NCBI GenBank assembly: GCA_963771465.1 | Contig: CAVYTU010000017.1 | Location: forward strand, 1,088,001-1,152,000 | DNA from: an uncultured delta proteobacterium | GTDB lineage: Bacteria; Desulfobacterota; Binatia; UBA9968 | Reading direction: 5' to 3' | DNA length: 64,000 nucleotides | Part shown: piece after piece, positions 1 to 64,000 of the stretch | Numbering within the stretch: the first letter of the stretch is position 1 | Layout: each line of letters starts with the position of its first letter | Program-made: the position numbers and the translations under genes | The notes under the pieces: model-generated | Seen by the model: the letters and a program-made list of their open reading frames with translations, nothing else | What the model was told of the DNA's origin: nothing | The model's database searches: none

Positions 1-756
1 ATTGAATTGCCCAGCGATCTCTACTTCGTCGTCAGCACCGCCGGAGAAACCGGCAAGCACGACTCTCTCGCTTACGTCTTGGACCACGGCAACGTCGAGG
101 CGGATTGGTGCATCATCGACGGCCCGCCGGAAATTCAACTAGGCAATAAAGGGCGCGTCGATGTTTTAGTGATCGTCAAAGGCAAGCAGGCGCACAGCAG
201 CCGGCCATGGGAAGGCATCAACGCTATCGATGGCGCGATGAAGGTGCTGGAAAGGCTCAAACCCTTGATGCCATTTCCGGAAGAGCGGACGCACCCCGAT
301 CTCGGCGACGTCAGTTTAACCACCAACGCGATCGAAAGTTTTCCCAAAGCGACGCACACGATCCAGAGCGAGTGCCGTATCATGTTCGATCGCCGCTTGT
401 TGCCCGGCGACGATCCAACCAAGGCGATTCAGCAAATGAGAGATGCCATCGGCAAGATCGAGCCGTTCGAAATAGAAGTGCAGCCGCGCGATTTCATGTA
501 TCCAAGCGAAGTTAGCAGAGACGCGGAGGTGGTGCAGGTCTTGGAGCAGGGGATACGGACGATGCTCAATTACGAGCCCAAGTTTAGTTTTTCCACGGCG
601 GCCAACGATACCGGGTTATTTAATCATCGCGGCATTCAGGCGATCAATTACGGCTCGCGCGATATCCGCTTTCAGCACACCGATCATGATCTCGTGGCGT
701 TGAATAATGTTTTCAATGCGGCGAAGGTGTTCGCGTTTCTAGCGATTCATCGCTAG
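1..756 (+). CDS. M20/ArgE-DapE family peptidase/deacylase (5' partial)
   Basis: Frame is open from the window edge. Motifs GEE-like (AGETG), KGKQAHSSRPWEGINAI, DRRLLPG and a C-terminal H (QHTDHD) are typical of M20 dimerisation and catalytic domains. Confidence 0.8.
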   Translation: MELPSDLYFVVSTAGETGKHDSLAYVLDHGNVEADWCIIDGPPEIQLGNKGRVDVLVIVKGKQAHSSRPWEGINAIDGAMKVLERLKPLMPFPEERTHPDLGDVSLTTNAIESFPKATHTIQSECRIMFDRRLLPGDDPTKAIQQMRDAIGKIEPFEIEVQPRDFMYPSEVSRDAEVVQVLEQGIRTMLNYEPKFSFSTAANDTGLFNHRGIQAINYGSRDIRFQHTDHDLVALNNVFNAAKVFAFLAIHR

Positions 757-762
757 AAACGC
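733..762. terminator. Perfect 14-bp inverted repeat spanning the M20 stop codon, between convergent genes
   Basis: GCGTTTCTAGCGAT-TC-ATCGCTAGAAACGC; no U-tract, so terminator function is uncertain. Confidence 0.4.
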
Positions 763-848
763 CGTTCAAATCGTTCCAGCAGTTCAAGTCGTTCAAACCG
801 TTTTGTTCGGACGTTTTGAACGAAGGTTGCATTCAACCGGTTGAACGA
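763..848. repeat. 9-bp tandem/inverted CGTTCAAAC-type intergenic repeat
   Basis: cgttcaaat cgttccagc agttcaagt cgttcaaac ... ttgaacg ... ttgaacg; same family at 29412-29489. Confidence 0.75.
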
Positions 849-1541
849 TTAACTGTTCTCTAGCTTTTTCAGCATCCGCACATAGTAATCCCACAAATTA
901 ATCATCGCATCCGGCCGGTAAATTCGTTTCCGCTTCAGCATCGCATCGGCATCGGTGGCCCAAGAGAACGCGCCCATCGACGCCGCGGCGACTTGGGTCT
1001 TGGCGCTATGTTCGAGCAGGACGCCGCGAATGCAGGCCTCTTCGATGGACGTGCCGGCTACGACGATACCGTGATTGCGCAGCAGCACGATCTTATGCTC
1101 GCCGAGTAGTTTTGCCACGGCCGTGCCTTGCTCGGCGGTGACGATCAAATCGGAGGATTCCTCGAATTTATTGATCGCCGGTGGATAGAAGGCGCAGCTT
1201 AGATTGGTGATCGGCAGGAGCCGGTGCTCGGATGACGCGATGATTGTCGAGTAGGTCGGATGAGTATGAATCACGCATTTGATCGCCGGATTGGTGCGGT
1301 ACACCTCGCTGTGGATCGGAAATTCGTTATGCCGCTTGCGCTTGCCGGCAAGCGTGTTGCCTTCAAAGTCGATGAGCACCATGTCGTCTTCGGTCGCTTC
1401 TTCGAGACCGATGCCCGAACCTTTGATCCAGTATTCGTTGGGTTTATCTGTTAACGCTGATACATGGCCGTAGATCATGTCGTTGTGTCCCTGCATGGCG
1501 AGTATGCGGCATGCCAAGGCAAGCTTTTCCGGTAGGGTCAT
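849..1541 (-). CDS. Class II aldolase/adducin family protein
   Basis: GHVS, EFPIHSEVY, VIHTHP and LLRNHG zinc-binding motifs. Confidence 0.9.
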   Translation of the reverse strand: MTLPEKLALACRILAMQGHNDMIYGHVSALTDKPNEYWIKGSGIGLEEATEDDMVLIDFEGNTLAGKRKRHNEFPIHSEVYRTNPAIKCVIHTHPTYSTIIASSEHRLLPITNLSCAFYPPAINKFEESSDLIVTAEQGTAVAKLLGEHKIVLLRNHGIVVAGTSIEEACIRGVLLEHSAKTQVAAASMGAFSWATDADAMLKRKRIYRPDAMINLWDYYVRMLKKLENS

Positions 1542-2338
1542 CGAATCCCTCCTGCAAGATTAGGCGGCAGCTTTGCGAGCAAATTGGCGCCGTGGGTTAG
1601 CCGCGCGTCGAATGAGATTGTCGTTGGCGAGCTAGTATTAAGAACAGCCGAGTAGGGCGACGGACCATATTCCCGAAGCCAATTGACCAATGGGCTGTCG
1701 GCACTGCGCGGCGACAGAAAGTCCAACACATGCGGACCAGCTTTGAATCGTAAGCCGTCAGCGCCAAGAGTCGGCTCGCTAATCGGCTTGCCCGGTGCTC
1801 CGAGCAGCGCGCCATAACAGTTTTCGATTAGGCCCATCTCGCCGACAGCGACGGTTATACTTTCGATGCCGGTTATACCGTTCTTATGGTTCCACTGTCG
1901 GGGAATGCGCTCGGGTCTCGGCGTTACATCTTCGATGAGAAACGGCGCGACGCCACGATGGCTACCGGTGGCGAGCGCTAGTAGCCACTTAAGCTCATAG
2001 CCGTCTGGCCGTTTCCGCGACCATGGCACGGGGTTATTGATTGTCACGCCGGCGTCGTGAAGTTTTTGGGTGTCGCCGGTGAGATCGTCCGTCTGAAAAC
2101 AAAAGTCGACCAAGCGCTCGCCCTTGGTAAGCGGTTCCCACCAGCGGTGATCGATGGCATCGCGATAGAAGGCGATGATTTCCAAATACGAACCATCTTG
2201 GAACGAGATCAAGGCGTTATGACTGCCCACCGGATGCTGGCCGCCAGGGACTACGGTGAAGCCTAGCTGTTCGTAGTCCTTGGCGACTCGATCAAGGTCT
2301 TTCACGACCACAACTAGATGATCGATCCCTTTTATCAT
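1538..2338 (-). CDS. VOC/glyoxalase-like protein
   Basis: IDHLVVVV...GGQHPVGSHNALI...YLEII; PFLIED. Confidence 0.85.
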   Translation of the reverse strand: MIKGIDHLVVVVKDLDRVAKDYEQLGFTVVPGGQHPVGSHNALISFQDGSYLEIIAFYRDAIDHRWWEPLTKGERLVDFCFQTDDLTGDTQKLHDAGVTINNPVPWSRKRPDGYELKWLLALATGSHRGVAPFLIEDVTPRPERIPRQWNHKNGITGIESITVAVGEMGLIENCYGALLGAPGKPISEPTLGADGLRFKAGPHVLDFLSPRSADSPLVNWLREYGPSPYSAVLNTSSPTTISFDARLTHGANLLAKLPPNLAGGIR

Positions 2339-2367
2339 TGCCTATTAGCTCTTGATTTAATTGCAGT

Positions 2368-3366
2368 TTATTTGAAGGCCGGCACCACTTCCTCAAGAAA
2401 ACGTTTAAGCTGTCCGCCTTGATCCCAAGAGGTCATGCGCAGGGTGATATGCTCAATGCCCGCGGCGAAGTAGGCTTTGAGTTCATCGATACACTGCTGC
2501 GGGCGTCCCGCCGTGGTGAATCCTTCGACGAACTTCATGCTGAAATTCGACGTGTAGTATTTGTCGAGAAACGCCTTGCTCTCATCCAGCGCCGTCTGAC
2601 GGTTCTCATTGATGTTGATGTTGTGGTAGAGCGAGCTGCCGATCTTCGTGGGGTCGCGGCCTTCTTCCTTGGCCATCGCCAAGATACGCGTCCACTGGGA
2701 TTTGAATTCTTCCGGCGTCACTTTGTTGGTCATCCAACCGTCCGCGTATTTCGCCACGCGGCGCAGCCCCTTTTCGACGGCAGGTGAAGGCGCACTGGCG
2801 CCATCTTTCCAGGTGAGGCCGGTGGGATTGCTGGCGATCCAGATCGGCAGCGGGTTTTGCACCGGGCGCGGTTGAATGGTCACGCCCTCGAATTCGTAAA
2901 AGCGCCCTTTGTGCGACGCCTTCTCTTCGTGAAAAAACTTTTTCAGTATGACGATACCTTCTTCAAGGCGGCCAACGCGTTCGGTGTCTTTGATGCCCAT
3001 GACTTTATGTTCGAGCGCTTGCGCCGGGCTCTGTTCATTGGGGCCGCCGAGACAGACAGCGAGCCAAGAGCGGCCGCCGGAGATCACGTCCAAGCTGGCC
3101 CACTGTTGTGCAAGTAATGCCGGATGACGATGCGGAAAGGTCGCCATGCAGCCGACGGCGAGTTTTACTTTCTTGGTAACCACCGCTAGAGCCGACAACA
3201 GTGCGATGGATTCCAAGCGCGGCTTTGCCAGCAAGCTATCGCCGACCCAGACAGCGCTAAACGCACCCGAATCTTCGCCGCGCTTGGCCATGTCGAATAG
3301 GTCGGGAACCGTCACCGCGCCAATGATCACGCCGCGGTTGGCCAAAGTTAGTCCGAAGGAAGCCAT
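2368..3366 (-). CDS. LLM-class flavin-dependent oxidoreductase
   Basis: VWVGDSL, SLDVISGGR, PRPVQNPLPIW, YADGW; likely start MASFGL at 3366. Confidence 0.9.
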   Translation of the reverse strand: MASFGLTLANRGVIIGAVTVPDLFDMAKRGEDSGAFSAVWVGDSLLAKPRLESIALLSALAVVTKKVKLAVGCMATFPHRHPALLAQQWASLDVISGGRSWLAVCLGGPNEQSPAQALEHKVMGIKDTERVGRLEEGIVILKKFFHEEKASHKGRFYEFEGVTIQPRPVQNPLPIWIASNPTGLTWKDGASAPSPAVEKGLRRVAKYADGWMTNKVTPEEFKSQWTRILAMAKEEGRDPTKIGSSLYHNININENRQTALDESKAFLDKYYTSNFSMKFVEGFTTAGRPQQCIDELKAYFAAGIEHITLRMTSWDQGGQLKRFLEEVVPAFK

Positions 3367-3547
3367 AGAAAAACCTCTCACTCGTGCAAGATTATCATTG
3401 CGCTTATAACACATGGTATTGCACTGGCGAAAGAAGAGGAACGATGCCTGCACCGTGAAGCTGACGAAGGAATTTCTTGGCTAACTTTTGCGTTCTTGGC
3501 GGTTAAATGATCTTCTCCGGAATATGGTTGCGGCAAGGAGATAAAAC

Positions 3548-5129
3548 ATGAAAGCGAGCTTTCGCGACTACATTAACACGCTGCGTAGAAACGACGAGTT
3601 GTTGGAAATTACCAAGCCGGTGGATCTACGCGATGTCGCCGCTTTGGTCGCGCAGTCGGAGAAGGCGCTGCTGTTTAAGAATTTACCGGGCTATTCCATG
3701 CCGGTGGTCTCCGGCCTGCTGCAATCGCGCAGCCGCATCGCTCTGGGCATGGGCGTCGCTTATGAAAATATCGGCGACAAGCTCGGCAAGGCGATGGACA
3801 AACCGATCCAGCCGAAGCGCGTCGCCAACGCGCCGGTGAAGGAAGTTGTTCACACCGGCAAGAAAGTAAATCTCTTCGACCTGCCGGTGCCGGTGTTCTC
3901 GATCATGGACGGCGGGCCGATGATCACGGCCGGCGTGGTCATCGCCGAGGACCCGGAGTTTGGCATCAACGCGGGCATTTACCGCCTCATGCTCAAAGAG
4001 AGAAATATCACCGGCATCGACATCGTCACGCCCAACAACATGCGCAAGTTCGCCGAGCGCGCCTTGGCGAAAAAGAAAGCACTGCCGATATCGATCTCCA
4101 TCGGCACCCATCCGTACGAACTCGTCGCATCGACGTTCAAAGCCAACCTCGGCGTCAACGAGCTGACATTCGCCGGCGGCTTGCGCAATGAGCCGCTGCG
4201 TCTTGCCGACGGCGAGACCGTGCCGGTGCCGTGCATCGCCGACGCTGAGATTGTTTTAGAAGGGGAGATTCTTCCCGAAGGTTGGGTGCACACCGAAGGA
4301 CCGTTCTCGGAATTCAACCGGCTCATGGGCGGCATGCACATGAACCCGCGGGTGCGCATCAAATCGATCATGCACCGCAAAGACGCGATGTACTACGCGC
4401 TGCAGATGCCCTGGGAAAATATCTGGATGTCGGCGCCGATCTACGAAGCCGCAGCGCGCCGTGTGCTGTTCGAAGCCGGCGTGCAAACCAAAGCGATCAA
4501 CGTCACCCCCGGCGGCTGCTGCCATTGGCACATTATCGCGTCGATCAAGAAAGTCCCCGGCGACGGCAAGAACGCGATCATGGCGCTCTTGTCGATCGCC
4601 GACATCAAGCATGTAACGATCGTTGATGACGATATCGACGTCTTCGATCCCGTCGACGTCGAATGGGCGGTCGCGACCAGAGTGCAAGCCGACCGCGATG
4701 TCGTCGATTGTCTCCAACGCGCGCTCGAAACCGTTGGACCCGTCGCTGCCATTGCCGCAGCACGGAAAGATTCCTACTACGGCAAAAATGGGTATCGACG
4801 CGACGATTCCAGAAAATATTCCAGCAGAGCGTTACACACGGATCATTTATTTCAATCAAGACAAGGTCAAGTTGAGCGACTATGTCGGCCTGGCTGACAC
4901 GATGGTAAAACCGAAGGCGGAAGCCAAGACAACAGAAACTGTAGATTCACTTGTTGAAAAGATCGTCGCAGCACTCGGCAAGTCACATTGTTTCTTCGCT
5001 GACCTTTTAGAAAAGTTTCCCAAGGCGGATTACAAGACTGTCGCGAACGCAGTGGCGCGCCTATATGAGAACGGGAAGATTAGTCAGGACAAGGAGGGGA
5101 AGTTCGAACTAAAAGTATTGCAAAACTAG
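3548..5129 (+). pseudogene. UbiD-family (de)carboxylase interrupted by a +1 frameshift at ~4706 (real or assembly error)
   Basis: EGPFSEF, VDDDIDVFD..VEWAVATRVQADRDVV; homology continues in the next frame as IVSNARSKPLDPS...KMGIDAT. Removing G4706 gives one continuous ORF. Confidence 0.85.
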
Positions 5130-5191
5130 CACGTAACCTAGTGTTCTCATCACGGGTAACCCTAGTGTTGTGATTTCAATTTGCAGCGGTT

Positions 5192-5602
5192 TCAGAACGC
5201 GCTCGGCTGCAGGAAAATGTCTCCGCTCTGACCACTCGCAATTCGCAGGATTCGCTGACGCTCCGGCATGATCACAACTACCGCTTCCGGAGTGCCGCCG
5301 CCGCAAATGCCGTTGGAACTAGCAACGACGTTATGTTCCCCCAGTGATACGAATAGTTCGACCATCTCTCCCGCCGCGAGATCTGCGACCGGTGCGGCAT
5401 CTAGAAAAACTCGAATCGTACAGGCCGACCCCATGAAACCACTGTCACGCTTTACGATGAGGCTGCCCGAACTCGATGTCCGAGTTAACCACTGCGGTGC
5501 CAATACACGAGAAGCGGGCACGATGGAGGCCTGTTTGATTGTCAGCGGCGTCGTGGCACAGGCCGTAATAGATAACATGAGAAGCATAGCTAATAAGTAC
5601 AT
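5192..5602 (-). CDS. Small putative lipoprotein
   Basis: GGAGG RBS, then MYLLAMLLMLSITAC with a lipobox-like Cys; KRDSGFMGSAC motif. Confidence 0.6.
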   Translation of the reverse strand: MYLLAMLLMLSITACATTPLTIKQASIVPASRVLAPQWLTRTSSSGSLIVKRDSGFMGSACTIRVFLDAAPVADLAAGEMVELFVSLGEHNVVASSNGICGGGTPEAVVVIMPERQRILRIASGQSGDIFLQPSAF

Positions 5603-5797
5603 AAGGCCTCCGAGCAAAATTTGACGATAGTATAATGTGGATGTAGCTTTCATTCCAGACTTGAAAATGTGCAAATTGGACAGAGTGAGGATGGGAAAAT
5701 TTCGGCCAGAATCTGCTGCGAAACGATTACGTACCCGGTTACTCGTGATACGGGGGTGCGACTCGTCGAACGGGTGCATTGAAGCGTGAAACAGTCG

Positions 5798-6901
5798 CTA
5801 CACATTGAACTTGAATAACATCACGTCGCCGTCGGCGACGACGTAGTCTTTTCCTTCCATCCGATACAAGCCTTTGGTGCGCGCGGCGGCGACTGAACCG
5901 CACTGCACCAAATCATCGTAAGAAACCGTTTCCGCCTTGATGAAGCCGCGTTCGAAGTCGGAGTGGATGACGCCGGCGGCCTTGGGCGCCGTGTCGCCGG
6001 CGTGAATCGTCCACGCACGCACTTCTTTTTCCCCGGCGGTGAGAAACGTGCGTAAGCCAAGCAGATGATAGGTGGCGCGGATGAGCGCGCCGATGCCGCT
6101 CTCTTGGACGCCCAACTCTTTGAGGAACAGCTCGGCTTCGGCCGGTTCGAGATCGACCAGATCGCTCTCGATCTGCGCGCTGATAACGACCGCTTCGCAG
6201 GCGAGATGGGTTTTTACGTAATCGCGCACTTTTTGGACGTAAGGATTCTGGTCCGCGTTGGCAAGATCGGATTCCTTGACGTTGCAGGCAAAGATCGTGC
6301 GCTTGTCGCTGAGCAGGAACAATGGATTCGAGAGCGCGCGTTCCTCCGGTGTGAGGTTGACGTTGAGGGCGGGCTTGCCTTGGTCGAGGTCAGCCTCGAT
6401 CTTTTCCAGCACCGCATCTTCCGCGGCGGCGGCTTTGTCGCCGCGCTTGAGGTCTTTGGCGATACGCTCACGGCGTTTTTTTACCGATTCGAGATCGGCG
6501 AGCATGAGCTCGGTGTTGATGACCTCGATGTCGCGCACCGGATCGATGTTGCCTGAAACATGATGAACGTCTGGATCTTCGAAGCAGCGGACGACCTGGA
6601 CGATGGCGTCCACTTCGCGAATATGGGTGAGAAATTTATTTCCCAGTCCCTCGCCTTGGCTGGCTCCTTTGACCAGACCGGCGATGTCGACGAATTCGAT
6701 CACCGCCGGAATGACGACGTTGGTTTTGACCATCTGTTGCAAAACATAGAGCCGCGCATCCGGGACCGTGACCATGCCGAGGTTGGGATCGATGGTGCAA
6801 AACGGATAATTGGCCGCTTCGGCTTTGCGCGTGCGTGTGATCGCATTAAACAAAGTCGACTTGCCGACGTTGGGCAGACCGACGATTCCAGCTCTCAGCA
6901 T
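5798..6901 (-). CDS. ychF: Redox-regulated ATPase YchF (Obg family)
   Basis: [55 protein letters not shown]. Confidence 0.97.
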
Positions 6902-7409
6902 GATGGTATGATCCTCTTGGCAATGAATTAGCGAAGTCGAGTGCAGCGATCGTGGCAGACACCGACAGTGTCTTGCTAAACGTTGGGAGCATGGACTCGA
7001 AACGTTATCGACAGTTCTAGCAAGTTATCGACTAATCTTAAAGCGGCGCCGCGGCGGCGCAATCGGCGAAGTGTGCACCTAGTCTAGCACGATGGGCTTG
7101 AAGAATTGCGGGATGATGACGCTAATCTTATCATCGACAAATTTTATCACCTTGGCAAATCGCTGTACTCGGCGCGGCGAACAGCGAATGGCTTGACCAA
7201 AGCGGCACAGGCGAGACAAAAAGAATCGATAGCAGCCGTTTAATATTCTTTTTCCTTTGTTGAAAGCCAGCATTAAGGCTAATAGCCGATAGCGCGCCAA
7301 TCCTGAGGCCCGACGAGAGCCGGCATCCAGACAGTCCTGCTTAAAGCTCTCACTTTTGCAGGAACTTCTCGCCTGTATTACTTTGTTCTTCGAAAGCTAT
7401 GAACCGGTG

Positions 7410-7742
7410 TCATTCTATTCCTAGAATTGGCATTTTAGTTGCCTTAAGCCTCACTCTACTGCCGGCTCTCGCGAACACGTGAGCGCCAATCGTTGCGCTT
7501 GCGGTGACTCCATCGTCGAGCCGAACATGAATTAGAGATCTGACCCGTGGACTTTCGCCGTCTGCCTTAGTTTCGAAGGACACTATAGTCCCCGATATCT
7601 CTCGACTCTCTCCCGGGACATACAGCGCGTAATAACCCAGAGCTAAGATGATCAGAAAAACAGTGCTAGCCAGGATTCCACACGTCATCGCCCAGCGTCG
7701 TGACCTTTGATACTTGTCGAGTCGTTCTCGGGACGTGTTCAT
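7410..7742 (-). CDS. Hypothetical single-pass membrane protein
   Basis: 110-aa ORF with one hydrophobic segment and a beta-rich C-terminus. Confidence 0.5.
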   Translation of the reverse strand: MNTSRERLDKYQRSRRWAMTCGILASTVFLIILALGYYALYVPGESREISGTIVSFETKADGESPRVRSLIHVRLDDGVTASATIGAHVFARAGSRVRLKATKMPILGIE

Positions 7743-7770
7743 GGATCGCTTGCGGATCGTTAGTCACAGA

Positions 7771-8478
7771 TCAGTTCACTGCCGGCCGGGGATAACTCCG
7801 TACGCTATGCGTCAGCCCCATCCGCACCATCATCTCGGCGGTCTGAATGCTGGTCTTGAGCGCGTCCATCACCGGCACGCCGAGCTCTTTTGCCATTTCC
7901 TGGGGCGAATATTGCACCGGTACCATGGTCACGCCCATGGGCACGATGATTTCAGCGTCGTATTTGTCGATCAGCTCGCGCGCGACTTCGATGAAGCGGC
8001 CGCGCATCGCTTCGCGATTCTTCGTGCTTTCCGGCAGCGGGATGCCGATACCACGCATGCCGACGACGCTGTCGGCAACGCGCCACGCGTGCATCTGCTT
8101 GCGCATGAATGGAATGCTCTTGTCTTCATAGGCGACCACGCCCAGGCGATGAGTTAATTGCGCACCCAGATGAAGCACCGCCTGTCCCGCGCCGACCATT
8201 GGAATGCGCACAAGATTGCGAGCTAGTTCGACGCCGGCATCCAGAGTGCCGAATGGCACAACCGCGTCATAGCCCTCGGCTTCCGCTTTCACGGCGATCT
8301 CGGCGACTAACGGCCCGGCGGAAAGGGAGTTGACCTGGGAGTTGGAATGACGAAAGAACGTCGCCTTGATTACATCAAAACCGATTTCAGTCCCCGGCGA
8401 AGCGCAGCGCAAGACTGCCTGGCGGCGCCGTTCGCCTTCTTCAGGTGGATACTCGCCCATGACAACCATGATTTTCAT
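7771..8478 (-). CDS. Asp/Glu/hydantoin racemase family protein
   Basis: AEAEGYDAVV...DAGVELARNLV.IPMVG; AEIIVPMG; GVPVMD. The usual catalytic Cys residues are not evident. Confidence 0.75.
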   Translation of the reverse strand: MKIMVVMGEYPPEEGERRRQAVLRCASPGTEIGFDVIKATFFRHSNSQVNSLSAGPLVAEIAVKAEAEGYDAVVPFGTLDAGVELARNLVRIPMVGAGQAVLHLGAQLTHRLGVVAYEDKSIPFMRKQMHAWRVADSVVGMRGIGIPLPESTKNREAMRGRFIEVARELIDKYDAEIIVPMGVTMVPVQYSPQEMAKELGVPVMDALKTSIQTAEMMVRMGLTHSVRSYPRPAVN

Positions 8479-8647
8479 TGTTAAACCCCCGCTCCTGAAA
8501 GCTCTTCGATATATCGCCTATCCATAAAACGACTGTCAATCACCATCGATTAACGATCGCGCAAGATCGAGCATGTTGTAACACATAAGCCTTGTGCCTG
8601 CCGCGTGGCGCTTGACACATCTGGCGCCGGCCATTAATGCTTTTAGC

Positions 8648-9085
8648 ATGCTGGTCACCAATGGGGCACTCGGTCACATCGTGCTCAACGTCGCCAATCT
8701 CAAGAAGTCCGAGCGATTTTACACTTCGGTGCTTGGTTTGAAAGTCTCGGCGCGCAACTTGCACACGAAGATGACATTTTTGAGCTATGGCCGCGAACAT
8801 CACGATATCGCGCTCCAAGCGCTGCCGAAGGGCGCCAAGCATGTCAGCGGCGTGGGCTTAGCCAAGCTGCATCATTTTTGTATCTACGTCGACCGCAACG
8901 AACTCATCGATGGGCTCTATCCGATTTTAAAGCGGCGAAAAATTCCCATCGTCAGCGGTCCGGAGACGCTGGTGGTCGCGGGCAACCGGTCGATCAGCTT
9001 TCTCGATCCTGATGGCAATCGGGTCGAGATCGCCTGCAACGCCAACAAATTCAAATTCGATAGCCGAAAAAGGGCTATGCGTTAG
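8648..9085 (+). CDS. VOC family protein (catechol dioxygenase-like single domain)
   Basis: LGHIVLNV..L..SERFY, EHHDIAL, LHHF, SFLDPDGNRVEI. Confidence 0.85.
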   Translation: MLVTNGALGHIVLNVANLKKSERFYTSVLGLKVSARNLHTKMTFLSYGREHHDIALQALPKGAKHVSGVGLAKLHHFCIYVDRNELIDGLYPILKRRKIPIVSGPETLVVAGNRSISFLDPDGNRVEIACNANKFKFDSRKRAMR

Positions 9086-9114
9086 ATTTCGGACAAACCC
9101 AGGAGAAGTGCATC

Positions 9115-9891
9115 ATGTCAATCGAAGCGGTGCTGAGCGGAAAGACTTTGCCGACCAAGGAATTATGCCAAGTCTTGATGGACGAGGTGAAGCATCGCCA
9201 CGCGCGGCTTTATCATCCATTCTATCTCGATCTCTACGAAGGCAAGCTGCCCATCGAAGCCGTGCGCGTTTGGGCGAAGGAGGCCTGGGGTATCTTTGCG
9301 TACAACGTCGCGATCAATACCGCCAAGTTGGTGCGCTGCCAGCTTTCCGGCATTCACGATCCGGAGATTCATAAAAAATTCGTCGATGTCATCCATTCTG
9401 AAGTCGGTTACACCTACTTCGAAGATTCTCCGCGCGCAGTCTTGGGCCATCGGGCGCTCTTTCTCCGTTATGGCGAGGCCATCGGTATTCCAGCAGGCGA
9501 ATTAGAACGGCGCGAAACGGAAGAGGACTTCTTGCCGACGACGGTGCTCGCGCGTGTCGGTTGGCTCGATATCGCGCTACGCAGCAACCATATTCTCGAA
9601 CAGGTCGCATCGACGAATTGCTGCAACGAGTTCTCGAATCAATTGACCGGCGGCAAATTCTTCAAAACATTTCGCGATCACTATGGTCTGAAGCCGCACG
9701 ATATCGAATTCTTCGCCGAGCATGGCGAAGCGGACACCGAGCACAGCAATATCGGTTACGAACTGGTCGAGCAATTCGCCACCACCAACGAACTGCAAGT
9801 CCGAGTGGTCAAGGCGCTGCGCAAAGGTTTGTCGATCTGGTGGGCGCTCACTGACGGCGTGGCGCGGGAATGCGCGAAGCTCAAGAGGTAG
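9115..9891 (+). CDS. Heme-oxygenase-like dimetal oxidase (CADD/PqqC/TenA fold)
   Basis: HPFY, SEVG..GH, NEFSNQ and FFAEHGEADTEH match the E/H/E/H/D/H ligand pattern of CADD-like proteins. Confidence 0.75.
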   Translation: MSIEAVLSGKTLPTKELCQVLMDEVKHRHARLYHPFYLDLYEGKLPIEAVRVWAKEAWGIFAYNVAINTAKLVRCQLSGIHDPEIHKKFVDVIHSEVGYTYFEDSPRAVLGHRALFLRYGEAIGIPAGELERRETEEDFLPTTVLARVGWLDIALRSNHILEQVASTNCCNEFSNQLTGGKFFKTFRDHYGLKPHDIEFFAEHGEADTEHSNIGYELVEQFATTNELQVRVVKALRKGLSIWWALTDGVARECAKLKR

Positions 9892-9957
9892 GATAGTTAA
9901 CCGCCAAGGGCGCAAAGAAGATCGATTCAATCTGGAGCGCCCCATTGAGGATCAGTA

Positions 9958-10515
9958 ATGGAGTTGCTTTCGACGTTTCATCTGAAGAAGTGGGTTAAAG
10001 ACAACGCGCAGTTGTTCAATCCACCGTTCCGGACCAATCAGTTGCTGGTTCATCACAAAGATTTTCTCGTCATGATCCTGCGTGGGCCGAACACTCGGTT
10101 GGACTTTCATATTCAACCCGGCGACGAGTTTTTCTATCAAGTGCAAGGCGAGATGGAGCTGGTGGTCAAGCCGCAAGGCGAACGGCGCCAAAGCGTGACG
10201 ATCAAAGAAGGGGAAATCTTCGTCTTGCCCGGTGGTACACCGCACTCGCCGCGGCGCTTTGAAAACACCTGGGGGTTGGTGATCGAACGCAAACGACGAC
10301 AAGAAGAGAAAGAAGAGTTCGCCTGGTACTGCGAAGAGTGCGACGAATTGGTGCTTTCGCGCATCGTCAATCAAGGTGATATCCCGTCGCAGGTGTCGGC
10401 GGTCTACGGTGAATTTAACGCCGACCCAAAAATTCGCACGTGCAAGTCTTGCGGTTATGTCTTTCCCGAAACGCCGATGGCGGAGCGGTTGAGCTTTCTC
10501 GAGCCGAAGCAGTAG
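9958..10515 (+). CDS. nbaC: 3-hydroxyanthranilate 3,4-dioxygenase
   Basis: GPNTRLDFH, EFFYQ, PHSP, GLVIERKR and rubredoxin-like CEEC...CKSC. Confidence 0.88.
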   Translation: MELLSTFHLKKWVKDNAQLFNPPFRTNQLLVHHKDFLVMILRGPNTRLDFHIQPGDEFFYQVQGEMELVVKPQGERRQSVTIKEGEIFVLPGGTPHSPRRFENTWGLVIERKRRQEEKEEFAWYCEECDELVLSRIVNQGDIPSQVSAVYGEFNADPKIRTCKSCGYVFPETPMAERLSFLEPKQ

Positions 10516-10539
10516 ACTTCAGGAGAGCCAGGAGGAGCG

Positions 10540-11085
10540 ATGACCAACAAATATCAAGAACAATTCGGCTATCCGATTGAGCGGACCCTGGGGAAAGTGC
10601 GCCCGGCCATGGTTCCTTGGATTCAGGATTTTATTCGCAATTCGCCGTTTTGTGTCATGGCCACCAGCAACTCCAACGGTGATTGCGATGCGTCACCCAA
10701 GGGCGGATTGCCAGGCTTTGTCAAAATCCTCAACGATAAGCAATTGTTCATCCCTGACGTTGCCGGTAACAAGCTATTTCACGGTTACGGCAACGTTGAG
10801 AGCAATGCCAAAGTAGGCTTGGTGTTTTTCATCCCTGGTCACAACAGCACAGTTAGGATCAACGGTAGGGTCAAGGTAATCGATAGGGACGAACTCAATA
10901 ATGTGCGGTTGGAGGTCAGCAATCCTGACGAGAAGGCGGAAGTTCTTCAGGGCCTGTTGCTCGATGTCGAAGAGTCCTACAGTCACTGCCCGCGCGCCCT
11001 AAAGTTCTCCAACCTGTGGGACGTCAATCAGATTAGCAAGAACACCGCCACGCCACCGGTCGGTGCGAAAGAATCGGGAATCTAA
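10540..11085 (+). CDS. Pyridoxamine 5'-phosphate oxidase-like FMN-binding protein
   Basis: DASPKGG.PGFV, PDVAGN, VRING, YSHCPRAL. Confidence 0.85.
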   Translation: MTNKYQEQFGYPIERTLGKVRPAMVPWIQDFIRNSPFCVMATSNSNGDCDASPKGGLPGFVKILNDKQLFIPDVAGNKLFHGYGNVESNAKVGLVFFIPGHNSTVRINGRVKVIDRDELNNVRLEVSNPDEKAEVLQGLLLDVEESYSHCPRALKFSNLWDVNQISKNTATPPVGAKESGI

Positions 11086-11101
11086 CACTACTTGCTAATT
11101 G

Positions 11102-12523
11102 ATGGGCAGTGAATTCTGTTTCACCAACGCTCGTGAGTTGACGCAACTGCTGCGTTCACGCGCTGTCTCGGCGCGCGAAGTCATGGCCGCATTTCTCGAC
11201 CAAATCGCGCGGCTCAATCCCAAGATGAACGCCATCGTCGCCAAGCTCGATGATGAGAAGTGCCTTGCGCTCGCCAACGAGGCCGACCGACGATTGTCTC
11301 GCGGTGACGACGTGGGACCGCTGCATGGCCTGCCGTTCGCTTTCAAAGAATTAGATGCCGCAGTTGGCTTTCCGATGACGCGCGGCTCGCCGATCTTTAA
11401 AGATTTCATGCCGAGCGAAGATTCAGTACTGGTCGAGCGCTTGCGTGGCGCCGGAGTGATCGCGATCGGCAAGACCAACGTTTCTGAGTTCGGCATGGGC
11501 TCGCATACCTACAACCAAGTTTACGGAACCACGCTGAATCCGTATGACTTTAGCAAAACCGCCGGCGGCTCTAGTGGCGGCGCAGGTGCTGCGCTTGCGG
11601 CTGGCCTGCTGCCATTAGCCAGCGGCAGCGATCTCGGCGGCTCGCTGCGCAATCCAGCCAACTTCAACAACATCGTCGCGTTGCGGCCGACCGTCGGCTT
11701 GGTGCCGTCCGCGCCAGTGGCGTTGCCGTTCTTGGGATTCACAGTCAAAGGACCGATGGCGCGCTCGGTCTCTGATGTTGCATTCTTACTGAGTGTCATG
11801 GCCGGCGCCGACCCGCGCGATCCCGCGGTTTATCCTTCCGATCCCACAGTGTTTGCACGGCCATTGGATCGCGATTTAAACAACGTGCGAGTCGCGTGGT
11901 GTCCCGACTTGGGCGGCTTACCGCTCGACCGACGGGTTCGTTCAGTCTTGGCCGCGCAACGTAAAACTTTCGCCGATCTTGGCTGCGTCGTCGAAGACGC
12001 CGTTCCCGATCTTAGCGGCGCGGACGAAGTATTTCTCACGCTGCGGGCGTGGCATTACTATCACACACTCGGTCCGTTGCTCGCCGAGCATCGCGGCCGT
12101 ATGAAAGACGAAGCGGTGTGGCAGATCGAGTCCGGTCGCGATCTCACTGGCGCTGAGATCGCCAAAGCGATGAGCCTACACGGCGAGCTGATGCAGCGCA
12201 TGCGCCGCTTTCAGGAGAAATATGAATTTGTCCTTTGTGCGGTCAATCAAGTACCGCCCTTCGATGCATCCATCGATTGGCCGCGCGAGATCGAAGGCGC
12301 AAAGATGGAGAACTATCTCGATTGGATGAAGTCGGCGTATTGGATTACTTCAACTTTTTGTCCGGCGCTTTCAGTGCCGGCGGGATTTACCGAAGACGGT
12401 TTGCCGGTCGGCATCCAGATAGTCGGCCGCTATCGTGACGACCTCGGTGTGCTACAGCTCGCCCACGCATTCGAGCAGATAACTGGTTTCGGCAAACGCC
12501 GGCCCGCGATTGTTCTAGGCTGA
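11102..12523 (+). CDS. Amidase signature family amidase
   Basis: GPLHGLPFAFKE, GGSSGG, GSDLGGSLRNP. Confidence 0.95.
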   Translation: MGSEFCFTNARELTQLLRSRAVSAREVMAAFLDQIARLNPKMNAIVAKLDDEKCLALANEADRRLSRGDDVGPLHGLPFAFKELDAAVGFPMTRGSPIFKDFMPSEDSVLVERLRGAGVIAIGKTNVSEFGMGSHTYNQVYGTTLNPYDFSKTAGGSSGGAGAALAAGLLPLASGSDLGGSLRNPANFNNIVALRPTVGLVPSAPVALPFLGFTVKGPMARSVSDVAFLLSVMAGADPRDPAVYPSDPTVFARPLDRDLNNVRVAWCPDLGGLPLDRRVRSVLAAQRKTFADLGCVVEDAVPDLSGADEVFLTLRAWHYYHTLGPLLAEHRGRMKDEAVWQIESGRDLTGAEIAKAMSLHGELMQRMRRFQEKYEFVLCAVNQVPPFDASIDWPREIEGAKMENYLDWMKSAYWITSTFCPALSVPAGFTEDGLPVGIQIVGRYRDDLGVLQLAHAFEQITGFGKRRPAIVLG

Positions 12524-12705
12524 TCTCGCAGTCTTATAACAAGCAGCGCTTTCGCGAAATCCATCAAGCAGACAAACTCTCAAAGTAGTCAATTCGTAAA
12601 CCAAACGTCCCTAATAAGTTGCTATTGGTTTCTGTCGACGATGACCCAATAGCAAATTCCTTTCAGATTCCATTCAGATAAGCGCCAGCGGCGCTCTACC
12701 TCTTC

Positions 12706-13797
12706 GTGGCATCAGTGTTGCTCCTTCATCTTCTGGTGGGGGAACACGTGGGAAGCCTGAAGCGATCTTACACTCTTATTCTTTTTCTTGTGAGTCTGAC
12801 GCTCTCGTGTATGCCGAGTAACGGCACGGCGGATTCAAGCCGCGATGAAGCGATTCAGCCGCTGGTCACGACTGCAGAGTTAGTTGTCGGTAGCAATCGT
12901 TTCGCCTTCGGCCTGTTAAAGGCCGGAAAGCTTATCGAACGCGCGGACGTGATGCTGCGTCTCTTTTCCCTCGATGGATCGGAAGCGAATCTTGCTGCCG
13001 AAGTCCAAGTTCCATATCAAACCGTTTCTAAAGTGAAACAAGAGCGTGCACTGCATCGCCATGCCGACGGCACGGCACATGTGCATGGGGACGACTCGAT
13101 GGTGCGCGGGCTTTACGTTGCGCAACTGAGTTTTTCTCGCGGCGGGGATTGGGGCGTCGAATTGCATGTGAGCCAGAGCAACGGCGCTGTTGAGCCGGTG
13201 CGTTTTGCGGTTACAGTACAAGACAACTCGCCAACGCCAGCGGTCGGTTCCGCTGCGCCCCGGAGCCGTAATCTCATCGCCCGCGATGTCAAGAATTTAC
13301 GTCAGATCGATACCAGCCCCAAGCCCGATGCTCGGCTGCACCAGGTCCGCATCGCCGACGCCATCGCCCAGCGCAAGCCGCAGTTAATTGTTTTCGCCAC
13401 GCCGCAGTTCTGTACGAGCCGCATGTGCGGACCGGTGGTCGATATCGTGCGGACGTTGCTTCCTGCTTTTGGTAAACGAGTGGCATTTACGCATCAAGAG
13501 ATCTGGCAGGACTTCGGCGAGAAGAAAATGTTTTCGACCGTCGAAGAGTGGCAGCTCGATACGGAGCCATGGGTATTTATCGTCGATGGTGGCGGAATCA
13601 TCCGGGCGAAGTTCGAAGGGCTCATGACCGCGCACGAGCTGGAAAGCAGTCTGCAGCAAATACTGACGCGCGTGCCGACCGGCCTCCGGCAGTCGTCGCG
13701 CCTCATTCCTTGGAAGGGAACAGTTATCGATGGAGAAAATAGATTCTCTGAGAAGAGCGGCGCAAAGCGGTCCGCCCGGTTGAACATCGTCCCATGA
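12706..13797 (+). CDS. Putative lipoprotein with a C-terminal thioredoxin-like domain
   Basis: Signal/lipobox LTLSC, His-rich HRHADGTAHVH, FATPQFCTSRMCGP, TEPWVFIVD; start uncertain. Confidence 0.7.
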   Translation: MASVLLLHLLVGEHVGSLKRSYTLILFLVSLTLSCMPSNGTADSSRDEAIQPLVTTAELVVGSNRFAFGLLKAGKLIERADVMLRLFSLDGSEANLAAEVQVPYQTVSKVKQERALHRHADGTAHVHGDDSMVRGLYVAQLSFSRGGDWGVELHVSQSNGAVEPVRFAVTVQDNSPTPAVGSAAPRSRNLIARDVKNLRQIDTSPKPDARLHQVRIADAIAQRKPQLIVFATPQFCTSRMCGPVVDIVRTLLPAFGKRVAFTHQEIWQDFGEKKMFSTVEEWQLDTEPWVFIVDGGGIIRAKFEGLMTAHELESSLQQILTRVPTGLRQSSRLIPWKGTVIDGENRFSEKSGAKRSARLNIVP

Positions 13798-13896
13798 CGG
13801 TTCTCCGTGGGCCGTTGAGGGGGCGAATGGTGAGCGCCATGGAGTTGGTTGTGAACGATTACTTTTATGAGCTTGAAAATAGTGGAGAAGACACAA

Positions 13897-14490
13897 ATGA
13901 AACGTTCAATACTATCGATGATCGGAATTTTGAGTTTCTGTGGTATCGGCCTGATCTCTTCCTCGGCGACGGCGATCGACGGTCCCATGGCCAACGCAAC
14001 TGTAAGCTTTGGTCAGTGGGACCCGAATGATCCCGACCTTCCATCGCCAACACTGAATAGGTTGCTGGGTGACCCGGCGGGCGGATTGGGTAACAACCAT
14101 GAGCTCATTCCTAACATTGCGACCATAAAGGCAGGTGGTGCAGTCAATTTCATCATTAGCGGCCAGCACATCGTCAGCGTTTACGATAACGGACACCAAC
14201 CTAGTGACATCAATACAACGATAGAAGTGGATAACCCTGCCACACTAACGGTGAATGAAGCTTGTGCTACTAACGCCGGTGGAGTTCTCAGTGACTCCAA
14301 TAGACGAATCTATAGGGGGCCATGCCATGTTTCTACCGCTATTCCTCCCGTTGCTTCTGCGACTCGGCGCGACGGCGTTGAAGTAGTGAAGTTCTCAAAG
14401 CCCGGCACTTATCTGGTAATCTGTGCGCGGACGAATCATTTCGTTGACGACGGCATGTTCGGTTATGTGAGAGTGTTGCCGGGGCACTAA
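13897..14490 (+). CDS. Secreted cupredoxin-like (blue copper) protein
   Basis: Signal peptide; GQH...PGTYLVICARTNHFVDDGM fits the H...C-x4-H-x5-M type-1 copper ligands. Confidence 0.7.
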   Translation: MKRSILSMIGILSFCGIGLISSSATAIDGPMANATVSFGQWDPNDPDLPSPTLNRLLGDPAGGLGNNHELIPNIATIKAGGAVNFIISGQHIVSVYDNGHQPSDINTTIEVDNPATLTVNEACATNAGGVLSDSNRRIYRGPCHVSTAIPPVASATRRDGVEVVKFSKPGTYLVICARTNHFVDDGMFGYVRVLPGH

Positions 14491-14592
14491 AACTGTCAGA
14501 TGAAACTAGCGCACGGCGGAGTCTGCGACTTCGCCGTGCGCTGGGTGCGTAGATATCGGCTGGACTGGAAACGTTTCTCTACGGAGGGGACT

Positions 14593-15828
14593 ATGAAAAC
14601 TTTTACTAAATCGCTGCTGATTGTGTTCGTCGTAGCGATGGCAGCCTCGTCAGTGAAGGCGGACATCATCGCCGATTGGAACGAAATGGCGGTCAACGCC
14701 GGTGCTAAGGCGCGCGTCGGGAATACTCCGACCGCTAGAGCCATAACGATGGTTCATTTGGCAATGTTCGAGGCGGTCAATTCGATCGAGCCGCGTTACA
14801 CGCCTTATCGAGCGCGGTTATCGGCGGATGCTGGCACGTCGCGCGATGCCGCAGCCGCGAGCGCCGCCCATACCGTTTTGGTCCGGATATATCCCGAGCA
14901 AACTGCGGAACTGGATAAGGCGCTCCAAGCATCGCTCGCGACCGTGCCGGAGGGAACATCCAAATCCCAAGGCGTTCAACTCGGCCAACAGAGCGGCACT
15001 GCTATAGTCAGCGAACGGCGTGACGACGGTTCGGACGCGCCCAACACCTACCGGCCGTTCACGGTCGTTGGCAAGTACGTTCCAACTGTTTTCCCAATTA
15101 ATTCAAGTGTTGGCGCCATGAAACCTTTTTCGCTTAAGTCCGGTAGTCAGTTGCGGCCGCCGGCGCCTTACTCGCTCAAAGGCGCACAGTGGGCAAAGGA
15201 CTTCAGCGAAGTAAAAAACTTGGGAGCAAAGACCGGTTCGGTGCGTACAACGGAGCAGACCGATATCGCTCGCTTTTGGGAATTGACAGGACCAGCGACG
15301 TACAACCCGGTGGTACGTCAGCTTTCAGCGGCTAAAGGACTCGATATTTTAGATAACGCGCGCTTGTTCGCGCTCTTCTCCATGGCAACGGCCGATGCTG
15401 GGATCGCCATCTTCGATGCTAAATACACCTACAACTTCTGGCGCCCGGTGACGGCGATCCGTAATGCAGACCTAGACGGTAACAATGCTACCGAGCGAGA
15501 TCCGACGTGGGAGCCGTTTATAGCAACGCCCATGCACCCGGAATATCCCTGCGCCCACTGTATCTCCCAGAGTAGTGCAGCCAGTGTACTCGAGGCGTTT
15601 TTCGGCGACGCCGTGCCAACGTTTACGATGACCAGCACGACCGCGCCGGGAGTGACACGTAAATTTTCCAAGCTATCCGACTACGTCACGGAAGTCGTCA
15701 ATGCTCGAGTTTATGATGGTGTGCATTACCGCACCTCCGGCGAGGTCGGCGCTGCGATGGGCCGCAAGAACGGCCAATATGCGGTGCAGAATTATTTGAA
15801 ACCGGTCGCTCAAAGCGCGGCGCGTTAG
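14593..15828 (+). CDS. Vanadium-dependent haloperoxidase / PAP2 family secreted protein
   Basis: DAKYTYNFWRP, HPEYPCAH, ARVYDGVHY; GGAGG RBS before MKTFTK. Confidence 0.85.
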   Translation: MKTFTKSLLIVFVVAMAASSVKADIIADWNEMAVNAGAKARVGNTPTARAITMVHLAMFEAVNSIEPRYTPYRARLSADAGTSRDAAAASAAHTVLVRIYPEQTAELDKALQASLATVPEGTSKSQGVQLGQQSGTAIVSERRDDGSDAPNTYRPFTVVGKYVPTVFPINSSVGAMKPFSLKSGSQLRPPAPYSLKGAQWAKDFSEVKNLGAKTGSVRTTEQTDIARFWELTGPATYNPVVRQLSAAKGLDILDNARLFALFSMATADAGIAIFDAKYTYNFWRPVTAIRNADLDGNNATERDPTWEPFIATPMHPEYPCAHCISQSSAASVLEAFFGDAVPTFTMTSTTAPGVTRKFSKLSDYVTEVVNARVYDGVHYRTSGEVGAAMGRKNGQYAVQNYLKPVAQSAAR

Positions 15829-15940
15829 AGCTGTGTGATTTTCGAGTTGCGAACGAAAAAAAGAGAAAAACGACTCTCAGATTTTACCGAGATGACCAGG
15901 TCGGCGAATATGCCGGTTTGTCACTAAGCCGGTAGCGAAA

Positions 15941-16954
15941 TCATTTCTGATAGAGCTTGGCAGCAAAGCCGCTCTTTTCGATCTCGCGCAAAATCGTCCC
16001 GTCGATGAACTGCTCGGGCTTGGCATTTTTTGCGCGTGGGTCACGCTCGGCCATCCAGGTAAGCTGGGTTTGGATCGCGGCAGGCGATGGATGCGGGATA
16101 GGCTGATACAGTTCTTTGTAAAGCCGATAGACTTCTTCCAAAGCTTCGCGATCATCGATTTTCAAATATTTTCTGAGCGCGTTGATCGACGGCTCGGGAT
16201 TCTGCTTGACCGTGTAGATGCCTTCGATGATTGCGCGCATGTAGCGCGTCACGACATCGGGTTGGGTTTTGAGAAAAGCCCGGCTGGTGATCACTTCGAG
16301 CTGAGGAAAGGGGATGTCATATTGGGTCGGGTCGACCAGTATGGCGAAGCCGGCCTTCTTGGCGAGGCTAAAAAACTCCGGGGTCAAAACCGTCGAATCA
16401 ACGCTGCGCTTGCTCAAGGCCGATAATCGAGTGCTGGTGCCGCCGGTCTGAAGAATCGTCACATCTTTGTCGGGCGTGAGGCCGTAGCGCTGCAGAATCA
16501 AGCGCGCCGCCAAATCAGAGGCGCTGCCGAAGCGTGACACGGCTAACCGTTTGCCCTTCAATTGCTCGATGGTTTTAGTCTCTTTTTGCGCCAGCAGCGC
16601 ATACGGCATGCGACTTTCGATGCTGGAGATCGACACGATGTCGCTGCCGGCCAAGTTGCTGCTCACCGCCACGGTGCCGCCGCCCATGGCGATCTGGGTT
16701 TCGCCGGCGGTGAGCGCTTGCACCGTGGTAACGCCGCTTTCGATTAGCACGACATCGACGCTCAGGCCGTGTTTCTCGAAGATCTTCGCTTCCTTCGCGA
16801 GCCAATACGCCGCCATGTTGGCGGTCAGCGCGCTGTAGGAAGTTTTCAGGCGGGTCAGTTGGGCGTGTGCGTTACCCACCGTCAACAGGCTGACAAAAAA
16901 GATCAGACCGATCGGTCTGATCCGGCGGATCTGTCTGATCCCTTCATTACTCAT
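15941..16954 (-). CDS. NMT1/SsuA-type ABC substrate-binding protein
   Basis: Signal peptide, FEKHGLSV, LKGKRLAVSRFGSASD, EKSGF C-terminus. Confidence 0.85.
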   Translation of the reverse strand: MSNEGIRQIRRIRPIGLIFFVSLLTVGNAHAQLTRLKTSYSALTANMAAYWLAKEAKIFEKHGLSVDVVLIESGVTTVQALTAGETQIAMGGGTVAVSSNLAGSDIVSISSIESRMPYALLAQKETKTIEQLKGKRLAVSRFGSASDLAARLILQRYGLTPDKDVTILQTGGTSTRLSALSKRSVDSTVLTPEFFSLAKKAGFAILVDPTQYDIPFPQLEVITSRAFLKTQPDVVTRYMRAIIEGIYTVKQNPEPSINALRKYLKIDDREALEEVYRLYKELYQPIPHPSPAAIQTQLTWMAERDPRAKNAKPEQFIDGTILREIEKSGFAAKLYQK

Positions 16955-17784
16955 GGGCGACCCTCACCCAGCAAAAACTCCGTTAGCACACGGTTAAACT
17001 CTTCGGTCTCCTCGATCTGGGGTTCGTGCGCCGAGCGTTTGAAACGATAAACTCTTGAGCCTGAGACGATCTTTTGAAAGTTTACGTCCCAATCGCTCTG
17101 ATTGAGCAGATCGTGATCACACGACATGATCAGCAGCGGCGTAGTCAATTGCGCTAGCTGCTTGACGAACTCTTCGGTTGTCGAGCGCACTTGGTGCGCC
17201 GGACTGCGCAAACGCGCGGCGGACAACGTTTCCCATGCGCCGGGGATGATCGAGCTGGCGTAGCGCTCGCGAATATTTTCCTCGCTCTGCCACTTGGCGT
17301 CGTGGTAGAGCAGCGCGACGATCTTTTTCATATTTTCCGGCGACGGGGTGTAGTTTTCCAAGTCGGCTTGGGAGTTGGTCTTGAACACGCTGGCGTTGCC
17401 GCAGATGGTCACCATTTTTTGAATCTGAAACGGCGCTGGAGTGCGCACTGAAGCGCGCAGAACCAAGCCGCCGCCGGCGGAATTGCCGACGAAGAATGCT
17501 CTGCCGATGCCCAATATTTCCAGAAAGCGCTGCACATGCTTGATGCGCAAGCCCGCCGGGTCGGTGAAGCTGTAGAGTTTATCGGTTTGACCCCAGCCCA
17601 AAATATCCGGCGCCACGATATGGAAACGTTTAGCCAGCGCGTCGATATTGTAGCGCCAGGTGATTTCCGCTGACGCGCCGTACTCGCCGCCATGGAGCAG
17701 AACCAGATCGGGCCCGCTGCCGGCTTCGAGGAAATGGGTCTTGACGTCGCCGACCAGAATCGTGCGGTGTTGGTAACTTGCCAT
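16951..17784 (-). CDS. Alpha/beta hydrolase (MhpC/BphD-like)
   Basis: LLHGG, APDILGWG, GNSAGG nucleophile elbow, AHEPQIE. Confidence 0.85.
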   Translation of the reverse strand: MASYQHRTILVGDVKTHFLEAGSGPDLVLLHGGEYGASAEITWRYNIDALAKRFHIVAPDILGWGQTDKLYSFTDPAGLRIKHVQRFLEILGIGRAFFVGNSAGGGLVLRASVRTPAPFQIQKMVTICGNASVFKTNSQADLENYTPSPENMKKIVALLYHDAKWQSEENIRERYASSIIPGAWETLSAARLRSPAHQVRSTTEEFVKQLAQLTTPLLIMSCDHDLLNQSDWDVNFQKIVSGSRVYRFKRSAHEPQIEETEEFNRVLTEFLLGEGRP

Positions 17785-17796
17785 GCTTTGGAACGT

Positions 17797-18567
17797 CTAA
17801 AGAAAAGCCACGCCGCCGTCGACGGCGACGGTTTGACCGGTCATAAAATCGCTCAGCGGCGAGGCGAGAAAGAGCATGGTGCCGACCAAGTCCTTGGGCA
17901 ACTGCACGCGCTTCAAGGCGCGATCGGCCAAGCGCGCGCCGCGCATTTTGAGCACTTCTTCGGTGGGATTTTCCTCCGAAAGCGTCGAGCCCGGCGCGAT
18001 CGCGTTGACGTTGATGTTGTCGTCGCCGACTTCGCGGGCCAACGTGCGCGTGAAGCCGATGACGCCGGCTTTCGATGTCACGTAGTGAATTCGCCCGGCG
18101 CTGCCGTTGAGCGCGGTGCCAGAAGAGATATTGATGATCTTGCCTGATTTTTGTTGGCGCATGGTCGGCAAGACGGCGCGGGTGCAGAAAAATAAACCTT
18201 TGAGATTGACCGTCATCATCCGGTCCCATTCCGCTGGATCGATGGTATCGATGCCGCCGCGATTCATCGGAATCGTCGAAAAAATCGCCGCGTTATTGAC
18301 CAATACATCGATGCGACCGAATTTATCGAGCGTTAGCTTTGCCATGTCTTTGGTCGACTGCTCGTTGGCGACGTCGACTTTGGCGCCAAGCGCTTTGCCG
18401 TCAAACTGTTTGACGGCTTCGCCGGCGACTTTGTCCGCCGCCGGCGCGTCGATGTCAGCGACGACGACTTTAGCGCCGGCTTCGGCGAATCCGTGGCAAT
18501 AGGCGCGGCCAATGCCATGACCGCCGCCGGTGACGATGACAACCTTGTCTTTGAGTCCTTGGATCAT
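17797..18567 (-). CDS. SDR family oxidoreductase
   Basis: TGGGHGIG, NNAA, YVTSK. Confidence 0.93.
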   Translation of the reverse strand: MIQGLKDKVVIVTGGGHGIGRAYCHGFAEAGAKVVVADIDAPAADKVAGEAVKQFDGKALGAKVDVANEQSTKDMAKLTLDKFGRIDVLVNNAAIFSTIPMNRGGIDTIDPAEWDRMMTVNLKGLFFCTRAVLPTMRQQKSGKIINISSGTALNGSAGRIHYVTSKAGVIGFTRTLAREVGDDNINVNAIAPGSTLSEENPTEEVLKMRGARLADRALKRVQLPKDLVGTMLFLASPLSDFMTGQTVAVDGGVAFL

Positions 18568-18644
18568 TTGTTTGCTCCCATGAATTGATTTGGCGTCAAA
18601 ATAGCCTTAGAACTTTTTGAGTGTCAAGCTGACAATTTGCTTCT

Positions 18645-19427
18645 ATGCAAAAAAGTAGTGATATTGCGCTGAAGGTAATGGATTCAATGAGATGTCTCGA
18701 TAAGTTTTATTTTCAACCTTTCATCGTCTTGCTGTGCGGACTGGTTCTTTGGGTCGACCTGGGGCCGGCTGCCGAGGTCGCACCGAACCCGGACACGTTG
18801 CCGATGTACGGCCAGCCGAAGATTCCCCGCTCGGAAGCGCAGAAGTCCGCCGATGAGGGGTTCGTTCGCGACAACACGCTGAGATTTAGAAACCGTGCGG
18901 CGGGAAGTGTCGCGTTTGCGGCGCAAGGTTGGACGGCGCTGCGCGCCAAGCAGGTCGATGTCGCCATGCAACGATTTAATCAGGCCTGGTTGATGAATCC
19001 GAAATACTACGGCGCGTTCTGGGGTTTCGGCGCGGCCCTGAGCGAGCGCGGCCGCTTGATCGAAGCGATTGAGCAGCTTGAAACCGCACGCACTCTGATC
19101 GACGAGCCCGCCCAGCGCCCTGCATTGCTCGCCGACTTGGGCGCACTGCATTCCGAGTACGCTGTACGCTTGCCCGCCGATAAGCAGCTCGACCGCGCCC
19201 AGCATTTCGTCTTGGCCAATTCTCGCTTCACCGAAAGCGTCGATAACGACCCCAATTTTGCGTCGGCTTGGCGCGAGTGGGCGATGTCGCTCTATGATCA
19301 GGAGCGCTATTCCGAAGCTTGGGTAAAGGCGAAGCGGGTGCAGGAACTGGGAGGCGAGCCGTTGCCAGCGGAATTTCTAAAAAAACTTTCGGCGAAGCTG
19401 CCGGAACCCAAGTCACCTGACAAATAG
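18645..19427 (+). CDS. Tetratricopeptide repeat protein (exported)
   Basis: PMYG, AMQRFNQAWLMNP..YGAFWGFG TPR-like repeats; start uncertain. Confidence 0.75.
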   Translation: MQKSSDIALKVMDSMRCLDKFYFQPFIVLLCGLVLWVDLGPAAEVAPNPDTLPMYGQPKIPRSEAQKSADEGFVRDNTLRFRNRAAGSVAFAAQGWTALRAKQVDVAMQRFNQAWLMNPKYYGAFWGFGAALSERGRLIEAIEQLETARTLIDEPAQRPALLADLGALHSEYAVRLPADKQLDRAQHFVLANSRFTESVDNDPNFASAWREWAMSLYDQERYSEAWVKAKRVQELGGEPLPAEFLKKLSAKLPEPKSPDK

Positions 19428-19456
19428 ATTCACAAATATTATCCCGCGACTGGCGA

Positions 19457-20308
19457 TTGTCTCGCTGCGCCCGGACAGGCCGCAGGCAAGAGCACGGTCG
19501 GCGACGTCTAATTCTGATATTGTTCGCTTGCGCGCTCGTGTTGCCGCTTCAAGCGCTGGCACAAAAGAGCAACGATGCTAATAGATTTTTATCAATCTGG
19601 GCGGGCAGCTTGCCGCTGATACTTTCGGCGCCTCACGGTGGGCGCGAAGCGATTCCTGGCGTGCCGCTACGCCGCGGCGTCGGAGTGGCGCAGTTCAGCA
19701 CCGGCCGTGACAACAATACCGACGAACTCGCGGCGGCGATAGCGCTCAAAATTGGCGCTAGTCTCGGCGTAAAACCGTTCGTCGTGATCGCTCGCTTCGA
19801 TCGCAAGTTTCTTGACGTGAACCGACCGTCGACCGGAGCCTATGAGTCGGCGGCGGCACAGCCGTTCTACGACGCCTATCATCGTGCACTTGAAGAGTCG
19901 GCTGAGAAAGTTCGCGCGCAATGGGGCGGTGGTCTGCTGCTTGATCTGCACGGTCAGGGTGCCGAGATCGACACGATCTACCGCGGCACCGACAACGGTG
20001 AAACCGTTGCCGCGTTAGTGCAGCGCTACGGCAAGGAAGCCATAAACGGCGCCCATAGTATTTTTGGACAGCTTGCTGCCAAGGGTTACAAAGTTCTGCC
20101 CGATCCGAGCGGGATCGAGCGCGAGCGCCGCTACATCGGCGGCTACACAGCGCGGACCTACGGCAGTCACCGCGGTACGAAGATCGATGCCATTCAAATT
20201 GAGCTCGGCACCAACCTGCGCGCCAAGGCCAATCTGCAACGCACGGCGCAGGATTTGGCAGCGGCCATCGAGGTGTTTGCCAAAGCCTTCCTGCCCGTCG
20301 ACAAATAG
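19457..20308 (+). CDS. N-formylglutamate amidohydrolase-like exported protein
   Basis: LILSAPHGG, DVNR, LLDLHG, IQIE. Confidence 0.75.
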   Translation: MSRCARTGRRQEHGRRRLILILFACALVLPLQALAQKSNDANRFLSIWAGSLPLILSAPHGGREAIPGVPLRRGVGVAQFSTGRDNNTDELAAAIALKIGASLGVKPFVVIARFDRKFLDVNRPSTGAYESAAAQPFYDAYHRALEESAEKVRAQWGGGLLLDLHGQGAEIDTIYRGTDNGETVAALVQRYGKEAINGAHSIFGQLAAKGYKVLPDPSGIERERRYIGGYTARTYGSHRGTKIDAIQIELGTNLRAKANLQRTAQDLAAAIEVFAKAFLPVDK

Positions 20309-20479
20309 TTCGACAGCTTGCGCACCACGGCATCACCACCAACCACGTTACTGTGCTTGCGACGCTTCTGTCTTTTCTCGCGGGTGCGTCGATCGCCGGT
20401 AACCCGGTGCCGAGGGAAATTTTCAATCGTGGGATTGATCATTGTATACTGGGCTTCGATTCGAGCTCGGGAGGTTTTC

Positions 20480-21001
20480 ATGGTGAACCGGGTGATTTTC
20501 TTATGTGGTGTGTTTGCTTGTGTTGCAATTGCGAATTCTGCTGAGCGGAATTGGCCTGGCGCGCCGCCGGATTGCTGGCAGGAAGCGCGCAACGTTCATG
20601 GCGGCGATTCTGCCGATATGTGGAAAATCAACACGGTCATTCGGAAACTCAAAGATGGCAAACTCAAACCTGGCGTTCATTCGCTCAATAGAGGTTATTT
20701 CTTTGTCGCCGAAGAAGGCCGGCCAAATGGCGTGGTGACTATCTTCGCGGAAAAATCTTATCTCATTCGCATCGAGTTTAGTCACCTCTTCGGTCTTTCA
20801 GAAGTAAAGTGGGTCAATGAGAAATTGCTATTCATGCGTCCCTGGTGGGGCCGGATTGCCGCGACGGATTTGATCTACGACGTCGAGGCGGAAAGGTTTA
20901 TCTACGCCGAAAGCGTCACAGATGCGTACTTGGCGTTGCAACAGTTTCGTGAAAGTTGCCCGGTGCACGGCTGTGAGTGTATCAAAAAGAAATTGGAGTA
21001 A
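20480..21001 (+). CDS. Hypothetical secreted protein
   Basis: GGAGG RBS, signal peptide, WVNEKLLF..WWGR. Confidence 0.6.
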   Translation: MVNRVIFLCGVFACVAIANSAERNWPGAPPDCWQEARNVHGGDSADMWKINTVIRKLKDGKLKPGVHSLNRGYFFVAEEGRPNGVVTIFAEKSYLIRIEFSHLFGLSEVKWVNEKLLFMRPWWGRIAATDLIYDVEAERFIYAESVTDAYLALQQFRESCPVHGCECIKKKLE

Positions 21002-21075
21002 TAGAGTGTTGAAATAATGGAGTACTGGGTTTCACTCCCCATGACTCCAATACTCATGACTCCAATAGCCCATTC
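20993..21075. repeat. TGGAGTA/TACTCCA-type short inverted repeat cluster
   Basis: ttggagtaat...atggagtactgg followed by gactccaatac...gactccaatag, between convergent genes. Confidence 0.6.
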
Positions 21076-21081
21076 CTCCCC

Positions 21082-21915
21082 TCACACCGCTATGGTTTGT
21101 CCGCCGTCGACGACCAGCGCGTGGCCAGTAACGAACGAAGCTTCATCGGAAACCAAAAAGAGTACGCCGTAGGCGATCTCTTCCGGGCGGCCCATTCGAA
21201 GCATTGCTTTGTTGCTGCTGCCCATCTTTTTTCTTTGCTCATCGGTCATGCCTTCGCCAAGCGTTGGCCGGGGTGGAAACCCCCTGAAGCGCGGTGTCTC
21301 GATGGCGCCCGGGCAAACGCAGTTGATGCGAATTCCCATCGGGCCGTAATCAATCGCCATCTCGCGAGTCAAATTGATGATCGCCGCTTTGGTCGCGCAG
21401 TAGCCGGGATATTCCGCCGACGCGAGCAGACCGAAGGTCGATGCGGTGGTTACCATGTTGCCGCTGCCTTGTTTGATAAACTGTGGCATGACTGCGCGTG
21501 CGCCGCGATACATCGCGTTGAGATTGGTGTTCAAGACGAAGTTCCATTCTTCGTCGGTGTGTTCGTGGATTTTTTTGCGAATGCCGGCGCCGGCGTTGTT
21601 GTAAAGAATATCGATCCTGCCGAACGAATCCAGCGCCGTTTTCACTGCGTGGTCTAAATCTTCCTGCTTAGTGACGTCGCAATTGGCGAAGATCGCCGCG
21701 CCGCCTTCCTTGTCCTTAATCAATTGATCGATGCGCGGCGCAATGGTTTCCTGAATATCGCAGCAAACTACTTTTGCTCCCTCGCGCGCGAACAAGCGCG
21801 CCGTCGCGCGGCCGATGCCGCTGTTGGCGCCGGTAATGATCGCGACTTTGTCTTTTAGCCGTCCGAGGCCGGGCCGAAGCATTTCGTGCTCGTCTTTCAA
21901 AATTATTTCCGCCAT
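21082..21915 (-). CDS. SDR family oxidoreductase
   Basis: TGANSGIG, NNAG, YCATK. Confidence 0.93.
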   Translation of the reverse strand: MAEIILKDEHEMLRPGLGRLKDKVAIITGANSGIGRATARLFAREGAKVVCCDIQETIAPRIDQLIKDKEGGAAIFANCDVTKQEDLDHAVKTALDSFGRIDILYNNAGAGIRKKIHEHTDEEWNFVLNTNLNAMYRGARAVMPQFIKQGSGNMVTTASTFGLLASAEYPGYCATKAAIINLTREMAIDYGPMGIRINCVCPGAIETPRFRGFPPRPTLGEGMTDEQRKKMGSSNKAMLRMGRPEEIAYGVLFLVSDEASFVTGHALVVDGGQTIAV

Positions 21916-21982
21916 AAGCTTTGTCTCCGTTGGTGAATTTGATCGCTATGGAGTACTGGCCCACGTCCTGTGAAGGATCGGA

Positions 21983-22969
21983 TTATTTTTTATACAGCTG
22001 CTTGATAAACCCGGATTTTTCCAGCTCGGCGACAAGGCTCAGATCGACATACGTTTTAGGATCGGCGGACGCCGCCTTAGGGTTCTTGGGCGCCATATCA
22101 TCAAGCATGGTTTTCACGCCATCGGCGGTTGGATAGGGGACTTCGGGAAACACGTTCGAATAGTCCTTGTACGCTCGCTCCAGGCCCTCGGGATCGGCGA
22201 CGCCGAGATTTTTCTTGAAGAGGCCCTTGGCATACTCCTTCTCGGTTTTGATGATATGGATCGCCTCGATCATGGCGCGGGTCAGTTTTAGCATAAGCGG
22301 CCTTTTGGTTTTGACGATGGCTTCCCGGCTGAGGATGCCGTTCCACCAGAAGGGGATCTTGAGATCGGTGATGTTGTAAAGATTGCGAAAGCCGAGTTTT
22401 TCCGCCTGGGTCAGGAAAGGTTCCGGTATGATGGTGAACTGAGTTACGCCCTTTGAAAGTGCCGCGAATCTTTCGGCGGTGCCTCCCGTGGGAATAATCT
22501 TCACATCCTTGTCCGGGTCAACCCCAAGTTTTCTCAGCGCCAGCCGCAATCCTAGATCAGACGTGCTGCCCAGGCGATTGACACCGGCTGTTTTGCCCTT
22601 GAGTTGTTCGACTGCGGTAACGTTCGACAATGAGACAATGTGGTCGACGAACGTAGGAACCACGCCTACGATCATCACCGTGTCGGCGCCGGCGAGGCGC
22701 GAGCTCGTTAGCGTCGTCACTGAAATGCTCGCCGCGTCGATTTCATTTGCCAGTAGCGCTTGCAGCACGGTCGGGCTGGCGTTGATCGCGATGATTTCCG
22801 GCGTCACGCCTTGTTTCTGCATGAGCTTGCGGTCTTCGATGACCCAGATCGGACTGTTGGTCGGGCTGAAGCCAGCCCATGCCAGGCGTAATCTTTCCTG
22901 AGCGCCGGCAAATGGTAATTGCGCGGTCATGGCGAGAGTGCCGGCGAGAGCGAAGATGACTCTATTCAT
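21983..22969 (-). CDS. NMT1/SsuA-type ABC substrate-binding protein
   Basis: Signal peptide, LKGKTAGVNRLGSTSD, ELEKSGFI; paralog of 15941 and 30732. Confidence 0.85.
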   Translation of the reverse strand: MNRVIFALAGTLAMTAQLPFAGAQERLRLAWAGFSPTNSPIWVIEDRKLMQKQGVTPEIIAINASPTVLQALLANEIDAASISVTTLTSSRLAGADTVMIVGVVPTFVDHIVSLSNVTAVEQLKGKTAGVNRLGSTSDLGLRLALRKLGVDPDKDVKIIPTGGTAERFAALSKGVTQFTIIPEPFLTQAEKLGFRNLYNITDLKIPFWWNGILSREAIVKTKRPLMLKLTRAMIEAIHIIKTEKEYAKGLFKKNLGVADPEGLERAYKDYSNVFPEVPYPTADGVKTMLDDMAPKNPKAASADPKTYVDLSLVAELEKSGFIKQLYKK

Positions 22970-23139
22970 TGCGATTCCTCCTGAACGGTTAGACGCCAGA
23001 CGTTACCCCGTGAGCGCTTCGAGATCAACAAATAAGACGACTGGTTCGCGCCCGATTACATTGACTCAATATTTCAATTGGTATACCTAAGAGCGGGCTC
23101 CGGAACGAGTCCGGTTTATGGCTAATAGGGCACTATCCT

Positions 23140-23310
23140 CGCGGTTAGGAAAGCCAGTCTCAAAAGTACCTCTTCCATATGGACAATGCCGACTACCCAA
23201 TAGCCGAAAGCGGTCAAAGACTATGGCGTGCGGCTAAGAAGCTGGAAAACCTTTACGTAGCCTGAAGCCGGCAATGCGGCCAACGTCTAAGTATTGAGGC
23301 TATAGCCGCG
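23140..23310 (+). ncRNA. Candidate multi-stem structured RNA / leader upstream of the TctC gene
   Basis: Nested pairings: 23140-47/23303-10, 23156-63/23294-301, 23201-06/23231-36, 23212-15/23219-22, 23267-70/23277-80. Confidence 0.5.
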
Positions 23311-23357
23311 CTTTCACTATTAAAAAGAACCAGGCAACGGGGGATTTGAACAAGGAT

Positions 23358-24440
23358 ATGATTCTGAGAAATTGGTTCCTAGCACTCAATCTAGCTATAG
23401 CTTTGCTCGCCCAGTCGGCGACCGCTGCCCAGCCGGCGGCGCCCAAAGCGGCCTTCGATGAAAAAGCGGTGGCGGACTTCTATCGGGGCAAGACCGTGAG
23501 AATCGTCGTCGGCTTCTCCGCCGGCGGCGGCTACGATCAATATTCCCGCGTGATCGGCCGTCATCTGTCCAAACATATCCCTGGCAACCCCAACGTGCTG
23601 GTCGACAACATGCCCGGCGTCGGCAGCATCATCGCCGCCAATCACCTCTATAACGCCGCTCCCAAAGACGGCACCGTGGTGGCAAACATCTCCGGTCCGA
23701 TCGTTCTCGAGCAGCTGTTTGGCGCGCCGTCGGTACAGTTCGATATGGCGAAGTTTCGCTATCTCGCGGTGCCGGTGAGCGAAAGCTACCTGATGATTGT
23801 CCATAAGCGAACTGGCATCACGAGGTTCGACGACCTGCGCGGCGACAAGGGCAAACAGGTGACTTTCGGAGCTATTCCCGGTTCAACCGTCGAACACGCG
23901 CCGATCATGGTCAAGGAAGCGCTCAACCTTAATCTCAAAATCGTTTCCGGCTACAAAGGGACGGCAGACGTTCGCTTGGCTCTCGATAGCGGCGAAGTCG
24001 ATGGCTTCTTCAATACCTGGACATCGTCGAAAGTCACTTCAATCGACAAGGTGAAGAGCGGCGAGTGGGTGCTATTGGCACAGTTGACGGAAAAACCGAT
24101 GAAGGACCTAATCGTGTCCAATGTCCCCACGATTCAGCAGATCTCTCGCTCCGAGGAGCAGCGCATGCTGCTTAAGTTTGGCACGAGCACACCCAATGAC
24201 TTCGGCAAGGTTTATGTTTTGCCGCCCGGTGTTCCAGTCGAGCGGGCCGCGGCGCTCGAAAGCGCGTTCGCGAAAGTATTCAAAGACAAGGAGCTGATCG
24301 CCGAGGCCGACAAAGGCCGGTTGGAAATCGATCCGCTGATCGGCAACACGATAACCAAGCTCGTGACCGAATTCCTCGGCATGCCGAGCGATGTGAAGAA
24401 TAAATTGCAAACTGTGCTTAAAACGCCGGTAAAGAGGTAA
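23358..24440 (+). CDS. Tripartite tricarboxylate transporter substrate-binding protein (Bug/TctC)
   Basis: FYRGKTVRIVVGFSAGGGYD, IPGNP, NMPG, PKDG, GYKG..LAL.SGEVDG. Confidence 0.9.
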   Translation: MILRNWFLALNLAIALLAQSATAAQPAAPKAAFDEKAVADFYRGKTVRIVVGFSAGGGYDQYSRVIGRHLSKHIPGNPNVLVDNMPGVGSIIAANHLYNAAPKDGTVVANISGPIVLEQLFGAPSVQFDMAKFRYLAVPVSESYLMIVHKRTGITRFDDLRGDKGKQVTFGAIPGSTVEHAPIMVKEALNLNLKIVSGYKGTADVRLALDSGEVDGFFNTWTSSKVTSIDKVKSGEWVLLAQLTEKPMKDLIVSNVPTIQQISRSEEQRMLLKFGTSTPNDFGKVYVLPPGVPVERAAALESAFAKVFKDKELIAEADKGRLEIDPLIGNTITKLVTEFLGMPSDVKNKLQTVLKTPVKR

Positions 24441-24484
24441 GGCATCTTCAAGAGTAACGTTGCAGTCGCAATAGGAGGTTCACG

Positions 24485-25498
24485 ATGATTCAAAGGATTC
24501 GATGGCTATTCGCGGCCCTTATCGTTCTTATGATTTTCGGGCCGTCAACGATTTCGGCGCAAACGGAAACAATCTTGGAACTTTACAAGAAAGCACTCAA
24601 AGAAGAAGGAGTGCTCAACTGCTATTGCTCCCTGGCGCAAATCAATGCCGAGAAGATTTATCCGGTTTTTGAAAAGCGCTTTCCTGGAATCAAAATCAAC
24701 CACGTAGACGCCACTTCGGACAAGCTGTCAGCGCGCGCCATCACCGAAGCTAGAGGCGGCAAAACCATCGCAGACATAGTCGAATTCGGCCTGGAAGACA
24801 TCAACAAGATTTACGAGCAGCAGCTTATCTTGGAAAAGGCTCCGCCAGAAGCGGCCGAATATCCGGCAAATCTGAAAGGATCGTACTGGGTTGCCAACAA
24901 TCTGATCTTTTTCGTCGGCGCATGGAACACGGACAAGGTGAAAAAAGGCGAAGAGCCAAAATTTCTCGATGATTTCGGTGATCCGAGATGGAAAGGGCGG
25001 CTCATTGCTGAACCCAGGGACTACGAGATTCTCATCGGTCTCACCCATAAGCATAAGGACTTAGAGAAGGCCCGTGCCATCCTTGCGCGCATCGCTGCGA
25101 ATAATGTTGAATTCCACAAAGGCCATTCGCAGCTCGCCGAGTTCTTAGTCGCGGGCCAAGCGGCGGCGTGTTTCACCTGCTATTCCCATCACTATCCCGA
25201 ACGCAAAAGAAAAGGCGCGCCGGTAGATTTTATGCTCTCGGAAGGCGCGGCCGGCATCATCGCCGTCGCGGTGTTGAAAAATGCGCCTCATCCCAATACC
25301 GCGTGGCTCTTCGCTCGTTGGGCCGCCTCGGCGGACGGACAGAAAGTTTATTCCGAGGGCGGCCGCACCCCCGCTCATCCAAAGGTTGAGCCCACGGAAA
25401 AAATTCGGCCCAAGGCGATTTACGCCGTCGGCGTCGAGGATCTGAAGCAATATTCAAAGTATGAAAAAATTTGGAAAGAAGTTTTCAAGCTGAGATAG
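24485..25498 (+). CDS. ABC substrate-binding protein, Fe(III)/thiamine/spermidine cluster (paralog 1)
   Basis: FEKRFPGIK, DPRWKG, APHPN; upstream of the permease and ATPase. Confidence 0.85.
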   Translation: MIQRIRWLFAALIVLMIFGPSTISAQTETILELYKKALKEEGVLNCYCSLAQINAEKIYPVFEKRFPGIKINHVDATSDKLSARAITEARGGKTIADIVEFGLEDINKIYEQQLILEKAPPEAAEYPANLKGSYWVANNLIFFVGAWNTDKVKKGEEPKFLDDFGDPRWKGRLIAEPRDYEILIGLTHKHKDLEKARAILARIAANNVEFHKGHSQLAEFLVAGQAAACFTCYSHHYPERKRKGAPVDFMLSEGAAGIIAVAVLKNAPHPNTAWLFARWAASADGQKVYSEGGRTPAHPKVEPTEKIRPKAIYAVGVEDLKQYSKYEKIWKEVFKLR

Positions 25499-25528
25499 CG
25501 GTTCCTATTACGACCAAAAGCGGAGGAA

Positions 25529-26539
25529 ATGATGAAAATTTTTGGCAAACTAACTTTCGGAGCAATCTTGTTAGCATTGACGACTGCGGCCAATGTCGGC
25601 GCGCAGTCGCTCGACGAGCTGCATAAGCTGGCGCTCAAAGAGGGCGGCGTGGTGAACTTCTACGCCACTCTGGCGCAGCTCAACGCCGAGAAAATATTAC
25701 CGGTATTCGAGAAGCGTTTTCCCGGAATGAAAGTGAATCATGTCGACGCGACGGCCGACAAGCTCGCCGCGCGGGCGATTACCGAAGCGCGCGGCGGGCG
25801 GGTAATTAGCGACCTGTTTCAGATGGCTCTGGAAAACGTTTTGCAGGTAAGCGAACAAAAACTCCTGGTCGATCGGTTGCCGCCGGAAGCGGCCGACTAT
25901 CCGGCGACGCTCAAGTCGGCCAATTGGTTGGCCGCGGATCTGGTGATTATCATCGGTTCGTGGAACACGGGACTGGTCAAGAAAGAAGACGAACCCAAAC
26001 AGTTCGACGATTTTGCCGATCCCAAATGGAAAGGCAAATTGATCGCCGAGGCGCGTGACGTGGAATTGCTGATCGGGTTGGCACGGCATAAATATAAAAA
26101 CGATGAGAAAGCTTTCGACTTTCTGCGCAGGTTGGCGGCTAATAATATTGAGTTTCACAAAGGTCACTCGGAGCTTGCCGAGTTTCTCACCGCGGGCCAA
26201 GCCGCCGCCTGTGTGACCTGTTACGCGCACCACTATCCACCGCGCATCAAGAAGGGCGCGCCGCTGAACTACATGCGCAACGAAGGCGTTGCGACCATCA
26301 CTGCCAACGCGCTGGCCAAGGATGCGCCCCACCCCAACGCAGCCTGGCTTTTCTATCGCTGGTCGGCCAGCGAAGAAGGGCAGAAGGCTTATGCGGCCGG
26401 GGGACGCTTGCCGCCCCATCCGAAAGTAGAGCCGGTGGAGAAGATTCGACCGGCGACGATCTATCCGATCGGCACCGAAGAAATCAAAGAGTGGCGGCGC
26501 TATGAAAAGAGCTGGAAGGAGATATTCAAGCTGCGTTAG
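25529..26539 (+). CDS. ABC substrate-binding protein (paralog 2)
   Basis: Same motifs as paralog 1. Confidence 0.85.
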   Translation: MMKIFGKLTFGAILLALTTAANVGAQSLDELHKLALKEGGVVNFYATLAQLNAEKILPVFEKRFPGMKVNHVDATADKLAARAITEARGGRVISDLFQMALENVLQVSEQKLLVDRLPPEAADYPATLKSANWLAADLVIIIGSWNTGLVKKEDEPKQFDDFADPKWKGKLIAEARDVELLIGLARHKYKNDEKAFDFLRRLAANNIEFHKGHSELAEFLTAGQAAACVTCYAHHYPPRIKKGAPLNYMRNEGVATITANALAKDAPHPNAAWLFYRWSASEEGQKAYAAGGRLPPHPKVEPVEKIRPATIYPIGTEEIKEWRRYEKSWKEIFKLR

Positions 26540-26619
26540 GAGCGGCTTGACTCCGTAATTGAAGCTGATATCACCGTTGCACCGGAGTTGCCGGCATAGA
26601 TTTTCTGGAGGTTTCTTAG

Positions 26620-27633
26620 ATGTCTCGCGTTGTTTTACTAGTTTTCAGCACACTGATGATTGCCGGCATTATCGGTAGTTACGCGCCGGCGCGCGCCCAA
26701 TCCCTCGACGAATTGCATAAGGCGGCGCTCAAGGAAGGCGGCGGGCTCAACTTCTACGGTACTCTGGCGCAGATCAATGCCGAGATCATCCTGCCGCTCT
26801 TCGAGAAGCGCTTCCCCGGCATCAAAGTCAATCATGTCGATGCGACTTCGGACAAGCTGGTGGCGCGGGCCGTGAGTGAAGCGCGCGGTGGCAAGACCAT
26901 CGGCGATGTCTTGCAAGTGCCGCTGGAAAACGTGGTTCAGCTCCACGATCAGGGATTGTTACTCGACGTGGCTTTGCCGGAATCGGCAGCGTATCCCGAC
27001 GGATTAAAAGGCTCCTTCTGGACCTCCTCGGATTTGCAGTATTTTGTCGCTGCGTGGAATACCTCGCTGGTCAAGAAAGAAGAGGAGCCCAAGACATTCG
27101 ATGATTTCGTCAATCCGCGCTGGAAGAATCGCTTGATTGCCGAACCGCGCGACCTGGAGATGCTTCTATCCTTCGCCAAGTACCGCTTCAAGAGCGATGA
27201 AAAAGCGATCGACTATTGGAGGAAGGTTGCGGCGAACAATGTCGAATTTCACAAGGGCCATTCACAACTAGCCGAGCTCCTGGTTGCCGGTCAAGCCGCC
27301 GTCTGTCTGACCTGCTACTCGCACCACTATCCGATTCGCATCAAGAAGGGCGCGCCGGTAAATTACATGCTGAGCGAAGGCGTCGCGTCGATTAATGGCA
27401 CGGCGGTGTTTAAGAATTCGCCGCACCCGAATACGGCGTTGCTGTTCGCGCGTTGGGTGGCGAGCGAGGCAGGGCAGAAAGTGATGGCTCAGGGCGGGCG
27501 CAACCCGGCCCATCCCAAGGTCGATCCGGTCGATAAGACCAAGACGGAGAAAACCTACTTTATTACGGCAGCCGATCTAAAAGAGTTTCCCAAGTACGAG
27601 AAAATTTGGAAAGAAATTTTTAAGTTACGTTGA
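26620..27633 (+). CDS. ABC substrate-binding protein (paralog 3)
   Basis: Same motifs as paralog 1. Confidence 0.85.
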   Translation: MSRVVLLVFSTLMIAGIIGSYAPARAQSLDELHKAALKEGGGLNFYGTLAQINAEIILPLFEKRFPGIKVNHVDATSDKLVARAVSEARGGKTIGDVLQVPLENVVQLHDQGLLLDVALPESAAYPDGLKGSFWTSSDLQYFVAAWNTSLVKKEEEPKTFDDFVNPRWKNRLIAEPRDLEMLLSFAKYRFKSDEKAIDYWRKVAANNVEFHKGHSQLAELLVAGQAAVCLTCYSHHYPIRIKKGAPVNYMLSEGVASINGTAVFKNSPHPNTALLFARWVASEAGQKVMAQGGRNPAHPKVDPVDKTKTEKTYFITAADLKEFPKYEKIWKEIFKLR

Positions 27634-27674
27634 GTCGTGATTAGTTCAGGACCGCAAAGCCTTATCGTAGCCCC

Positions 27675-29405
27675 ATGGCCACAGCGACAATAGCTAGAGA
27701 CGCGAGCCCGAGCACGTCAAAATTCGCAGATCCGGCGCTGCTGGTGCCGATCGTTGGCGCTGGCGTACTGATCTATCTAGCGGTGCTGCCGTTGTTTATG
27801 CTCTTGATTGGCAGCTTCCAGGCAGAAGTGGGGCCGCGGGAGTTCGTCTACACGCTGAAGAACTACCAAAACGCCTACGCCAGCGAACACACCTATTCGA
27901 CATTCATGAACTCGCTCATTTTCGCGTCGGGTTCAGCGGTGATGACGTTTCTTTTTGGGACGATGTTGGCTTGGCTTACCGAACGCACCAATACGCCTTG
28001 GCGGAGCTTATTCGTACCCGTTGCCGTCGTGCCGTTGATTCTTCCCGGCGTGTTGGAGTCGATTGCCTGGATTTTTCTGCTCAGTCCCAAGTTTGGTTAT
28101 CTCAACGTCTGGTTGATGCAGTTGTTCGGCATCCAGTCGCCGCCGTTCAATGTCTTTTCTCTGCCCGGCATGATCTGGGTGCATTCGGTGGGGCAGGTGC
28201 CGTTGGCCTTCTTAATAATGACGGCGGCTTTCAAATCGATGGACCCTTCGCTGGAAGAGTCGGCGATGATGTCCGGGGCCAATACTTGGCAGACTTTTAA
28301 GCGTGTGACCTTGCGCTTGCTGATGCCGACAGCCGGTTCCGTCATGCTCATATTATTCGTCCGAACTCTCGAATCGTTCGAGACCCCGGCATTGATCGGT
28401 ATTCCGGCGCGCATTTACGTCTATACCAGTGAAATCTTTCTCGCCTTCAATGAATATCCGCCCGACTACGGCCGCGGCGGCGCGCTTGCCGTCGGCTTGC
28501 TGCTGCTGAGCGCCGTCGGCGTGTGGCTCTACACGCGGGCGACCAAAGAAGGCAAAAAATTTCAAACTGTAACGGGAAAAGCGTTTCGCCCGCGGCAGTT
28601 CGATCTCGGTCCTTGGCGGTGGGTGGGTTTTTCTTTTCTCATGGTCTATTTCATTTTCGTGGTTCTACTGCCGTTCTTGGTTCTTTTCTGGGCGTCGTTT
28701 CTGCCATTTTTCGCGGCGCCGAGCTGGTCCGCGCTCGATAAGCTGAGCTTGGACAATTACCGTTACTTGTCGACCTTCCGGCCATTTTGGGAGGCGATGA
28801 AAAATAGCATCATATTGGCGACGTTCACCGCGACCATAGCGATGGTTCTGACATCGCTGGTCGCCTGGATCGTCTACAAGAGCAAACTGCGCGGCGCGTG
28901 GATACTCGACTTTCTCGCCTTCGTGCCGATCACGATCCCCGGTATCGTCATGGGTATGGCACTTATCCTCTTGTACGTTGCTTTCCCGGTTCCGATCTAC
29001 GGTACGATTTGGATGCTCTTGATCGCTTACGTGACGCGCTTCATTCCCTACGGCATGCGTTCATCATCCGGATCTATTTTACAAATTCACAGCGAGCTCG
29101 AAGAAGCGGCTGCGGCTTCCGGTGCTTCGTGGTGGGAAACGTTCAAACGAGTGACTCTGCCGCTGCTTCGTCCTGGTTTCGTCGCCGGCTGGATTTATAT
29201 CTGCATCGTGTCGTTCAGAGAGTTTTCCACCTCCGTCCTGCTCGCCACCGGCGAAAGCCGCGTGCTGTCGATTTTGCTTTTCACCATGTTCGAGCAAGGC
29301 CAAGTGACCATTGTGGCGGCAATCGGCATCTTAATGATCGTCACATTGCTGAGCGTGGTGGGAATATTCTATAAACTCACTGGCAAAGTGGGCATACAAA
29401 CATAA
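27675..29405 (+). CDS. ABC permease, duplicated domain (FbpB-like)
   Basis: Two EAA loops (LEESAMMSGA, LEEAAAASGA) and about 12 TM segments. Confidence 0.92.
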   Translation: MATATIARDASPSTSKFADPALLVPIVGAGVLIYLAVLPLFMLLIGSFQAEVGPREFVYTLKNYQNAYASEHTYSTFMNSLIFASGSAVMTFLFGTMLAWLTERTNTPWRSLFVPVAVVPLILPGVLESIAWIFLLSPKFGYLNVWLMQLFGIQSPPFNVFSLPGMIWVHSVGQVPLAFLIMTAAFKSMDPSLEESAMMSGANTWQTFKRVTLRLLMPTAGSVMLILFVRTLESFETPALIGIPARIYVYTSEIFLAFNEYPPDYGRGGALAVGLLLLSAVGVWLYTRATKEGKKFQTVTGKAFRPRQFDLGPWRWVGFSFLMVYFIFVVLLPFLVLFWASFLPFFAAPSWSALDKLSLDNYRYLSTFRPFWEAMKNSIILATFTATIAMVLTSLVAWIVYKSKLRGAWILDFLAFVPITIPGIVMGMALILLYVAFPVPIYGTIWMLLIAYVTRFIPYGMRSSSGSILQIHSELEEAAAASGASWWETFKRVTLPLLRPGFVAGWIYICIVSFREFSTSVLLATGESRVLSILLFTMFEQGQVTIVAAIGILMIVTLLSVVGIFYKLTGKVGIQT

Positions 29406-29411
29406 AAGAAC

Positions 29412-29489
29412 GGTTCAAATCGTTCAAACCGTTCAAGCCGTTCAACGTTAACTCTTTGAACGGAGCGAAGCGGTTGAACGGTTTGAACC
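29412..29489. repeat. 9-bp CGTTCAAAC-type repeat, inverted arrangement
   Basis: ggttcaaat cgttcaaac cgttcaagc cgttcaacg ... ttgaacgg...ggttgaacg gtttgaacc. Confidence 0.8.
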
Positions 29490-29499
29490 AAGAGAAAAT

Positions 29500-30603
29500 A
29501 TGATCGAAGTTAAGTCACTGGTTAAAATCTACGAAGACGGCTCAAATGCCGGCGTGACGGCCGTCAATGAAATTTCCTTTACGGTTGAAGAGGGACGATT
29601 CTATACCTTGCTCGGCCCTTCGGGTTGCGGCAAGACAACCACGCTGCGCTGCATCGCCGGGTTGGAGAAGGCCAATGGTGGCGAGATCCTCGTCGCGGGA
29701 AACAAAGTCTATTCGGCGCACGATAACACTTACGTTCCGGCGTACCGCCGGCCCATCGGTATGGTGTTTCAAAGCTACGCGATTTGGCCGCATCTTACCG
29801 TATTCGAAAACGTCGCCTTTCCGCTGCGCGTGGGGAAACAGAAAGTCAGTAACGCCGACGTTAAAAAGAAAGTTTCCACGGCTCTCGAACAGGTTGAATT
29901 AGCCGGCTATGAAGAACGGATGGCGACTCAACTATCAGGCGGGCAGCAGCAGCGCCTTGCGCTCGCCCGCGCGTTGGTGCGCGAGCCGCTGGTGCTGTTG
30001 CTCGACGAGCCGCTCAGCAACCTCGACGCCAAGCTGCGCGAGCGCATGCGCTTCGAGCTCCGTGAACTACAGCGCCGCCTGCGCATCACGACGTTGTACG
30101 TAACCCACGATCAGATCGAAGCGCTGTCGATGTCCAACGTCATCGCCGTCATGAACTCCGGCGTGATCGTTCAGGAGGGCGCTCCGCGGGATATCTATTT
30201 GCAACCGAAGACCAAGTTCGTCGCCAATTTCATCGGCTCGACCAACCAGATGACCGGCCAGGTGACCAAGCTGGAAGGAAACGGCACAGCGACGGTTCGC
30301 ACCGACGACGGCGAGATCTCTTGCGGCATCCTTGATGGCTTGACTGCCGGCAGCAAGGTGGTTGTCGTGGTGCGACCTGAGAGTATTAACCTGCACCAGC
30401 AGCAGCCAACCAACGGTTCGAACGTTATCGCGGGTAAAATCGGCGCCGCCATGTTTTTGGGTGAATACGTCGACTGCACGATTGAACTCGGCAATAACAT
30501 TCTGCAGACCCATCAGCGCTACACCTTGCAAGTGCGCCGCGGCGACCCGGTTTGGGTAGAGTTGCCGGCGGGCGAATGCATGGCGCTGCCCGCGGAACAG
30601 TGA
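29500..30603 (+). CDS. ABC ATP-binding protein (FbpC/PotA-like, TOBE domain)
   Basis: GPSGCGKT, LSGGQQQR, LLLDEPLSNLD. Confidence 0.95.
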   Translation: MIEVKSLVKIYEDGSNAGVTAVNEISFTVEEGRFYTLLGPSGCGKTTTLRCIAGLEKANGGEILVAGNKVYSAHDNTYVPAYRRPIGMVFQSYAIWPHLTVFENVAFPLRVGKQKVSNADVKKKVSTALEQVELAGYEERMATQLSGGQQQRLALARALVREPLVLLLDEPLSNLDAKLRERMRFELRELQRRLRITTLYVTHDQIEALSMSNVIAVMNSGVIVQEGAPRDIYLQPKTKFVANFIGSTNQMTGQVTKLEGNGTATVRTDDGEISCGILDGLTAGSKVVVVVRPESINLHQQQPTNGSNVIAGKIGAAMFLGEYVDCTIELGNNILQTHQRYTLQVRRGDPVWVELPAGECMALPAEQ

Positions 30604-30740
30604 TCAAGACCGGCGCGCCGTTCCGCTAGTCCGAAACGCTTTTCTCGCCTTGTTGATTCATTGATCGCTGTTGAGTTAAATCAAGATACAGTTGCATCCG
30701 CTCGCTGTGTGAGGGATTCGAAGCAGGAGGTTTGTTGGGC

Positions 30741-31733
30741 ATGGTAAACCGAAGCAGCATTGGATTGTCGCTTTTAATCCTATTGTCTTTCGGAAGTTAC
30801 ACTCCCAGCGCCGCCCAGGAGCGCGTCAAGATCGCCTACAGCTCGGCCGACGCGTCCAACGTCGTATGGTTCACCGCCTTGGATGGCGGCATTTATCGGA
30901 AGCACGGTTTGGACGTCGAACTCATCTTCATCCAAAGCTCGACCATGAGCGTCTCCACGTTGGTTTCGGGCGATATTCAGATTGCTAACAGCTCGGGTGG
31001 CGCGGTGGCGAGTGCCGTCGTTGCTGGGGCCAATTTGGTGATGACCGCCTGCTACATCAATACGCTGCCCTACGAACTGGTGGTTCAGGAGTCGGTCAAA
31101 TCGATCGAAGACTTGAAAGGCAAAAGCGTTGGCATCAGCCGCGTGGGAAGCGCCTCGGATGTGGCGGCACGGGTACTGATCAAAGGGTTGGGTTTGGAGC
31201 CGGTGAAGGACGTGCCGATCATGCAGGTGGGCGGTCCGTCGGAGCGGGCGGCGGCGTTTAGGACGGGTAAAATCGTCGGCTTTCCGTCACCGCCCGGAAC
31301 AATTCACCTTGCCAAAGGCATGCCCCATCGGATCATGATCAGCACGGCGGATTTTCAAAAGCGTTTCGATTTTCCGTATATTTGCTCGACGACCACAAAA
31401 AGCTATCTGGCGAGCAACCGGGAAACCATGAGAAAGCTCACGATGGCGCTCGTTGAAGCGACGCATTTTCTGAAGACCCGCAAGCAAGAGACCATGAAAT
31501 TCATCGCCAAGTACACGCGTCAGAACAATCCGCAGTTCTTAGAGTCATCCTGGGCCGCCAACGTAAAGTTGCATGATCGCGTTCCATTGGTTACCCGGGA
31601 AGGAACTGAGGTCCAGATCAAAGAGGCGCTGGCGCGAAAGCCCGGCGCTACTTTGCGCGTCGAGGATATCGTCGACGATAGTATTGTCAGAGAACTCGAA
31701 AAGAGCGGCTTCATCGACAAGGTTTACAAGTAA
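30741..31733 (+). CDS. NMT1/SsuA-type ABC substrate-binding protein
   Basis: YRKHGLDV, LKGKSVGISRVGSASD, ELEKSGFI. Confidence 0.85.
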   Translation: MVNRSSIGLSLLILLSFGSYTPSAAQERVKIAYSSADASNVVWFTALDGGIYRKHGLDVELIFIQSSTMSVSTLVSGDIQIANSSGGAVASAVVAGANLVMTACYINTLPYELVVQESVKSIEDLKGKSVGISRVGSASDVAARVLIKGLGLEPVKDVPIMQVGGPSERAAAFRTGKIVGFPSPPGTIHLAKGMPHRIMISTADFQKRFDFPYICSTTTKSYLASNRETMRKLTMALVEATHFLKTRKQETMKFIAKYTRQNNPQFLESSWAANVKLHDRVPLVTREGTEVQIKEALARKPGATLRVEDIVDDSIVRELEKSGFIDKVYK

Positions 31734-31757
31734 GCGCGTCGTTGAGGCCCGCAGCCA

Positions 31758-32348
31758 ATGATCAGCGCAGTGATTCTTTCCGCCGGTGAGTCGAGCCGCA
31801 TGGGACGGCCTAAAGCGCTGCTGCCGATCGACGGCCAGACTTTCATTGAGAAAATCGTCGGCGCGCTGAAAGGCGCTCAAATCGGCAAAGTGATCGTCAT
31901 CCTCGGTCATGATGCCGAGGAAATGCGCCGGCGCATCGAACATCTTCCGGTCGAGTTTCTGGTTAATCCGGACTATAAACTCGGTCAGTTGTCATCGCTG
32001 CAAGTCGCCGTGCGGCATTTAGAGAACACGGCCGACTGCGACGGCATGCTCGTCCATCTCGTCGACCATCCGTACATCGATGCAAAACTTGTCAAGGTTA
32101 TGATCGAGCGTTTTTACGACGGTGGTAAGCTCATCGTCGTCCCGCGCCACGGGAATAAGCGCGGCCATCCGGTGATTTTCTCGCGCAAGCTCTTCGCAGA
32201 ACTGCTCGCCGCGCCGATGGATCAAGGCGCCAAGGCCGTTGTCAACGCGCACCGCAACGAGACTTTGGAAGTTGACACCCAGGATTCTGGAGTCAACGTC
32301 GATATCGACACGCCGGAACTTTACCGGCAGCATGTTAAAGGAGAATAG
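31758..32348 (+). CDS. mocA: MocA/MobA-like nucleotidyltransferase (probable Moco cytidylyltransferase)
   Basis: LSAGESSRMGRPKALL, GQLSSL, LVDHP, RGHPVIF, DIDTP. Confidence 0.75.
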   Translation: MISAVILSAGESSRMGRPKALLPIDGQTFIEKIVGALKGAQIGKVIVILGHDAEEMRRRIEHLPVEFLVNPDYKLGQLSSLQVAVRHLENTADCDGMLVHLVDHPYIDAKLVKVMIERFYDGGKLIVVPRHGNKRGHPVIFSRKLFAELLAAPMDQGAKAVVNAHRNETLEVDTQDSGVNVDIDTPELYRQHVKGE

Positions 32349-33320
32349 ATGTCCAAGCTCAAACTCACTCTGGCCTGTGGCGATTACGACTTCTTGCGGC
32401 CCCTCATCAATGGCGAAATCCAACCCCAGGGAATCGAATTGAATGTCCTGACCATGCCGTCGCCGGAACGCCATGGACGCATGCTCAAGCATGAGGAATT
32501 CGATGTCTGCGAGCTGTCGTTGGTGGGCTATTTAGTTTCGCGTGATAAAGGCTGCGGCTACAACGCAATCCCGGTTTTTCCGCACCGCCGCTTCCGCCAC
32601 CAGTACATGGTGAAGCGCACCGGTTGCGGCATCGAAAAGCCATCGGATTTGAACGGCAAGCGGGTGGCGCTGGACACACTGCAAAATTCAGCCGGCCTGT
32701 GGATGCGCGGCATTCTTCAGGATCATTACAACGTCGATCTGAAAACCATCGAATGGTGGTGCCAGGAAGAAGAGGATATTCCCTTCGAGCCGGCGAGTTG
32801 GATGAACGTGAAGCGGGTGGCGCACGGCAAAAATGTCGATCAGATGTTGTTGGACGGCGAGTTGGAAGCAGCGTTGTATCCCGAGACTTTGCCGTCAATC
32901 CGCTCCGGCGATCCGAAGCTTGCTTTGCTATTTCCCGATCCCAAGAAAGCCGAGATGGACTACTACAAGAACGGCGGCCACTTCCCGATCATGCACACCG
33001 TGGTGGTGAAAAATCCTATCTTGGAAAAACATCCTTGGGTTGGCATCAGCTTGGTGCAGGCCTTCGAGAAAGCCAAGCAAATCTGCTACGCGCGCAATAG
33101 CGACCCGCGCAGTTTCGCTCTAGTCTGGGTGCAAGATTTGCTGCGCGAACAAAAAGAAATTTTCGGCGCCGATCCTTGGCCGTACAATGTGGACGACAAT
33201 CGCAAACCGTTAGAAGCCGTGATTCGCTACGAGTTCGAGCAGGGGATGATCAAGAAAAAGCCCAAGGTCGAAGAGTTGTTCTTTGCGCCAAGTCTGGAGC
33301 GCATCCAGCACTACGTGTAA
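32349..33320 (+). CDS. 4,5-dihydroxyphthalate decarboxylase-like protein (periplasmic-binding fold)
   Basis: LTLACGDYD, FDVCELS, IPVFPHRRFRH, FPIMH, DPWPY; no signal peptide. Confidence 0.8.
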   Translation: MSKLKLTLACGDYDFLRPLINGEIQPQGIELNVLTMPSPERHGRMLKHEEFDVCELSLVGYLVSRDKGCGYNAIPVFPHRRFRHQYMVKRTGCGIEKPSDLNGKRVALDTLQNSAGLWMRGILQDHYNVDLKTIEWWCQEEEDIPFEPASWMNVKRVAHGKNVDQMLLDGELEAALYPETLPSIRSGDPKLALLFPDPKKAEMDYYKNGGHFPIMHTVVVKNPILEKHPWVGISLVQAFEKAKQICYARNSDPRSFALVWVQDLLREQKEIFGADPWPYNVDDNRKPLEAVIRYEFEQGMIKKKPKVEELFFAPSLERIQHYV

Positions 33321-33378
33321 GCGCTTCGCGGTTTTGTTCAAATCCATATCGGACGTTGCGAATTTCAATTTCTCCTTC

Positions 33379-33464
33379 CGTCATACCGGCGAAAGTCGGT
33401 ATCCAGTATTTTTAGTGGCTTGAATTATGTGCAGCCCTGGATGCCGGTTTTCACCGGCGTGACG
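33379..33464. repeat. Inverted pair of REP-like GTCATNCCGGCGAA..GGNATCCAG elements
   Basis: cgtcataccggcgaaagtcggtatccag and ctggatgccggttttcaccggcgtgacg, between convergent genes. Confidence 0.75.
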
Positions 33465-33489
33465 AGTGGTTTTATCTCTGCGGTGCGTG

Positions 33490-34689
33490 TTAAGCGAACG
33501 GCTTCGCGCTTTGCGCGACTTCAATCGGAGTGGGAAACGTAAACTCCTCATTGCTGGCGTGGTCGAGTCCATAGCGGAGCAATTCCTGCACATCTAACTT
33601 CGCCTCGTCCGCTTCCACTTCAGCAAATCTCGCCTTGGTCGCCGGATGCTTTGGCACGAATAGCTGGCAGCAGTCCTGATCCGGCACTGCGGAAATATCG
33701 AATGTGCCGATGCGGCGCGACTGATCGACGATCTCCTGCTTATCCATGCCGACTAGCGGCCGCAGAATCGCCATCCGCGCCGCTTGCTGGATCACTGCCA
33801 TGTTGTCCAGGGTTTGCGAGGCCACTTGGCCAAGGCTCTCGCCGGTGATCAGCGCTTTGGCTTTTTCTTTTCTGGCGATCGCTTCGCCGATGCGCAGCAT
33901 CATGCGCCGGTAAAGCACGACGCGAAGCGGGCGCGCCACAGCGGCTACGATCTGGCGTTGGATTTCTCCGAAGGGCACCATGTAAAGCCTCGACTTGAAC
34001 TGATGACGCGTGAGCAAGGCGACCAGCTCCCGCACTTTTTCTTGCGATGTTTTGTCCTGGTACGGCGCGCTGTGAAAATGAACAAAGACGATGCGGCAGC
34101 CGCGCTGCATCATCCGATAAGCCGCTACCGGCGAATCGAAGCCACCGGAGATCAGCGTCACGACCCGGCCGCTGGCGCCCACGGGCAAGCCGCCGGCACC
34201 GGCAAGTTTGTTAAAACCAAAAAAAGCGTCGCGTGGCAGGACTTCCACCGTGACGGTGAACTCGGCATTCATCAAATCGACCCGCGCGCCGGTTTTTTCC
34301 TTCACCGCGGCGCCGAGCTGGCGATTGATCTCGGGCGACGTGAGCGGAAAAGTTTTATCACCGCGCTGGGTTTCGATACGAAATGATTCGAAGCGGCTGC
34401 CGTTGAGCGACGCAAGAATGCGGCTGCGCAAAGCGTCGATATCTCGCTCCGTGCGCTCGACAATGGAAAAATTGGCGACGCCAAACACTGAACGGATGCG
34501 TTCGATCGCGACATCGGCATTGACGTCGTTCTTGAAAGTGAGCAGCAGGCGAGCGGGCAGGCTGCGGATTTCCTTGGCACCGAGGTCTTTGACGGCCGCG
34601 AGAATGTTGCGCTTGAGCAGCTCGGTGAAATAAGCGCGATTACCTTTCTTGAGCGCGATTTCGTGATAGCGAATCAGAACGGAATCCAT
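33490..34689 (-). CDS. thiI: tRNA 4-thiouridine synthase ThiI (THUMP + PP-loop, no rhodanese domain)
   Basis: IRYHEIALKKGNR, GGLPVG, SGGFDS, TGESLGQVASQT, DCC. Confidence 0.93.
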   Translation of the reverse strand: MDSVLIRYHEIALKKGNRAYFTELLKRNILAAVKDLGAKEIRSLPARLLLTFKNDVNADVAIERIRSVFGVANFSIVERTERDIDALRSRILASLNGSRFESFRIETQRGDKTFPLTSPEINRQLGAAVKEKTGARVDLMNAEFTVTVEVLPRDAFFGFNKLAGAGGLPVGASGRVVTLISGGFDSPVAAYRMMQRGCRIVFVHFHSAPYQDKTSQEKVRELVALLTRHQFKSRLYMVPFGEIQRQIVAAVARPLRVVLYRRMMLRIGEAIARKEKAKALITGESLGQVASQTLDNMAVIQQAARMAILRPLVGMDKQEIVDQSRRIGTFDISAVPDQDCCQLFVPKHPATKARFAEVEADEAKLDVQELLRYGLDHASNEEFTFPTPIEVAQSAKPFA

Positions 34690-34771
34690 GAGGTAGAGAT
34701 AACAGAATCATCTTGCTTTTGCATGCCGGCGACCCTGTGCTAGTATCTCATGCAGTGAATAGGAGTCAGCT

Positions 34772-35098
34772 ATGAGCAACTTCAAAAAACTGTCCGATGC
34801 CATGCAGTTTTCACCGGAAAAGATGAAAAAAAATGGCGTCTTCGAAACGGACCATTTTTTTTGCGATACGTACTGTTTCGAACCTGGACAGAGCCAGAGC
34901 CCGCATACCCATGCCCACGAAGATAAAATTTACTATGTGCTCGAAGGGCGAGGGTCGTTTACCATTGGCGATGAAGAACGCGAGTTGGGCGCCGGCGAGA
35001 TCGCGCTGGCGCCGGCTGGGCAGAATCACGGCGTTGCCAACCGCAGCCAACAGAGACTCGTGACCCTGGTATTCGTCACGCCGAAGCCGCACCATTAA
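34772..35098 (+). CDS. Cupin domain protein
   Basis: PHTHAHEDK.YYVLEG, PAGQNHG. Confidence 0.85.
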   Translation: MSNFKKLSDAMQFSPEKMKKNGVFETDHFFCDTYCFEPGQSQSPHTHAHEDKIYYVLEGRGSFTIGDEERELGAGEIALAPAGQNHGVANRSQQRLVTLVFVTPKPHH

Positions 35099-35523
35099 TG
35101 ATTATGACTGCCGAACAAGAAGTCACCGAAGCCAACGCCGGCTTTTATCGTGCTTTTGAAACCCTGAAGCTCGACGCCATGGAACTCGTGTGGGCCAAGG
35201 ACGCCGATATCCAGTGCGGCCACCCGGGTTGGCGCATCCTGCGCGGTTGGGGGCCGGTGATGGAGAGTTGGAAGCGCATCTTCGAAAATACGCCATCGAT
35301 GACGTTCGAGCTAACAGACGTGAAAGTCGAGGTGCGCGGCGAATTGGCGTGGGTGACGCTCTACGAAAACTTGAACAGCACGATCGAGGGCCAGAATTAT
35401 TCAGCCGCCATACTCACGACTAATATGTTCCAGAAGACTTCTGAAGGTTGGCGCATGATTTTGCATCATGGGTCATCCGTGTCACAGCCGCCGGATCAAG
35501 ACGAGAGTTCGACGGTTCATTAG
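35098..35523 (+). CDS. SnoaL/NTF2-like protein
   Basis: ANAGFYRAFE, C.HPGW, TNMF...W.MILHHGS. Confidence 0.85.
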   Translation: MIMTAEQEVTEANAGFYRAFETLKLDAMELVWAKDADIQCGHPGWRILRGWGPVMESWKRIFENTPSMTFELTDVKVEVRGELAWVTLYENLNSTIEGQNYSAAILTTNMFQKTSEGWRMILHHGSSVSQPPDQDESSTVH

Positions 35524-35556
35524 ACCGTTGCAATTGTTGCGCGGATAGGCAGCTCG

Positions 35557-35754
35557 ATGAAACAGTTCGTCAAACGTGCCGCCGGATTTCTGTTTGTCTT
35601 ACTGTGCTTCATTACCTACATGTTCTTGTATCCTCAGTTGTACGACATCGTTGGTAAAATCCCATCACTCTTACTGTTCGTCGTCTTGATCTTCGTATGT
35701 TCGGGGGTTTATGGGTTTATCGTGAGTAGATCAGAACGCGGAGAGGGGCATTGA
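35557..35754 (+). CDS. Small two-TM membrane protein
   Basis: 65 aa with two hydrophobic helices; stop overlaps the next start. Confidence 0.55.
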   Translation: MKQFVKRAAGFLFVLLCFITYMFLYPQLYDIVGKIPSLLLFVVLIFVCSGVYGFIVSRSERGEGH

Positions 35755-36464
35755 GTTTGCGCGTTATTCAGGGAAAAACTGCATTGGTCACCGGCGCGGG
35801 GCGAGGCATCGGACGGGCGATCGCAATCGCGCTTGCCAAGGCAGGTTGTGACGTGTGCATCACCGCGCGCAGCATCGATCAACTTCTCGACGTGCAAAAA
35901 GAGATTTATGCCGTCAAGGGCAAAGCCGTACCGATTCAAGCCGATTTGACTCGTGACGACGATCTCGAAAGCTTAGTGCAATCCTGCGGCCCGGTGGATT
36001 TCCTGATCAATAATGCCGGTTGGGGCAAGCGCGCGCCGGTGGTGCGCTCGAAGATCGAGGATTGGGATCAAACCTTTCGCCTCAATCTGCGCGCGCCGAT
36101 GATTCTGGCGCAAAAGTTTTTGCCGCCGATGATCGAGAAAGGCGCGGGCGCCGTCATCAATATCGGCTCGGTGTCAGGTAAGAGCGGCGAAGCCAACGGC
36201 GCGGCCTACTCGGCGTCCAAGTTCGGTCTAATAGGCTTTACAGAATCGCTCTACGAAGAAGTCAGAGAACACGGTATCAAAGTTACGGTAATTCTGCCCG
36301 GCTTCGTCGACACACCGATGATTCCGCCGGTCAAACACTTGGATCGGAGTAAGATGATCCAAGCCGACGACGTAGCGCAAGCCGTACTCTACGTTCTCAA
36401 TTCGCCGCCGACGAGTTGTCCAGTCGAAATCTCCATCCGGCCGCAGCGCACGCCGTACCGGTAG
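35751..36464 (+). CDS. SDR family oxidoreductase
   Basis: TGAGRGIG, NNAG, YSASK. Confidence 0.93.
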   Translation: MSLRVIQGKTALVTGAGRGIGRAIAIALAKAGCDVCITARSIDQLLDVQKEIYAVKGKAVPIQADLTRDDDLESLVQSCGPVDFLINNAGWGKRAPVVRSKIEDWDQTFRLNLRAPMILAQKFLPPMIEKGAGAVINIGSVSGKSGEANGAAYSASKFGLIGFTESLYEEVREHGIKVTVILPGFVDTPMIPPVKHLDRSKMIQADDVAQAVLYVLNSPPTSCPVEISIRPQRTPYR

Positions 36465-36553
36465 ATTGCATTAGCCGACGGGTTGTCATGGCTGAATTGA
36501 ACTGTAGCACCTTACAGTTCAAAGCTACGGCGTACAAGTATCCTGTTGTAGGC

Positions 36554-36668
36554 ATACTGACCAGTATATTGGAAAAACCGCGAATAGAGGCTGGTTGACA
36601 AGTGGTTGATCGTAAAATTAAGGCGGGCAACTGTGATTCTTTGATTCCACCAACATACTGGTCAGTAT
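36554..36668. promoter_or_regulatory. Two copies of the operator-like palindrome ATACTG-NN-CAGTAT
   Basis: ATACTGACCAGTAT (36554-36567) and its exact reverse complement ATACTGGTCAGTAT (36655-36668), upstream of the epimerase gene. Confidence 0.6.
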
Positions 36669-36704
36669 ACTCAATCGTTATGCCGCGTAAGGAGAGAGGT
36701 CGCA

Positions 36705-37646
36705 ATGAAGGTTTTTGTCGCAGGTAGCACTGGGGTGGTCGGTAAGAACCTTGTGCCCCATTTGGTAGAGATGGGACACGAGGTGGTGGCCCTAGCGCGC
36801 ACCCCCCAGAAAGGCAAGGAAGTGGCGGCGCTCGGAGCGAAGGCCACTGTTGCCGACGCGCTCGATAAGGACGAACTAACGGCAGCCATCAGGCGAGCGG
36901 TGCCGGAGGTGATCATCCATCAACTCACTGCTCTCGTGGGCGTTGGCAATTTTAAGAAGCTCGACGACGAGTTCGCGCTAACAAATCGTTTCCGTACCGA
37001 GGTTACGGACACCATGCTGGCGGCTGCACGTCTTGTGGGCGCGCGACGATTCATCGCGCAGAGCTTCTGCGGCTGGCCGTTCGCGCGTGAGGGCGGCCCG
37101 GTTAAAATCGAGGAGGATCTACTCGACCCAACTCCCCCTGCCAGCTTCAGCAAGACTTTAGCGGCGATTCGCTACCTTGAGGAAGCGGTCCGCAGGGCCA
37201 CAGATATCGAGGCTTTCGCGTTGCGTTATGGGTTCTTCTACGGGCCTGGGACCTCGATCGCGAAGGGCGCGGCAATCGTCGAGCTCATCCGCAGGCGTCG
37301 GATCCCAATCGTGGGTAACGGTGCCGGCATCTGGTCGTTCATCCACATCCACGACGTCGCCCGGGCGACGGTCGCGGCGGTGTCTCGCGGTGCACCCGGG
37401 ATCTATAATGTCGTCGATGATGATCCAGCGCCTGTATCAACTTGGCTGCCCTTCCTTGCGGATGTCCTTGGCGCCAAGCCACCGTGGAACGTGCCAGTCT
37501 GGCTCGGCAAGGTCGCGATCGGTGATGGCGGCGTGTCGATGATGACGCAGATCCGGGGCGGCTCCAACGCTAAGGCTAAGCGCGAGTTCGGGTGGCAGCC
37601 AATTTACCCGAGCTGGCGGCGTGGCTTCGTCGAAGGGCTTGGATAG
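36705..37646 (+). CDS. NAD-dependent epimerase/dehydratase family (extended SDR)
   Basis: VFVAGSTGVVG, HQLT, LRYGFFYGPG, SFIHIHD. Confidence 0.9.
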   Translation: MKVFVAGSTGVVGKNLVPHLVEMGHEVVALARTPQKGKEVAALGAKATVADALDKDELTAAIRRAVPEVIIHQLTALVGVGNFKKLDDEFALTNRFRTEVTDTMLAAARLVGARRFIAQSFCGWPFAREGGPVKIEEDLLDPTPPASFSKTLAAIRYLEEAVRRATDIEAFALRYGFFYGPGTSIAKGAAIVELIRRRRIPIVGNGAGIWSFIHIHDVARATVAAVSRGAPGIYNVVDDDPAPVSTWLPFLADVLGAKPPWNVPVWLGKVAIGDGGVSMMTQIRGGSNAKAKREFGWQPIYPSWRRGFVEGLG

Positions 37647-37676
37647 CCTCATACGAGCAACTGAGAACATTGCCGA

Positions 37677-37985
37677 TTGATCTGGGATTCAATCACGAGA
37701 ATCGGTGTTTCATCCGTATGTGTGCGCCTTTCTGAACACCGTGATCCATGGGTCCGCTCTAATTCGCTTCTCGGTCTCTCTTGCGCAGCCCGCTTCCGAG
37801 GGAAAGTCGACAAAAATGTTGTAAAGCCCGTGCTGTTACGTGCCCTGAAGGATTGTGATTTGAGATTTGCAGCCGTTGCTGCAAGAGGTCATTGATGACA
37901 TCAATCATCTGAAGAATTGGCGCATAGGCGGAGCGAAAAGACAAAAGAAAATAGAAGCCAGATATGAAAGAAAAAAAGGGCTAAC
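37677..37985 (+). pseudogene. Decayed HEAT-like repeat gene fragment (cassette cargo)
   Basis: LSEHRDPWVRSNSLLGL...LLRALKD continues in another frame (EVIDDINHL); ends at an attC-like site. Confidence 0.35.
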
Positions 37986-38070
37986 CATGCGCTTGCAGAG
38001 AACCGGCAGATCGCCCTCTGGTTGCCATCCACGCCTCCCGCGGGGCGGTCGCTGAGCTTGGTAGTTATGC
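37979..38070 (+). mobile_element. Integron attC-like recombination site 1
   Basis: GGCTAAC-CATGCGCTTGCAG...GTCGCTGAGCTTGGTA-GTTATGC, with R''/L''/L'/R' architecture. Confidence 0.7.
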
Positions 38071-38084
38071 TTCTACGTCATAGC

Positions 38085-38850
38085 TTAATTGGCCACCATT
38101 CTGTCAAACTTCCGCACCTCAGCCCAGTACCGGGGCGGTATCAACAAACTGTGGATGACAGATCGAAGATTACACCGCTCAACGATCCCGTACGCACGGA
38201 TGAGGCTGGGGAGCAATTTATTCGGGCTGAGAAGAGTAGGCGGCGCACCTCGTCAGGTACGAGCAACGCCTGCACCTGAAGCAATAAGTGATAACGCCAA
38301 AAGCCCAGGTGCCGGCGGTACTGCCGGAAGAGAAGTGCGGTATTCCGGCTGTAAGCGAGATCGCGGTCGAGGTGGCGCCACCGGTCCCGTCGCCATTCAT
38401 CATAAGTCGCCGGTAACTCTGAGACGCGTAGCTCGTCGCCGATCCGTCGGAATACTGTGTACAAATCATATTGCTGAGAGGCCGAGAGCGGTCTGTAGAG
38501 CACCCGATAAGCGCGCTCCGAGTAATCAACGAGCATGTAGAGCACGTCGCGGTAGGCCCAATCCGGGATGGTTTGCCCGCGCTGGCGCTCGACCGATTCG
38601 TGTATCGCGTTTATGCGGCTAAGCGTATGCCGCGCCGTCTCTTCAGTTGCGAATACGATCTCCTGGGCGTAGCGGACTGTGGAGAAAAGTCGTCCTATGG
38701 GTCTCGGGGAATGTTACCGGTGAAGAAGAGCCAGTCGACGGCCCGGTTGAGCGCGAACTCCGCTGCCGAGCCTGCAAAGATAAGCAGTATGAGATCGGGG
38801 CTGCCCCAGATTGTACGTACGATTGAACGCCGGTCGACGAAATCACGCAT
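38085..38850 (-). pseudogene. MpaB/DUF2236-like (rubber oxygenase fold) gene with two frameshifts
   Basis: MRDFVDRRSIVRTIWG..FAGSAAEFALNRAVDWLFFTG; frameshift at ~38700 into GRLFSTVRYAQ...IPDWAYRDVLYML; a second probable shift near 38230. Confidence 0.7.
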
Positions 38851-38923
38851 CGCAAGCTAGCCGCCCTTGTGCAAGTAAGTTCGCTCGCGAGATACTGTAG
38901 CGCAGTCGGACGAGGGAAGGAGC

Positions 38924-39010
38924 GAAGCATAATAACGGCATGCAGCGGACGCGCAACAAGCAGGTCTACTTATCATCAAAGGCTCGCGCGCGCGGCTGAT
39001 GCGCTTAGAC
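38924..39010 (+). mobile_element. Degenerate attC-like site 2
   Basis: GAAGCATAAT-AACGGCATGCAGCGG...CGGCTGATGC-GCTTAGAC; its R'' is complementary to the R' of site 1. Confidence 0.55.
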
Positions 39011-39169
39011 CTAGGATCGAACTGAATTGTCCATCTACTTAATCTTGTGCGATTAGATTGTAGCGTCGTTCAGTTCAATCCCACAAAGGAATGGTCAACT
39101 TCTTCCCTTTTGCTCACATCTTGCCGTCCCTTTAGAGGAAAGGCAGGTCGAAAAAGGATAAACCGCCTG

Positions 39170-39602
39170 GAGTCGAAGCCGGACCAGGATCGAGGCCTCG
39201 CGCAAATGCGGCGCGTCCTCAAGCCTGGAGGTTGTCTTGCTATATCTACTTGGAAAGTCGCGCAAGGCGCCGACTTTACATCCAATTCTGAAAGAAATAG
39301 GAATTTCTCCCAGTCGCAATCCTGGCGGGATAACCGAACCGGATATTCTCGAAGCCTTAATTCTCTGCAATGGGTTCACTGGCATTAGCGTAAAGATGGA
39401 TTCAATGGATTTTCGCTATGCTAATGCGGAGGAGGTGTGGCAGACCGGACGCGGTACCGGGATGCGCCGCACTCTTGATACTCTCGATGCCACGCAAAAA
39501 CAGCGCGCGCTTTCGTTATTTACTGAACGCATGAAACCGCATCAGCGTGACGACGGGTTTTACCTTAGGGCGACGGCCCTCTTGGCTGTGGCGAGAAGCT
39601 GA
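39170..39602 (+). pseudogene. C-terminal half of a class I SAM-dependent methyltransferase, frameshifted
   Basis: PDQDRGLAQMRRVLKPGG.LAISTW then a frame change to LHPILKEIG...; the N-terminal SAM motif is missing. Confidence 0.6.
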
Positions 39603-39639
39603 TTCTCAAAGCCACCAAACCCGCCGACCTACCGCTGGA

Positions 39640-39744
39640 ACAGCCAAAAAGTTTGAGCTGATCGTCAACCTCAAAGCCGCGAAGCAGATCGGCCTCACGA
39701 TTCTGCAGAGAGTGCTAGGGCGAGCGGATAAGGTGATCAAGTAA
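39640..39744 (+). pseudogene. Orphan C-terminal fragment of an ABC_sub_bind-type substrate-binding protein
   Basis: KFELIVNLKAAKQIGLTI..VL.RADKVIK is the characteristic C-terminus of this family. Confidence 0.75.
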
Positions 39745-39897
39745 TTTTAGAAAGCCAACGGGAACGCTACGATTGAACTGAATTCTCCTACCATTAAAAC
39801 ATGCGAGCTTTTCCCGAATTGTTGATCGTTTAAAATTTTTAGAAACTCACCGTGAATTGTTGACCGCGCGCGGTGCGAGAACTCACTAGCGGCGCTG

Positions 39898-40581
39898 TTA
39901 CCTGCAAAGGCTATTGAGAAAATCGACCGTGACCGCTTCCAGGGTTTTGACGACAGCGTTGGCCTCATTGAGCAGTACCGCCGGATACGAGTTGGTCACC
40001 GCCAGACATTTCATGCCTGCGCTGCGCGCGCCTTTAATGCCTTCTTTGGAGTCTTCGATGACGACGCATTCGCTCGCGACGATCGGAGTGCGGTTGCTGT
40101 TCTGCTGATTCAACGCGGCCAGCGCTTTAAGAAATACATCAGGCTCCGGTTTACCTCGTTCCACATCTTCAGCGCTGATGATTACTTTGAAGTGATTGAT
40201 AAGGCCGGCGGTCGTGAGGATGGTTTCGATTTCGTTCCGCAGCGCGCCGGAGGCGACGGCCAACGGTAAGTTTTCAGCGAGGTCGACGACCAGCGATTTT
40301 ACACCGGGAAAGATCGCCACATGATTACGGATGGCTTCCTGGTAATAGACAGCTTTGCGCTCGATTAACTCCGCCAGTTTGTCATGGCTCAATGAGCGAT
40401 TGTGCTCGCGATAGCCGAAGCTGAAGGCGCCGCGGTCGTCGAAGCCAAGGTAGCGGGCGTAGTAGGCGTCTTTGGTTAAGGCAATTCCTTCCTCCGCAAA
40501 GACCTTTTGAAACAGCTCGAAGTGGATCGGTTCGTCGTCGACGATGATGCCGTTGAAGTCGAAAATTACCGCGCGCAGCAT
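39898..40581 (-). CDS. HAD-superfamily phosphatase (beta-PGM-like)
   Basis: IFDFNG, VASG, GKPEPD, VIEDS..G. Confidence 0.9.
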   Translation of the reverse strand: MLRAVIFDFNGIIVDDEPIHFELFQKVFAEEGIALTKDAYYARYLGFDDRGAFSFGYREHNRSLSHDKLAELIERKAVYYQEAIRNHVAIFPGVKSLVVDLAENLPLAVASGALRNEIETILTTAGLINHFKVIISAEDVERGKPEPDVFLKALAALNQQNSNRTPIVASECVVIEDSKEGIKGARSAGMKCLAVTNSYPAVLLNEANAVVKTLEAVTVDFLNSLCR

Positions 40582-40640
40582 GTTTTTAGCTTACAGGATT
40601 CGTCTTTTGTTTCAACGCGATCTGCGCTAGATAACAATCC

Positions 40641-41189
40641 ATGGCGTCAGATCATCACGCGCATCATGCCGGCCACGCCCATGGCCATATCGAATATCGT
40701 TACTGTCCGAAATGCGGCGGCGGCTTGGATAAAAAGATCGTTAAGAGCAACGAGCCACGGCGTTTGGTGTGCCAGGCTTGCGCCTTTATCTTCTATCAGG
40801 ATCCGAAAGTCGTCGCCGGCACGGTGTTTACTTTGAACGGCGGCATTGTCTTGCTCAAACGCGGCGTCGAGCCGGCAATCGGCAAATGGGTTTTCCCAGG
40901 CGGCTATGTCGATCGCGGCGAAAGCGTGCAGGACGCGGCGGTACGTGAAACCAAGGAAGAGTGCCTACTCGATGTTAAGTTGGGACCGCTATTGAATGTT
41001 TATTCCTATCCGCGCTCACCAAGCGTCATCGTCGTTTACACCGCCGAAGTGATCGGCGGCACGCTAACGGCCGCTGATGAATCAACCGAAGCCGAAGTTT
41101 TTGGTGTCAACGCCGTGCCCTGGCATGAGCTTGCCTTCGATAGCACCAAGGACGCGCTCAACGACTACATCCGCGCCTATCTGAAATAA
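40641..41189 (+). CDS. NUDIX hydrolase with an N-terminal zinc ribbon
   Basis: YCPKCG...C..C, PGGYVDRGESVQDAAVRETKEE. Confidence 0.92.
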   Translation: MASDHHAHHAGHAHGHIEYRYCPKCGGGLDKKIVKSNEPRRLVCQACAFIFYQDPKVVAGTVFTLNGGIVLLKRGVEPAIGKWVFPGGYVDRGESVQDAAVRETKEECLLDVKLGPLLNVYSYPRSPSVIVVYTAEVIGGTLTAADESTEAEVFGVNAVPWHELAFDSTKDALNDYIRAYLK

Positions 41190-41202
41190 TTCAGCTCAGT
41201 AT

Positions 41203-41283
41203 AAATCCCCCTCAATCCCCCTTTTTCAAAGGGGGAAGTTGAAAGAATCCCCCTCTTTGAAAAAGAGGGGTTAGGGGAGATTT
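41203..41283. repeat. Inverted pair of CCCCCTTTTTCAAAGGGGG REP-like elements
   Basis: aaatccccctcaatccccctttttcaaaggggga and tccccctctttgaaaaagaggggttaggggagattt. Confidence 0.75.
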
Positions 41284-41365
41284 CTGGATTGGCGTGACAC
41301 AAGATAACAAATGCCCGCGCGCTTGGTTAAAGCGGCGGGCCTCAAATGCTGAATTATGAATTGAC

Positions 41366-41674
41366 CTATCCCAGATCGACGAGCACGTCGTCGCCCTGGA
41401 GTTGCACTTCGAACTTCTCGGTGGGCAATGCCGGAATCAATTCGTTTTCACCCGTCGTCACATTGTAGCGCCAGCCATGCCAGGGACAGATGACCGTGGT
41501 GCCATCCAGTTCGCCTTCGGCGAGCGGGCCGCCGCGGTGGCCGCAGACGTCATTGATCGCATAGAACTTGCCGTCGACATTGAACACGCCCACTGCTTTG
41601 CCATTGATCTCGATGCTCTTGCCGCATCCTGCTTTGACTTCACCCGCGGTGCAGACTTTAACGAAATTCGCCAT
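41366..41674 (-). CDS. Rieske [2Fe-2S] ferredoxin
   Basis: CGHRGGPL...CPWHGW. Confidence 0.92.
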   Translation of the reverse strand: MANFVKVCTAGEVKAGCGKSIEINGKAVGVFNVDGKFYAINDVCGHRGGPLAEGELDGTTVICPWHGWRYNVTTGENELIPALPTEKFEVQLQGDDVLVDLG

Positions 41675-41736
41675 CACTGATTTCCTTTCTTAGCTGGCGC
41701 ACGATTTTGCCTAATATACGGAGTTGAAGGCCGGTT

Positions 41737-42825
41737 TCAAGAGGACGGATGTGGCGGTGAGGCAAAGGGCAGGGCGGTCACGGTGGCCTGGATCGCGCCA
41801 TTCTCACGAGGGATGGAAAGAGCGGTCCCAGGCGACCAGAAGTTTCTGTGAATGTAACCGAGTGCGATGGCTCGGTTGAGTGCAATCGATGCGACGGAGC
41901 TGGTGATCTTGCCGACTTCGTTACCGGCGGTGACAATCGCATCGCCGGCGTTGGCTGGGGTATTGCCGTCGAGCAGTAGTCCGCAGAGTTTCCGGTTTAC
42001 ATGACCACGCGAGCGAATGCGTTCGACGACTTCTTGGCCGAGATAGCAACCTTTGGTGTAGCTATAGGAATTATCCAGGCCCACTTCGAGGAGCAAATTC
42101 TCTTCATTGAAATCGACGCCGTAACGCGGCATGCCGGCTTCGACGCGCAAGATATTCTGCGCCCGCGCGCCGACCCATGAGGCGCCGAGCTGTTCCAGTC
42201 GTTGAGCGAAGATTTGCAGGCAAGAATTTTGCACGATTAAATCAAAGCCATTATGACCCGTGCGATCGGCGCGCACGACGCACACCGGCGCGCCGTCGAA
42301 CTGAACTATCGTATGCCGATCGGGCTGCGCGGGCAGTTCGGTATTGGCAAAGAGTTTATCGAGGATGCTTTGCGCGCGCGGGCCTTGCAGCGACAGCATC
42401 GTCCATTGGTCGTTAGGATCGTTGATCTCGACTTCGTCGGCGACCAGGTAGCGATTGAGATGGGCGATAATTTTTTCTTTAAGCGGCTCCCAGAAATCCA
42501 AATAGATCGAGTTCATGGCGCAGAGCACGCGCACGTCAGCTATCACTCTGCCCTGCTGGGTGAGTATCGTAGCCTGCTGGCCGTCGAACATTTTCAACAA
42601 GCGGACATCGTTGGATAACATGCCTTGCAAGAAGGAAACGCGATCCGGTCCGGCGAATTGAAGCAGGGCGCGATGGGAGAGATCGAAAAGGCCGGCAGCG
42701 GTGCGGACCGATTGGTACTCGGCGGCAAAGTCGCCAAAGTGATCCGGCAAGCGCCAACCGTCTTGTTCGGCGAATACGGCGCCGTTTCGCTGGTGCAATT
42801 CCGTCAGTAGCGATTGCTTTGCCAT
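41737..42825 (-). CDS. ygfZ: Folate-binding GcvT/YgfZ family protein
   Basis: KGCYLGQE signature, FLQGMLSND, LRVEAG. Confidence 0.8.
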   Translation of the reverse strand: MAKQSLLTELHQRNGAVFAEQDGWRLPDHFGDFAAEYQSVRTAAGLFDLSHRALLQFAGPDRVSFLQGMLSNDVRLLKMFDGQQATILTQQGRVIADVRVLCAMNSIYLDFWEPLKEKIIAHLNRYLVADEVEINDPNDQWTMLSLQGPRAQSILDKLFANTELPAQPDRHTIVQFDGAPVCVVRADRTGHNGFDLIVQNSCLQIFAQRLEQLGASWVGARAQNILRVEAGMPRYGVDFNEENLLLEVGLDNSYSYTKGCYLGQEVVERIRSRGHVNRKLCGLLLDGNTPANAGDAIVTAGNEVGKITSSVASIALNRAIALGYIHRNFWSPGTALSIPRENGAIQATVTALPFASPPHPSS

Positions 42826-42947
42826 CAGTCCGGAAATATAGCGTCAAGCGTCGATGATGACAATCGCTCGTCGCGGTTAACCGATGATTGATTGATAGTT
42901 TCTCGGTGTGATAGAGAGTAATCATCAACTAAATACGGAGGTAGCAA

Positions 42948-43415
42948 ATGGCAGGACTCGAAGGGCAGAAGGCACCGGCGTTCACATTGGCGGGAAGCGA
43001 CGGTAAACAACACTCGCTCGCTGAATACGCCGGAAAAAACGTAATTCTGTGGTTTTATCCGAAAGACGACACCCCTGGCTGAACCAAGGAAGCGTGCGGG
43101 TTCCGCGACGCTATCGAAACCGTGACGAAAGCCAATACCATCGTCGTAGGTGTCAGCCCCGACGGCATTGATTCACACAACAGCTTTATCAGTAAATTCA
43201 ATTTACCGTTCGTATTACTGTCCGATCCACAGAAGGATGCCATGAAAGCCTACGGGGCTTGGGGACCGCGCAAAAATGCCCAAGGCGAAGTGTCCGAGGG
43301 CACGATTCGCTCGACGGCTTTGATCGGACCCGACGGCACAATCAAGAAACATTGGATTCCAGTCACTGACGCCGGAGCGCATCCGGCGGAAGTATTGGCT
43401 GTTCTCAACAACTAA
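42948..43415 (+). CDS. bcp: BCP/PrxQ peroxiredoxin, predicted selenoprotein (TGA 43080-43082 = Sec45), 155 aa
   Basis: GGAGG RBS; MAGLEGQKAPAFTL...FYPKDDTPG-TGA-TKEACGFRD, continuing in frame to GVSPD..SH..F..KFNLPF.LLSD; SECIS-like hairpin follows. Confidence 0.9.
43091..43112 (+). promoter_or_regulatory. Bacterial SECIS-like hairpin
   Basis: AGCGT-GCGG-[GTT]-CCGC-g-ACGCT; G-first loop 17 nt after the UGA. Confidence 0.75.
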
Positions 43416-43501
43416 GTCTGCTTAAACTCGATGTGGGGAGTAAGCCGCGTTCGTCTGGCGGCTTACTCCCTTATCGGATTCCTGGTTGCTCGCCAGATTC
43501 A

Positions 43502-44413
43502 ATGGCCAAGCTCAAAGCCGATATCGATCTTCACAAGTTAGAAATTTTTTATTGGGTCGCAGAGCATAAGAGTTTTTCGCAGGCCGCAGAACTGCTGTCG
43601 CTGCGCCAGCCGACGATTAGCGCGCATGTACAGGAATTGGAAACGGCGGTCGGCGGCAAGCTGCTCTATCGCATACCCGGAAAAGTCAGCCTCACGCCGC
43701 TAGGTCTCATGCTCGTCGAGCGGGCTAAGCATCTGCTCGCGTTCAAGCGCGAGACGGTGGCCGCCGTCGAGCAGTTTCACGGTACTCTGAGCGGTGAGCT
43801 TTGGGTCGGCGGCAGCAGCATCCCAGGAGAATACCTGTTGCCGCAAAAGTTGGGTGAGTTCGCAAAGAAATATCCTCACGTCAAACCGATCCTGCGTATC
43901 GGCGATTCCGCCGGTATCGTCGCCGATCTGTTAGACGGTAAAGTCGAGATCGGTTTTGTCGGTTTCAAAAGTGACGACGTGCGGCTTACTTTCGCAAAGA
44001 TTTGGGACGACGAGATGGTTATTGCCGTGCCGAAAGGTCATCCTTGGACCAAGCGCAAAGCCGTGAATGTGGCCGATCTGCGAACCGAGAAATTCATTTC
44101 GCGCGAGCATGGTTCCGGGACTCTCGATTCGATTCACCACCTGCTCGCCAAACGACGGCAGGCGGCCGATGACTTACTCAACATCTCCATGGAACTCGGC
44201 AGCACTGAGGCAGTCAAGGAAGCGTTAATGGCGGGATTCGGCTTTTCGATCCTGTCGCGCATCTCGATCCGCCATGAGTTGTCCGAAGGAACGATCGTCG
44301 AGGTGGCGCTCCGGGGACGGCAGATGAAACGAGATTTTTACGAAGTTTTCCATAGCCGTCGGCCCTTACACCCCATCGCTCAGGTGTTTCTTGAGTTTCT
44401 AAAGCTTCAATAA
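43502..44413 (+). CDS. LysR-family regulator, CysL-like / selenium-metabolism-associated type
   Basis: SFSQAAELLSLRQPTIS HTH; GGSSIPGEYLLP, REHGSGT, ELGSTEAVK. Confidence 0.85.
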   Translation: MAKLKADIDLHKLEIFYWVAEHKSFSQAAELLSLRQPTISAHVQELETAVGGKLLYRIPGKVSLTPLGLMLVERAKHLLAFKRETVAAVEQFHGTLSGELWVGGSSIPGEYLLPQKLGEFAKKYPHVKPILRIGDSAGIVADLLDGKVEIGFVGFKSDDVRLTFAKIWDDEMVIAVPKGHPWTKRKAVNVADLRTEKFISREHGSGTLDSIHHLLAKRRQAADDLLNISMELGSTEAVKEALMAGFGFSILSRISIRHELSEGTIVEVALRGRQMKRDFYEVFHSRRPLHPIAQVFLEFLKLQ

Positions 44414-44452
44414 TCCTTCGATTTTTGCCAAAAAATACCTTTGAGCTCTTAC

Positions 44453-44489
44453 ATAGCTGATACCTATTTAGTATATAGGTAGAATAGAT
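44453..44489. promoter_or_regulatory. LysR-type T-N11-A boxes upstream of the sulfoxide synthase
   Basis: ATAG-N7-CTAT at 44453-44467 and ATAG-N7-AGAT 22 nt downstream; overlapping palindrome TACCTAT-N7-ATAGGTA. Confidence 0.55.
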
Positions 44490-44507
44490 CAGCGGTTGGG
44501 AGCGATT

Positions 44508-45866
44508 ATGGCACTACCGTTAAGACGAAGCGGCGAGAGCGGAATCGATCTTCTGCGCGATAGGTTTCGCGCCGCATGGTCGCGCTCGGATGAGATCTTT
44601 GCCATTGTGCCGAGCGGTCAGTTGTTGGCGCAGCCGATTGTCTGGCGCCATCCGTTTATTTTCTACATCGGTCATCTGCCGGCCTTCTCGTGGAACCAAA
44701 TCTGCGGCGAAGTTCTCCGCTGGCCGTCATTCAATTCTTATTTCGACGATCTGTTTTGCCGCGGCATCGATCCCGACGTGGACACCGGCGAATGTCATTG
44801 GCACCCGGAGGTTCCGGATCGCTGGCCAAGTCTTGCGGAAACTATCTATTATCGAGACCGAGTACGGGATGCTATCCTCGATTCGGTCGAAGCGCTCGGC
44901 TATTGCCGCTCCGATGATATCATGGGCCAAGGCGGCCGTGTTTTACAGATGGTGCTGGAGCACGAATATATGCATCAGGAGACTTTGCTCTACATGATGC
45001 AGCGACTGCCCATCGCGCAAAAAATCCGGCCGCGCGCTCCTGTCCGATACTTATTTCAACCCTGGCGCGCTTCCCAATCGGTGCGCATCCCAAAAGGTCA
45101 AGCGCGTTTGGGCGCCAGTTTCGATGAATTGGGCTTCGGCTGGGACAACGAATTCGACCAGATCGTCGTCGACGTGCCGGCGTTCACCATCGACTCTTTG
45201 CCCGTTACCAATGGACAGTTCAGCGAATTCGTCACATCGGGGGCTTATGATGATCCGCGCCATTGGCGGCCGGAGGATTGGCGCTGGAAGAATTTGGAAA
45301 ATAAGCGCCACCCTAGCTGCTGGGTCGAGCAAGCGGACGGGTGGTTTTATCGCTCGATGTTCGATGTCTTGCCGCTCGGTCAAGTTGCCAGCTGGCCGGT
45401 CTATGTAAGCTTGGCCGAAGCTCGCGCTTACGCCGCCTGGCGCGGCAAACGATTACCAAGCGAAGCCGAGTATCAGCGCGCGGCATTTTATGGTCCAGAC
45501 GAGCGGGAGACGCCGTATCCTTGGGGTGACGATGCGCCTGGGCGCCAGCATGGCAACTTCGAATTTACCTCGTGGTCGCCGACTCCGGTCGGATCGAGTC
45601 CAGCGGGGGCGAGCCGTTGGGGTGTTCATGAACTGGTCGGCAATGGTTGGGAATTGACCGATAGCCCCTTTGCGCCACTGCCGGGTTTCACGCCTTACAT
45701 GGCCGGTTATCCGGACTACTCAAAAGATTTTTTCGACGGCAAGCATTTCGTCGTTAAAGGCGCGTCCTGGGCGACCGACGCCGGCCTCTTGCGGCCGAGC
45801 TTTCGCAATTGGTATCAAGCGCACTATCCCTATGTGTTTGCCAAGTTTCGATGCGTATGGAATTAG
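44508..45866 (+). CDS. Non-heme iron sulfoxide synthase (DinB + FGE-sulfatase domains), Egt1/OvoA-like
   Basis: RHPFIFYIGH, RGIDPDVD..ECHWHPEVP, EHEYMHQET (3-His site), RLPSEAE, GNGWE, YPDYSKDFFDGKH, RNWYQ.HYPY. Confidence 0.85.
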   Translation: MALPLRRSGESGIDLLRDRFRAAWSRSDEIFAIVPSGQLLAQPIVWRHPFIFYIGHLPAFSWNQICGEVLRWPSFNSYFDDLFCRGIDPDVDTGECHWHPEVPDRWPSLAETIYYRDRVRDAILDSVEALGYCRSDDIMGQGGRVLQMVLEHEYMHQETLLYMMQRLPIAQKIRPRAPVRYLFQPWRASQSVRIPKGQARLGASFDELGFGWDNEFDQIVVDVPAFTIDSLPVTNGQFSEFVTSGAYDDPRHWRPEDWRWKNLENKRHPSCWVEQADGWFYRSMFDVLPLGQVASWPVYVSLAEARAYAAWRGKRLPSEAEYQRAAFYGPDERETPYPWGDDAPGRQHGNFEFTSWSPTPVGSSPAGASRWGVHELVGNGWELTDSPFAPLPGFTPYMAGYPDYSKDFFDGKHFVVKGASWATDAGLLRPSFRNWYQAHYPYVFAKFRCVWN

Positions 45867-45893
45867 AACAATTTCGTAAGATGGAGGCGCGCC

Positions 45894-46175
45894 ATGAAAG
45901 CGACCTGGGAAAATCAGATTCTCGCCGAGTCGAACCAGACGGTCGTCGTCGAGGGTAATCATTATTTTCCGCCGGAATCGATCCGCAAAGAATGCTTCAA
46001 AGCGAGTGAAACTCACAGCACCTGTCCTTGGAAAGGAGTTGCCAACTACTATCATGTTCAGGTCAGCGACAAGGTCAATCAAGACGCCGCGTGGTATTAT
46101 CCAGAACCCAAAGAGGCGGCAAAGTCGATCAAGAATCATGTCGCCTTCTGGCGCGGTGTAAAGGTGAGCGAGTAA
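45894..46175 (+). CDS. DUF427 domain protein
   Basis: VVVEGNHYFP, STCPWKG.A.YY, AAWYYPEPK, VAFW.GV. Confidence 0.9.
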   Translation: MKATWENQILAESNQTVVVEGNHYFPPESIRKECFKASETHSTCPWKGVANYYHVQVSDKVNQDAAWYYPEPKEAAKSIKNHVAFWRGVKVSE

Positions 46176-46188
46176 GAGCGCATCGCGA

Positions 46189-46995
46189 ATGTCGGTGCAA
46201 ACCTTGCGAATCGCTTCCTGCATGGCCGAGAATACCGATGAGCTGTGCCGCTCAATCGTCAATATCATTGAAAGAGAGGTCGGCATCCCGACGGAATACG
46301 TCACCGAGGTGCCGTGGCAAGAACGCGAACGGTTATTCGACCTGGGCGAGATTCAAATTCTTTGGCTGTGCGGCTTGCCCTATGTGAATAAAGCCGATCT
46401 CGCTGACAGTCGCATGGAATTGCTTGCCGTGCCGGTACCAGCCGGCGCACGCTATCAGGCGCGGCCGGTGTATTTTTCCGATGTCGTGGTCCGCCGGGAG
46501 AGTGTCTTCGAGTCGTTCGTCGATCTGCGCGGCGCGTCATGGGCTTACAACGAGCCGCGCTCGCATTCCGGTTTCAACGTAGTACGCGCATACCTGGCCG
46601 AAATCGGTGAGTTAGAGGGCTTCTTCGGCAGCGTCATTGAATCGGGTGCGCATACAAATTCGATTGAATTAATCTTATCCGGCGTCATCGATGGCGCGGC
46701 GATCGATAGCACTGTCTTGGAATGGTTGTCGTCCCAGCGCGCCGATTTGGACGACCAACTGCGCGTTATCGATACCATCGGCCCGAGCCCGATCCCGCCC
46801 TGGGTCATCTCCACGAGATTGCCTGGGAACTTGCGCTCTCAAGTCCGCCAGCTGTTGCTCAATCTACAATTGAACCCACTCGGGCGGGGCGCCCTCGGAC
46901 GCGCACAGCTTGCGAGATTTAGCCTTGCCCATGACCGGGACTACGACCCGATTCGTCGCATGGCGCGCAAGGCAGAGGCGGTTTTGCTGGCCTAA
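46189..46995 (+). CDS. PhnD/SsuA/transferrin-family binding protein without a signal peptide
   Basis: WLCGLPY, YFSDVVV, DLRG..AYNE..SHSG, SGAH.NS, DGAAIDS, D.DYD.IR. Confidence 0.8.
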   Translation: MSVQTLRIASCMAENTDELCRSIVNIIEREVGIPTEYVTEVPWQERERLFDLGEIQILWLCGLPYVNKADLADSRMELLAVPVPAGARYQARPVYFSDVVVRRESVFESFVDLRGASWAYNEPRSHSGFNVVRAYLAEIGELEGFFGSVIESGAHTNSIELILSGVIDGAAIDSTVLEWLSSQRADLDDQLRVIDTIGPSPIPPWVISTRLPGNLRSQVRQLLLNLQLNPLGRGALGRAQLARFSLAHDRDYDPIRRMARKAEAVLLA

Positions 46996-47062
46996 TTTCA
47001 TATGATAAGAACCTCATCATGGGCGCGATCGCGCCGCTAACACGACAAGGAGAAGAGGGAAA

Positions 47063-47530
47063 ATGGCGAGCTTAGAGGGCAAAAAAGCGCCGGCATTTAA
47101 TTTGGAAGGTAGCGACGGCAAAAAACATTCGTTGGACGACTACAAAGGCAAAACCGTCGTCATGTTTTTCTATCCCAAGGACAGCACCCCTGGCTGAACC
47201 AAGGAAGCTTGCGGGTTTCGCGAGCGCAATAATCAGCTGAAAAAACTAAACGCGGTGGTGCTCGGCGTGAGCAAAGATAACATTCCGTCACACAACAAAT
47301 TCGCTGAGAAGTACGATTTGCCGTACGTCCTGCTGTCGGACCCGAATGCCGAAGTCATGAAGAAATATTCAGCCTTCGGCAAAAAAATGATGTACGGCAA
47401 GGAAGTGCAGGGGACGATTCGCTCGACGGTGGTGATCGGCCCGAAAGGCGACGTGATCAAGCAATGGAATCCCGTTAAAAAGGCCGAAACGCATCCCGAA
47501 GAGGTGCTCGCCTTTATCAAGAGCAGTTAA
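47063..47530 (+). CDS. bcp: Second BCP/PrxQ peroxiredoxin, predicted selenoprotein (TGA 47195-47197 = Sec45), 155 aa
   Basis: AAGGAG upstream; MASLEGKKAPAFNL...FYPKDSTPG-TGA-TKEACGFRE...GVSKD..SH.KF..KY.LPY.LLSD. Confidence 0.9.
47207..47225 (+). promoter_or_regulatory. Bacterial SECIS-like hairpin
   Basis: GCTTGCGG-[GTT]-TCGCGAGC, an 8-bp stem with two G-U pairs and the loop 17 nt after the UGA. Confidence 0.75.
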
Positions 47531-47572
47531 GCCTGCCGGTTATTTGATTCCTGAATAATTGCACAAAGTGAA

Positions 47573-47622
47573 TTGACATAGGTTTTCTATCAGTTATAAA
47601 CACTCCTATCGAAATGGCCTAT
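47573..47622 (+). promoter_or_regulatory. Sigma70-like promoter with a downstream LysR-like box
   Basis: TTGACA-N16-TATAAA; ATCG-N7-CTAT at 47608-47622. Confidence 0.45.
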
Positions 47623-47642
47623 CCACTGGACAGGGGGGAGCT

Positions 47643-48740
47643 ATGAATAGACGGGATTTTCTTAAACAAGGTCTGACGGTTTCAGCTGGGGTCGCGCTCG
47701 GCGGCTTGCCCAAGTTTACCGGCGTGGGTCATGCTGATGATCCGACAAAATGGCGCACCTTCGAAGTGATCACGACGATCGAGGTCAAAGATCCCGTGGG
47801 TGGTGTGCGCACATGGATTCCGGTGCCATTGACGAACAATACCGATTATTTCAAACGGGAACCGGATAGCTGGACGGGAAATTTCAAAGCTGCCCGTGCC
47901 GTGCAGTACGACAAATATGGAACGGGAATGGTTTTCGCTGAATGGGCGCCGGGCGAGAAAGCGCCGCTGCTCGAGGTGAAGAGCCGCTTCATGACCCGCG
48001 ACCGGGCGATCGATGTGAACGCGAAACCCACCGGCGCCGCGAAAGAAAACCCGGCCGTGCTCAATTACTTCCGTCAACCTTCAAAGCTTATCCGCACGGA
48101 CGGTATCGTCGCCACAACATCGAAAGGCATTGTTATGGGCTTGAAGAGTGACGCCGACAAGGGCAAGGCGATCTACGAATGGATCGTCGATAACACTTTT
48201 CGCGACGCCAAGGTTAAGGGCTGCGGTATTGGCGATATCTCCACCATGCTCGAAAGCGGCTATTTGGGCGGCAAATGCGCTGATTTGAATGCGCTCTATG
48301 TCGGCCTTGCTCGCGCCGCTGGCTTGCCCGCGCGCGATGTTTACGGCGTGCGTGTCGCGGCCTCCTCGGAATTTAAAAGTCTGGGCCGAGCCGACGATAT
48401 CACCGGAGCGCAACATTGCCGCGCCGAAGTTTATCTCAACGGCTACGGCTGGACGCCGGTGGATCCGGCTGACGTGCGCAAAGTGGTGCTCGAAGAAAAT
48501 TTGCCGGGCGAACAATTGCCGCTGACCGACCCGAAAGTGAAACGGGCGCGGGAAAAACTATTCGGCGCCTGGGAAATGAACTGGTTGCCGTATAATTACG
48601 GCCACGACATCAAGCTGCCCAACTCCAAGCTGCAGGAAGTCGCTTTCTTCATGTACCCACAGTTGGAAACCGCCAATGGTCGGAGAGATAGCCTTGACCC
48701 GGCGAATTTCAAATACACGATCAAGTCGAAAGAAGTTTAA
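47643..48740 (+). CDS. Tat-exported transglutaminase-like cysteine enzyme
   Basis: MNRRDFLK twin-arginine signal; GKCADLN, QHCRAE and VDPAD (Cys-His-Asp triad). Confidence 0.88.
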   Translation: MNRRDFLKQGLTVSAGVALGGLPKFTGVGHADDPTKWRTFEVITTIEVKDPVGGVRTWIPVPLTNNTDYFKREPDSWTGNFKAARAVQYDKYGTGMVFAEWAPGEKAPLLEVKSRFMTRDRAIDVNAKPTGAAKENPAVLNYFRQPSKLIRTDGIVATTSKGIVMGLKSDADKGKAIYEWIVDNTFRDAKVKGCGIGDISTMLESGYLGGKCADLNALYVGLARAAGLPARDVYGVRVAASSEFKSLGRADDITGAQHCRAEVYLNGYGWTPVDPADVRKVVLEENLPGEQLPLTDPKVKRAREKLFGAWEMNWLPYNYGHDIKLPNSKLQEVAFFMYPQLETANGRRDSLDPANFKYTIKSKEV

Positions 48741-48765
48741 GCTCGAACTCTGGACGAAAACTTAC

Positions 48766-48801
48766 ACGAGGCCCCCACAATCTGGGGGCCTCGTCATTTT
48801 T
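48766..48801 (+). terminator. Rho-independent terminator
   Basis: ACGAGGCCCCCA-caatc-TGGGGGCCTCGT followed by cattttt. Confidence 0.8.
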
Positions 48802-48854
48802 GGCAGCGAATGCTGAAAGGGTGGCACTCCATGCTGTGCACATCACAACCGTTG

Positions 48855-49712
48855 CTATCGGCTCAGTGCTTCTTCGATCGCACGCGCAACATAGACGTGG
48901 GTGAGATGGGCGCGATATTCAGACGAGCCGTTGATGTCTTCGATGACTTCCACGTTGCGCGTCGACTCGGCGGCGGCTTGTTCGATTAGTGCCGTATCCA
49001 GTTTCTTTCCCGTTAGCAATTGTTCAGTTCTCTCTGGCCGATAGGCTTTGTCCGTCACGCCGGTTATGCCGATCGCCGCGCGGCTGCAAACTCCGCCATT
49101 ATCAACAGCTAAACGCACTGCCACGCCGGTCACGGCAAATCCCGAAGAGCGTGGCGCGGCTTTTTGATAAGCCGTCTTGTCGCTCCCGGTGACCGGCACT
49201 CTGATAGCGGTCACGATTTCATCCGGTTCTAACACGCTCATCAATAGGCCGAGAAAAAATTCATCGCACTTGACCCAGCGTTCGCCGCTGGGACCGTAGA
49301 CTTTGATCTCGGCATCGAGAGCCATCATCGTTGCCGGCCAATCGCCGGCGGGATCGGCGTGAGCGACACTGCCACCGAGGGTGCCACGGTTGCGTACTTG
49401 CACGTCGGCGATGGTGGTCGCGGTTTGCGGTAGCAGAGGGCATTTGGCTTTGAGCAGATCGGAATATTCGATTTGTTCGTGGGTGACCAGGGCGCCGATG
49501 ACGAGATCGTTGCCGTCCTGCTTGATCGTATCGAGGCCGGGAATACGGCCGATGTCGACAACATAGGCGGGCTTTGACAAGCGCATCTTCATCAATGGCA
49601 GCAAGCTTTGCCCGCCGGAAAGTATTTTTACGTCGTCTTTGTGTTCCGAGAGAAATCTAACCGCGTCGCTTAAAGAACGGGGCGCGTAATAGTCGAAAGC
49701 ACCGGGAATCAT
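48855..49712 (-). CDS. Xanthine dehydrogenase family FAD-binding subunit (CoxM-like)
   Basis: SGGQSLLPLMKMR, QVRNRGTLGGS..HADPAGD. Confidence 0.92.
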   Translation of the reverse strand: MIPGAFDYYAPRSLSDAVRFLSEHKDDVKILSGGQSLLPLMKMRLSKPAYVVDIGRIPGLDTIKQDGNDLVIGALVTHEQIEYSDLLKAKCPLLPQTATTIADVQVRNRGTLGGSVAHADPAGDWPATMMALDAEIKVYGPSGERWVKCDEFFLGLLMSVLEPDEIVTAIRVPVTGSDKTAYQKAAPRSSGFAVTGVAVRLAVDNGGVCSRAAIGITGVTDKAYRPERTEQLLTGKKLDTALIEQAAAESTRNVEVIEDINGSSEYRAHLTHVYVARAIEEALSR

Positions 49713-49714
49713 GG

Positions 49715-52141
49715 CTAGAAAGTCCTCCGCTCTTTTTCGGGATTGTGATTGACCAGACGCCAGACCACTTCCGGCGTGATCGGCAGTTCACAAACCTTCA
49801 CACCGAACGGTTGCAGCGCGTCTTCGACGGCGCTGGCAATGGCGGCGGGTGAGGGGATCGCCGCGCCTTCACCGGCGGCTTTTTGGCCGAGGGAAGTGAA
49901 AGGTGAAGGCGACGGTTGATGGATAACCTCGATGCGCGGTGTCTCGGCGGTGGAGCATTTGCCGTAATCCAAGTAAGTGATCGTCAATGGTTGGCCGTCC
50001 GGGCTGTACATGAAGCCTTCACCGAGAGCGATGGCGATACCATGTGCCGCTGAGCCGTAGACTTGGCCGTTGACGACGTCGGGATTGATCACCGTGCCGT
50101 TGTCGCCGACGATCAGATAGCGCAACACATGCACCGAGCCGGTGTTCTTGTCGACTTCGACAACCGCCGCGTGGGCGCCGGCGGAAAAAGTAAACTGCGC
50201 CCGCACCCTACGGTCAGCGCCGGGTACGATATTCGGCTTGGCATGCGGAAACGTGTAGTAGTGCGTCGCTTCCAGTCCGGCTTCCATGTCATCGGGAATC
50301 AGATGCTGATTGTTGTAAGCGATGCGGCCCAATTCGGCGAAAGTGATTTGTTTCGCCGCCGCGCCGGGCACTTTCACGACACTGTCTTCGATAACCAACT
50401 CGGACGGATCGACTTTGAGGTTATACGCCGCAAGCTTGAGAATTTTCTCGCGCAACTTGGTCGCCGCGCCGTGAATCGCGCCGATATCGTAGAGATGAAA
50501 ATTATTGCCGCTGTTGGCGGCCGCCACACCCCAGGACGACAGATCGCTATCGAAGGGAATGCTGGTGCTGATTTTATCCGGCGTCGCGCCGAGTATGTCG
50601 GCGGCGACCTGTGCGGTCGTGGTCTCATGCGCCTGGCCGCAATTGGGCGAGCCTAAATGAAGCGTCAGAGTGCCGTTCTTTTCCAATTTGATTTTTGCCC
50701 CGTTGACGCCGCCGGAGCCGGGCGGCTCCTTCATCTCGGGAAAGATCGCCATGTCGCGCGCCGCATTGCGCCCGCCGGGCTCGACGCCAATGACGATGCC
50801 GATACCCATGAGCTTGCCCTGTGCGCGGCCGTTTTTCTGCTCTTCTCGGAGCTTGTCGTAGTCGATTTTTTCCAAGAGGGTTTTTAACAGACCGGGATAA
50901 TCGCCGCTGTCGTAAATGTTGCCGCTGATGGTGCTGTAAGGCATTTCATTGGCCTGGATCAAATTTTTGCGCCGCACTTCGATGGGGCTTAAGTTAAGCG
51001 CCTGAGCGACCCGGTCCATCATCCGTTCCCAGATAAAACACATGCCGGGTTTGCCGATGCCGCGGTTGGGTATGACCGGACACTTGTTGGTCACCACCGC
51101 GTTGCCTTCCATGTAAATGGCTGGCGTCTTGTACGTGTTCGACAAATTGTTGAGCTTGTTGGTGAAGTGAATCGTCAGCGTGCTGATCGAGCCGCCGACG
51201 TCGTCGTATTCTTTGAACTTGAGACCGAGCACCGTGCCGTCGTTTTTCACCGCGGCTTCGGCTTCAACTTCCTGGGCGCAAGCATGGCCGCCGGCCATCA
51301 TATGTTCAGTGCGGTCTTCGATCCATTTTACCGGCCGGCCGGTTTTCATCGCTAGCAGCGATACCAGCACGACGTACTTACGGATCAAATGAATCTTCTG
51401 GCCGAAACCGCCGCCGACATCGGGAATGATCACGCGGACATCTTGCAGACCGAGCGCTTCGCGCAGCCCGTCGTAAATGACCTCCGGCACTTGTGCCGTA
51501 ACCCAGACGGTCAGACGCTTGCTGGCGGCGTCATAGGACGCGATCACCACGAACGGTTCGAGCGGCGTCGAGCTGTATCGGTGAATTTTCAAAGTCTCTT
51601 TGACGACCCGGTCGGCGGACTTAAACGCCGCGTCGATGTCGCCGTATTGCAAAGAGCCGGTCCACGCGAGGTTCGTGCCGAGCTCGTCGAACAATGCCGC
51701 CGATGACGGCTTGATCGCTTCATGCACGTCGACGTTAGCCCGCAGCGGTTCGTAGTCGACTTGGATCAATTCGAGCGCGTCTTCCGCCGTGCCGCGGTCT
51801 TTGGCCGCCACCGCGCCAATCGGTTCGCCGACATAGCGGACTTTTTCCACCGCGCCGGCGTATTCGTCAATCGGTCTTTTCAAACCGGCCGCATAACGGC
51901 CGGGCTTGAACGGCTGGGTCAGCTTTTTCACGTCGTCCGGCGTGATCGTCGCGAAGACGTTGGGATTCTTCAACGCTTCGGCGGGATCGACGGAAATAAT
52001 TTTCGCGTGCGCGTGGGGGCTGCGCAAAATCATCGCCTGGAGCATGCCGGGCATGGTGAAATCGTCGGTGAACAGACCTTTACCGGTGACGTGACGCGGG
52101 CCTTCTTTGCTGCGCGAACGATTGCCGACGAACTTAGCCAT
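49715..52141 (-). CDS. Xanthine dehydrogenase family molybdopterin subunit
   Basis: LRSPHAHA, DVGGGFGQK, PNRGIG, GQAHET, KAAGEG. Confidence 0.92.
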   Translation of the reverse strand: MAKFVGNRSRSKEGPRHVTGKGLFTDDFTMPGMLQAMILRSPHAHAKIISVDPAEALKNPNVFATITPDDVKKLTQPFKPGRYAAGLKRPIDEYAGAVEKVRYVGEPIGAVAAKDRGTAEDALELIQVDYEPLRANVDVHEAIKPSSAALFDELGTNLAWTGSLQYGDIDAAFKSADRVVKETLKIHRYSSTPLEPFVVIASYDAASKRLTVWVTAQVPEVIYDGLREALGLQDVRVIIPDVGGGFGQKIHLIRKYVVLVSLLAMKTGRPVKWIEDRTEHMMAGGHACAQEVEAEAAVKNDGTVLGLKFKEYDDVGGSISTLTIHFTNKLNNLSNTYKTPAIYMEGNAVVTNKCPVIPNRGIGKPGMCFIWERMMDRVAQALNLSPIEVRRKNLIQANEMPYSTISGNIYDSGDYPGLLKTLLEKIDYDKLREEQKNGRAQGKLMGIGIVIGVEPGGRNAARDMAIFPEMKEPPGSGGVNGAKIKLEKNGTLTLHLGSPNCGQAHETTTAQVAADILGATPDKISTSIPFDSDLSSWGVAAANSGNNFHLYDIGAIHGAATKLREKILKLAAYNLKVDPSELVIEDSVVKVPGAAAKQITFAELGRIAYNNQHLIPDDMEAGLEATHYYTFPHAKPNIVPGADRRVRAQFTFSAGAHAAVVEVDKNTGSVHVLRYLIVGDNGTVINPDVVNGQVYGSAAHGIAIALGEGFMYSPDGQPLTITYLDYGKCSTAETPRIEVIHQPSPSPFTSLGQKAAGEGAAIPSPAAIASAVEDALQPFGVKVCELPITPEVVWRLVNHNPEKERRTF

Positions 52142-52607
52142 CTTTGATTCCCTTTGCCGCTTCTTTCACGGCGTCGACGATCTGCACGTAGCCGGTGCAC
52201 ATGCAAAGATTGCCCGCCAGCGCTTTGCGGATTTCCTCTTCCGTGGGATTCGGATTACGTTGCAACAGTGCCTGGCTGGTCATGACCATGCCCGGTGTGC
52301 AGTAGCCGCATTGAAACGCGTAGTTTTTGACGAACGCTTCCTGCACCGCATTGAGCTCGCCATCTTTGGCCAAACCTTCGATGGTGGTGATCTCGTGGCC
52401 GTCCGCTTGGACAGCGAAGTGTAGGCAAGACTTTACCACTTTACCGTCGAGCAGCACGGAACAAGCGCCGCATTCGCCGATCACGCAGCCGACGTGAGTG
52501 CCAGTGAGACCGATAGTTTCGCGGAGAAAATGCGCCAGTAAAATACGCGGCTCGACATCTTCTTCATAGAGCCGGCCGTTGATGGTCACCTGAATGGTTT
52601 GTTTCAT
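52134..52607 (-). CDS. [2Fe-2S] subunit (CoxS-like)
   Basis: GCVIGECGAC, QCGYCTPG, NLCMCTGY. Confidence 0.95.
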   Translation of the reverse strand: MKQTIQVTINGRLYEEDVEPRILLAHFLRETIGLTGTHVGCVIGECGACSVLLDGKVVKSCLHFAVQADGHEITTIEGLAKDGELNAVQEAFVKNYAFQCGYCTPGMVMTSQALLQRNPNPTEEEIRKALAGNLCMCTGYVQIVDAVKEAAKGIKDG

Positions 52608-52787
52608 GAAGCCGGAGAATATCTGTAGAGATTCAGTGAATCAAGCTTCCGGGCAACTTGCGCGAGGGTAGAGAACCTCGAACTTTACTTTCCCAACGGC
52701 ATTGATTTCATTGCGAAGGCTTTGTTTCGGCGGCGACGCGGCGTTAACGAGTTTTACGGACGAAGTGAGTCAAGCGATTGCAGTTAA

Positions 52788-52811
52788 TTCCCTCGCAGCT
52801 TGCTGCGGGAA
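52788..52811. repeat. CCCGCAGCTTGCTGCGGG-type palindromic element
   Basis: ttccctcgcagc-tt-gctgcgggaa intergenic hairpin. Confidence 0.45.
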
Positions 52812-52989
52812 ATTTCATCAATTGCGGGCAGTCGAACCGAAGTCTCGCTTGATGGTATCGGGCGGCGTCCACTACGCCGCCCGAATAGAGAAGGGGAGGT
52901 CGTGAGTGCGAGGTTTGAGTTTTGACCTACTTTGGGTCCGAGTCGATCAACTTCGCGAGGCTCTTACGGCGCGTGCCCGGGGGCATTTC

Positions 52990-53778
52990 TCAGTTCGCTC
53001 TGCTGATCGGCCGCGCATCGGCGGACCGCACATATCCCGGAGGATTGCCGCGGTTTGACCGCACTTCGAGCCATTCGCCCGCAGCGCTTACGACGTTAAG
53101 CCGCGTGCCTGTGCCGATTTGCGAGATAACGCGCGCCGTCGATGACGCATTCTCATAGACCGATGTCGCCTGGGTTGTTTCATAGACCCCCGGCTCGACT
53201 GTTCGTCTTGCCGCAACCGGCTGAGGTAACGGCGGAGTCGTGTCCGGCGCGCGCCATGTAGGTCTCCTAACAGGCACGGATCGGCTCGCGATCGAACGAT
53301 TTGTTTCACGGGTGGCGGCTCCAAGCCGCTGCTGTGATGCCGTGACCGCTTTCTGGCTTTCCTCTAGTTTGCTCGTCATTTCAGCGACATTTTTAGAGTT
53401 TTCGCTTAGTTGTTGCTGTAGTTGCGAGAGCTGGGCATGCTGGCTTTGAATAATCTGATCCTTTACTTGGAGCTGTTTTGAGTTCGCCTGCGATAACGCC
53501 GCTAGCTCGCTGCGTTGGATGTACCCGCCGGCCAAAAAGGCGCTCAAAACGACAACGAGCATGGCGACGGACCAGATAAACTTCGAAGGGATTGGGGATT
53601 TCTTCTTGCTATTCAATTCAATGCGAGGCTCCGACGATGGCTCCTTACGGTTAAGCCACTTAGGGGCAATCCCCGATAACAGATCGGCCTTGCAATAAGA
53701 ACATTTCACAGCATCTTCGTCGATGCTGTTGGCACAGTACGGGCAAAGTCGCGTCCGCTTGGTGGTTTCTTCGATCAT
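52990..53778 (-). CDS. Zinc-ribbon + TM + coiled-coil + SH3b domain protein
   Basis: CPYC..CSYC, hydrophobic segment, Q-rich coil, C-terminal VISQI..GTRLNV...WLEV...GYV. Confidence 0.75.
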   Translation of the reverse strand: MIEETTKRTRLCPYCANSIDEDAVKCSYCKADLLSGIAPKWLNRKEPSSEPRIELNSKKKSPIPSKFIWSVAMLVVVLSAFLAGGYIQRSELAALSQANSKQLQVKDQIIQSQHAQLSQLQQQLSENSKNVAEMTSKLEESQKAVTASQQRLGAATRETNRSIASRSVPVRRPTWRAPDTTPPLPQPVAARRTVEPGVYETTQATSVYENASSTARVISQIGTGTRLNVVSAAGEWLEVRSNRGNPPGYVRSADARPISRAN

Positions 53779-54006
53779 AACTTTCCATCCTTAGCGCAGG
53801 GTTAATGATATCTTCGTATTCGGCAAGGCGCCACCCCGTTAGACGTACGGAAAGCCCAAATGTGAATATCGCCTCCTGGGGGCGCTGATCCCCCGAAAAA
53901 TTTCAAGGTGTGCTTGAACCAGTCGACAATTTCAATGCCCCTAAGCTTGGAACCGAGGCTGGTTCATTAGGCCGTTATTGGAAACGGCTTGGAGGGCGGG
54001 AGCAAG

Positions 54007-54867
54007 TCAACTCGCGCGCTGCAGCGCTTCTTTGGCGGCGCGCTGGACCAAAACTTTGACCATTTCGCGTTTATAGTCAGCCGAGCCGCGGTTGTCGTCC
54101 ACTGGATCGGTTTCGCTAGCGGCGACTTCGCCCATCTGGCGGAGCACCGCGTCGTCGATTGCTTTGCCGCGTAGAGTTTCTTCGGCTTGCTTGGCGCGCA
54201 CGATTGTCGATGCGACGGAATTCAACCCCAGACGAACATCTTCACAGATTCCGTTCTTAACGCTTAACGTGATCGCTACCCCTACGGTGGCGAAGTCTTC
54301 GACGCTGCGCGGGGTGAATTTGATGTGCGACCAGCCACGACGGCTTGGCGGTGGTACGCGAATCTCGGTCAGCAGCTCGCCGTCATGGAGCGCGGTCTGA
54401 TAATAGTCGATAAAAAATTCATCGAGTTTCACGGTCCGCTGTCCAGCGCGGCTAGTGAGGACAACTTCGGCGTCGAGGGCAATCAGGCTTGCGCCAGGAT
54501 CGGTCAACGGATCGCCGGCGGCGAGGTTGCCGCCGATGGTGCCCATGTTGCGAATGCGCGGCTGGGCGACGTTATGAAATGTCTCGTGCAAAATCGGGTA
54601 GTGTTTTTTGATCACCGGCGACAATTCGATGTCGCGATGGCGCGCGCCGGCGCCGATGCGTAGGCCGGTCTTTGCGTTGAAGCTGATCGTGTCGAACTTG
54701 GGTATTCTCGCTAAGCTTATGACCATCTTCGGCATCAAAAGCCGCTGGCGCATCATAATCAGCAACGACGTGCCGCCGGCGATGACGCGGCCATCGTCGC
54801 CGTGCTTTTCCATCAACGCCAGCACCTTCTTGAGGCTCGTCGGTTCGAGATAGTCGAAGCGAATCAT
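54007..54867 (-). CDS. Xanthine dehydrogenase family FAD-binding subunit
   Basis: AGGTSL, RIRNMGTIGGN. Confidence 0.92.
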   Translation of the reverse strand: MIRFDYLEPTSLKKVLALMEKHGDDGRVIAGGTSLLIMMRQRLLMPKMVISLARIPKFDTISFNAKTGLRIGAGARHRDIELSPVIKKHYPILHETFHNVAQPRIRNMGTIGGNLAAGDPLTDPGASLIALDAEVVLTSRAGQRTVKLDEFFIDYYQTALHDGELLTEIRVPPPSRRGWSHIKFTPRSVEDFATVGVAITLSVKNGICEDVRLGLNSVASTIVRAKQAEETLRGKAIDDAVLRQMGEVAASETDPVDDNRGSADYKREMVKVLVQRAAKEALQRAS

Positions 54868-57146
54868 GACTCGGCTTTCTCTTTGAGCGCGCGCAGGATC
54901 TTTTCGGGTGTGATCGGCAGGGTTTTCACGCGCACGCCGACCGCATCGAAAATCGCATTGTTGATCACCGCTGCGGTGGGATCCATATTGAGTTCGCCTA
55001 AACCTTTGGCGCCGAACGGTCCGGTCGGTTCATAGGAATCGGCGAAGGCATGCTCGAGCGGCGGCATGTCGCGCATGGAGGGAATCCGGTAGTCGGAAAA
55101 GTTTGGATTGATCGGCCTGCCTTCATCGATTTGCAAACCTTCGGTGAGGGCGTAGCCGATGCCCTGCGCTAACCCGCCTTCAACCTGGCCCTCGGCGCCG
55201 AGCGGATAAATCACCGTGCCGCAGTCCGAGGCGACGACCATTTGCAAAACTTTTACTTGGCCGGTTTCCGGATCGACGTGAACTTGCGCGGCCTGAACGC
55301 CGTAATTGTAAGCGCCGGACTCGTTGCCGAAGCGCGTGCTGTCGGGCAACACCGAGTCAGCATCGAAACTGCCGGAGCCGACGATCGGCGCGCCGTTGTG
55401 GCGGAATAAACGAGCGCGGGCGACATCGGAAACCGTCACCGACTTGCCTTCGGCGCCCTTAACGAAAATCCTGCCGTCGCGCGACATCAAGTCGGCGGCG
55501 TTGGCTTCCAACATTTCCGCGGCTTGCTCGAAGAGTTGCTGCTTAACGTTAGTCGCTGCGTTCTTCACGGCATTGCCGCTGACGTAGGTAAGCCGGCTCG
55601 CGAAAGCGCCGAGGCAAAATGTCGTGAGATCGGTGTCGGCGCGGGAGATTTCCACGTCTTCGATCGGCACTCCCAACTCTTCCGCGGCGATCTGGCACAT
55701 CGCGGTGTGCACGCCTTGGCCGCATTCGCCTTCGCCGCTGAGTATTAGCGCTTTGCCATCTTCATTGATCTTGATCGTTGCCGAGCTGCCGTCGTAGTCA
55801 CCGAAATGGCGCTTGCCGCTGACGTGCACCGTGCAAGCCAAGCCGAGTCCGGTGTTCGGCGTTTTGTTGGCACGCTTGGCTTTCCAGTCGATCATCTTTT
55901 CGGTCATGTCGAGGCATTGCTTAAGCTCGCAGCTGGTGACGCGATTGCCATGGGGCGAGACGTAGCCGACTTCGGCCGCGTTTATCCTGGCGATTTCCAT
56001 CGGATCGATACCGAGAGCGTGGGCGCCGAGATCGATGGCTTGCTCCACCGCCCACTCGGCGGATGGATTGCCGAAACCGCGAAATGCGCCAGTGGGAACT
56101 TTGTTGGTGTAAATCAATTTGGCGTCGATCTTGACGTCGGAATATTTATAGCAAGTGTCATGGCGCATGGCGGCGACGCCGGTAATTGCCGGTGCTTTGG
56201 CCGAGTAGGCGCCGTTGTCGGCGATCACGTTCAATTCTTTGGCGCGGATGCGGCCGTCTTTCTTGAAACCCATCTTGACGTTGATCTTCATGAATACCCG
56301 CGGCCGGCAGCCGGCGAGAAATTCTTCTTCCCGGCTGTTGATGAGCTTGACCGGCTTGCGCGCTTTCTTGGCCAACACAGCGGCCACCAGCGCGTTATTG
56401 TCGTCACAAGACTTGCCGCCGAAGCCGCCGCCGACGGCGCTCTGAATGATGCGCACGTCGGTTTCCGGCACACCCAACGCCGTGGCGATGCGATAGCGTG
56501 CGTTGAACAGCGTCTGGGTGTTCATGTAGATGGTGTATTTGCCGCTGGTGGCGTATTCCGCCACGCTGCCAATGGTTTCGATGGAGCAGTGCCACTGCGG
56601 CATGCTGGTGAAAGTGTCCTCGACGATCACGTCGGACTCGGCGAAGGCTTGGGCGATATTGCCACGCTCGAGATCTAAGTGCATGGCAATATTATTGGGC
56701 TTGTCGTCGTGCACTAACGGCGCGTCGTTTTTCATCGCATCTTCGGCGTCGAACACGCCCGGTAACGGTTCCCAATCCACTTCGATCAGGTCGATCGCTT
56801 CTTCCGCGATGTCTGGATCGATCGCGGCGACCGCCGCAACCTCCTCACCGACGTAACGGGTTTTACCGACGGAGAGAATATACTGGTCAGCAAAAAATGC
56901 GCCCCAAGGACGCTTGATCGTGTCCTCGGCGGTGACGACGGCGCGCACGCCCGGCAACTTCTCGGCTTTGCTGATGTCGATATTGCGAATGCGCGCGTGG
57001 GGGAAGGGGCTGCGCAGGACTTTTCCGACCAGCATGGCCGGCAGGTAAATATCGGCGATGTAAGCGGAGTCGCCGGTCACCTTGTCGAAGCCTTCGATCC
57101 GCTGCACGCGTTTGCCGACGACGGAAAAGTTTTGTGCTTTTGACAT
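54864..57146 (-). CDS. Xanthine dehydrogenase family molybdopterin subunit (4-hydroxybenzoyl-CoA reductase alpha-like)
   Basis: VGGGFGGK, GAFRGFG, ECGQG, FASR, GPFGAKGLGE. Confidence 0.9.
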   Translation of the reverse strand: MSKAQNFSVVGKRVQRIEGFDKVTGDSAYIADIYLPAMLVGKVLRSPFPHARIRNIDISKAEKLPGVRAVVTAEDTIKRPWGAFFADQYILSVGKTRYVGEEVAAVAAIDPDIAEEAIDLIEVDWEPLPGVFDAEDAMKNDAPLVHDDKPNNIAMHLDLERGNIAQAFAESDVIVEDTFTSMPQWHCSIETIGSVAEYATSGKYTIYMNTQTLFNARYRIATALGVPETDVRIIQSAVGGGFGGKSCDDNNALVAAVLAKKARKPVKLINSREEEFLAGCRPRVFMKINVKMGFKKDGRIRAKELNVIADNGAYSAKAPAITGVAAMRHDTCYKYSDVKIDAKLIYTNKVPTGAFRGFGNPSAEWAVEQAIDLGAHALGIDPMEIARINAAEVGYVSPHGNRVTSCELKQCLDMTEKMIDWKAKRANKTPNTGLGLACTVHVSGKRHFGDYDGSSATIKINEDGKALILSGEGECGQGVHTAMCQIAAEELGVPIEDVEISRADTDLTTFCLGAFASRLTYVSGNAVKNAATNVKQQLFEQAAEMLEANAADLMSRDGRIFVKGAEGKSVTVSDVARARLFRHNGAPIVGSGSFDADSVLPDSTRFGNESGAYNYGVQAAQVHVDPETGQVKVLQMVVASDCGTVIYPLGAEGQVEGGLAQGIGYALTEGLQIDEGRPINPNFSDYRIPSMRDMPPLEHAFADSYEPTGPFGAKGLGELNMDPTAAVINNAIFDAVGVRVKTLPITPEKILRALKEKAES

Positions 57147-57227
57147 GATGCTCTCGTCTTAACGTTGGCGGTTTCTTGGATGAGGCCCTTGGCAATGCTA
57201 AGGGCGAGATGATGCTAACAAAGGCGA

Positions 57228-57779
57228 TCAGCTCGTTTTCGCTACCGGCTTATAAACGTCCAGGCTCTGAATCTTCGCCGTATAGTCGCGTTTGCGAAAG
57301 GCGTAATTGGGATCGAGCTTGTTGTTGACCACGGCCATGATCGATTCGAGAATTTTATAGTAACCGGTGCAGCGGCAGAGATTGCCCGACATCCAATCTT
57401 TGACTTCTACTTCCGTCGGGCTGGGATTCTCATCGAGTAGCGCTTTGGCGGCCATGATTTGACCGGGCGTGCAGATGCCGCACTGAAAGCCGCCGTACTC
57501 AATGAAGGCCTGCTGCAGCGGATGAAGCTTGCCGTCTTGCGCCAGACCTTCAATGGTTTCGATCTTTTTGCCGACGCAGCCAGCGGCGAGGGTGAGGCAT
57601 GAGCTCACCAGCCGGCCGTCGACGATAACGCTGCACGCGCCGCACACGCCGATGCTGCAACCTTCTTTGGTGCCGGTGAGACCGATGGTGTCGCGCAGCA
57701 CTTGCAGGAGCAAGCGATTGGCTTCAACTTCGACCTCGTAGGATTGGCCATTGACGTCGAGGGTCAGTTGCTTTTTCAT
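57228..57779 (-). CDS. [2Fe-2S] subunit
   Basis: GCSIGVCGAC, QCGICTPG, NLCRCTGY. Confidence 0.95.
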   Translation of the reverse strand: MKKQLTLDVNGQSYEVEVEANRLLLQVLRDTIGLTGTKEGCSIGVCGACSVIVDGRLVSSCLTLAAGCVGKKIETIEGLAQDGKLHPLQQAFIEYGGFQCGICTPGQIMAAKALLDENPSPTEVEVKDWMSGNLCRCTGYYKILESIMAVVNNKLDPNYAFRKRDYTAKIQSLDVYKPVAKTS

Positions 57780-57783
57780 CGCG

Positions 57784-59442
57784 TTAAACGGATCGGCCCG
57801 AGTGGGTCTTGCCCCAGCGAGCGCGCATCGTCTTCATGGTATCGCCTTCACCGATCTCGACGCGAGTTTGGCGCAAACGCTCCCAGACTTGTTCATGCTC
57901 GCTGTTGGCCGCGAGATCGGCTTCCGCCGATAAATCGTCGGGCCAATAGCCCATTAAGTAACCGTGCCAAGGCTCTTGCGGTTCGAGTTTCGGCAAGCCG
58001 AGTTCTTCCCACAGTTCTTTGGCGCGCACCATGAACTCTTTCTTGGGCAACGAGAGGGGTGGAAAGTCGGCTTTTCTCGTCGCGTCGATCAACACCGACG
58101 ATTCGCAGTTGTCGTAGCGGCTCGATGGGTGGGTACAGACCATGCCGATGGGCGTGGCGCCAAACGGACGGTCGGGAATAATTTTAAAATCTTTGTGCGG
58201 CTGCGAACGGTGGGTGATCGCCCAGGTGACTGCGACAAGGTCTTTGATATTGATATCTTCGTCGACGGCGACCACCATCTTGCCGACTCGATCACCGTAG
58301 TCCAATATCGCTTGCATCACTTGCCCAGGCTCTTCATCGTTACGTTTCTTGAGACTGACGGCGACGTAGGGGCGCAGATTGACCAGCGGTTCGATCAGAT
58401 GGACATCGTGCACGCTGTCAAAACCTTTCTTGATCAGGTAGCGCTTGATCAAAGTCGACATGCCCATCGCTTTGATCTTGGAGCTTTCGCTCGGCGTTAC
58501 CTGGCTGATGATCGAAACCCAGATGGGATTTTTCCGATGGGTAACGCATTTCAATTCGAACATCAGGCTCAAAGTACGCGGGTCGATATAGCCCATGGAC
58601 TCGCCGTAGGGGCCTTCTTCTTCCATGTACTGGGTCGGAATGATGCCCTCGAGGACGATCTCCGAAGTGGCCGGCACTTCGAGATCGACGGTTTTGCATT
58701 TGATTAATTTGACCGGCGCGCCTTGCAGACCGCCGGCGAGGGCGAGCTCATCGACATCGGGAGGAACTTTCTGCGTCGCTGCATAGGAAACCACCGGAAT
58801 CGTGCCGACAACGATGGCGACTTCCAGCGGTTTGCCCATGCGCCGGCACTTTTCCCACTGATTGGACAAGTCTTGCGGCGTACCGGTCATCAGGCCGCTG
58901 CGGTCCGGCCCTTTGATCAGACCGCGGTAGTTGCCGACGTTGCGCTGTCCGGTTTCCGGATCTTTGGTGATCCAATGGCCGGCGGTGATGTAAGGACCGT
59001 TATCGAAGCCCGGCGTCGAGATTGGAATCGCAAACTCATTGATACCGCCATGGGCGAGTAGCTCGGCGCCCATATGAATTTCTTCTTGCGCCGGGCCGCT
59101 ATCGACCATTACTGGCGCAATCAGATGATCGAGCGCGTATATCCAGCGATCGGGGACTTCTTCGGGCTCGCATTTCAATCCCAGACTGTAAATTGCCGAA
59201 GAACCCGAAAGCCCGCCGACGAGAACCCGGCAGTTGTATTTGTGTTTTTTGCCGTCGACAACGTTATCGAACAAAAAGCCGCGCCGAGCTTCCTCAGCGA
59301 TGCCGCCGCGATACTGCCAACGCACCAGCGGTTGGAGCTCGCTGTCCTTGTTGATTTCCTTGCTGATGCGATAAAGCTTTTCATGCTCATCAAGGACGCT
59401 GATGAATTCTCTCAAGTCTTCGTACGGTTTGGCAAAATTCAT
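57784..59442 (-). CDS. UbiD-family (de)carboxylase
   Basis: DLREFI..L, NVGNYR, EIVLEG, EGPYGE, VDEDI, IDATRK. Confidence 0.9.
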   Translation of the reverse strand: MNFAKPYEDLREFISVLDEHEKLYRISKEINKDSELQPLVRWQYRGGIAEEARRGFLFDNVVDGKKHKYNCRVLVGGLSGSSAIYSLGLKCEPEEVPDRWIYALDHLIAPVMVDSGPAQEEIHMGAELLAHGGINEFAIPISTPGFDNGPYITAGHWITKDPETGQRNVGNYRGLIKGPDRSGLMTGTPQDLSNQWEKCRRMGKPLEVAIVVGTIPVVSYAATQKVPPDVDELALAGGLQGAPVKLIKCKTVDLEVPATSEIVLEGIIPTQYMEEEGPYGESMGYIDPRTLSLMFELKCVTHRKNPIWVSIISQVTPSESSKIKAMGMSTLIKRYLIKKGFDSVHDVHLIEPLVNLRPYVAVSLKKRNDEEPGQVMQAILDYGDRVGKMVVAVDEDINIKDLVAVTWAITHRSQPHKDFKIIPDRPFGATPIGMVCTHPSSRYDNCESSVLIDATRKADFPPLSLPKKEFMVRAKELWEELGLPKLEPQEPWHGYLMGYWPDDLSAEADLAANSEHEQVWERLRQTRVEIGEGDTMKTMRARWGKTHSGRSV

Positions 59443-59542
59443 AGGACTTTTGTCTATGCTTTTTTTCCGTCTGATTCAAGTCGGAGTATGAAATTCACTT
59501 GCAAAAAAACATCCCGATCCGTAAGATTGGTTGCTCACCGAT

Positions 59543-60940
59543 ATGGCGCTCCGAATGTTTAATACGTTGAGCGGCGCGAAAGAGATATTTTCGCCGCTGA
59601 CGCCGGGAAAGGTGCGCATGTATGTCTGCGGCGTCACGGTCTATGACTCGGCGCATCTCGGTCACTGCCGCTTTCTGCTGACTTTCGACGTGATTTTCCG
59701 TTATCTCCGTTTCTGCGGCTACGATGTTGACTATGCGCGGAACTTCACTGACGTCGACGACAAGATTATCAAGCGCGCCAACGATGAAGGCGTCGATTGC
59801 GCGGCGATCACCGAACGCTATATCGCCGAATTCAATCGCGACGGCGCCGCGCTGGCGTTGTTGGCGCCTAGCGTCGAGCCGCGGGCGACGCAGCATATTA
59901 CGGAAATCATTGCGATCATTCGCCAGCTTGAGGCAAAAGGTCTCGCTTATTGCATCGACGGCGATGTTTATTACGCGGTCGGTGGATTTGCGGGCTACGG
60001 CAAACTGTCGGGCAAAAAGATCGACGAGATCGAAGCCGGCGCAAGGGTCGAAATAGACGAACGCAAGCGCTCGCCGCTCGATTTTGCGCTGTGGAAGTCG
60101 AGCAAGCCCGGCGAGCCGACTTGGGAGAGTCCATGGGGTCCCGGGCGGCCGGGCTGGCATATCGAATGCTCGGCGATGAGCACGAAATATTTGGGCCAGC
60201 CGTTCGATATTCACGGCGGCGGGCGCGATCTGATTTTTCCCCACCATGAAAATGAGATCGCCCAATCCGAAGGCGCAACGGGTCAGCCGTTGGCGCGTTA
60301 TTGGATCCACAACGGCTTTCTCAATATCAATCAGGAAAAGATGTCGAAGTCGCTCGGTAATTTTTTCACCATCCGGGAAGTGCTCGAAAACTTCGATGCG
60401 GCGGCATTACGCCATTATTTTCTGTCGAGCCACTACCGCAGCCCGATGGATTTCTCCAAGGATGGACTCGAAGAAGCTGGCAAAGCGATCGATCGCATCT
60501 ATGAAACCGTCGATCGAGTTGACCGCGCGGTTAATTCCGTCGCCGCGGCCGACGGCGCGCTGATGGCGTCATTTCGTCAGGAAATGGATGATGACTTCAA
60601 CACGCCTCGGGCGCTGGCGCTGGTCTTCGACGAAGTGCGTGCGCTCAATCGGTTGCTCGACGACAAGCAGCTAAAAGGGGTTGAGCCCCGCGCCGCGGCA
60701 TTGCGTTCGATGTGCGATACTCTCGGTCTATTGCACGAAGGCTATTTCGAGCGCAAAAAAATCCGCTGGCTCGGCAAGGCGACGATCAGCCGTGATGGTA
60801 TCGAGAACCTCATCGGTGAACGGGAGCGGGCGCGTAAAGCGAAGAACTGGGGCGAGGCCGATCGGATTCGCAACCAACTTGCCGCCAGCGGTGTCATCAT
60901 CGAAGACACGCCGGAAGGGACGGTATGGAAAGTAAAATGA
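59543..60940 (+). CDS. cysS: Cysteine--tRNA ligase
   Basis: MYVCGVTVYD.AHLGH, PGWHIECS, HGGG.DL.FPHHENE, KMSKS. Confidence 0.97.
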   Translation: MALRMFNTLSGAKEIFSPLTPGKVRMYVCGVTVYDSAHLGHCRFLLTFDVIFRYLRFCGYDVDYARNFTDVDDKIIKRANDEGVDCAAITERYIAEFNRDGAALALLAPSVEPRATQHITEIIAIIRQLEAKGLAYCIDGDVYYAVGGFAGYGKLSGKKIDEIEAGARVEIDERKRSPLDFALWKSSKPGEPTWESPWGPGRPGWHIECSAMSTKYLGQPFDIHGGGRDLIFPHHENEIAQSEGATGQPLARYWIHNGFLNINQEKMSKSLGNFFTIREVLENFDAAALRHYFLSSHYRSPMDFSKDGLEEAGKAIDRIYETVDRVDRAVNSVAAADGALMASFRQEMDDDFNTPRALALVFDEVRALNRLLDDKQLKGVEPRAAALRSMCDTLGLLHEGYFERKKIRWLGKATISRDGIENLIGERERARKAKNWGEADRIRNQLAASGVIIEDTPEGTVWKVK

Positions 60941-62748
60941 AGCGCGGTTTACTTTGGCTGCTGGCGATCTCAGTGTGGTCGCCGGCGTCAAACACACTCG
61001 CTGCCGCGCCGGAAGGCGCGCCCAAGGCGCCGGAAATAAGCTTGCGCAAAGCGGTCAATACCCGACAGTTCCAGGGCAAGGAAATCGAAGGCGAGGATCG
61101 TCAGGTCGCCCCGGGCGACTCTCTGTGGCGGATTCTTGTCGAAGAAAAGGGCGTGGCGGGGAAGCAATTTCGCAGCTATGTGGTCATCATCCGGGGTTTG
61201 AATCCACAGATCAAAAATCTCGACGTGCTGCGCGTCGGCGACAAAATTTTTATTCCATTGCAAGCGGAACAGTTGGTCAAAAGCGCGACTCCCGGCGAAG
61301 TTCTCGTGACTGATAAAGCACAGCCAACCAAAGGATTAACCAACAACTATCGGATTAAGGCCGGCGAACACCTTTATCAAATATTGCGCGAGCAGTTGAA
61401 GGTCAGCGATGAACGCAAGGTGGCGCAATACTATGCGCTAGTGAAAGACCTCAATCCCGAGCGCAAGAATTGGGACACGCTTGTAGAAGGCGAGACGATT
61501 CGTTTGCCGGTCGTCGGCCAGAGTTATGATACGCCGACGCTCGCGGCAGCGCCTGTGAAACCGATCGCTGAGCCGGTTGCGCCGGCCCAAGTAAAAGCCG
61601 CTCCCGAGGTGAAGTCGGTCGCCGAGGATAAGGGAGCGGCGCCGGCGCGGACAGAGAATAGAGTCGACCGGCGCCAGGCGCTGCGTTCGCCGGCGAAAGA
61701 AAACTTGGCGCTGTTTGCCAAAGTTGCCGAAGCCATGGGCAGCCAAGTACAACAAAGCGGTGAAGAAGTGATCGGTATGAAAGAGGGCGCCGTTCGTTTC
61801 GACAAAACAAAATATCCGGTGGTTTATCATCCCGCTCTCGGGCAACGCGTAGTGATCGACCCCGAAGGGAGTATCCCCGCCTCGCTGCGCAGCAGATTGG
61901 CGGAGCCGAGTATTGGGGCGCCGATCTTGCCGATGGCCAACGGGGTTTCGATTCAAGACGCGGTGAGCCAGTTGCTTTCCGAGTTGGGCTACCAGGCCTT
62001 GCCGACGGACCGGCCGGTGGTGATACAAGAAGACGGCGTGTCGTATGAAGCCAAAGGCAACTGGATGGCTTTGGCGCCCGAAGAAAGCAACAAGCCGCAG
62101 CAGGTGTTCATCATCAATGTCACCGACGACGTCGGCGAAATTCCCGAATATTTAAAACTGCAACTGCTAAAAAACGGTCTGCATTTCAAAGATGTATTGC
62201 TGCCGTCGTCGGCCGCGCCGATACGAAGTGAGACGCCCAGCGCGGCGGATTCGCGTGTGGCATCCACCAAAGTGTGGCCGCGCGATAAAAAAGAAATCGT
62301 CGATGCGTTACTGTTGTCGCTTCACGTACCCTTCGGCGTCGCCGAGACATTGTCGGTGGAACTCCAAAGTGGTTTACGGATCGATGCGCGCACCGATCGA
62401 ATATTCGAGCTCGGCGGCAAGCGCACGGCATTATTTTTCCAACGCTCCGACCCGGAAATTCGAAAAGCGTTGCAAGACAAAGAAGGCGTGCGCACCGTGG
62501 AGCTGGAAATTGGCGCGCTTTCATCGCGTGAGATCATCACTCGATTGCTCAATCTAGTGGGCGATCCATCGGCCTATCGGGAACATCGCTTTGCCGCGGC
62601 CGCCGGCGCCGCACAGGATCGCTTGACCGTAACGGCATGGGGGTTTCATCTGCCAAAACGGTCGCTGTTCATCACCGATCGGCAGATTCCCGCGCCACTG
62701 CATCGTTTCTTTTTTGAAAAAGGCTTGGAGATCGTTTATTTTCAATAG
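60937..62748 (+). CDS. Secreted protein with two LysM-like domains
   Basis: Signal peptide; VAPGDSLWRI...LNP.I.NLD.LRVG..IFIP and IKAGEHL..I...LNP...LVEGETIRLP; ATGA overlap with cysS. Confidence 0.8.
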   Translation: MKRGLLWLLAISVWSPASNTLAAAPEGAPKAPEISLRKAVNTRQFQGKEIEGEDRQVAPGDSLWRILVEEKGVAGKQFRSYVVIIRGLNPQIKNLDVLRVGDKIFIPLQAEQLVKSATPGEVLVTDKAQPTKGLTNNYRIKAGEHLYQILREQLKVSDERKVAQYYALVKDLNPERKNWDTLVEGETIRLPVVGQSYDTPTLAAAPVKPIAEPVAPAQVKAAPEVKSVAEDKGAAPARTENRVDRRQALRSPAKENLALFAKVAEAMGSQVQQSGEEVIGMKEGAVRFDKTKYPVVYHPALGQRVVIDPEGSIPASLRSRLAEPSIGAPILPMANGVSIQDAVSQLLSELGYQALPTDRPVVIQEDGVSYEAKGNWMALAPEESNKPQQVFIINVTDDVGEIPEYLKLQLLKNGLHFKDVLLPSSAAPIRSETPSAADSRVASTKVWPRDKKEIVDALLLSLHVPFGVAETLSVELQSGLRIDARTDRIFELGGKRTALFFQRSDPEIRKALQDKEGVRTVELEIGALSSREIITRLLNLVGDPSAYREHRFAAAAGAAQDRLTVTAWGFHLPKRSLFITDRQIPAPLHRFFFEKGLEIVYFQ

Positions 62749-62754
62749 CCGCGC

Positions 62755-62831
62755 GCGCCCGTAGCTCAACTGGACAGAGCATCAGACTTCGAATCTGAGG
62801 GTTGGCGGTTCAAATCCGTCCGGGCGCGCCA
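62755..62831 (+). tRNA. tRNA-Arg (anticodon TCG)
   Basis: Acceptor GCGCCCG/CGGGCGC, anticodon arm TCAGA-CTTCGAA-TCTGA, T-loop GTTCAAATC, encoded CCA; 77 nt. Confidence 0.95.
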
Positions 62832-62973
62832 TAAATCAACTACTTAGCTCGCCTCTGTGTCCCCGATGTGTCCAAAATGTGTCCAGCGCGCCGCCCTATC
62901 AACACGAAATCGTGAAACTAACTCTCACGGCGCGTAGAAAAAACGGTTCTCCCAAAAGGATGTGAAATAAACG

Positions 62974-63159
62974 ATGACGACAACCTGTTTTCATTGCCAC
63001 GAGGAAATAAGTGAACCGGAATCATATTTCCAAGCCCTCTTACGAGACCAAAACGGTCAAGACACTCTCGCTTTTTTTCATCCAGAATGTTGCGAGCCGT
63101 TCGCAAAGCGCTTGAGGGCCGAACGTGAGTATCAGATAGTGGCTCACGAACGAAATTAA
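62974..63159 (+). CDS. Small putative zinc-binding protein
   Basis: CFHC...FHPECC; 61 aa. Confidence 0.45.
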   Translation: MTTTCFHCHEEISEPESYFQALLRDQNGQDTLAFFHPECCEPFAKRLRAEREYQIVAHERN

Positions 63160-63387
63160 GGCCCCGACCCTAGGGTGTAAGAGTTTAGGAGTGATAAATG
63201 AAAAAGCTGTGTGCATTCCTGACGCGCGCCGCTACGTTGTAGCTGTTAAAATGCTCGGAGAAGTGAAGACCGAGTTGCCGCTTTGGGATGACAGATTCTC
63301 CCAAAACTTTGCTTCAATCTTCGATCTAAAGACCCGAAAGCATCATGCGAACAGAAAGGTAGCGGCTTGACATACCAACTCGGAACC

Positions 63388-64000
63388 CTACGGGTCGGGG
63401 ATGAAGTTGAATTGCTGGACTCGCGCGAATGCGGCGGAATCATGTCCCGGGTTCGGGTCGGCTTTGTTCTCGCGGAAGTGAATGGCGAGCTCGTTCATTT
63501 TGTCCACTAGCAGCGCGGTGCATGCCTGCTGAATTCCGCGTGTCGCGACTCTCAGCAGCTTCACGGAGTTGATCCTTTTCACGTTCGTTGCGCCGGTCCC
63601 CTGATAGTTCACGCCGAGTTCGTTTAACCAGCCATGGATGAATAACGTTTTTGAAATACTATAGATTCTTCTTTTTCTTTTGGGTGCGGGTGTGTTTGCC
63701 TTCAATTGGTTTTTGATCAGAATGATTACTTCACCCTTCTCTTCCGGTATTCGATGACCATTTATGGTGCCTTTCTTGGTTTTACGTTGGCGGAAATTTT
63801 CAACGAGCCACCCGGCAAGGGCGATGATAGCCGCGTTATTTGAGACAGCAATAATCACATTCCTTACGGTTTTAAGGTCTGAAGACTTTTTTATCTCCGG
63901 GTGTACTTTTACGCCGTTAAGTTCCAGGGAGCACAATTCTTTATATAACTCCTTATCCTCGGTAGCTAAGGAAATTTCATCAGATTTCAAAATGCATTTA
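63388..64000 (-). CDS. Hypothetical protein (AT-richer, probably 5' partial)
   Basis: 200+ codon frame extending to the window edge; no recognisable family. Confidence 0.35.
   Translation of the reverse strand, partial: KCILKSDEISLATEDKELYKELCSLELNGVKVHPEIKKSSDLKTVRNVIIAVSNNAAIIALAGWLVENFRQRKTKKGTINGHRIPEEKGEVIILIKNQLKANTPAPKRKRRIYSISKTLFIHGWLNELGVNYQGTGATNVKRINSVKLLRVATRGIQQACTALLVDKMNELAIHFRENKADPNPGHDSAAFARVQQFNFIPDP

Follow-up and report, generated by a model that had tools for sequence, protein, structure and literature searches.

Several described systems resemble parts of the locus studied here, a seven-gene island of a soil bacterium located in a window of 64,000 nucleotides (the whole stretch of DNA that was analyzed). 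EgtB-IV and Egt1-type (EgtD-fused) synthases share with the island synthase the DinB_2 + FGE-sulfatase fold, the His triad, the catalytic Tyr, the Arg/Tyr pair and the Asn-Trp pair. However, the island enzyme is about 35-50% identical to them, has EgtD neither adjacent nor fused (0 of 33 loci), possesses a C84 residue and a GECHWHP loop, and is found under presumed LysR_Se control between Sec or Cys peroxiredoxins. The senA-senB-senC selenoneine cluster involves the same enzyme superfamily and hercynine pool and is present in the same genomes (SenB in 27 of the 33 genomes carrying the island), but the window enzyme scores 227 against a SenA cutoff of 420 and keeps its cysteine binders, and the island encodes neither a glycosyltransferase nor a SelD homologue. 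The LysR_Se subfamily was characterised in Methanococcus (Lin et al. 2015, PMC5322559), where its archaeal member HrsM switches between Sec and Cys isoenzymes according to selenium status. The island regulator exceeds the cutoff of the LysR_Se model (NF040786), Sec and Cys enzyme versions also coexist (14 of 22 islands are mixed), and the genome has sulfur and selenium versions of one antioxidant pathway; however, the presumed targets are antioxidant genes instead of hydrogenases or sel genes, and both peroxiredoxins of the window are Sec forms. PrxU and Prx-like selenoproteins also show a peroxidatic UGA, a downstream hairpin and Cys homologues, whereas the island peroxiredoxins are of the PrxQ/BCP type (U-x4-C), reach 40-48 bits with the PrxU model (cutoff 270) and form a tandem-in-island pair around the EgtB operon. 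The periplasmic arsenic-oxyanion sensors AioX and ArrX (PMC5908839) share six of seven pocket residues, including the arsenite-binding Cys, with the binding protein of the island (~1e-24), but the latter has no signal peptide, partner histidine kinase or response regulator and carries Trp instead of Tyr88. Finally, in the egtB-egtD-DUF427 operons given in Table 1 of PMC13674229, DUF427 lies directly 3′ of the NHISS gene as it does here (the pairing is also found in L053-L055, where DUF427 is divergent from EgtB-EgtD pairs), but the island lacks EgtD and a betaine-type importer and has instead peroxiredoxins, LysR_Se, AioX-like and transglutaminase-like proteins.

According to the ORF and domain reading of the window, the seven genes (42948-48740) are all co-directional on the + strand, in the order prxA, lysR_Se, sulfoxide synthase (NHISS), DUF427, AioX/ArrX-like gene, prxB and transglutaminase-like gene. 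The initial annotation had described this gene set, with the synthase operon between two UGA-recoded peroxiredoxins and without senB, selD or egtD; the coordinates, the TGA at codon 45 of both Prx genes and a domain and family-model search of the window all agree with it. No C-S lyase is encoded in the island either. The gene order is conserved well beyond this genome: of 48 related loci, which are labelled Binatia, Thermodesulfobacteriota and others, 33 contain the island, and the order is maintained in records labelled as several phyla. The DUF427 gene is absent from three islands (L017, L018 and L022) and the binding-protein gene from six (L027, L029, L031, L036, L041 and L043); in L041 and L043, the transglutaminase slot after PrxB is taken by a putative selenate ABC importer. 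A compact four-gene form, LysR-Prx-NHISS-TGase, is present in L142, L146 and L154, with 57-59% synthase identity. An intrinsic terminator-like hairpin (48766-48794, + strand; 12-pair stem, then CATTTTTGGC) closes the island and is the only + strand site of this kind detected by the terminator scan in 42700-48900. RNA-library contigs from four soil studies, which may include DNA carry-over and from which operon structure and regulation are not readable, cover parts of all seven genes and thus hint at expression; one of them crosses the prxB UGA and continues into the next gene.

Both peroxiredoxins are PrxQ/BCP-type proteins of 155 aa encoded on the + strand, PrxA (42948-43415; AhpC-TSA 2.8e-36; 155 bits with the PrxQ model, under its cutoff of 260) and PrxB (47063-47530; AhpC-TSA 5.5e-39), with 57% identity. 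Each gene has one in-frame TGA at codon 45, the peroxidatic position, inside a PG-U-TKEAC motif: 43080-43082 in prxA and 47195-47197 in prxB, which is a Sec form in the window. Cys50 of PrxA is likely the resolving residue. With the window included, 30 PrxA and 25 PrxB genes were typed; TGA was present in 24 of the former and 9 of the latter (Cys in the other 16 PrxB genes), and the 22 islands with both genes typed comprise 11 U/C, 6 U/U, 3 C/U and 2 C/C pairs (the last being L015 and L019). All in-frame stops inside the Prx genes of related loci are located at codon 45; four isolated stops outside Prx (in NHISS, DUF427 and PhnD-like matches of L032, L043, L029 and L017) are at non-conserved positions. 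Across the related loci, the codon is followed by TGCGGGTTC in all but one of the 32 Sec forms and in none of the 20 Cys forms, and there is synonymous-site conservation of the SECIS type: third-codon identity is 0.70 downstream of the codon versus 0.51 upstream in Sec forms, compared to 0.52 on both sides in Cys forms. Judging from these sequence patterns, the UGA recoding of the Prx genes is more than chance. Candidate SECIS hairpins were delineated in prxA (GCGUGCGGGUUCCGCGACGC; 43091-43112, + strand, 11 nt past the UGA; -13.2 kcal/mol, z -0.43), where the hairpin is near-invariant in Sec forms only, and in prxB (GCUUGCGGGUUUCGCGAGC; 47207-47225, + strand; -12.0 kcal/mol, z -0.77), for which the conservation pattern given above was also taken as evidence. 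Taken alone, these two folds are not significant, and the alignment contains five consensus pairs with zero compensatory changes. An inverted repeat read from the sequence 3′ of prxA (GGGGAGTAAGCCGC...GCGGCTTACTCCC; 43435-43470, + strand) may be a weak terminator or serve as a processing hairpin; the scan did not score it as a terminator because its T-run is weak.

The synthase gene (44508-45866, + strand) starts at ATG 44508 and encodes a protein of 452 aa, the same length as its homologues, with DinB_2 and FGE-sulfatase domains. Its scores remain under all three NCBIfam cutoffs (226 versus 360 for EgtB, TIGR03440), and its closest solved structure is EgtB-IV (8vih, 3e-57), compared to 5e-26 for the solved SenA. 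The triad H56/H152/H156 and residues R47, Y53, Y401 and N434-W435 are invariant in 25 aligned sequences. R47 and Y53 correspond to R62 and Y68 of OvoA, reported as its cysteine (carboxylate) binders in PMC10696552, and N-W/F marks hercynine acceptors, Ala marking histidine acceptors, according to PMC11030361. The SenA of the same genome lacks the R/Y cysteine-binder pair that the island synthase keeps. Specific features of the island clade are C84 and the loop D90-P100 (..GECHWHP), which adjoins I87, the counterpart of the cysteine contact V102 of OvoA; they could signal a different donor. The clade, made up of 25 island rows and the 50% representative of these, forms a monophyletic group (SH-like 99). 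Its sister is an EgtD-adjacent enzyme from Rokubacteria (support 99), and the next-nearest group contains 12 representatives, eight of which are EgtD fusions (support 93). EgtD fusions account for 20 of the 93 full-length nearest representatives; of 13 representatives checked by Pfam, seven have Methyltransf_33 and three a PLP aminotransferase-class domain. EgtD is next door in 14 of 15 non-island relatives, whereas it was found within 6 kb of none of the 33 island synthases. The synthase therefore looks like an EgtB-type enzyme, nested among EgtD-fused or EgtD-adjacent EgtBs, and unlike a selenium enzyme.

The regulator gene lysR_Se (43499-44413, + strand; 304 aa), present in 30 of 33 island loci, encodes HTH_1 and LysR_substrate domains and a selenium metabolism-associated LysR-family protein (264.3 bits with NF040786, cutoff 250). 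A candidate LysR box (ATAGCTGATACCTATTTAGTATATAG; 44453-44478, + strand) with the pattern ATAG-N7-CTAT-N7-ATAG lies upstream of the synthase and recurs in 22 of the 27 upstream regions that were aligned. The full pattern has a single match in the 6.9 Mb genome, directly before the synthase operon; the shorter ATAG-N7-CTAT has 17 matches across the genome and one in the island. In the promoter scan, the box overlaps a promoter-like site (CTGATA-17-TAGAAT, 44457-44485). We infer LysR binding at this box, as well as an effector and a switch logic. The initial annotation had placed similar T-N11-A boxes in front of three of the transcription units. This was not confirmed: no box but the present one is conserved, and the regions before prxA and the transglutaminase gene lack it but contain conserved sigma-70-like elements of their own.

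The DUF427 protein (45894-46175, + strand; 93 aa; PF04248 1.3e-33; PDB 3djm 2.8e-10) has an invariant Cys44 in a C-P/H-W-K-G motif, and this residue is encoded by a Cys codon in all 14 motif matches. The protein initially called PhnD-like (46189-46995, + strand; 268 aa; Phosphonate-bd 8.6e-39) is a leaderless AioX/ArrX-type predicted oxyanion binder, matching AioX (6esk, 8.8e-25) and ArrX (6x6b, 3.1e-24). Its C61, Y95, S125, S127, H155 and D173 correspond to AioX C106, Y131, S161, S163, H192 and D210, and none of the six varies among the 60 family members; there is no space for a signal peptide, which points to a cytoplasmic protein. This family has mixed gene contexts in most of 55 loci and adjoins three NHISS types (in this island, L080 and L092, the last with a type II EgtB). 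The transglutaminase-like or cysteine-protease-like protein (47643-48740, + strand; 365 aa; Transglut_core 2.4e-19) is predicted to be exported by the Tat (RR) route: R3 and R4 are invariant, and the TAT_signal match (E 0.0098) is below its cutoff. C194, C212, H258, C259 and D274 are also invariant, and the best fold match of the structure model (pLDDT 83.7) is a putative cysteine protease (3isr, TMq 0.54-0.57). Its family adjoins selD, selA or selB in 20 of 80 family loci. Seven Methylomirabilota/Rokubacteria loci have the arrangement LysR_Se-SelD-TGase-GT4, and in five alphaproteobacterial loci TGase-selD is divergent from selB/selA; selD is beside the transglutaminase gene in 12 such loci. 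In one order, SelD was found in six of seven carriers of the family versus four of 144 non-carriers. About 58 of the 80 loci are devoid of any NHISS.

The genome carries selA, selB, selD (on contig C14, itself with one TGA) and tRNA-Sec. Another contig, C7, encodes together SenB (402, cutoff 300), SenA (482, cutoff 420) and EgtD (298, cutoff 291), and no more than two full NHISS genes are present in the genome. Across genomes, SenB was found in none of the 15 without the island, a contrast with island genomes that is confounded by relatedness. SelD, detected in 29 of 33 island and 11 of 15 non-island genomes, does not discriminate since it is common to both. No EgtD was detected at E<=1e-40 in four of the 33 island genomes, including the large G005 (6.7 Mb) and G027 (7.5 Mb).

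The reading that we prefer, at about even confidence, is a LysR_Se-controlled sulfur (ergothioneine) branch located beside Sec/Cys peroxiredoxins and complementing selenoneine. The synthase would be an Fe(II)/O2 enzyme joining L-cysteine to C2 of hercynine, and a C-S lyase encoded elsewhere would then release ergothioneine. Hercynine would come from the single EgtD; since this gene is beside senA/senB on C7, one hercynine pool would feed both the selenium branch (SenA/SenB, to selenoneine) and the sulfur branch. LysR_Se would determine how much of the sulfur branch is made, and perhaps how much PrxB; prxB may be transcribed by read-through from the synthase operon. The peroxiredoxins would remove peroxides, and the roles of the transglutaminase-like and AioX-like proteins would lie in the handling of selenium or oxyanions instead of C-S bond chemistry. 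As PrxB is a Sec form in the window, a simple "sulfur backup operon" logic fails here, unlike in the 11 U/C islands. Points counted against this reading are the lack of EgtD and C-S lyase in the island, the synthase score under the curated EgtB cutoff, the four island genomes without detected EgtD, and C84 with the GECHWHP loop.

The initial annotation had proposed a SenB-independent selenium route on the basis of the missing senB, selD and egtD. In this form, the synthase would itself be a selenium enzyme making selenoneine or another selenohistidine from free selenocysteine, or from selenium species supplied by DUF427, by the AioX-like protein or by the Cys/His loop of the synthase itself, with a product working with the Sec peroxiredoxins. 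We consider it distinctly unlikely. Canonical SenA, SenB and EgtD are encoded on another contig of the genome, and therefore such a route is not needed; SenB is present in most island genomes, the cysteine-carboxylate binders are kept, and the clade nests with EgtD-fused or -adjacent EgtBs, outside the SenA/OvsA branch. Furthermore, C/C islands exist, the island genome G032 has no SelD match, and the binding protein beside a type II EgtB in L092 is not specific to selenium enzymes. To our knowledge, free selenocysteine is not a normal metabolite pool in bacteria. However, selenocysteine would probably fit the Arg/Tyr pair as well as cysteine, the extra C84 and loop lie beside the donor site, the conserved AioX pocket, arsenite-binding Cys included, could suit pyramidal selenite, and all other conserved parts of the island are selenium-associated. 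Fungal Egt1 relatives also make selenoneine in vivo. What stood of the earlier interpretation is the synteny, the selenium link and the "Egt1-like" label, a fair one considering the EgtD-fusion relatives and the tree position.

The island could also be devoid of biochemical coupling, independent oxidative-stress and selenium-homeostasis genes being transferred and inherited as a block, with the ergothioneine synthase of the lineage parked between them. The separate promoters of prxA and the transglutaminase gene are in line with this, as are the variable accessory genes (DUF427 and binding protein lost, transglutaminase replaced by an importer), the heterogeneous contexts of the binding-protein family and the many transglutaminase loci without NHISS. 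However, the compact form recurs despite low synthase identity, the gene order is maintained across phylum labels, the unique LysR box is located exactly before the synthase, and the loss from all 33 islands of a near-universal EgtD neighbour argues for a selected rearrangement. We consider this view unlikely. Still another possibility is that the synthase makes a different thio-imidazole, its loop being adapted to gamma-glutamylcysteine, a peptide or protein-bound cysteine, or DUF427 and the binding protein replacing the lyase/methyltransferase steps to yield a new product. New NHISS products were reported as late as 2026 (PMC13674229), and DUF427, which shares its beta-tent fold with MsrB-like proteins (PMC4287342), accompanies 5.7% of all NHISS genes without an assigned role (PMC13674229). 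The clade-specific C84 and loop next to the counterpart of the OvoA cysteine contact, and the absence of a nearby lyase gene, also fit. However, the hercynine- and cysteine-binding residues are the same as in EgtD-linked sisters, the lyase is also borrowed from elsewhere in the known EgtB-IV and AshA pathways described in PMC13674229, and several islands lack DUF427 or the binding protein. We consider this alternative very unlikely.

Returning to the sulfur-branch reading, the island would be an antioxidant module associated with selenium, shared horizontally and comprising about five transcription units: (i) prxA, which encodes a selenocysteine PrxQ and is transcribed separately from its own promoter, (ii) the regulator lysR_Se, (iii) the operon of the synthase, DUF427 and cytoplasmic AioX-like protein, with the box in front, (iv) prxB, encoding a second PrxQ that is a Sec form in the window and a Cys form in the majority of relatives, and (v) the Tat-exported transglutaminase-like protein, with its own consensus promoter. 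The selenium linkage is supported by the Sec peroxiredoxins, LysR_Se, the unique box before the enzyme operon, the variants with a putative selenate importer, the association of the transglutaminase family with selD and the AioX/ArrX-type binder. Overall, the ergothioneine-type enzyme looks ordinary, and it is its selenium-linked setting that is new.

The present analysis delineates an island of seven genes on the + strand (42948-48740). These are prxA (42948-43415; AhpC-TSA, 2.8e-36), a LysR-family regulator gene (43499-44413), the gene of a non-heme-iron sulfoxide synthase of EgtB type (44508-45866; 452 aa; DinB_2 and FGE-sulfatase domains), a DUF427 gene (45894-46175), a gene encoding a phosphonate-binding-type protein devoid of leader (46189-46995), prxB (47063-47530) and a gene encoding a Transglut_core protein whose N-terminus reads MNRRDFLK (47643-48740). 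The open reading frame of the synthase opens with a TTG at 44496, and the ATG at 44508 was retained as a fitting start because the homologues have 452 aa. A scan in which each species was represented by a single genome gave 48 loci carrying relatives of this synthase, and island genes surround it in 33 of them (L011-L039, L041-L043 and L052; synthase identity 58-75%). All seven genes are found in the order of the window in eight loci: L011, L012, L023, L025, L032 (a single row from a genome, G022, that is flagged as unpublished and on which no claim rests), L035, L037 and L038. The remaining island loci are cut by contig ends, carry the regulator gene 5′ of prxA (L015, L017-L022) or lack the DUF427 or binding-protein gene. 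A scan with the transglutaminase-like protein also revealed a compact form, LysR-Prx-synthase-transglutaminase, in L142, L146 and L154 (synthase identity 57-59%). The gene cluster recognized in the initial annotation is thus kept beyond its own genome, and that observation was largely right.

Records carrying the island are labelled Binatia, Thermodesulfobacteriota/Syntrophobacteraceae, "delta proteobacterium", Chloroflexota, Verrucomicrobiota and others; short MAG contigs account for several of these, and no weight is placed on the phylum labels. Among 151 sampled genomes of the window's class, close copies (at least 67% identity) were found only within its own genus. This restriction, combined with the wide spread elsewhere, suggests that the island moved as a transferred block. 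The stretch is present in soil, rhizosphere and groundwater metagenomes from 17 studies. In four soil studies, RNA libraries yielded contigs that match portions of each of the seven genes, DNA carry-over being possible. One contig of 815 nt (one mismatch) spans prxB with its UGA and extends into the transglutaminase gene, and others join the synthase gene to the DUF427 gene and the latter to the binding-protein gene, such contigs being no proof of single transcripts. No Rfam family matched within the island. Our literature search retrieved no description of it, and the text of PMC13674229 mentions neither peroxiredoxin nor LysR. The island is adjoined on the - strand by genes encoding the FAD-binding and large subunits of a molybdoenzyme of the xanthine-dehydrogenase/CODH family (48855-52141), which matches models of selenium-dependent hydroxylases weakly (47-185 bits, far under the cutoffs); the same FAD subunit is encoded 3′ of the island in L041. 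On the other side, a GcvT/YgfZ-like gene (41737-42825, - strand) is divergent from prxA, and the shared intergenic region (42826-42947) includes an element, ATATA-CCGTCAAG...TTGACAAT, conserved in close relatives.

The synthase combines an N-terminal DinB-like domain (PF12867, 4.5e-09) and a C-terminal FGE-sulfatase domain (PF03781, 3.6e-44). Its scores are nearly equal on, and below the cutoffs of, the models for ovoA_Nterm (TIGR04344; 246 versus 400), SenA (NF041186; 227.2 versus 420) and EgtB (TIGR03440; 226.1 versus 360). The EgtD-adjacent sister enzymes also stay under every NCBIfam cutoff (223-261 on TIGR03440); therefore, this model does not cover the superclade, and the low scores of the window enzyme are a gap in the models and not a sign of novelty. 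Comparison with solved enzymes gave E-values of 3e-57 for EgtB-IV (8vih), 7e-51 for EgtB-I (4x8b), 2e-42 for OvoA (8khq), 4e-28 for OvsA, 5e-26 for SenA and 1e-20 for EgtB-II. Searched exhaustively, a set of 1.84 billion representatives gave 29,101 hits at E ≤ 0.001. Among the best 150 of these, 93 cover the full domain, 20 of which are fused to a histidine methyltransferase resembling the EgtD of the window's genome. Pfam domains were determined for 13 of those representatives and include Methyltransf_33 in seven and a PLP aminotransferase-class domain in three. Two representatives, P0128 (1271 aa; a three-part lyase-synthase-EgtD protein) and P0217 (1142 aa), carry a PLP aminotransferase-class domain, a sulfoxide synthase and EgtD on one polypeptide, and would be whole ergothioneine pathways in single proteins.

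EgtD is encoded directly beside the synthase in 14 of the 15 non-island loci versus none of the 33 island loci. A phylogeny was built with FastTree (134 rows, SH-like supports only, truncated L024 left out). In this tree, the island enzymes (25 rows) form a single clade with their representative (SH-like 99); an EgtD-adjacent Rokubacteria enzyme is its sister (SH-like 99), and the next group out comprises 12 representatives, eight of them EgtD fusions (SH-like 93). The clade is nested among EgtD-adjacent and EgtD-fused enzymes. Two other identities were considered and rejected. Besides its score, an assignment to SenA has against it the absence of SenB and SelD from the island and the presence of a true SenA on another contig of the same genome (C7). 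An assignment to OvoA meets, in addition to the score, a tryptophan (W435) where an alanine would be expected and the absence of the methyltransferase domain.

The initial annotation had proposed that the island, being devoid of senB, selD and egtD, could be a SenB-independent route to a selenium- or sulfur-histidine antioxidant. This premise fails since the genes lie elsewhere in the genome: SenB (TIGR04348; 401.7 versus 300), SenA (NF041186; 482.2 versus 420) and EgtD (TIGR03438; 298.3 versus 290.9) are encoded within about 8.5 kb on C7, and selD is on contig C14. The central inference of a SenB-independent selenium-histidine route is therefore not supported, although the selenium setting perceived in the initial annotation is real and wider than was seen. 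This genome encodes just two full-length sulfoxide synthases, SenA and the window enzyme; the canonical selenium route is present and the window enzyme is the sole EgtB-type candidate. SenB (E ≤ 1e-60) was detected in 27 of the 33 island genomes versus none of the 15 others, a contrast confounded by relatedness. As to co-occurrence with selD and egtD, also raised in the initial annotation, SelD above its cutoff (29/33 island genomes versus 11/15 non-island ones) does not separate the groups, and EgtD (E ≤ 1e-40) is present in 29 of the 33 island genomes and in all 15 others, but its gene adjoins the synthase gene in no island. In genomes G001, G003, G007, G020, G032 and G042, egtD lies a few kb from senB on the same contig. 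The selenoneine locus of the window's own genome (L067, G000:C7:66000-84000) contains at 4673-13145 senB, senA, a GlcNAcase-like gene, an alpha/beta hydrolase gene, an FGE-only gene, two unassigned genes and egtD, and a betaine-type ABC permease/binding fusion is encoded nearby.

The residues of the window enzyme were mapped onto OvoA using a HMMER alignment and the OvoA structure paper (PMC10696552). By alignment, H56, H152 and H156 correspond to the iron ligands H71, H162 and H166 of OvoA, and Y401 to its catalytic tyrosine Y406. The pair R47/Y53, which precedes the first of these ligands, matches R62 and Y68 which, according to that paper, hold the cysteine substrate as a carboxylate-binding arginine and a tyrosine. 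No variation was found in these residues or in N434-W435 across an alignment of 25 enzymes from the island and sister groups. In the work of Kayrouz et al. (PMC11030361), asparagine together with an aromatic residue indicates a hercynine acceptor, and alanine a histidine acceptor. The SenA of the window's genome has neither the arginine nor the tyrosine of the cysteine-binding pair. The conserved active-site residues predict that the window enzyme uses hercynine and cysteine, i.e., EgtB chemistry. The island clade also has features of its own, C84 (24 of 26 rows) and an inserted loop, D90-VDTGECHWH-P100, whose C96, H97 and H99 are found in 26 of 26 rows. The loop comes directly after I87, which is equivalent to V102 of OvoA, a residue in backbone contact with the cysteine substrate (PMC10696552). 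An altered donor may go with this island-specific loop.

The two peroxiredoxin genes each contain a single in-frame TGA at codon 45, in the motif YPKD-x-TPG-U-TKEAC. In PrxQ/BCP enzymes this codon specifies the peroxidatic residue, and a cysteine is located five residues further on. The genome carries a selA-selB-selD operon on C14 (614, 359 and 376 bits, respectively, all above cutoffs) and a tRNA-Sec (76.7 bits versus 47); selD itself (G000:C14:200711-201637) has one in-frame TGA, as it does in most island-bearing genomes. In the 48 related loci, all in-frame stops within peroxiredoxin genes align with codon 45. In synthase, DUF427 and PhnD-like matches, four isolated stops (L032, L043, L029 and L017) fall where conservation is lacking and resemble assembly errors or pseudogenisation, and a search for selenocysteine codons in the synthase, DUF427 and binding-protein genes found none. 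Typing of the peroxiredoxin genes at this position identified 32 genes with TGA (Sec forms) and 20 with TGC or TGT (Cys forms). The nine bases TGCGGGTTC follow the codon in 31 of the 32 Sec forms versus none of the 20 Cys forms. Furthermore, third-codon identity in Sec forms is 0.70 over the 12 codons after the site versus 0.51 before it, compared to 0.52 on both sides in Cys forms. The hairpins that follow the UGA codons start 11-12 nt downstream and are unremarkable by themselves (z = -0.43 and -0.77), and RNAalifold applied to 11 post-UGA stretches gave a 5-bp consensus hairpin showing neither covariation nor compensatory change; what speaks for a SECIS element is the sequence constraint, seen in Sec forms alone. 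From the strong comparative evidence, we assign both UGA codons to selenocysteine. Both genes could be typed in 22 islands (window included), whose PrxA/PrxB pairs are Sec/Cys (n = 11), Sec/Sec (n = 6, among which the window), Cys/Sec (n = 3) or Cys/Cys (n = 2). In L017 (2231-2602) and L018 (2248-2619), a third Prx-like gene, only distantly related (35-38% identity) and with a stop aligned to codon 45, is located 5′ of the island and is probably another Sec peroxiredoxin gene.

The regulator matches the "selenium metabolism-associated LysR" model of NCBIfam (NF040786; 264.3 bits versus 250) and its genome is SelD-positive; LysR_Se relatives adjoining SelD reach 305.6 bits on this model. The LysR_Se subfamily was defined by Lin et al. 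(2015; PMC5322559) and is limited to SelD-containing organisms. According to the same source, Cys isoenzymes are repressed when selenium is available in the case of the archaeal LysR_Se HrsM, selenophosphate being the proposed effector. A candidate 26-bp box, ATAG-N7-CTAT-N7-ATAG (44453-44478), is located 30 nt 5′ of the start codon of the synthase gene, overlaps a promoter-like CTGATA-17-TAGAAT and is kept in 22 of the 27 upstream regions that were aligned. The full box has a single match in the 6.9 Mb genome, and the half pattern ATAG-N7-CTAT occurs 17 times genome-wide and once in the island. Neither was found near the sen, egtD or sel loci, and a relaxed half-site search for other LysR targets gave six genomic matches, none convincing on inspection. 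For prxA and the gene of the transglutaminase-like protein, separate conserved sigma-70-like elements were seen and the ATAG box is absent. Gaps of 27 and 13 nt separate the synthase gene from the DUF427 gene and the latter from the binding-protein gene. The first terminator-like site downstream is at 48766-48794; therefore, prxB may be read through from the synthase operon.

The transglutaminase-like protein (PF01841, 2.4e-19) has invariant residues that include R3, R4, C194, C212, H258, C259 and D274, among which C212, H258 and D274 would form a Cys-His-Asp triad. A putative Tat signal scores below the cutoff of PF10518 (E = 0.0098; 16.3 bits versus 22.7), and its R3 and R4 are invariant over 27 sequences. 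The AlphaFold model of the protein (pLDDT 83.7) has as best match 3isr, a putative cysteine protease, and a fold search with this model returned generic transglutaminase and cysteine-protease matches only. Among 80 loci of the family, 22 are island-type, seven (Methylomirabilota/Rokubacteria) have the run LysR_Se (305.6 versus 250)-SelD (316.8 versus 125)-transglutaminase-family-4 glycosyltransferase, 12 (Alphaproteobacteria) carry selD directly 3′ of the transglutaminase gene (with selA-selB divergent upstream in five), one has selB upstream (L185), eight have a LysR_Se-like neighbour only and one has EgtD and synthase genes downstream (L161). Overall, sel genes adjoin the transglutaminase gene in 20 of the 80 loci, and this protein is selenium-linked. 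In 151 sampled genomes from the order of L157, the protein is encoded in seven, SelD in 10 and both in six, i.e., six of seven carriers are SelD-positive versus four of 144 non-carriers, a comparison among related genomes and thus no formal test. The lone carrier devoid of SelD is a fragmented assembly, and the four SelD genomes devoid of the transglutaminase gene encode lower-scoring, long, fused SelD proteins.

The 12 alphaproteobacterial loci include L152, L159, L179, L180 and L183 (approximately 4001-6100 in each), where the transglutaminase-selD pair is divergent from selA-selB, which places the transglutaminase gene inside a core selenocysteine locus. The run with SelD and glycosyltransferase genes (L150:1882-6510; also L145, L155, L168, L169, L174 and L175) may be a selenosugar-type locus; the glycosyltransferase of the L150-type run scores 342 versus a cutoff of 400 on Glyco4_Geo_Pelo and just 102 on SenB. 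In L146 (5203-8188) and L154 (5222-6181), the compact island is followed directly, 3′ of the transglutaminase gene, by genes encoding ArsS (rSAM_SeCys, 449 versus 300), a VTT/DedA-domain protein and the TIGR04283 and TIGR04282 "arsenosugar biosynthesis" proteins. In L041 and L043, the slot of the transglutaminase gene is occupied by a putative selenate ABC importer (TIGR04553, 341-343 versus 250; PhnC; two PhnE). The sole item that a literature search for a link between this family and selenium gave is a single line of a STRING table (PMC5322559). We nominate the putatively Tat-exported transglutaminase-like protein as a new gene family of selenium metabolism; cultured carriers exist (Rhodoplanes; L157).

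The DUF427 protein is related to PDB 3djm (2.8e-10), and its fold is a beta-tent, like those of MsrB and GFA, according to PMC4287342. Its Cys44 is invariant, with a cysteine in 14 of 14 motif matches of the island. DUF427 is co-encoded with 5.7% of all non-heme-iron sulfoxide synthase genes (Table 1 of PMC13674229), and a divergent DUF427 gene lies beside EgtB-EgtD in L053-L055. The complex predicted for DUF427 and the synthase (alignments A2 and A3) scored 0.00 and counts neither way, and the single-sequence fold of DUF427 (pLDDT 42.7) is unusable. The nearest solved relatives of the "PhnD-like" protein are the arsenic-oxyanion sensors AioX (8.8e-25) and ArrX (3.1e-24). Six of the seven residues of the AioX pocket (Y88, C106, Y131, S161, S163, H192 and D210) are kept, Y88 being replaced by W43 and the arsenite-binding Cys106 corresponding to C61; the six are invariant in 60 of 60 distinct AioX-like family members collected. 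Unlike AioX and ArrX, which are periplasmic and have a partner two-component system, the island protein, like its family, has no signal peptide, and neither kinase nor response regulator is encoded near it. The neighbours in 55 loci of the binding-protein family are mostly unrelated. The AioX-like gene is directly 5′ of a type II EgtB gene (TIGR03440, 583 versus 360) in L092 and within 3 kb of SenB and SenA in L080. In L092 (4340-7813), from a betaproteobacterial MAG, genes encoding a 4Fe-4S ferredoxin, the leaderless AioX-like protein, type II EgtB and a small methyltransferase form one run. Atlas look-ups with the transglutaminase-like and binding proteins returned the Pfam families again and nothing further. 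This cytoplasmic AioX-like binding family with an invariant cysteine pocket is nominated as well.

Taken together, our best reading, at evenly balanced chances, is that the island is an EgtB-type ergothioneine branch under LysR_Se control, set among Sec/Cys peroxiredoxins in hosts that also make selenoneine. We infer, consistently with this arrangement, a selenium-responsive choice between selenium-based and sulfur-based antioxidants; the Sec/Sec state of the window does not match the simplest form of such a switch. A broader proposal, which we put forward as tentative and rather doubtful, is that the island would be a selenium-status switch in which LysR_Se swaps a selenium set (selenoneine via SenA/SenB and Sec-PrxQ) for a sulfur set (ergothioneine via the EgtB-type enzyme and Cys-PrxQ) drawing on one hercynine pool, and that the transglutaminase-like protein, found inside selA-selB/selD loci of Alphaproteobacteria and Methylomirabilota, and the cytoplasmic AioX-like protein with its cysteine pocket, possibly a selenite binder, would be unrecognised and widely conserved selenium-handling parts.

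The biosynthesis of ergothioneine and that of selenoneine are already known; to our knowledge, the balance that bacteria strike between the sulfur compound and the selenium one is not. This work corrects a tempting inference, since a "missing" senB does not amount to a new selenium route. The island would place a synthase of EgtB type under a regulator from the family responsible, in methanogens, for switching between Sec and Cys isoenzymes; as its genomes also have senA/senB and a single egtD, the balance between sulfur and selenium becomes directly testable.
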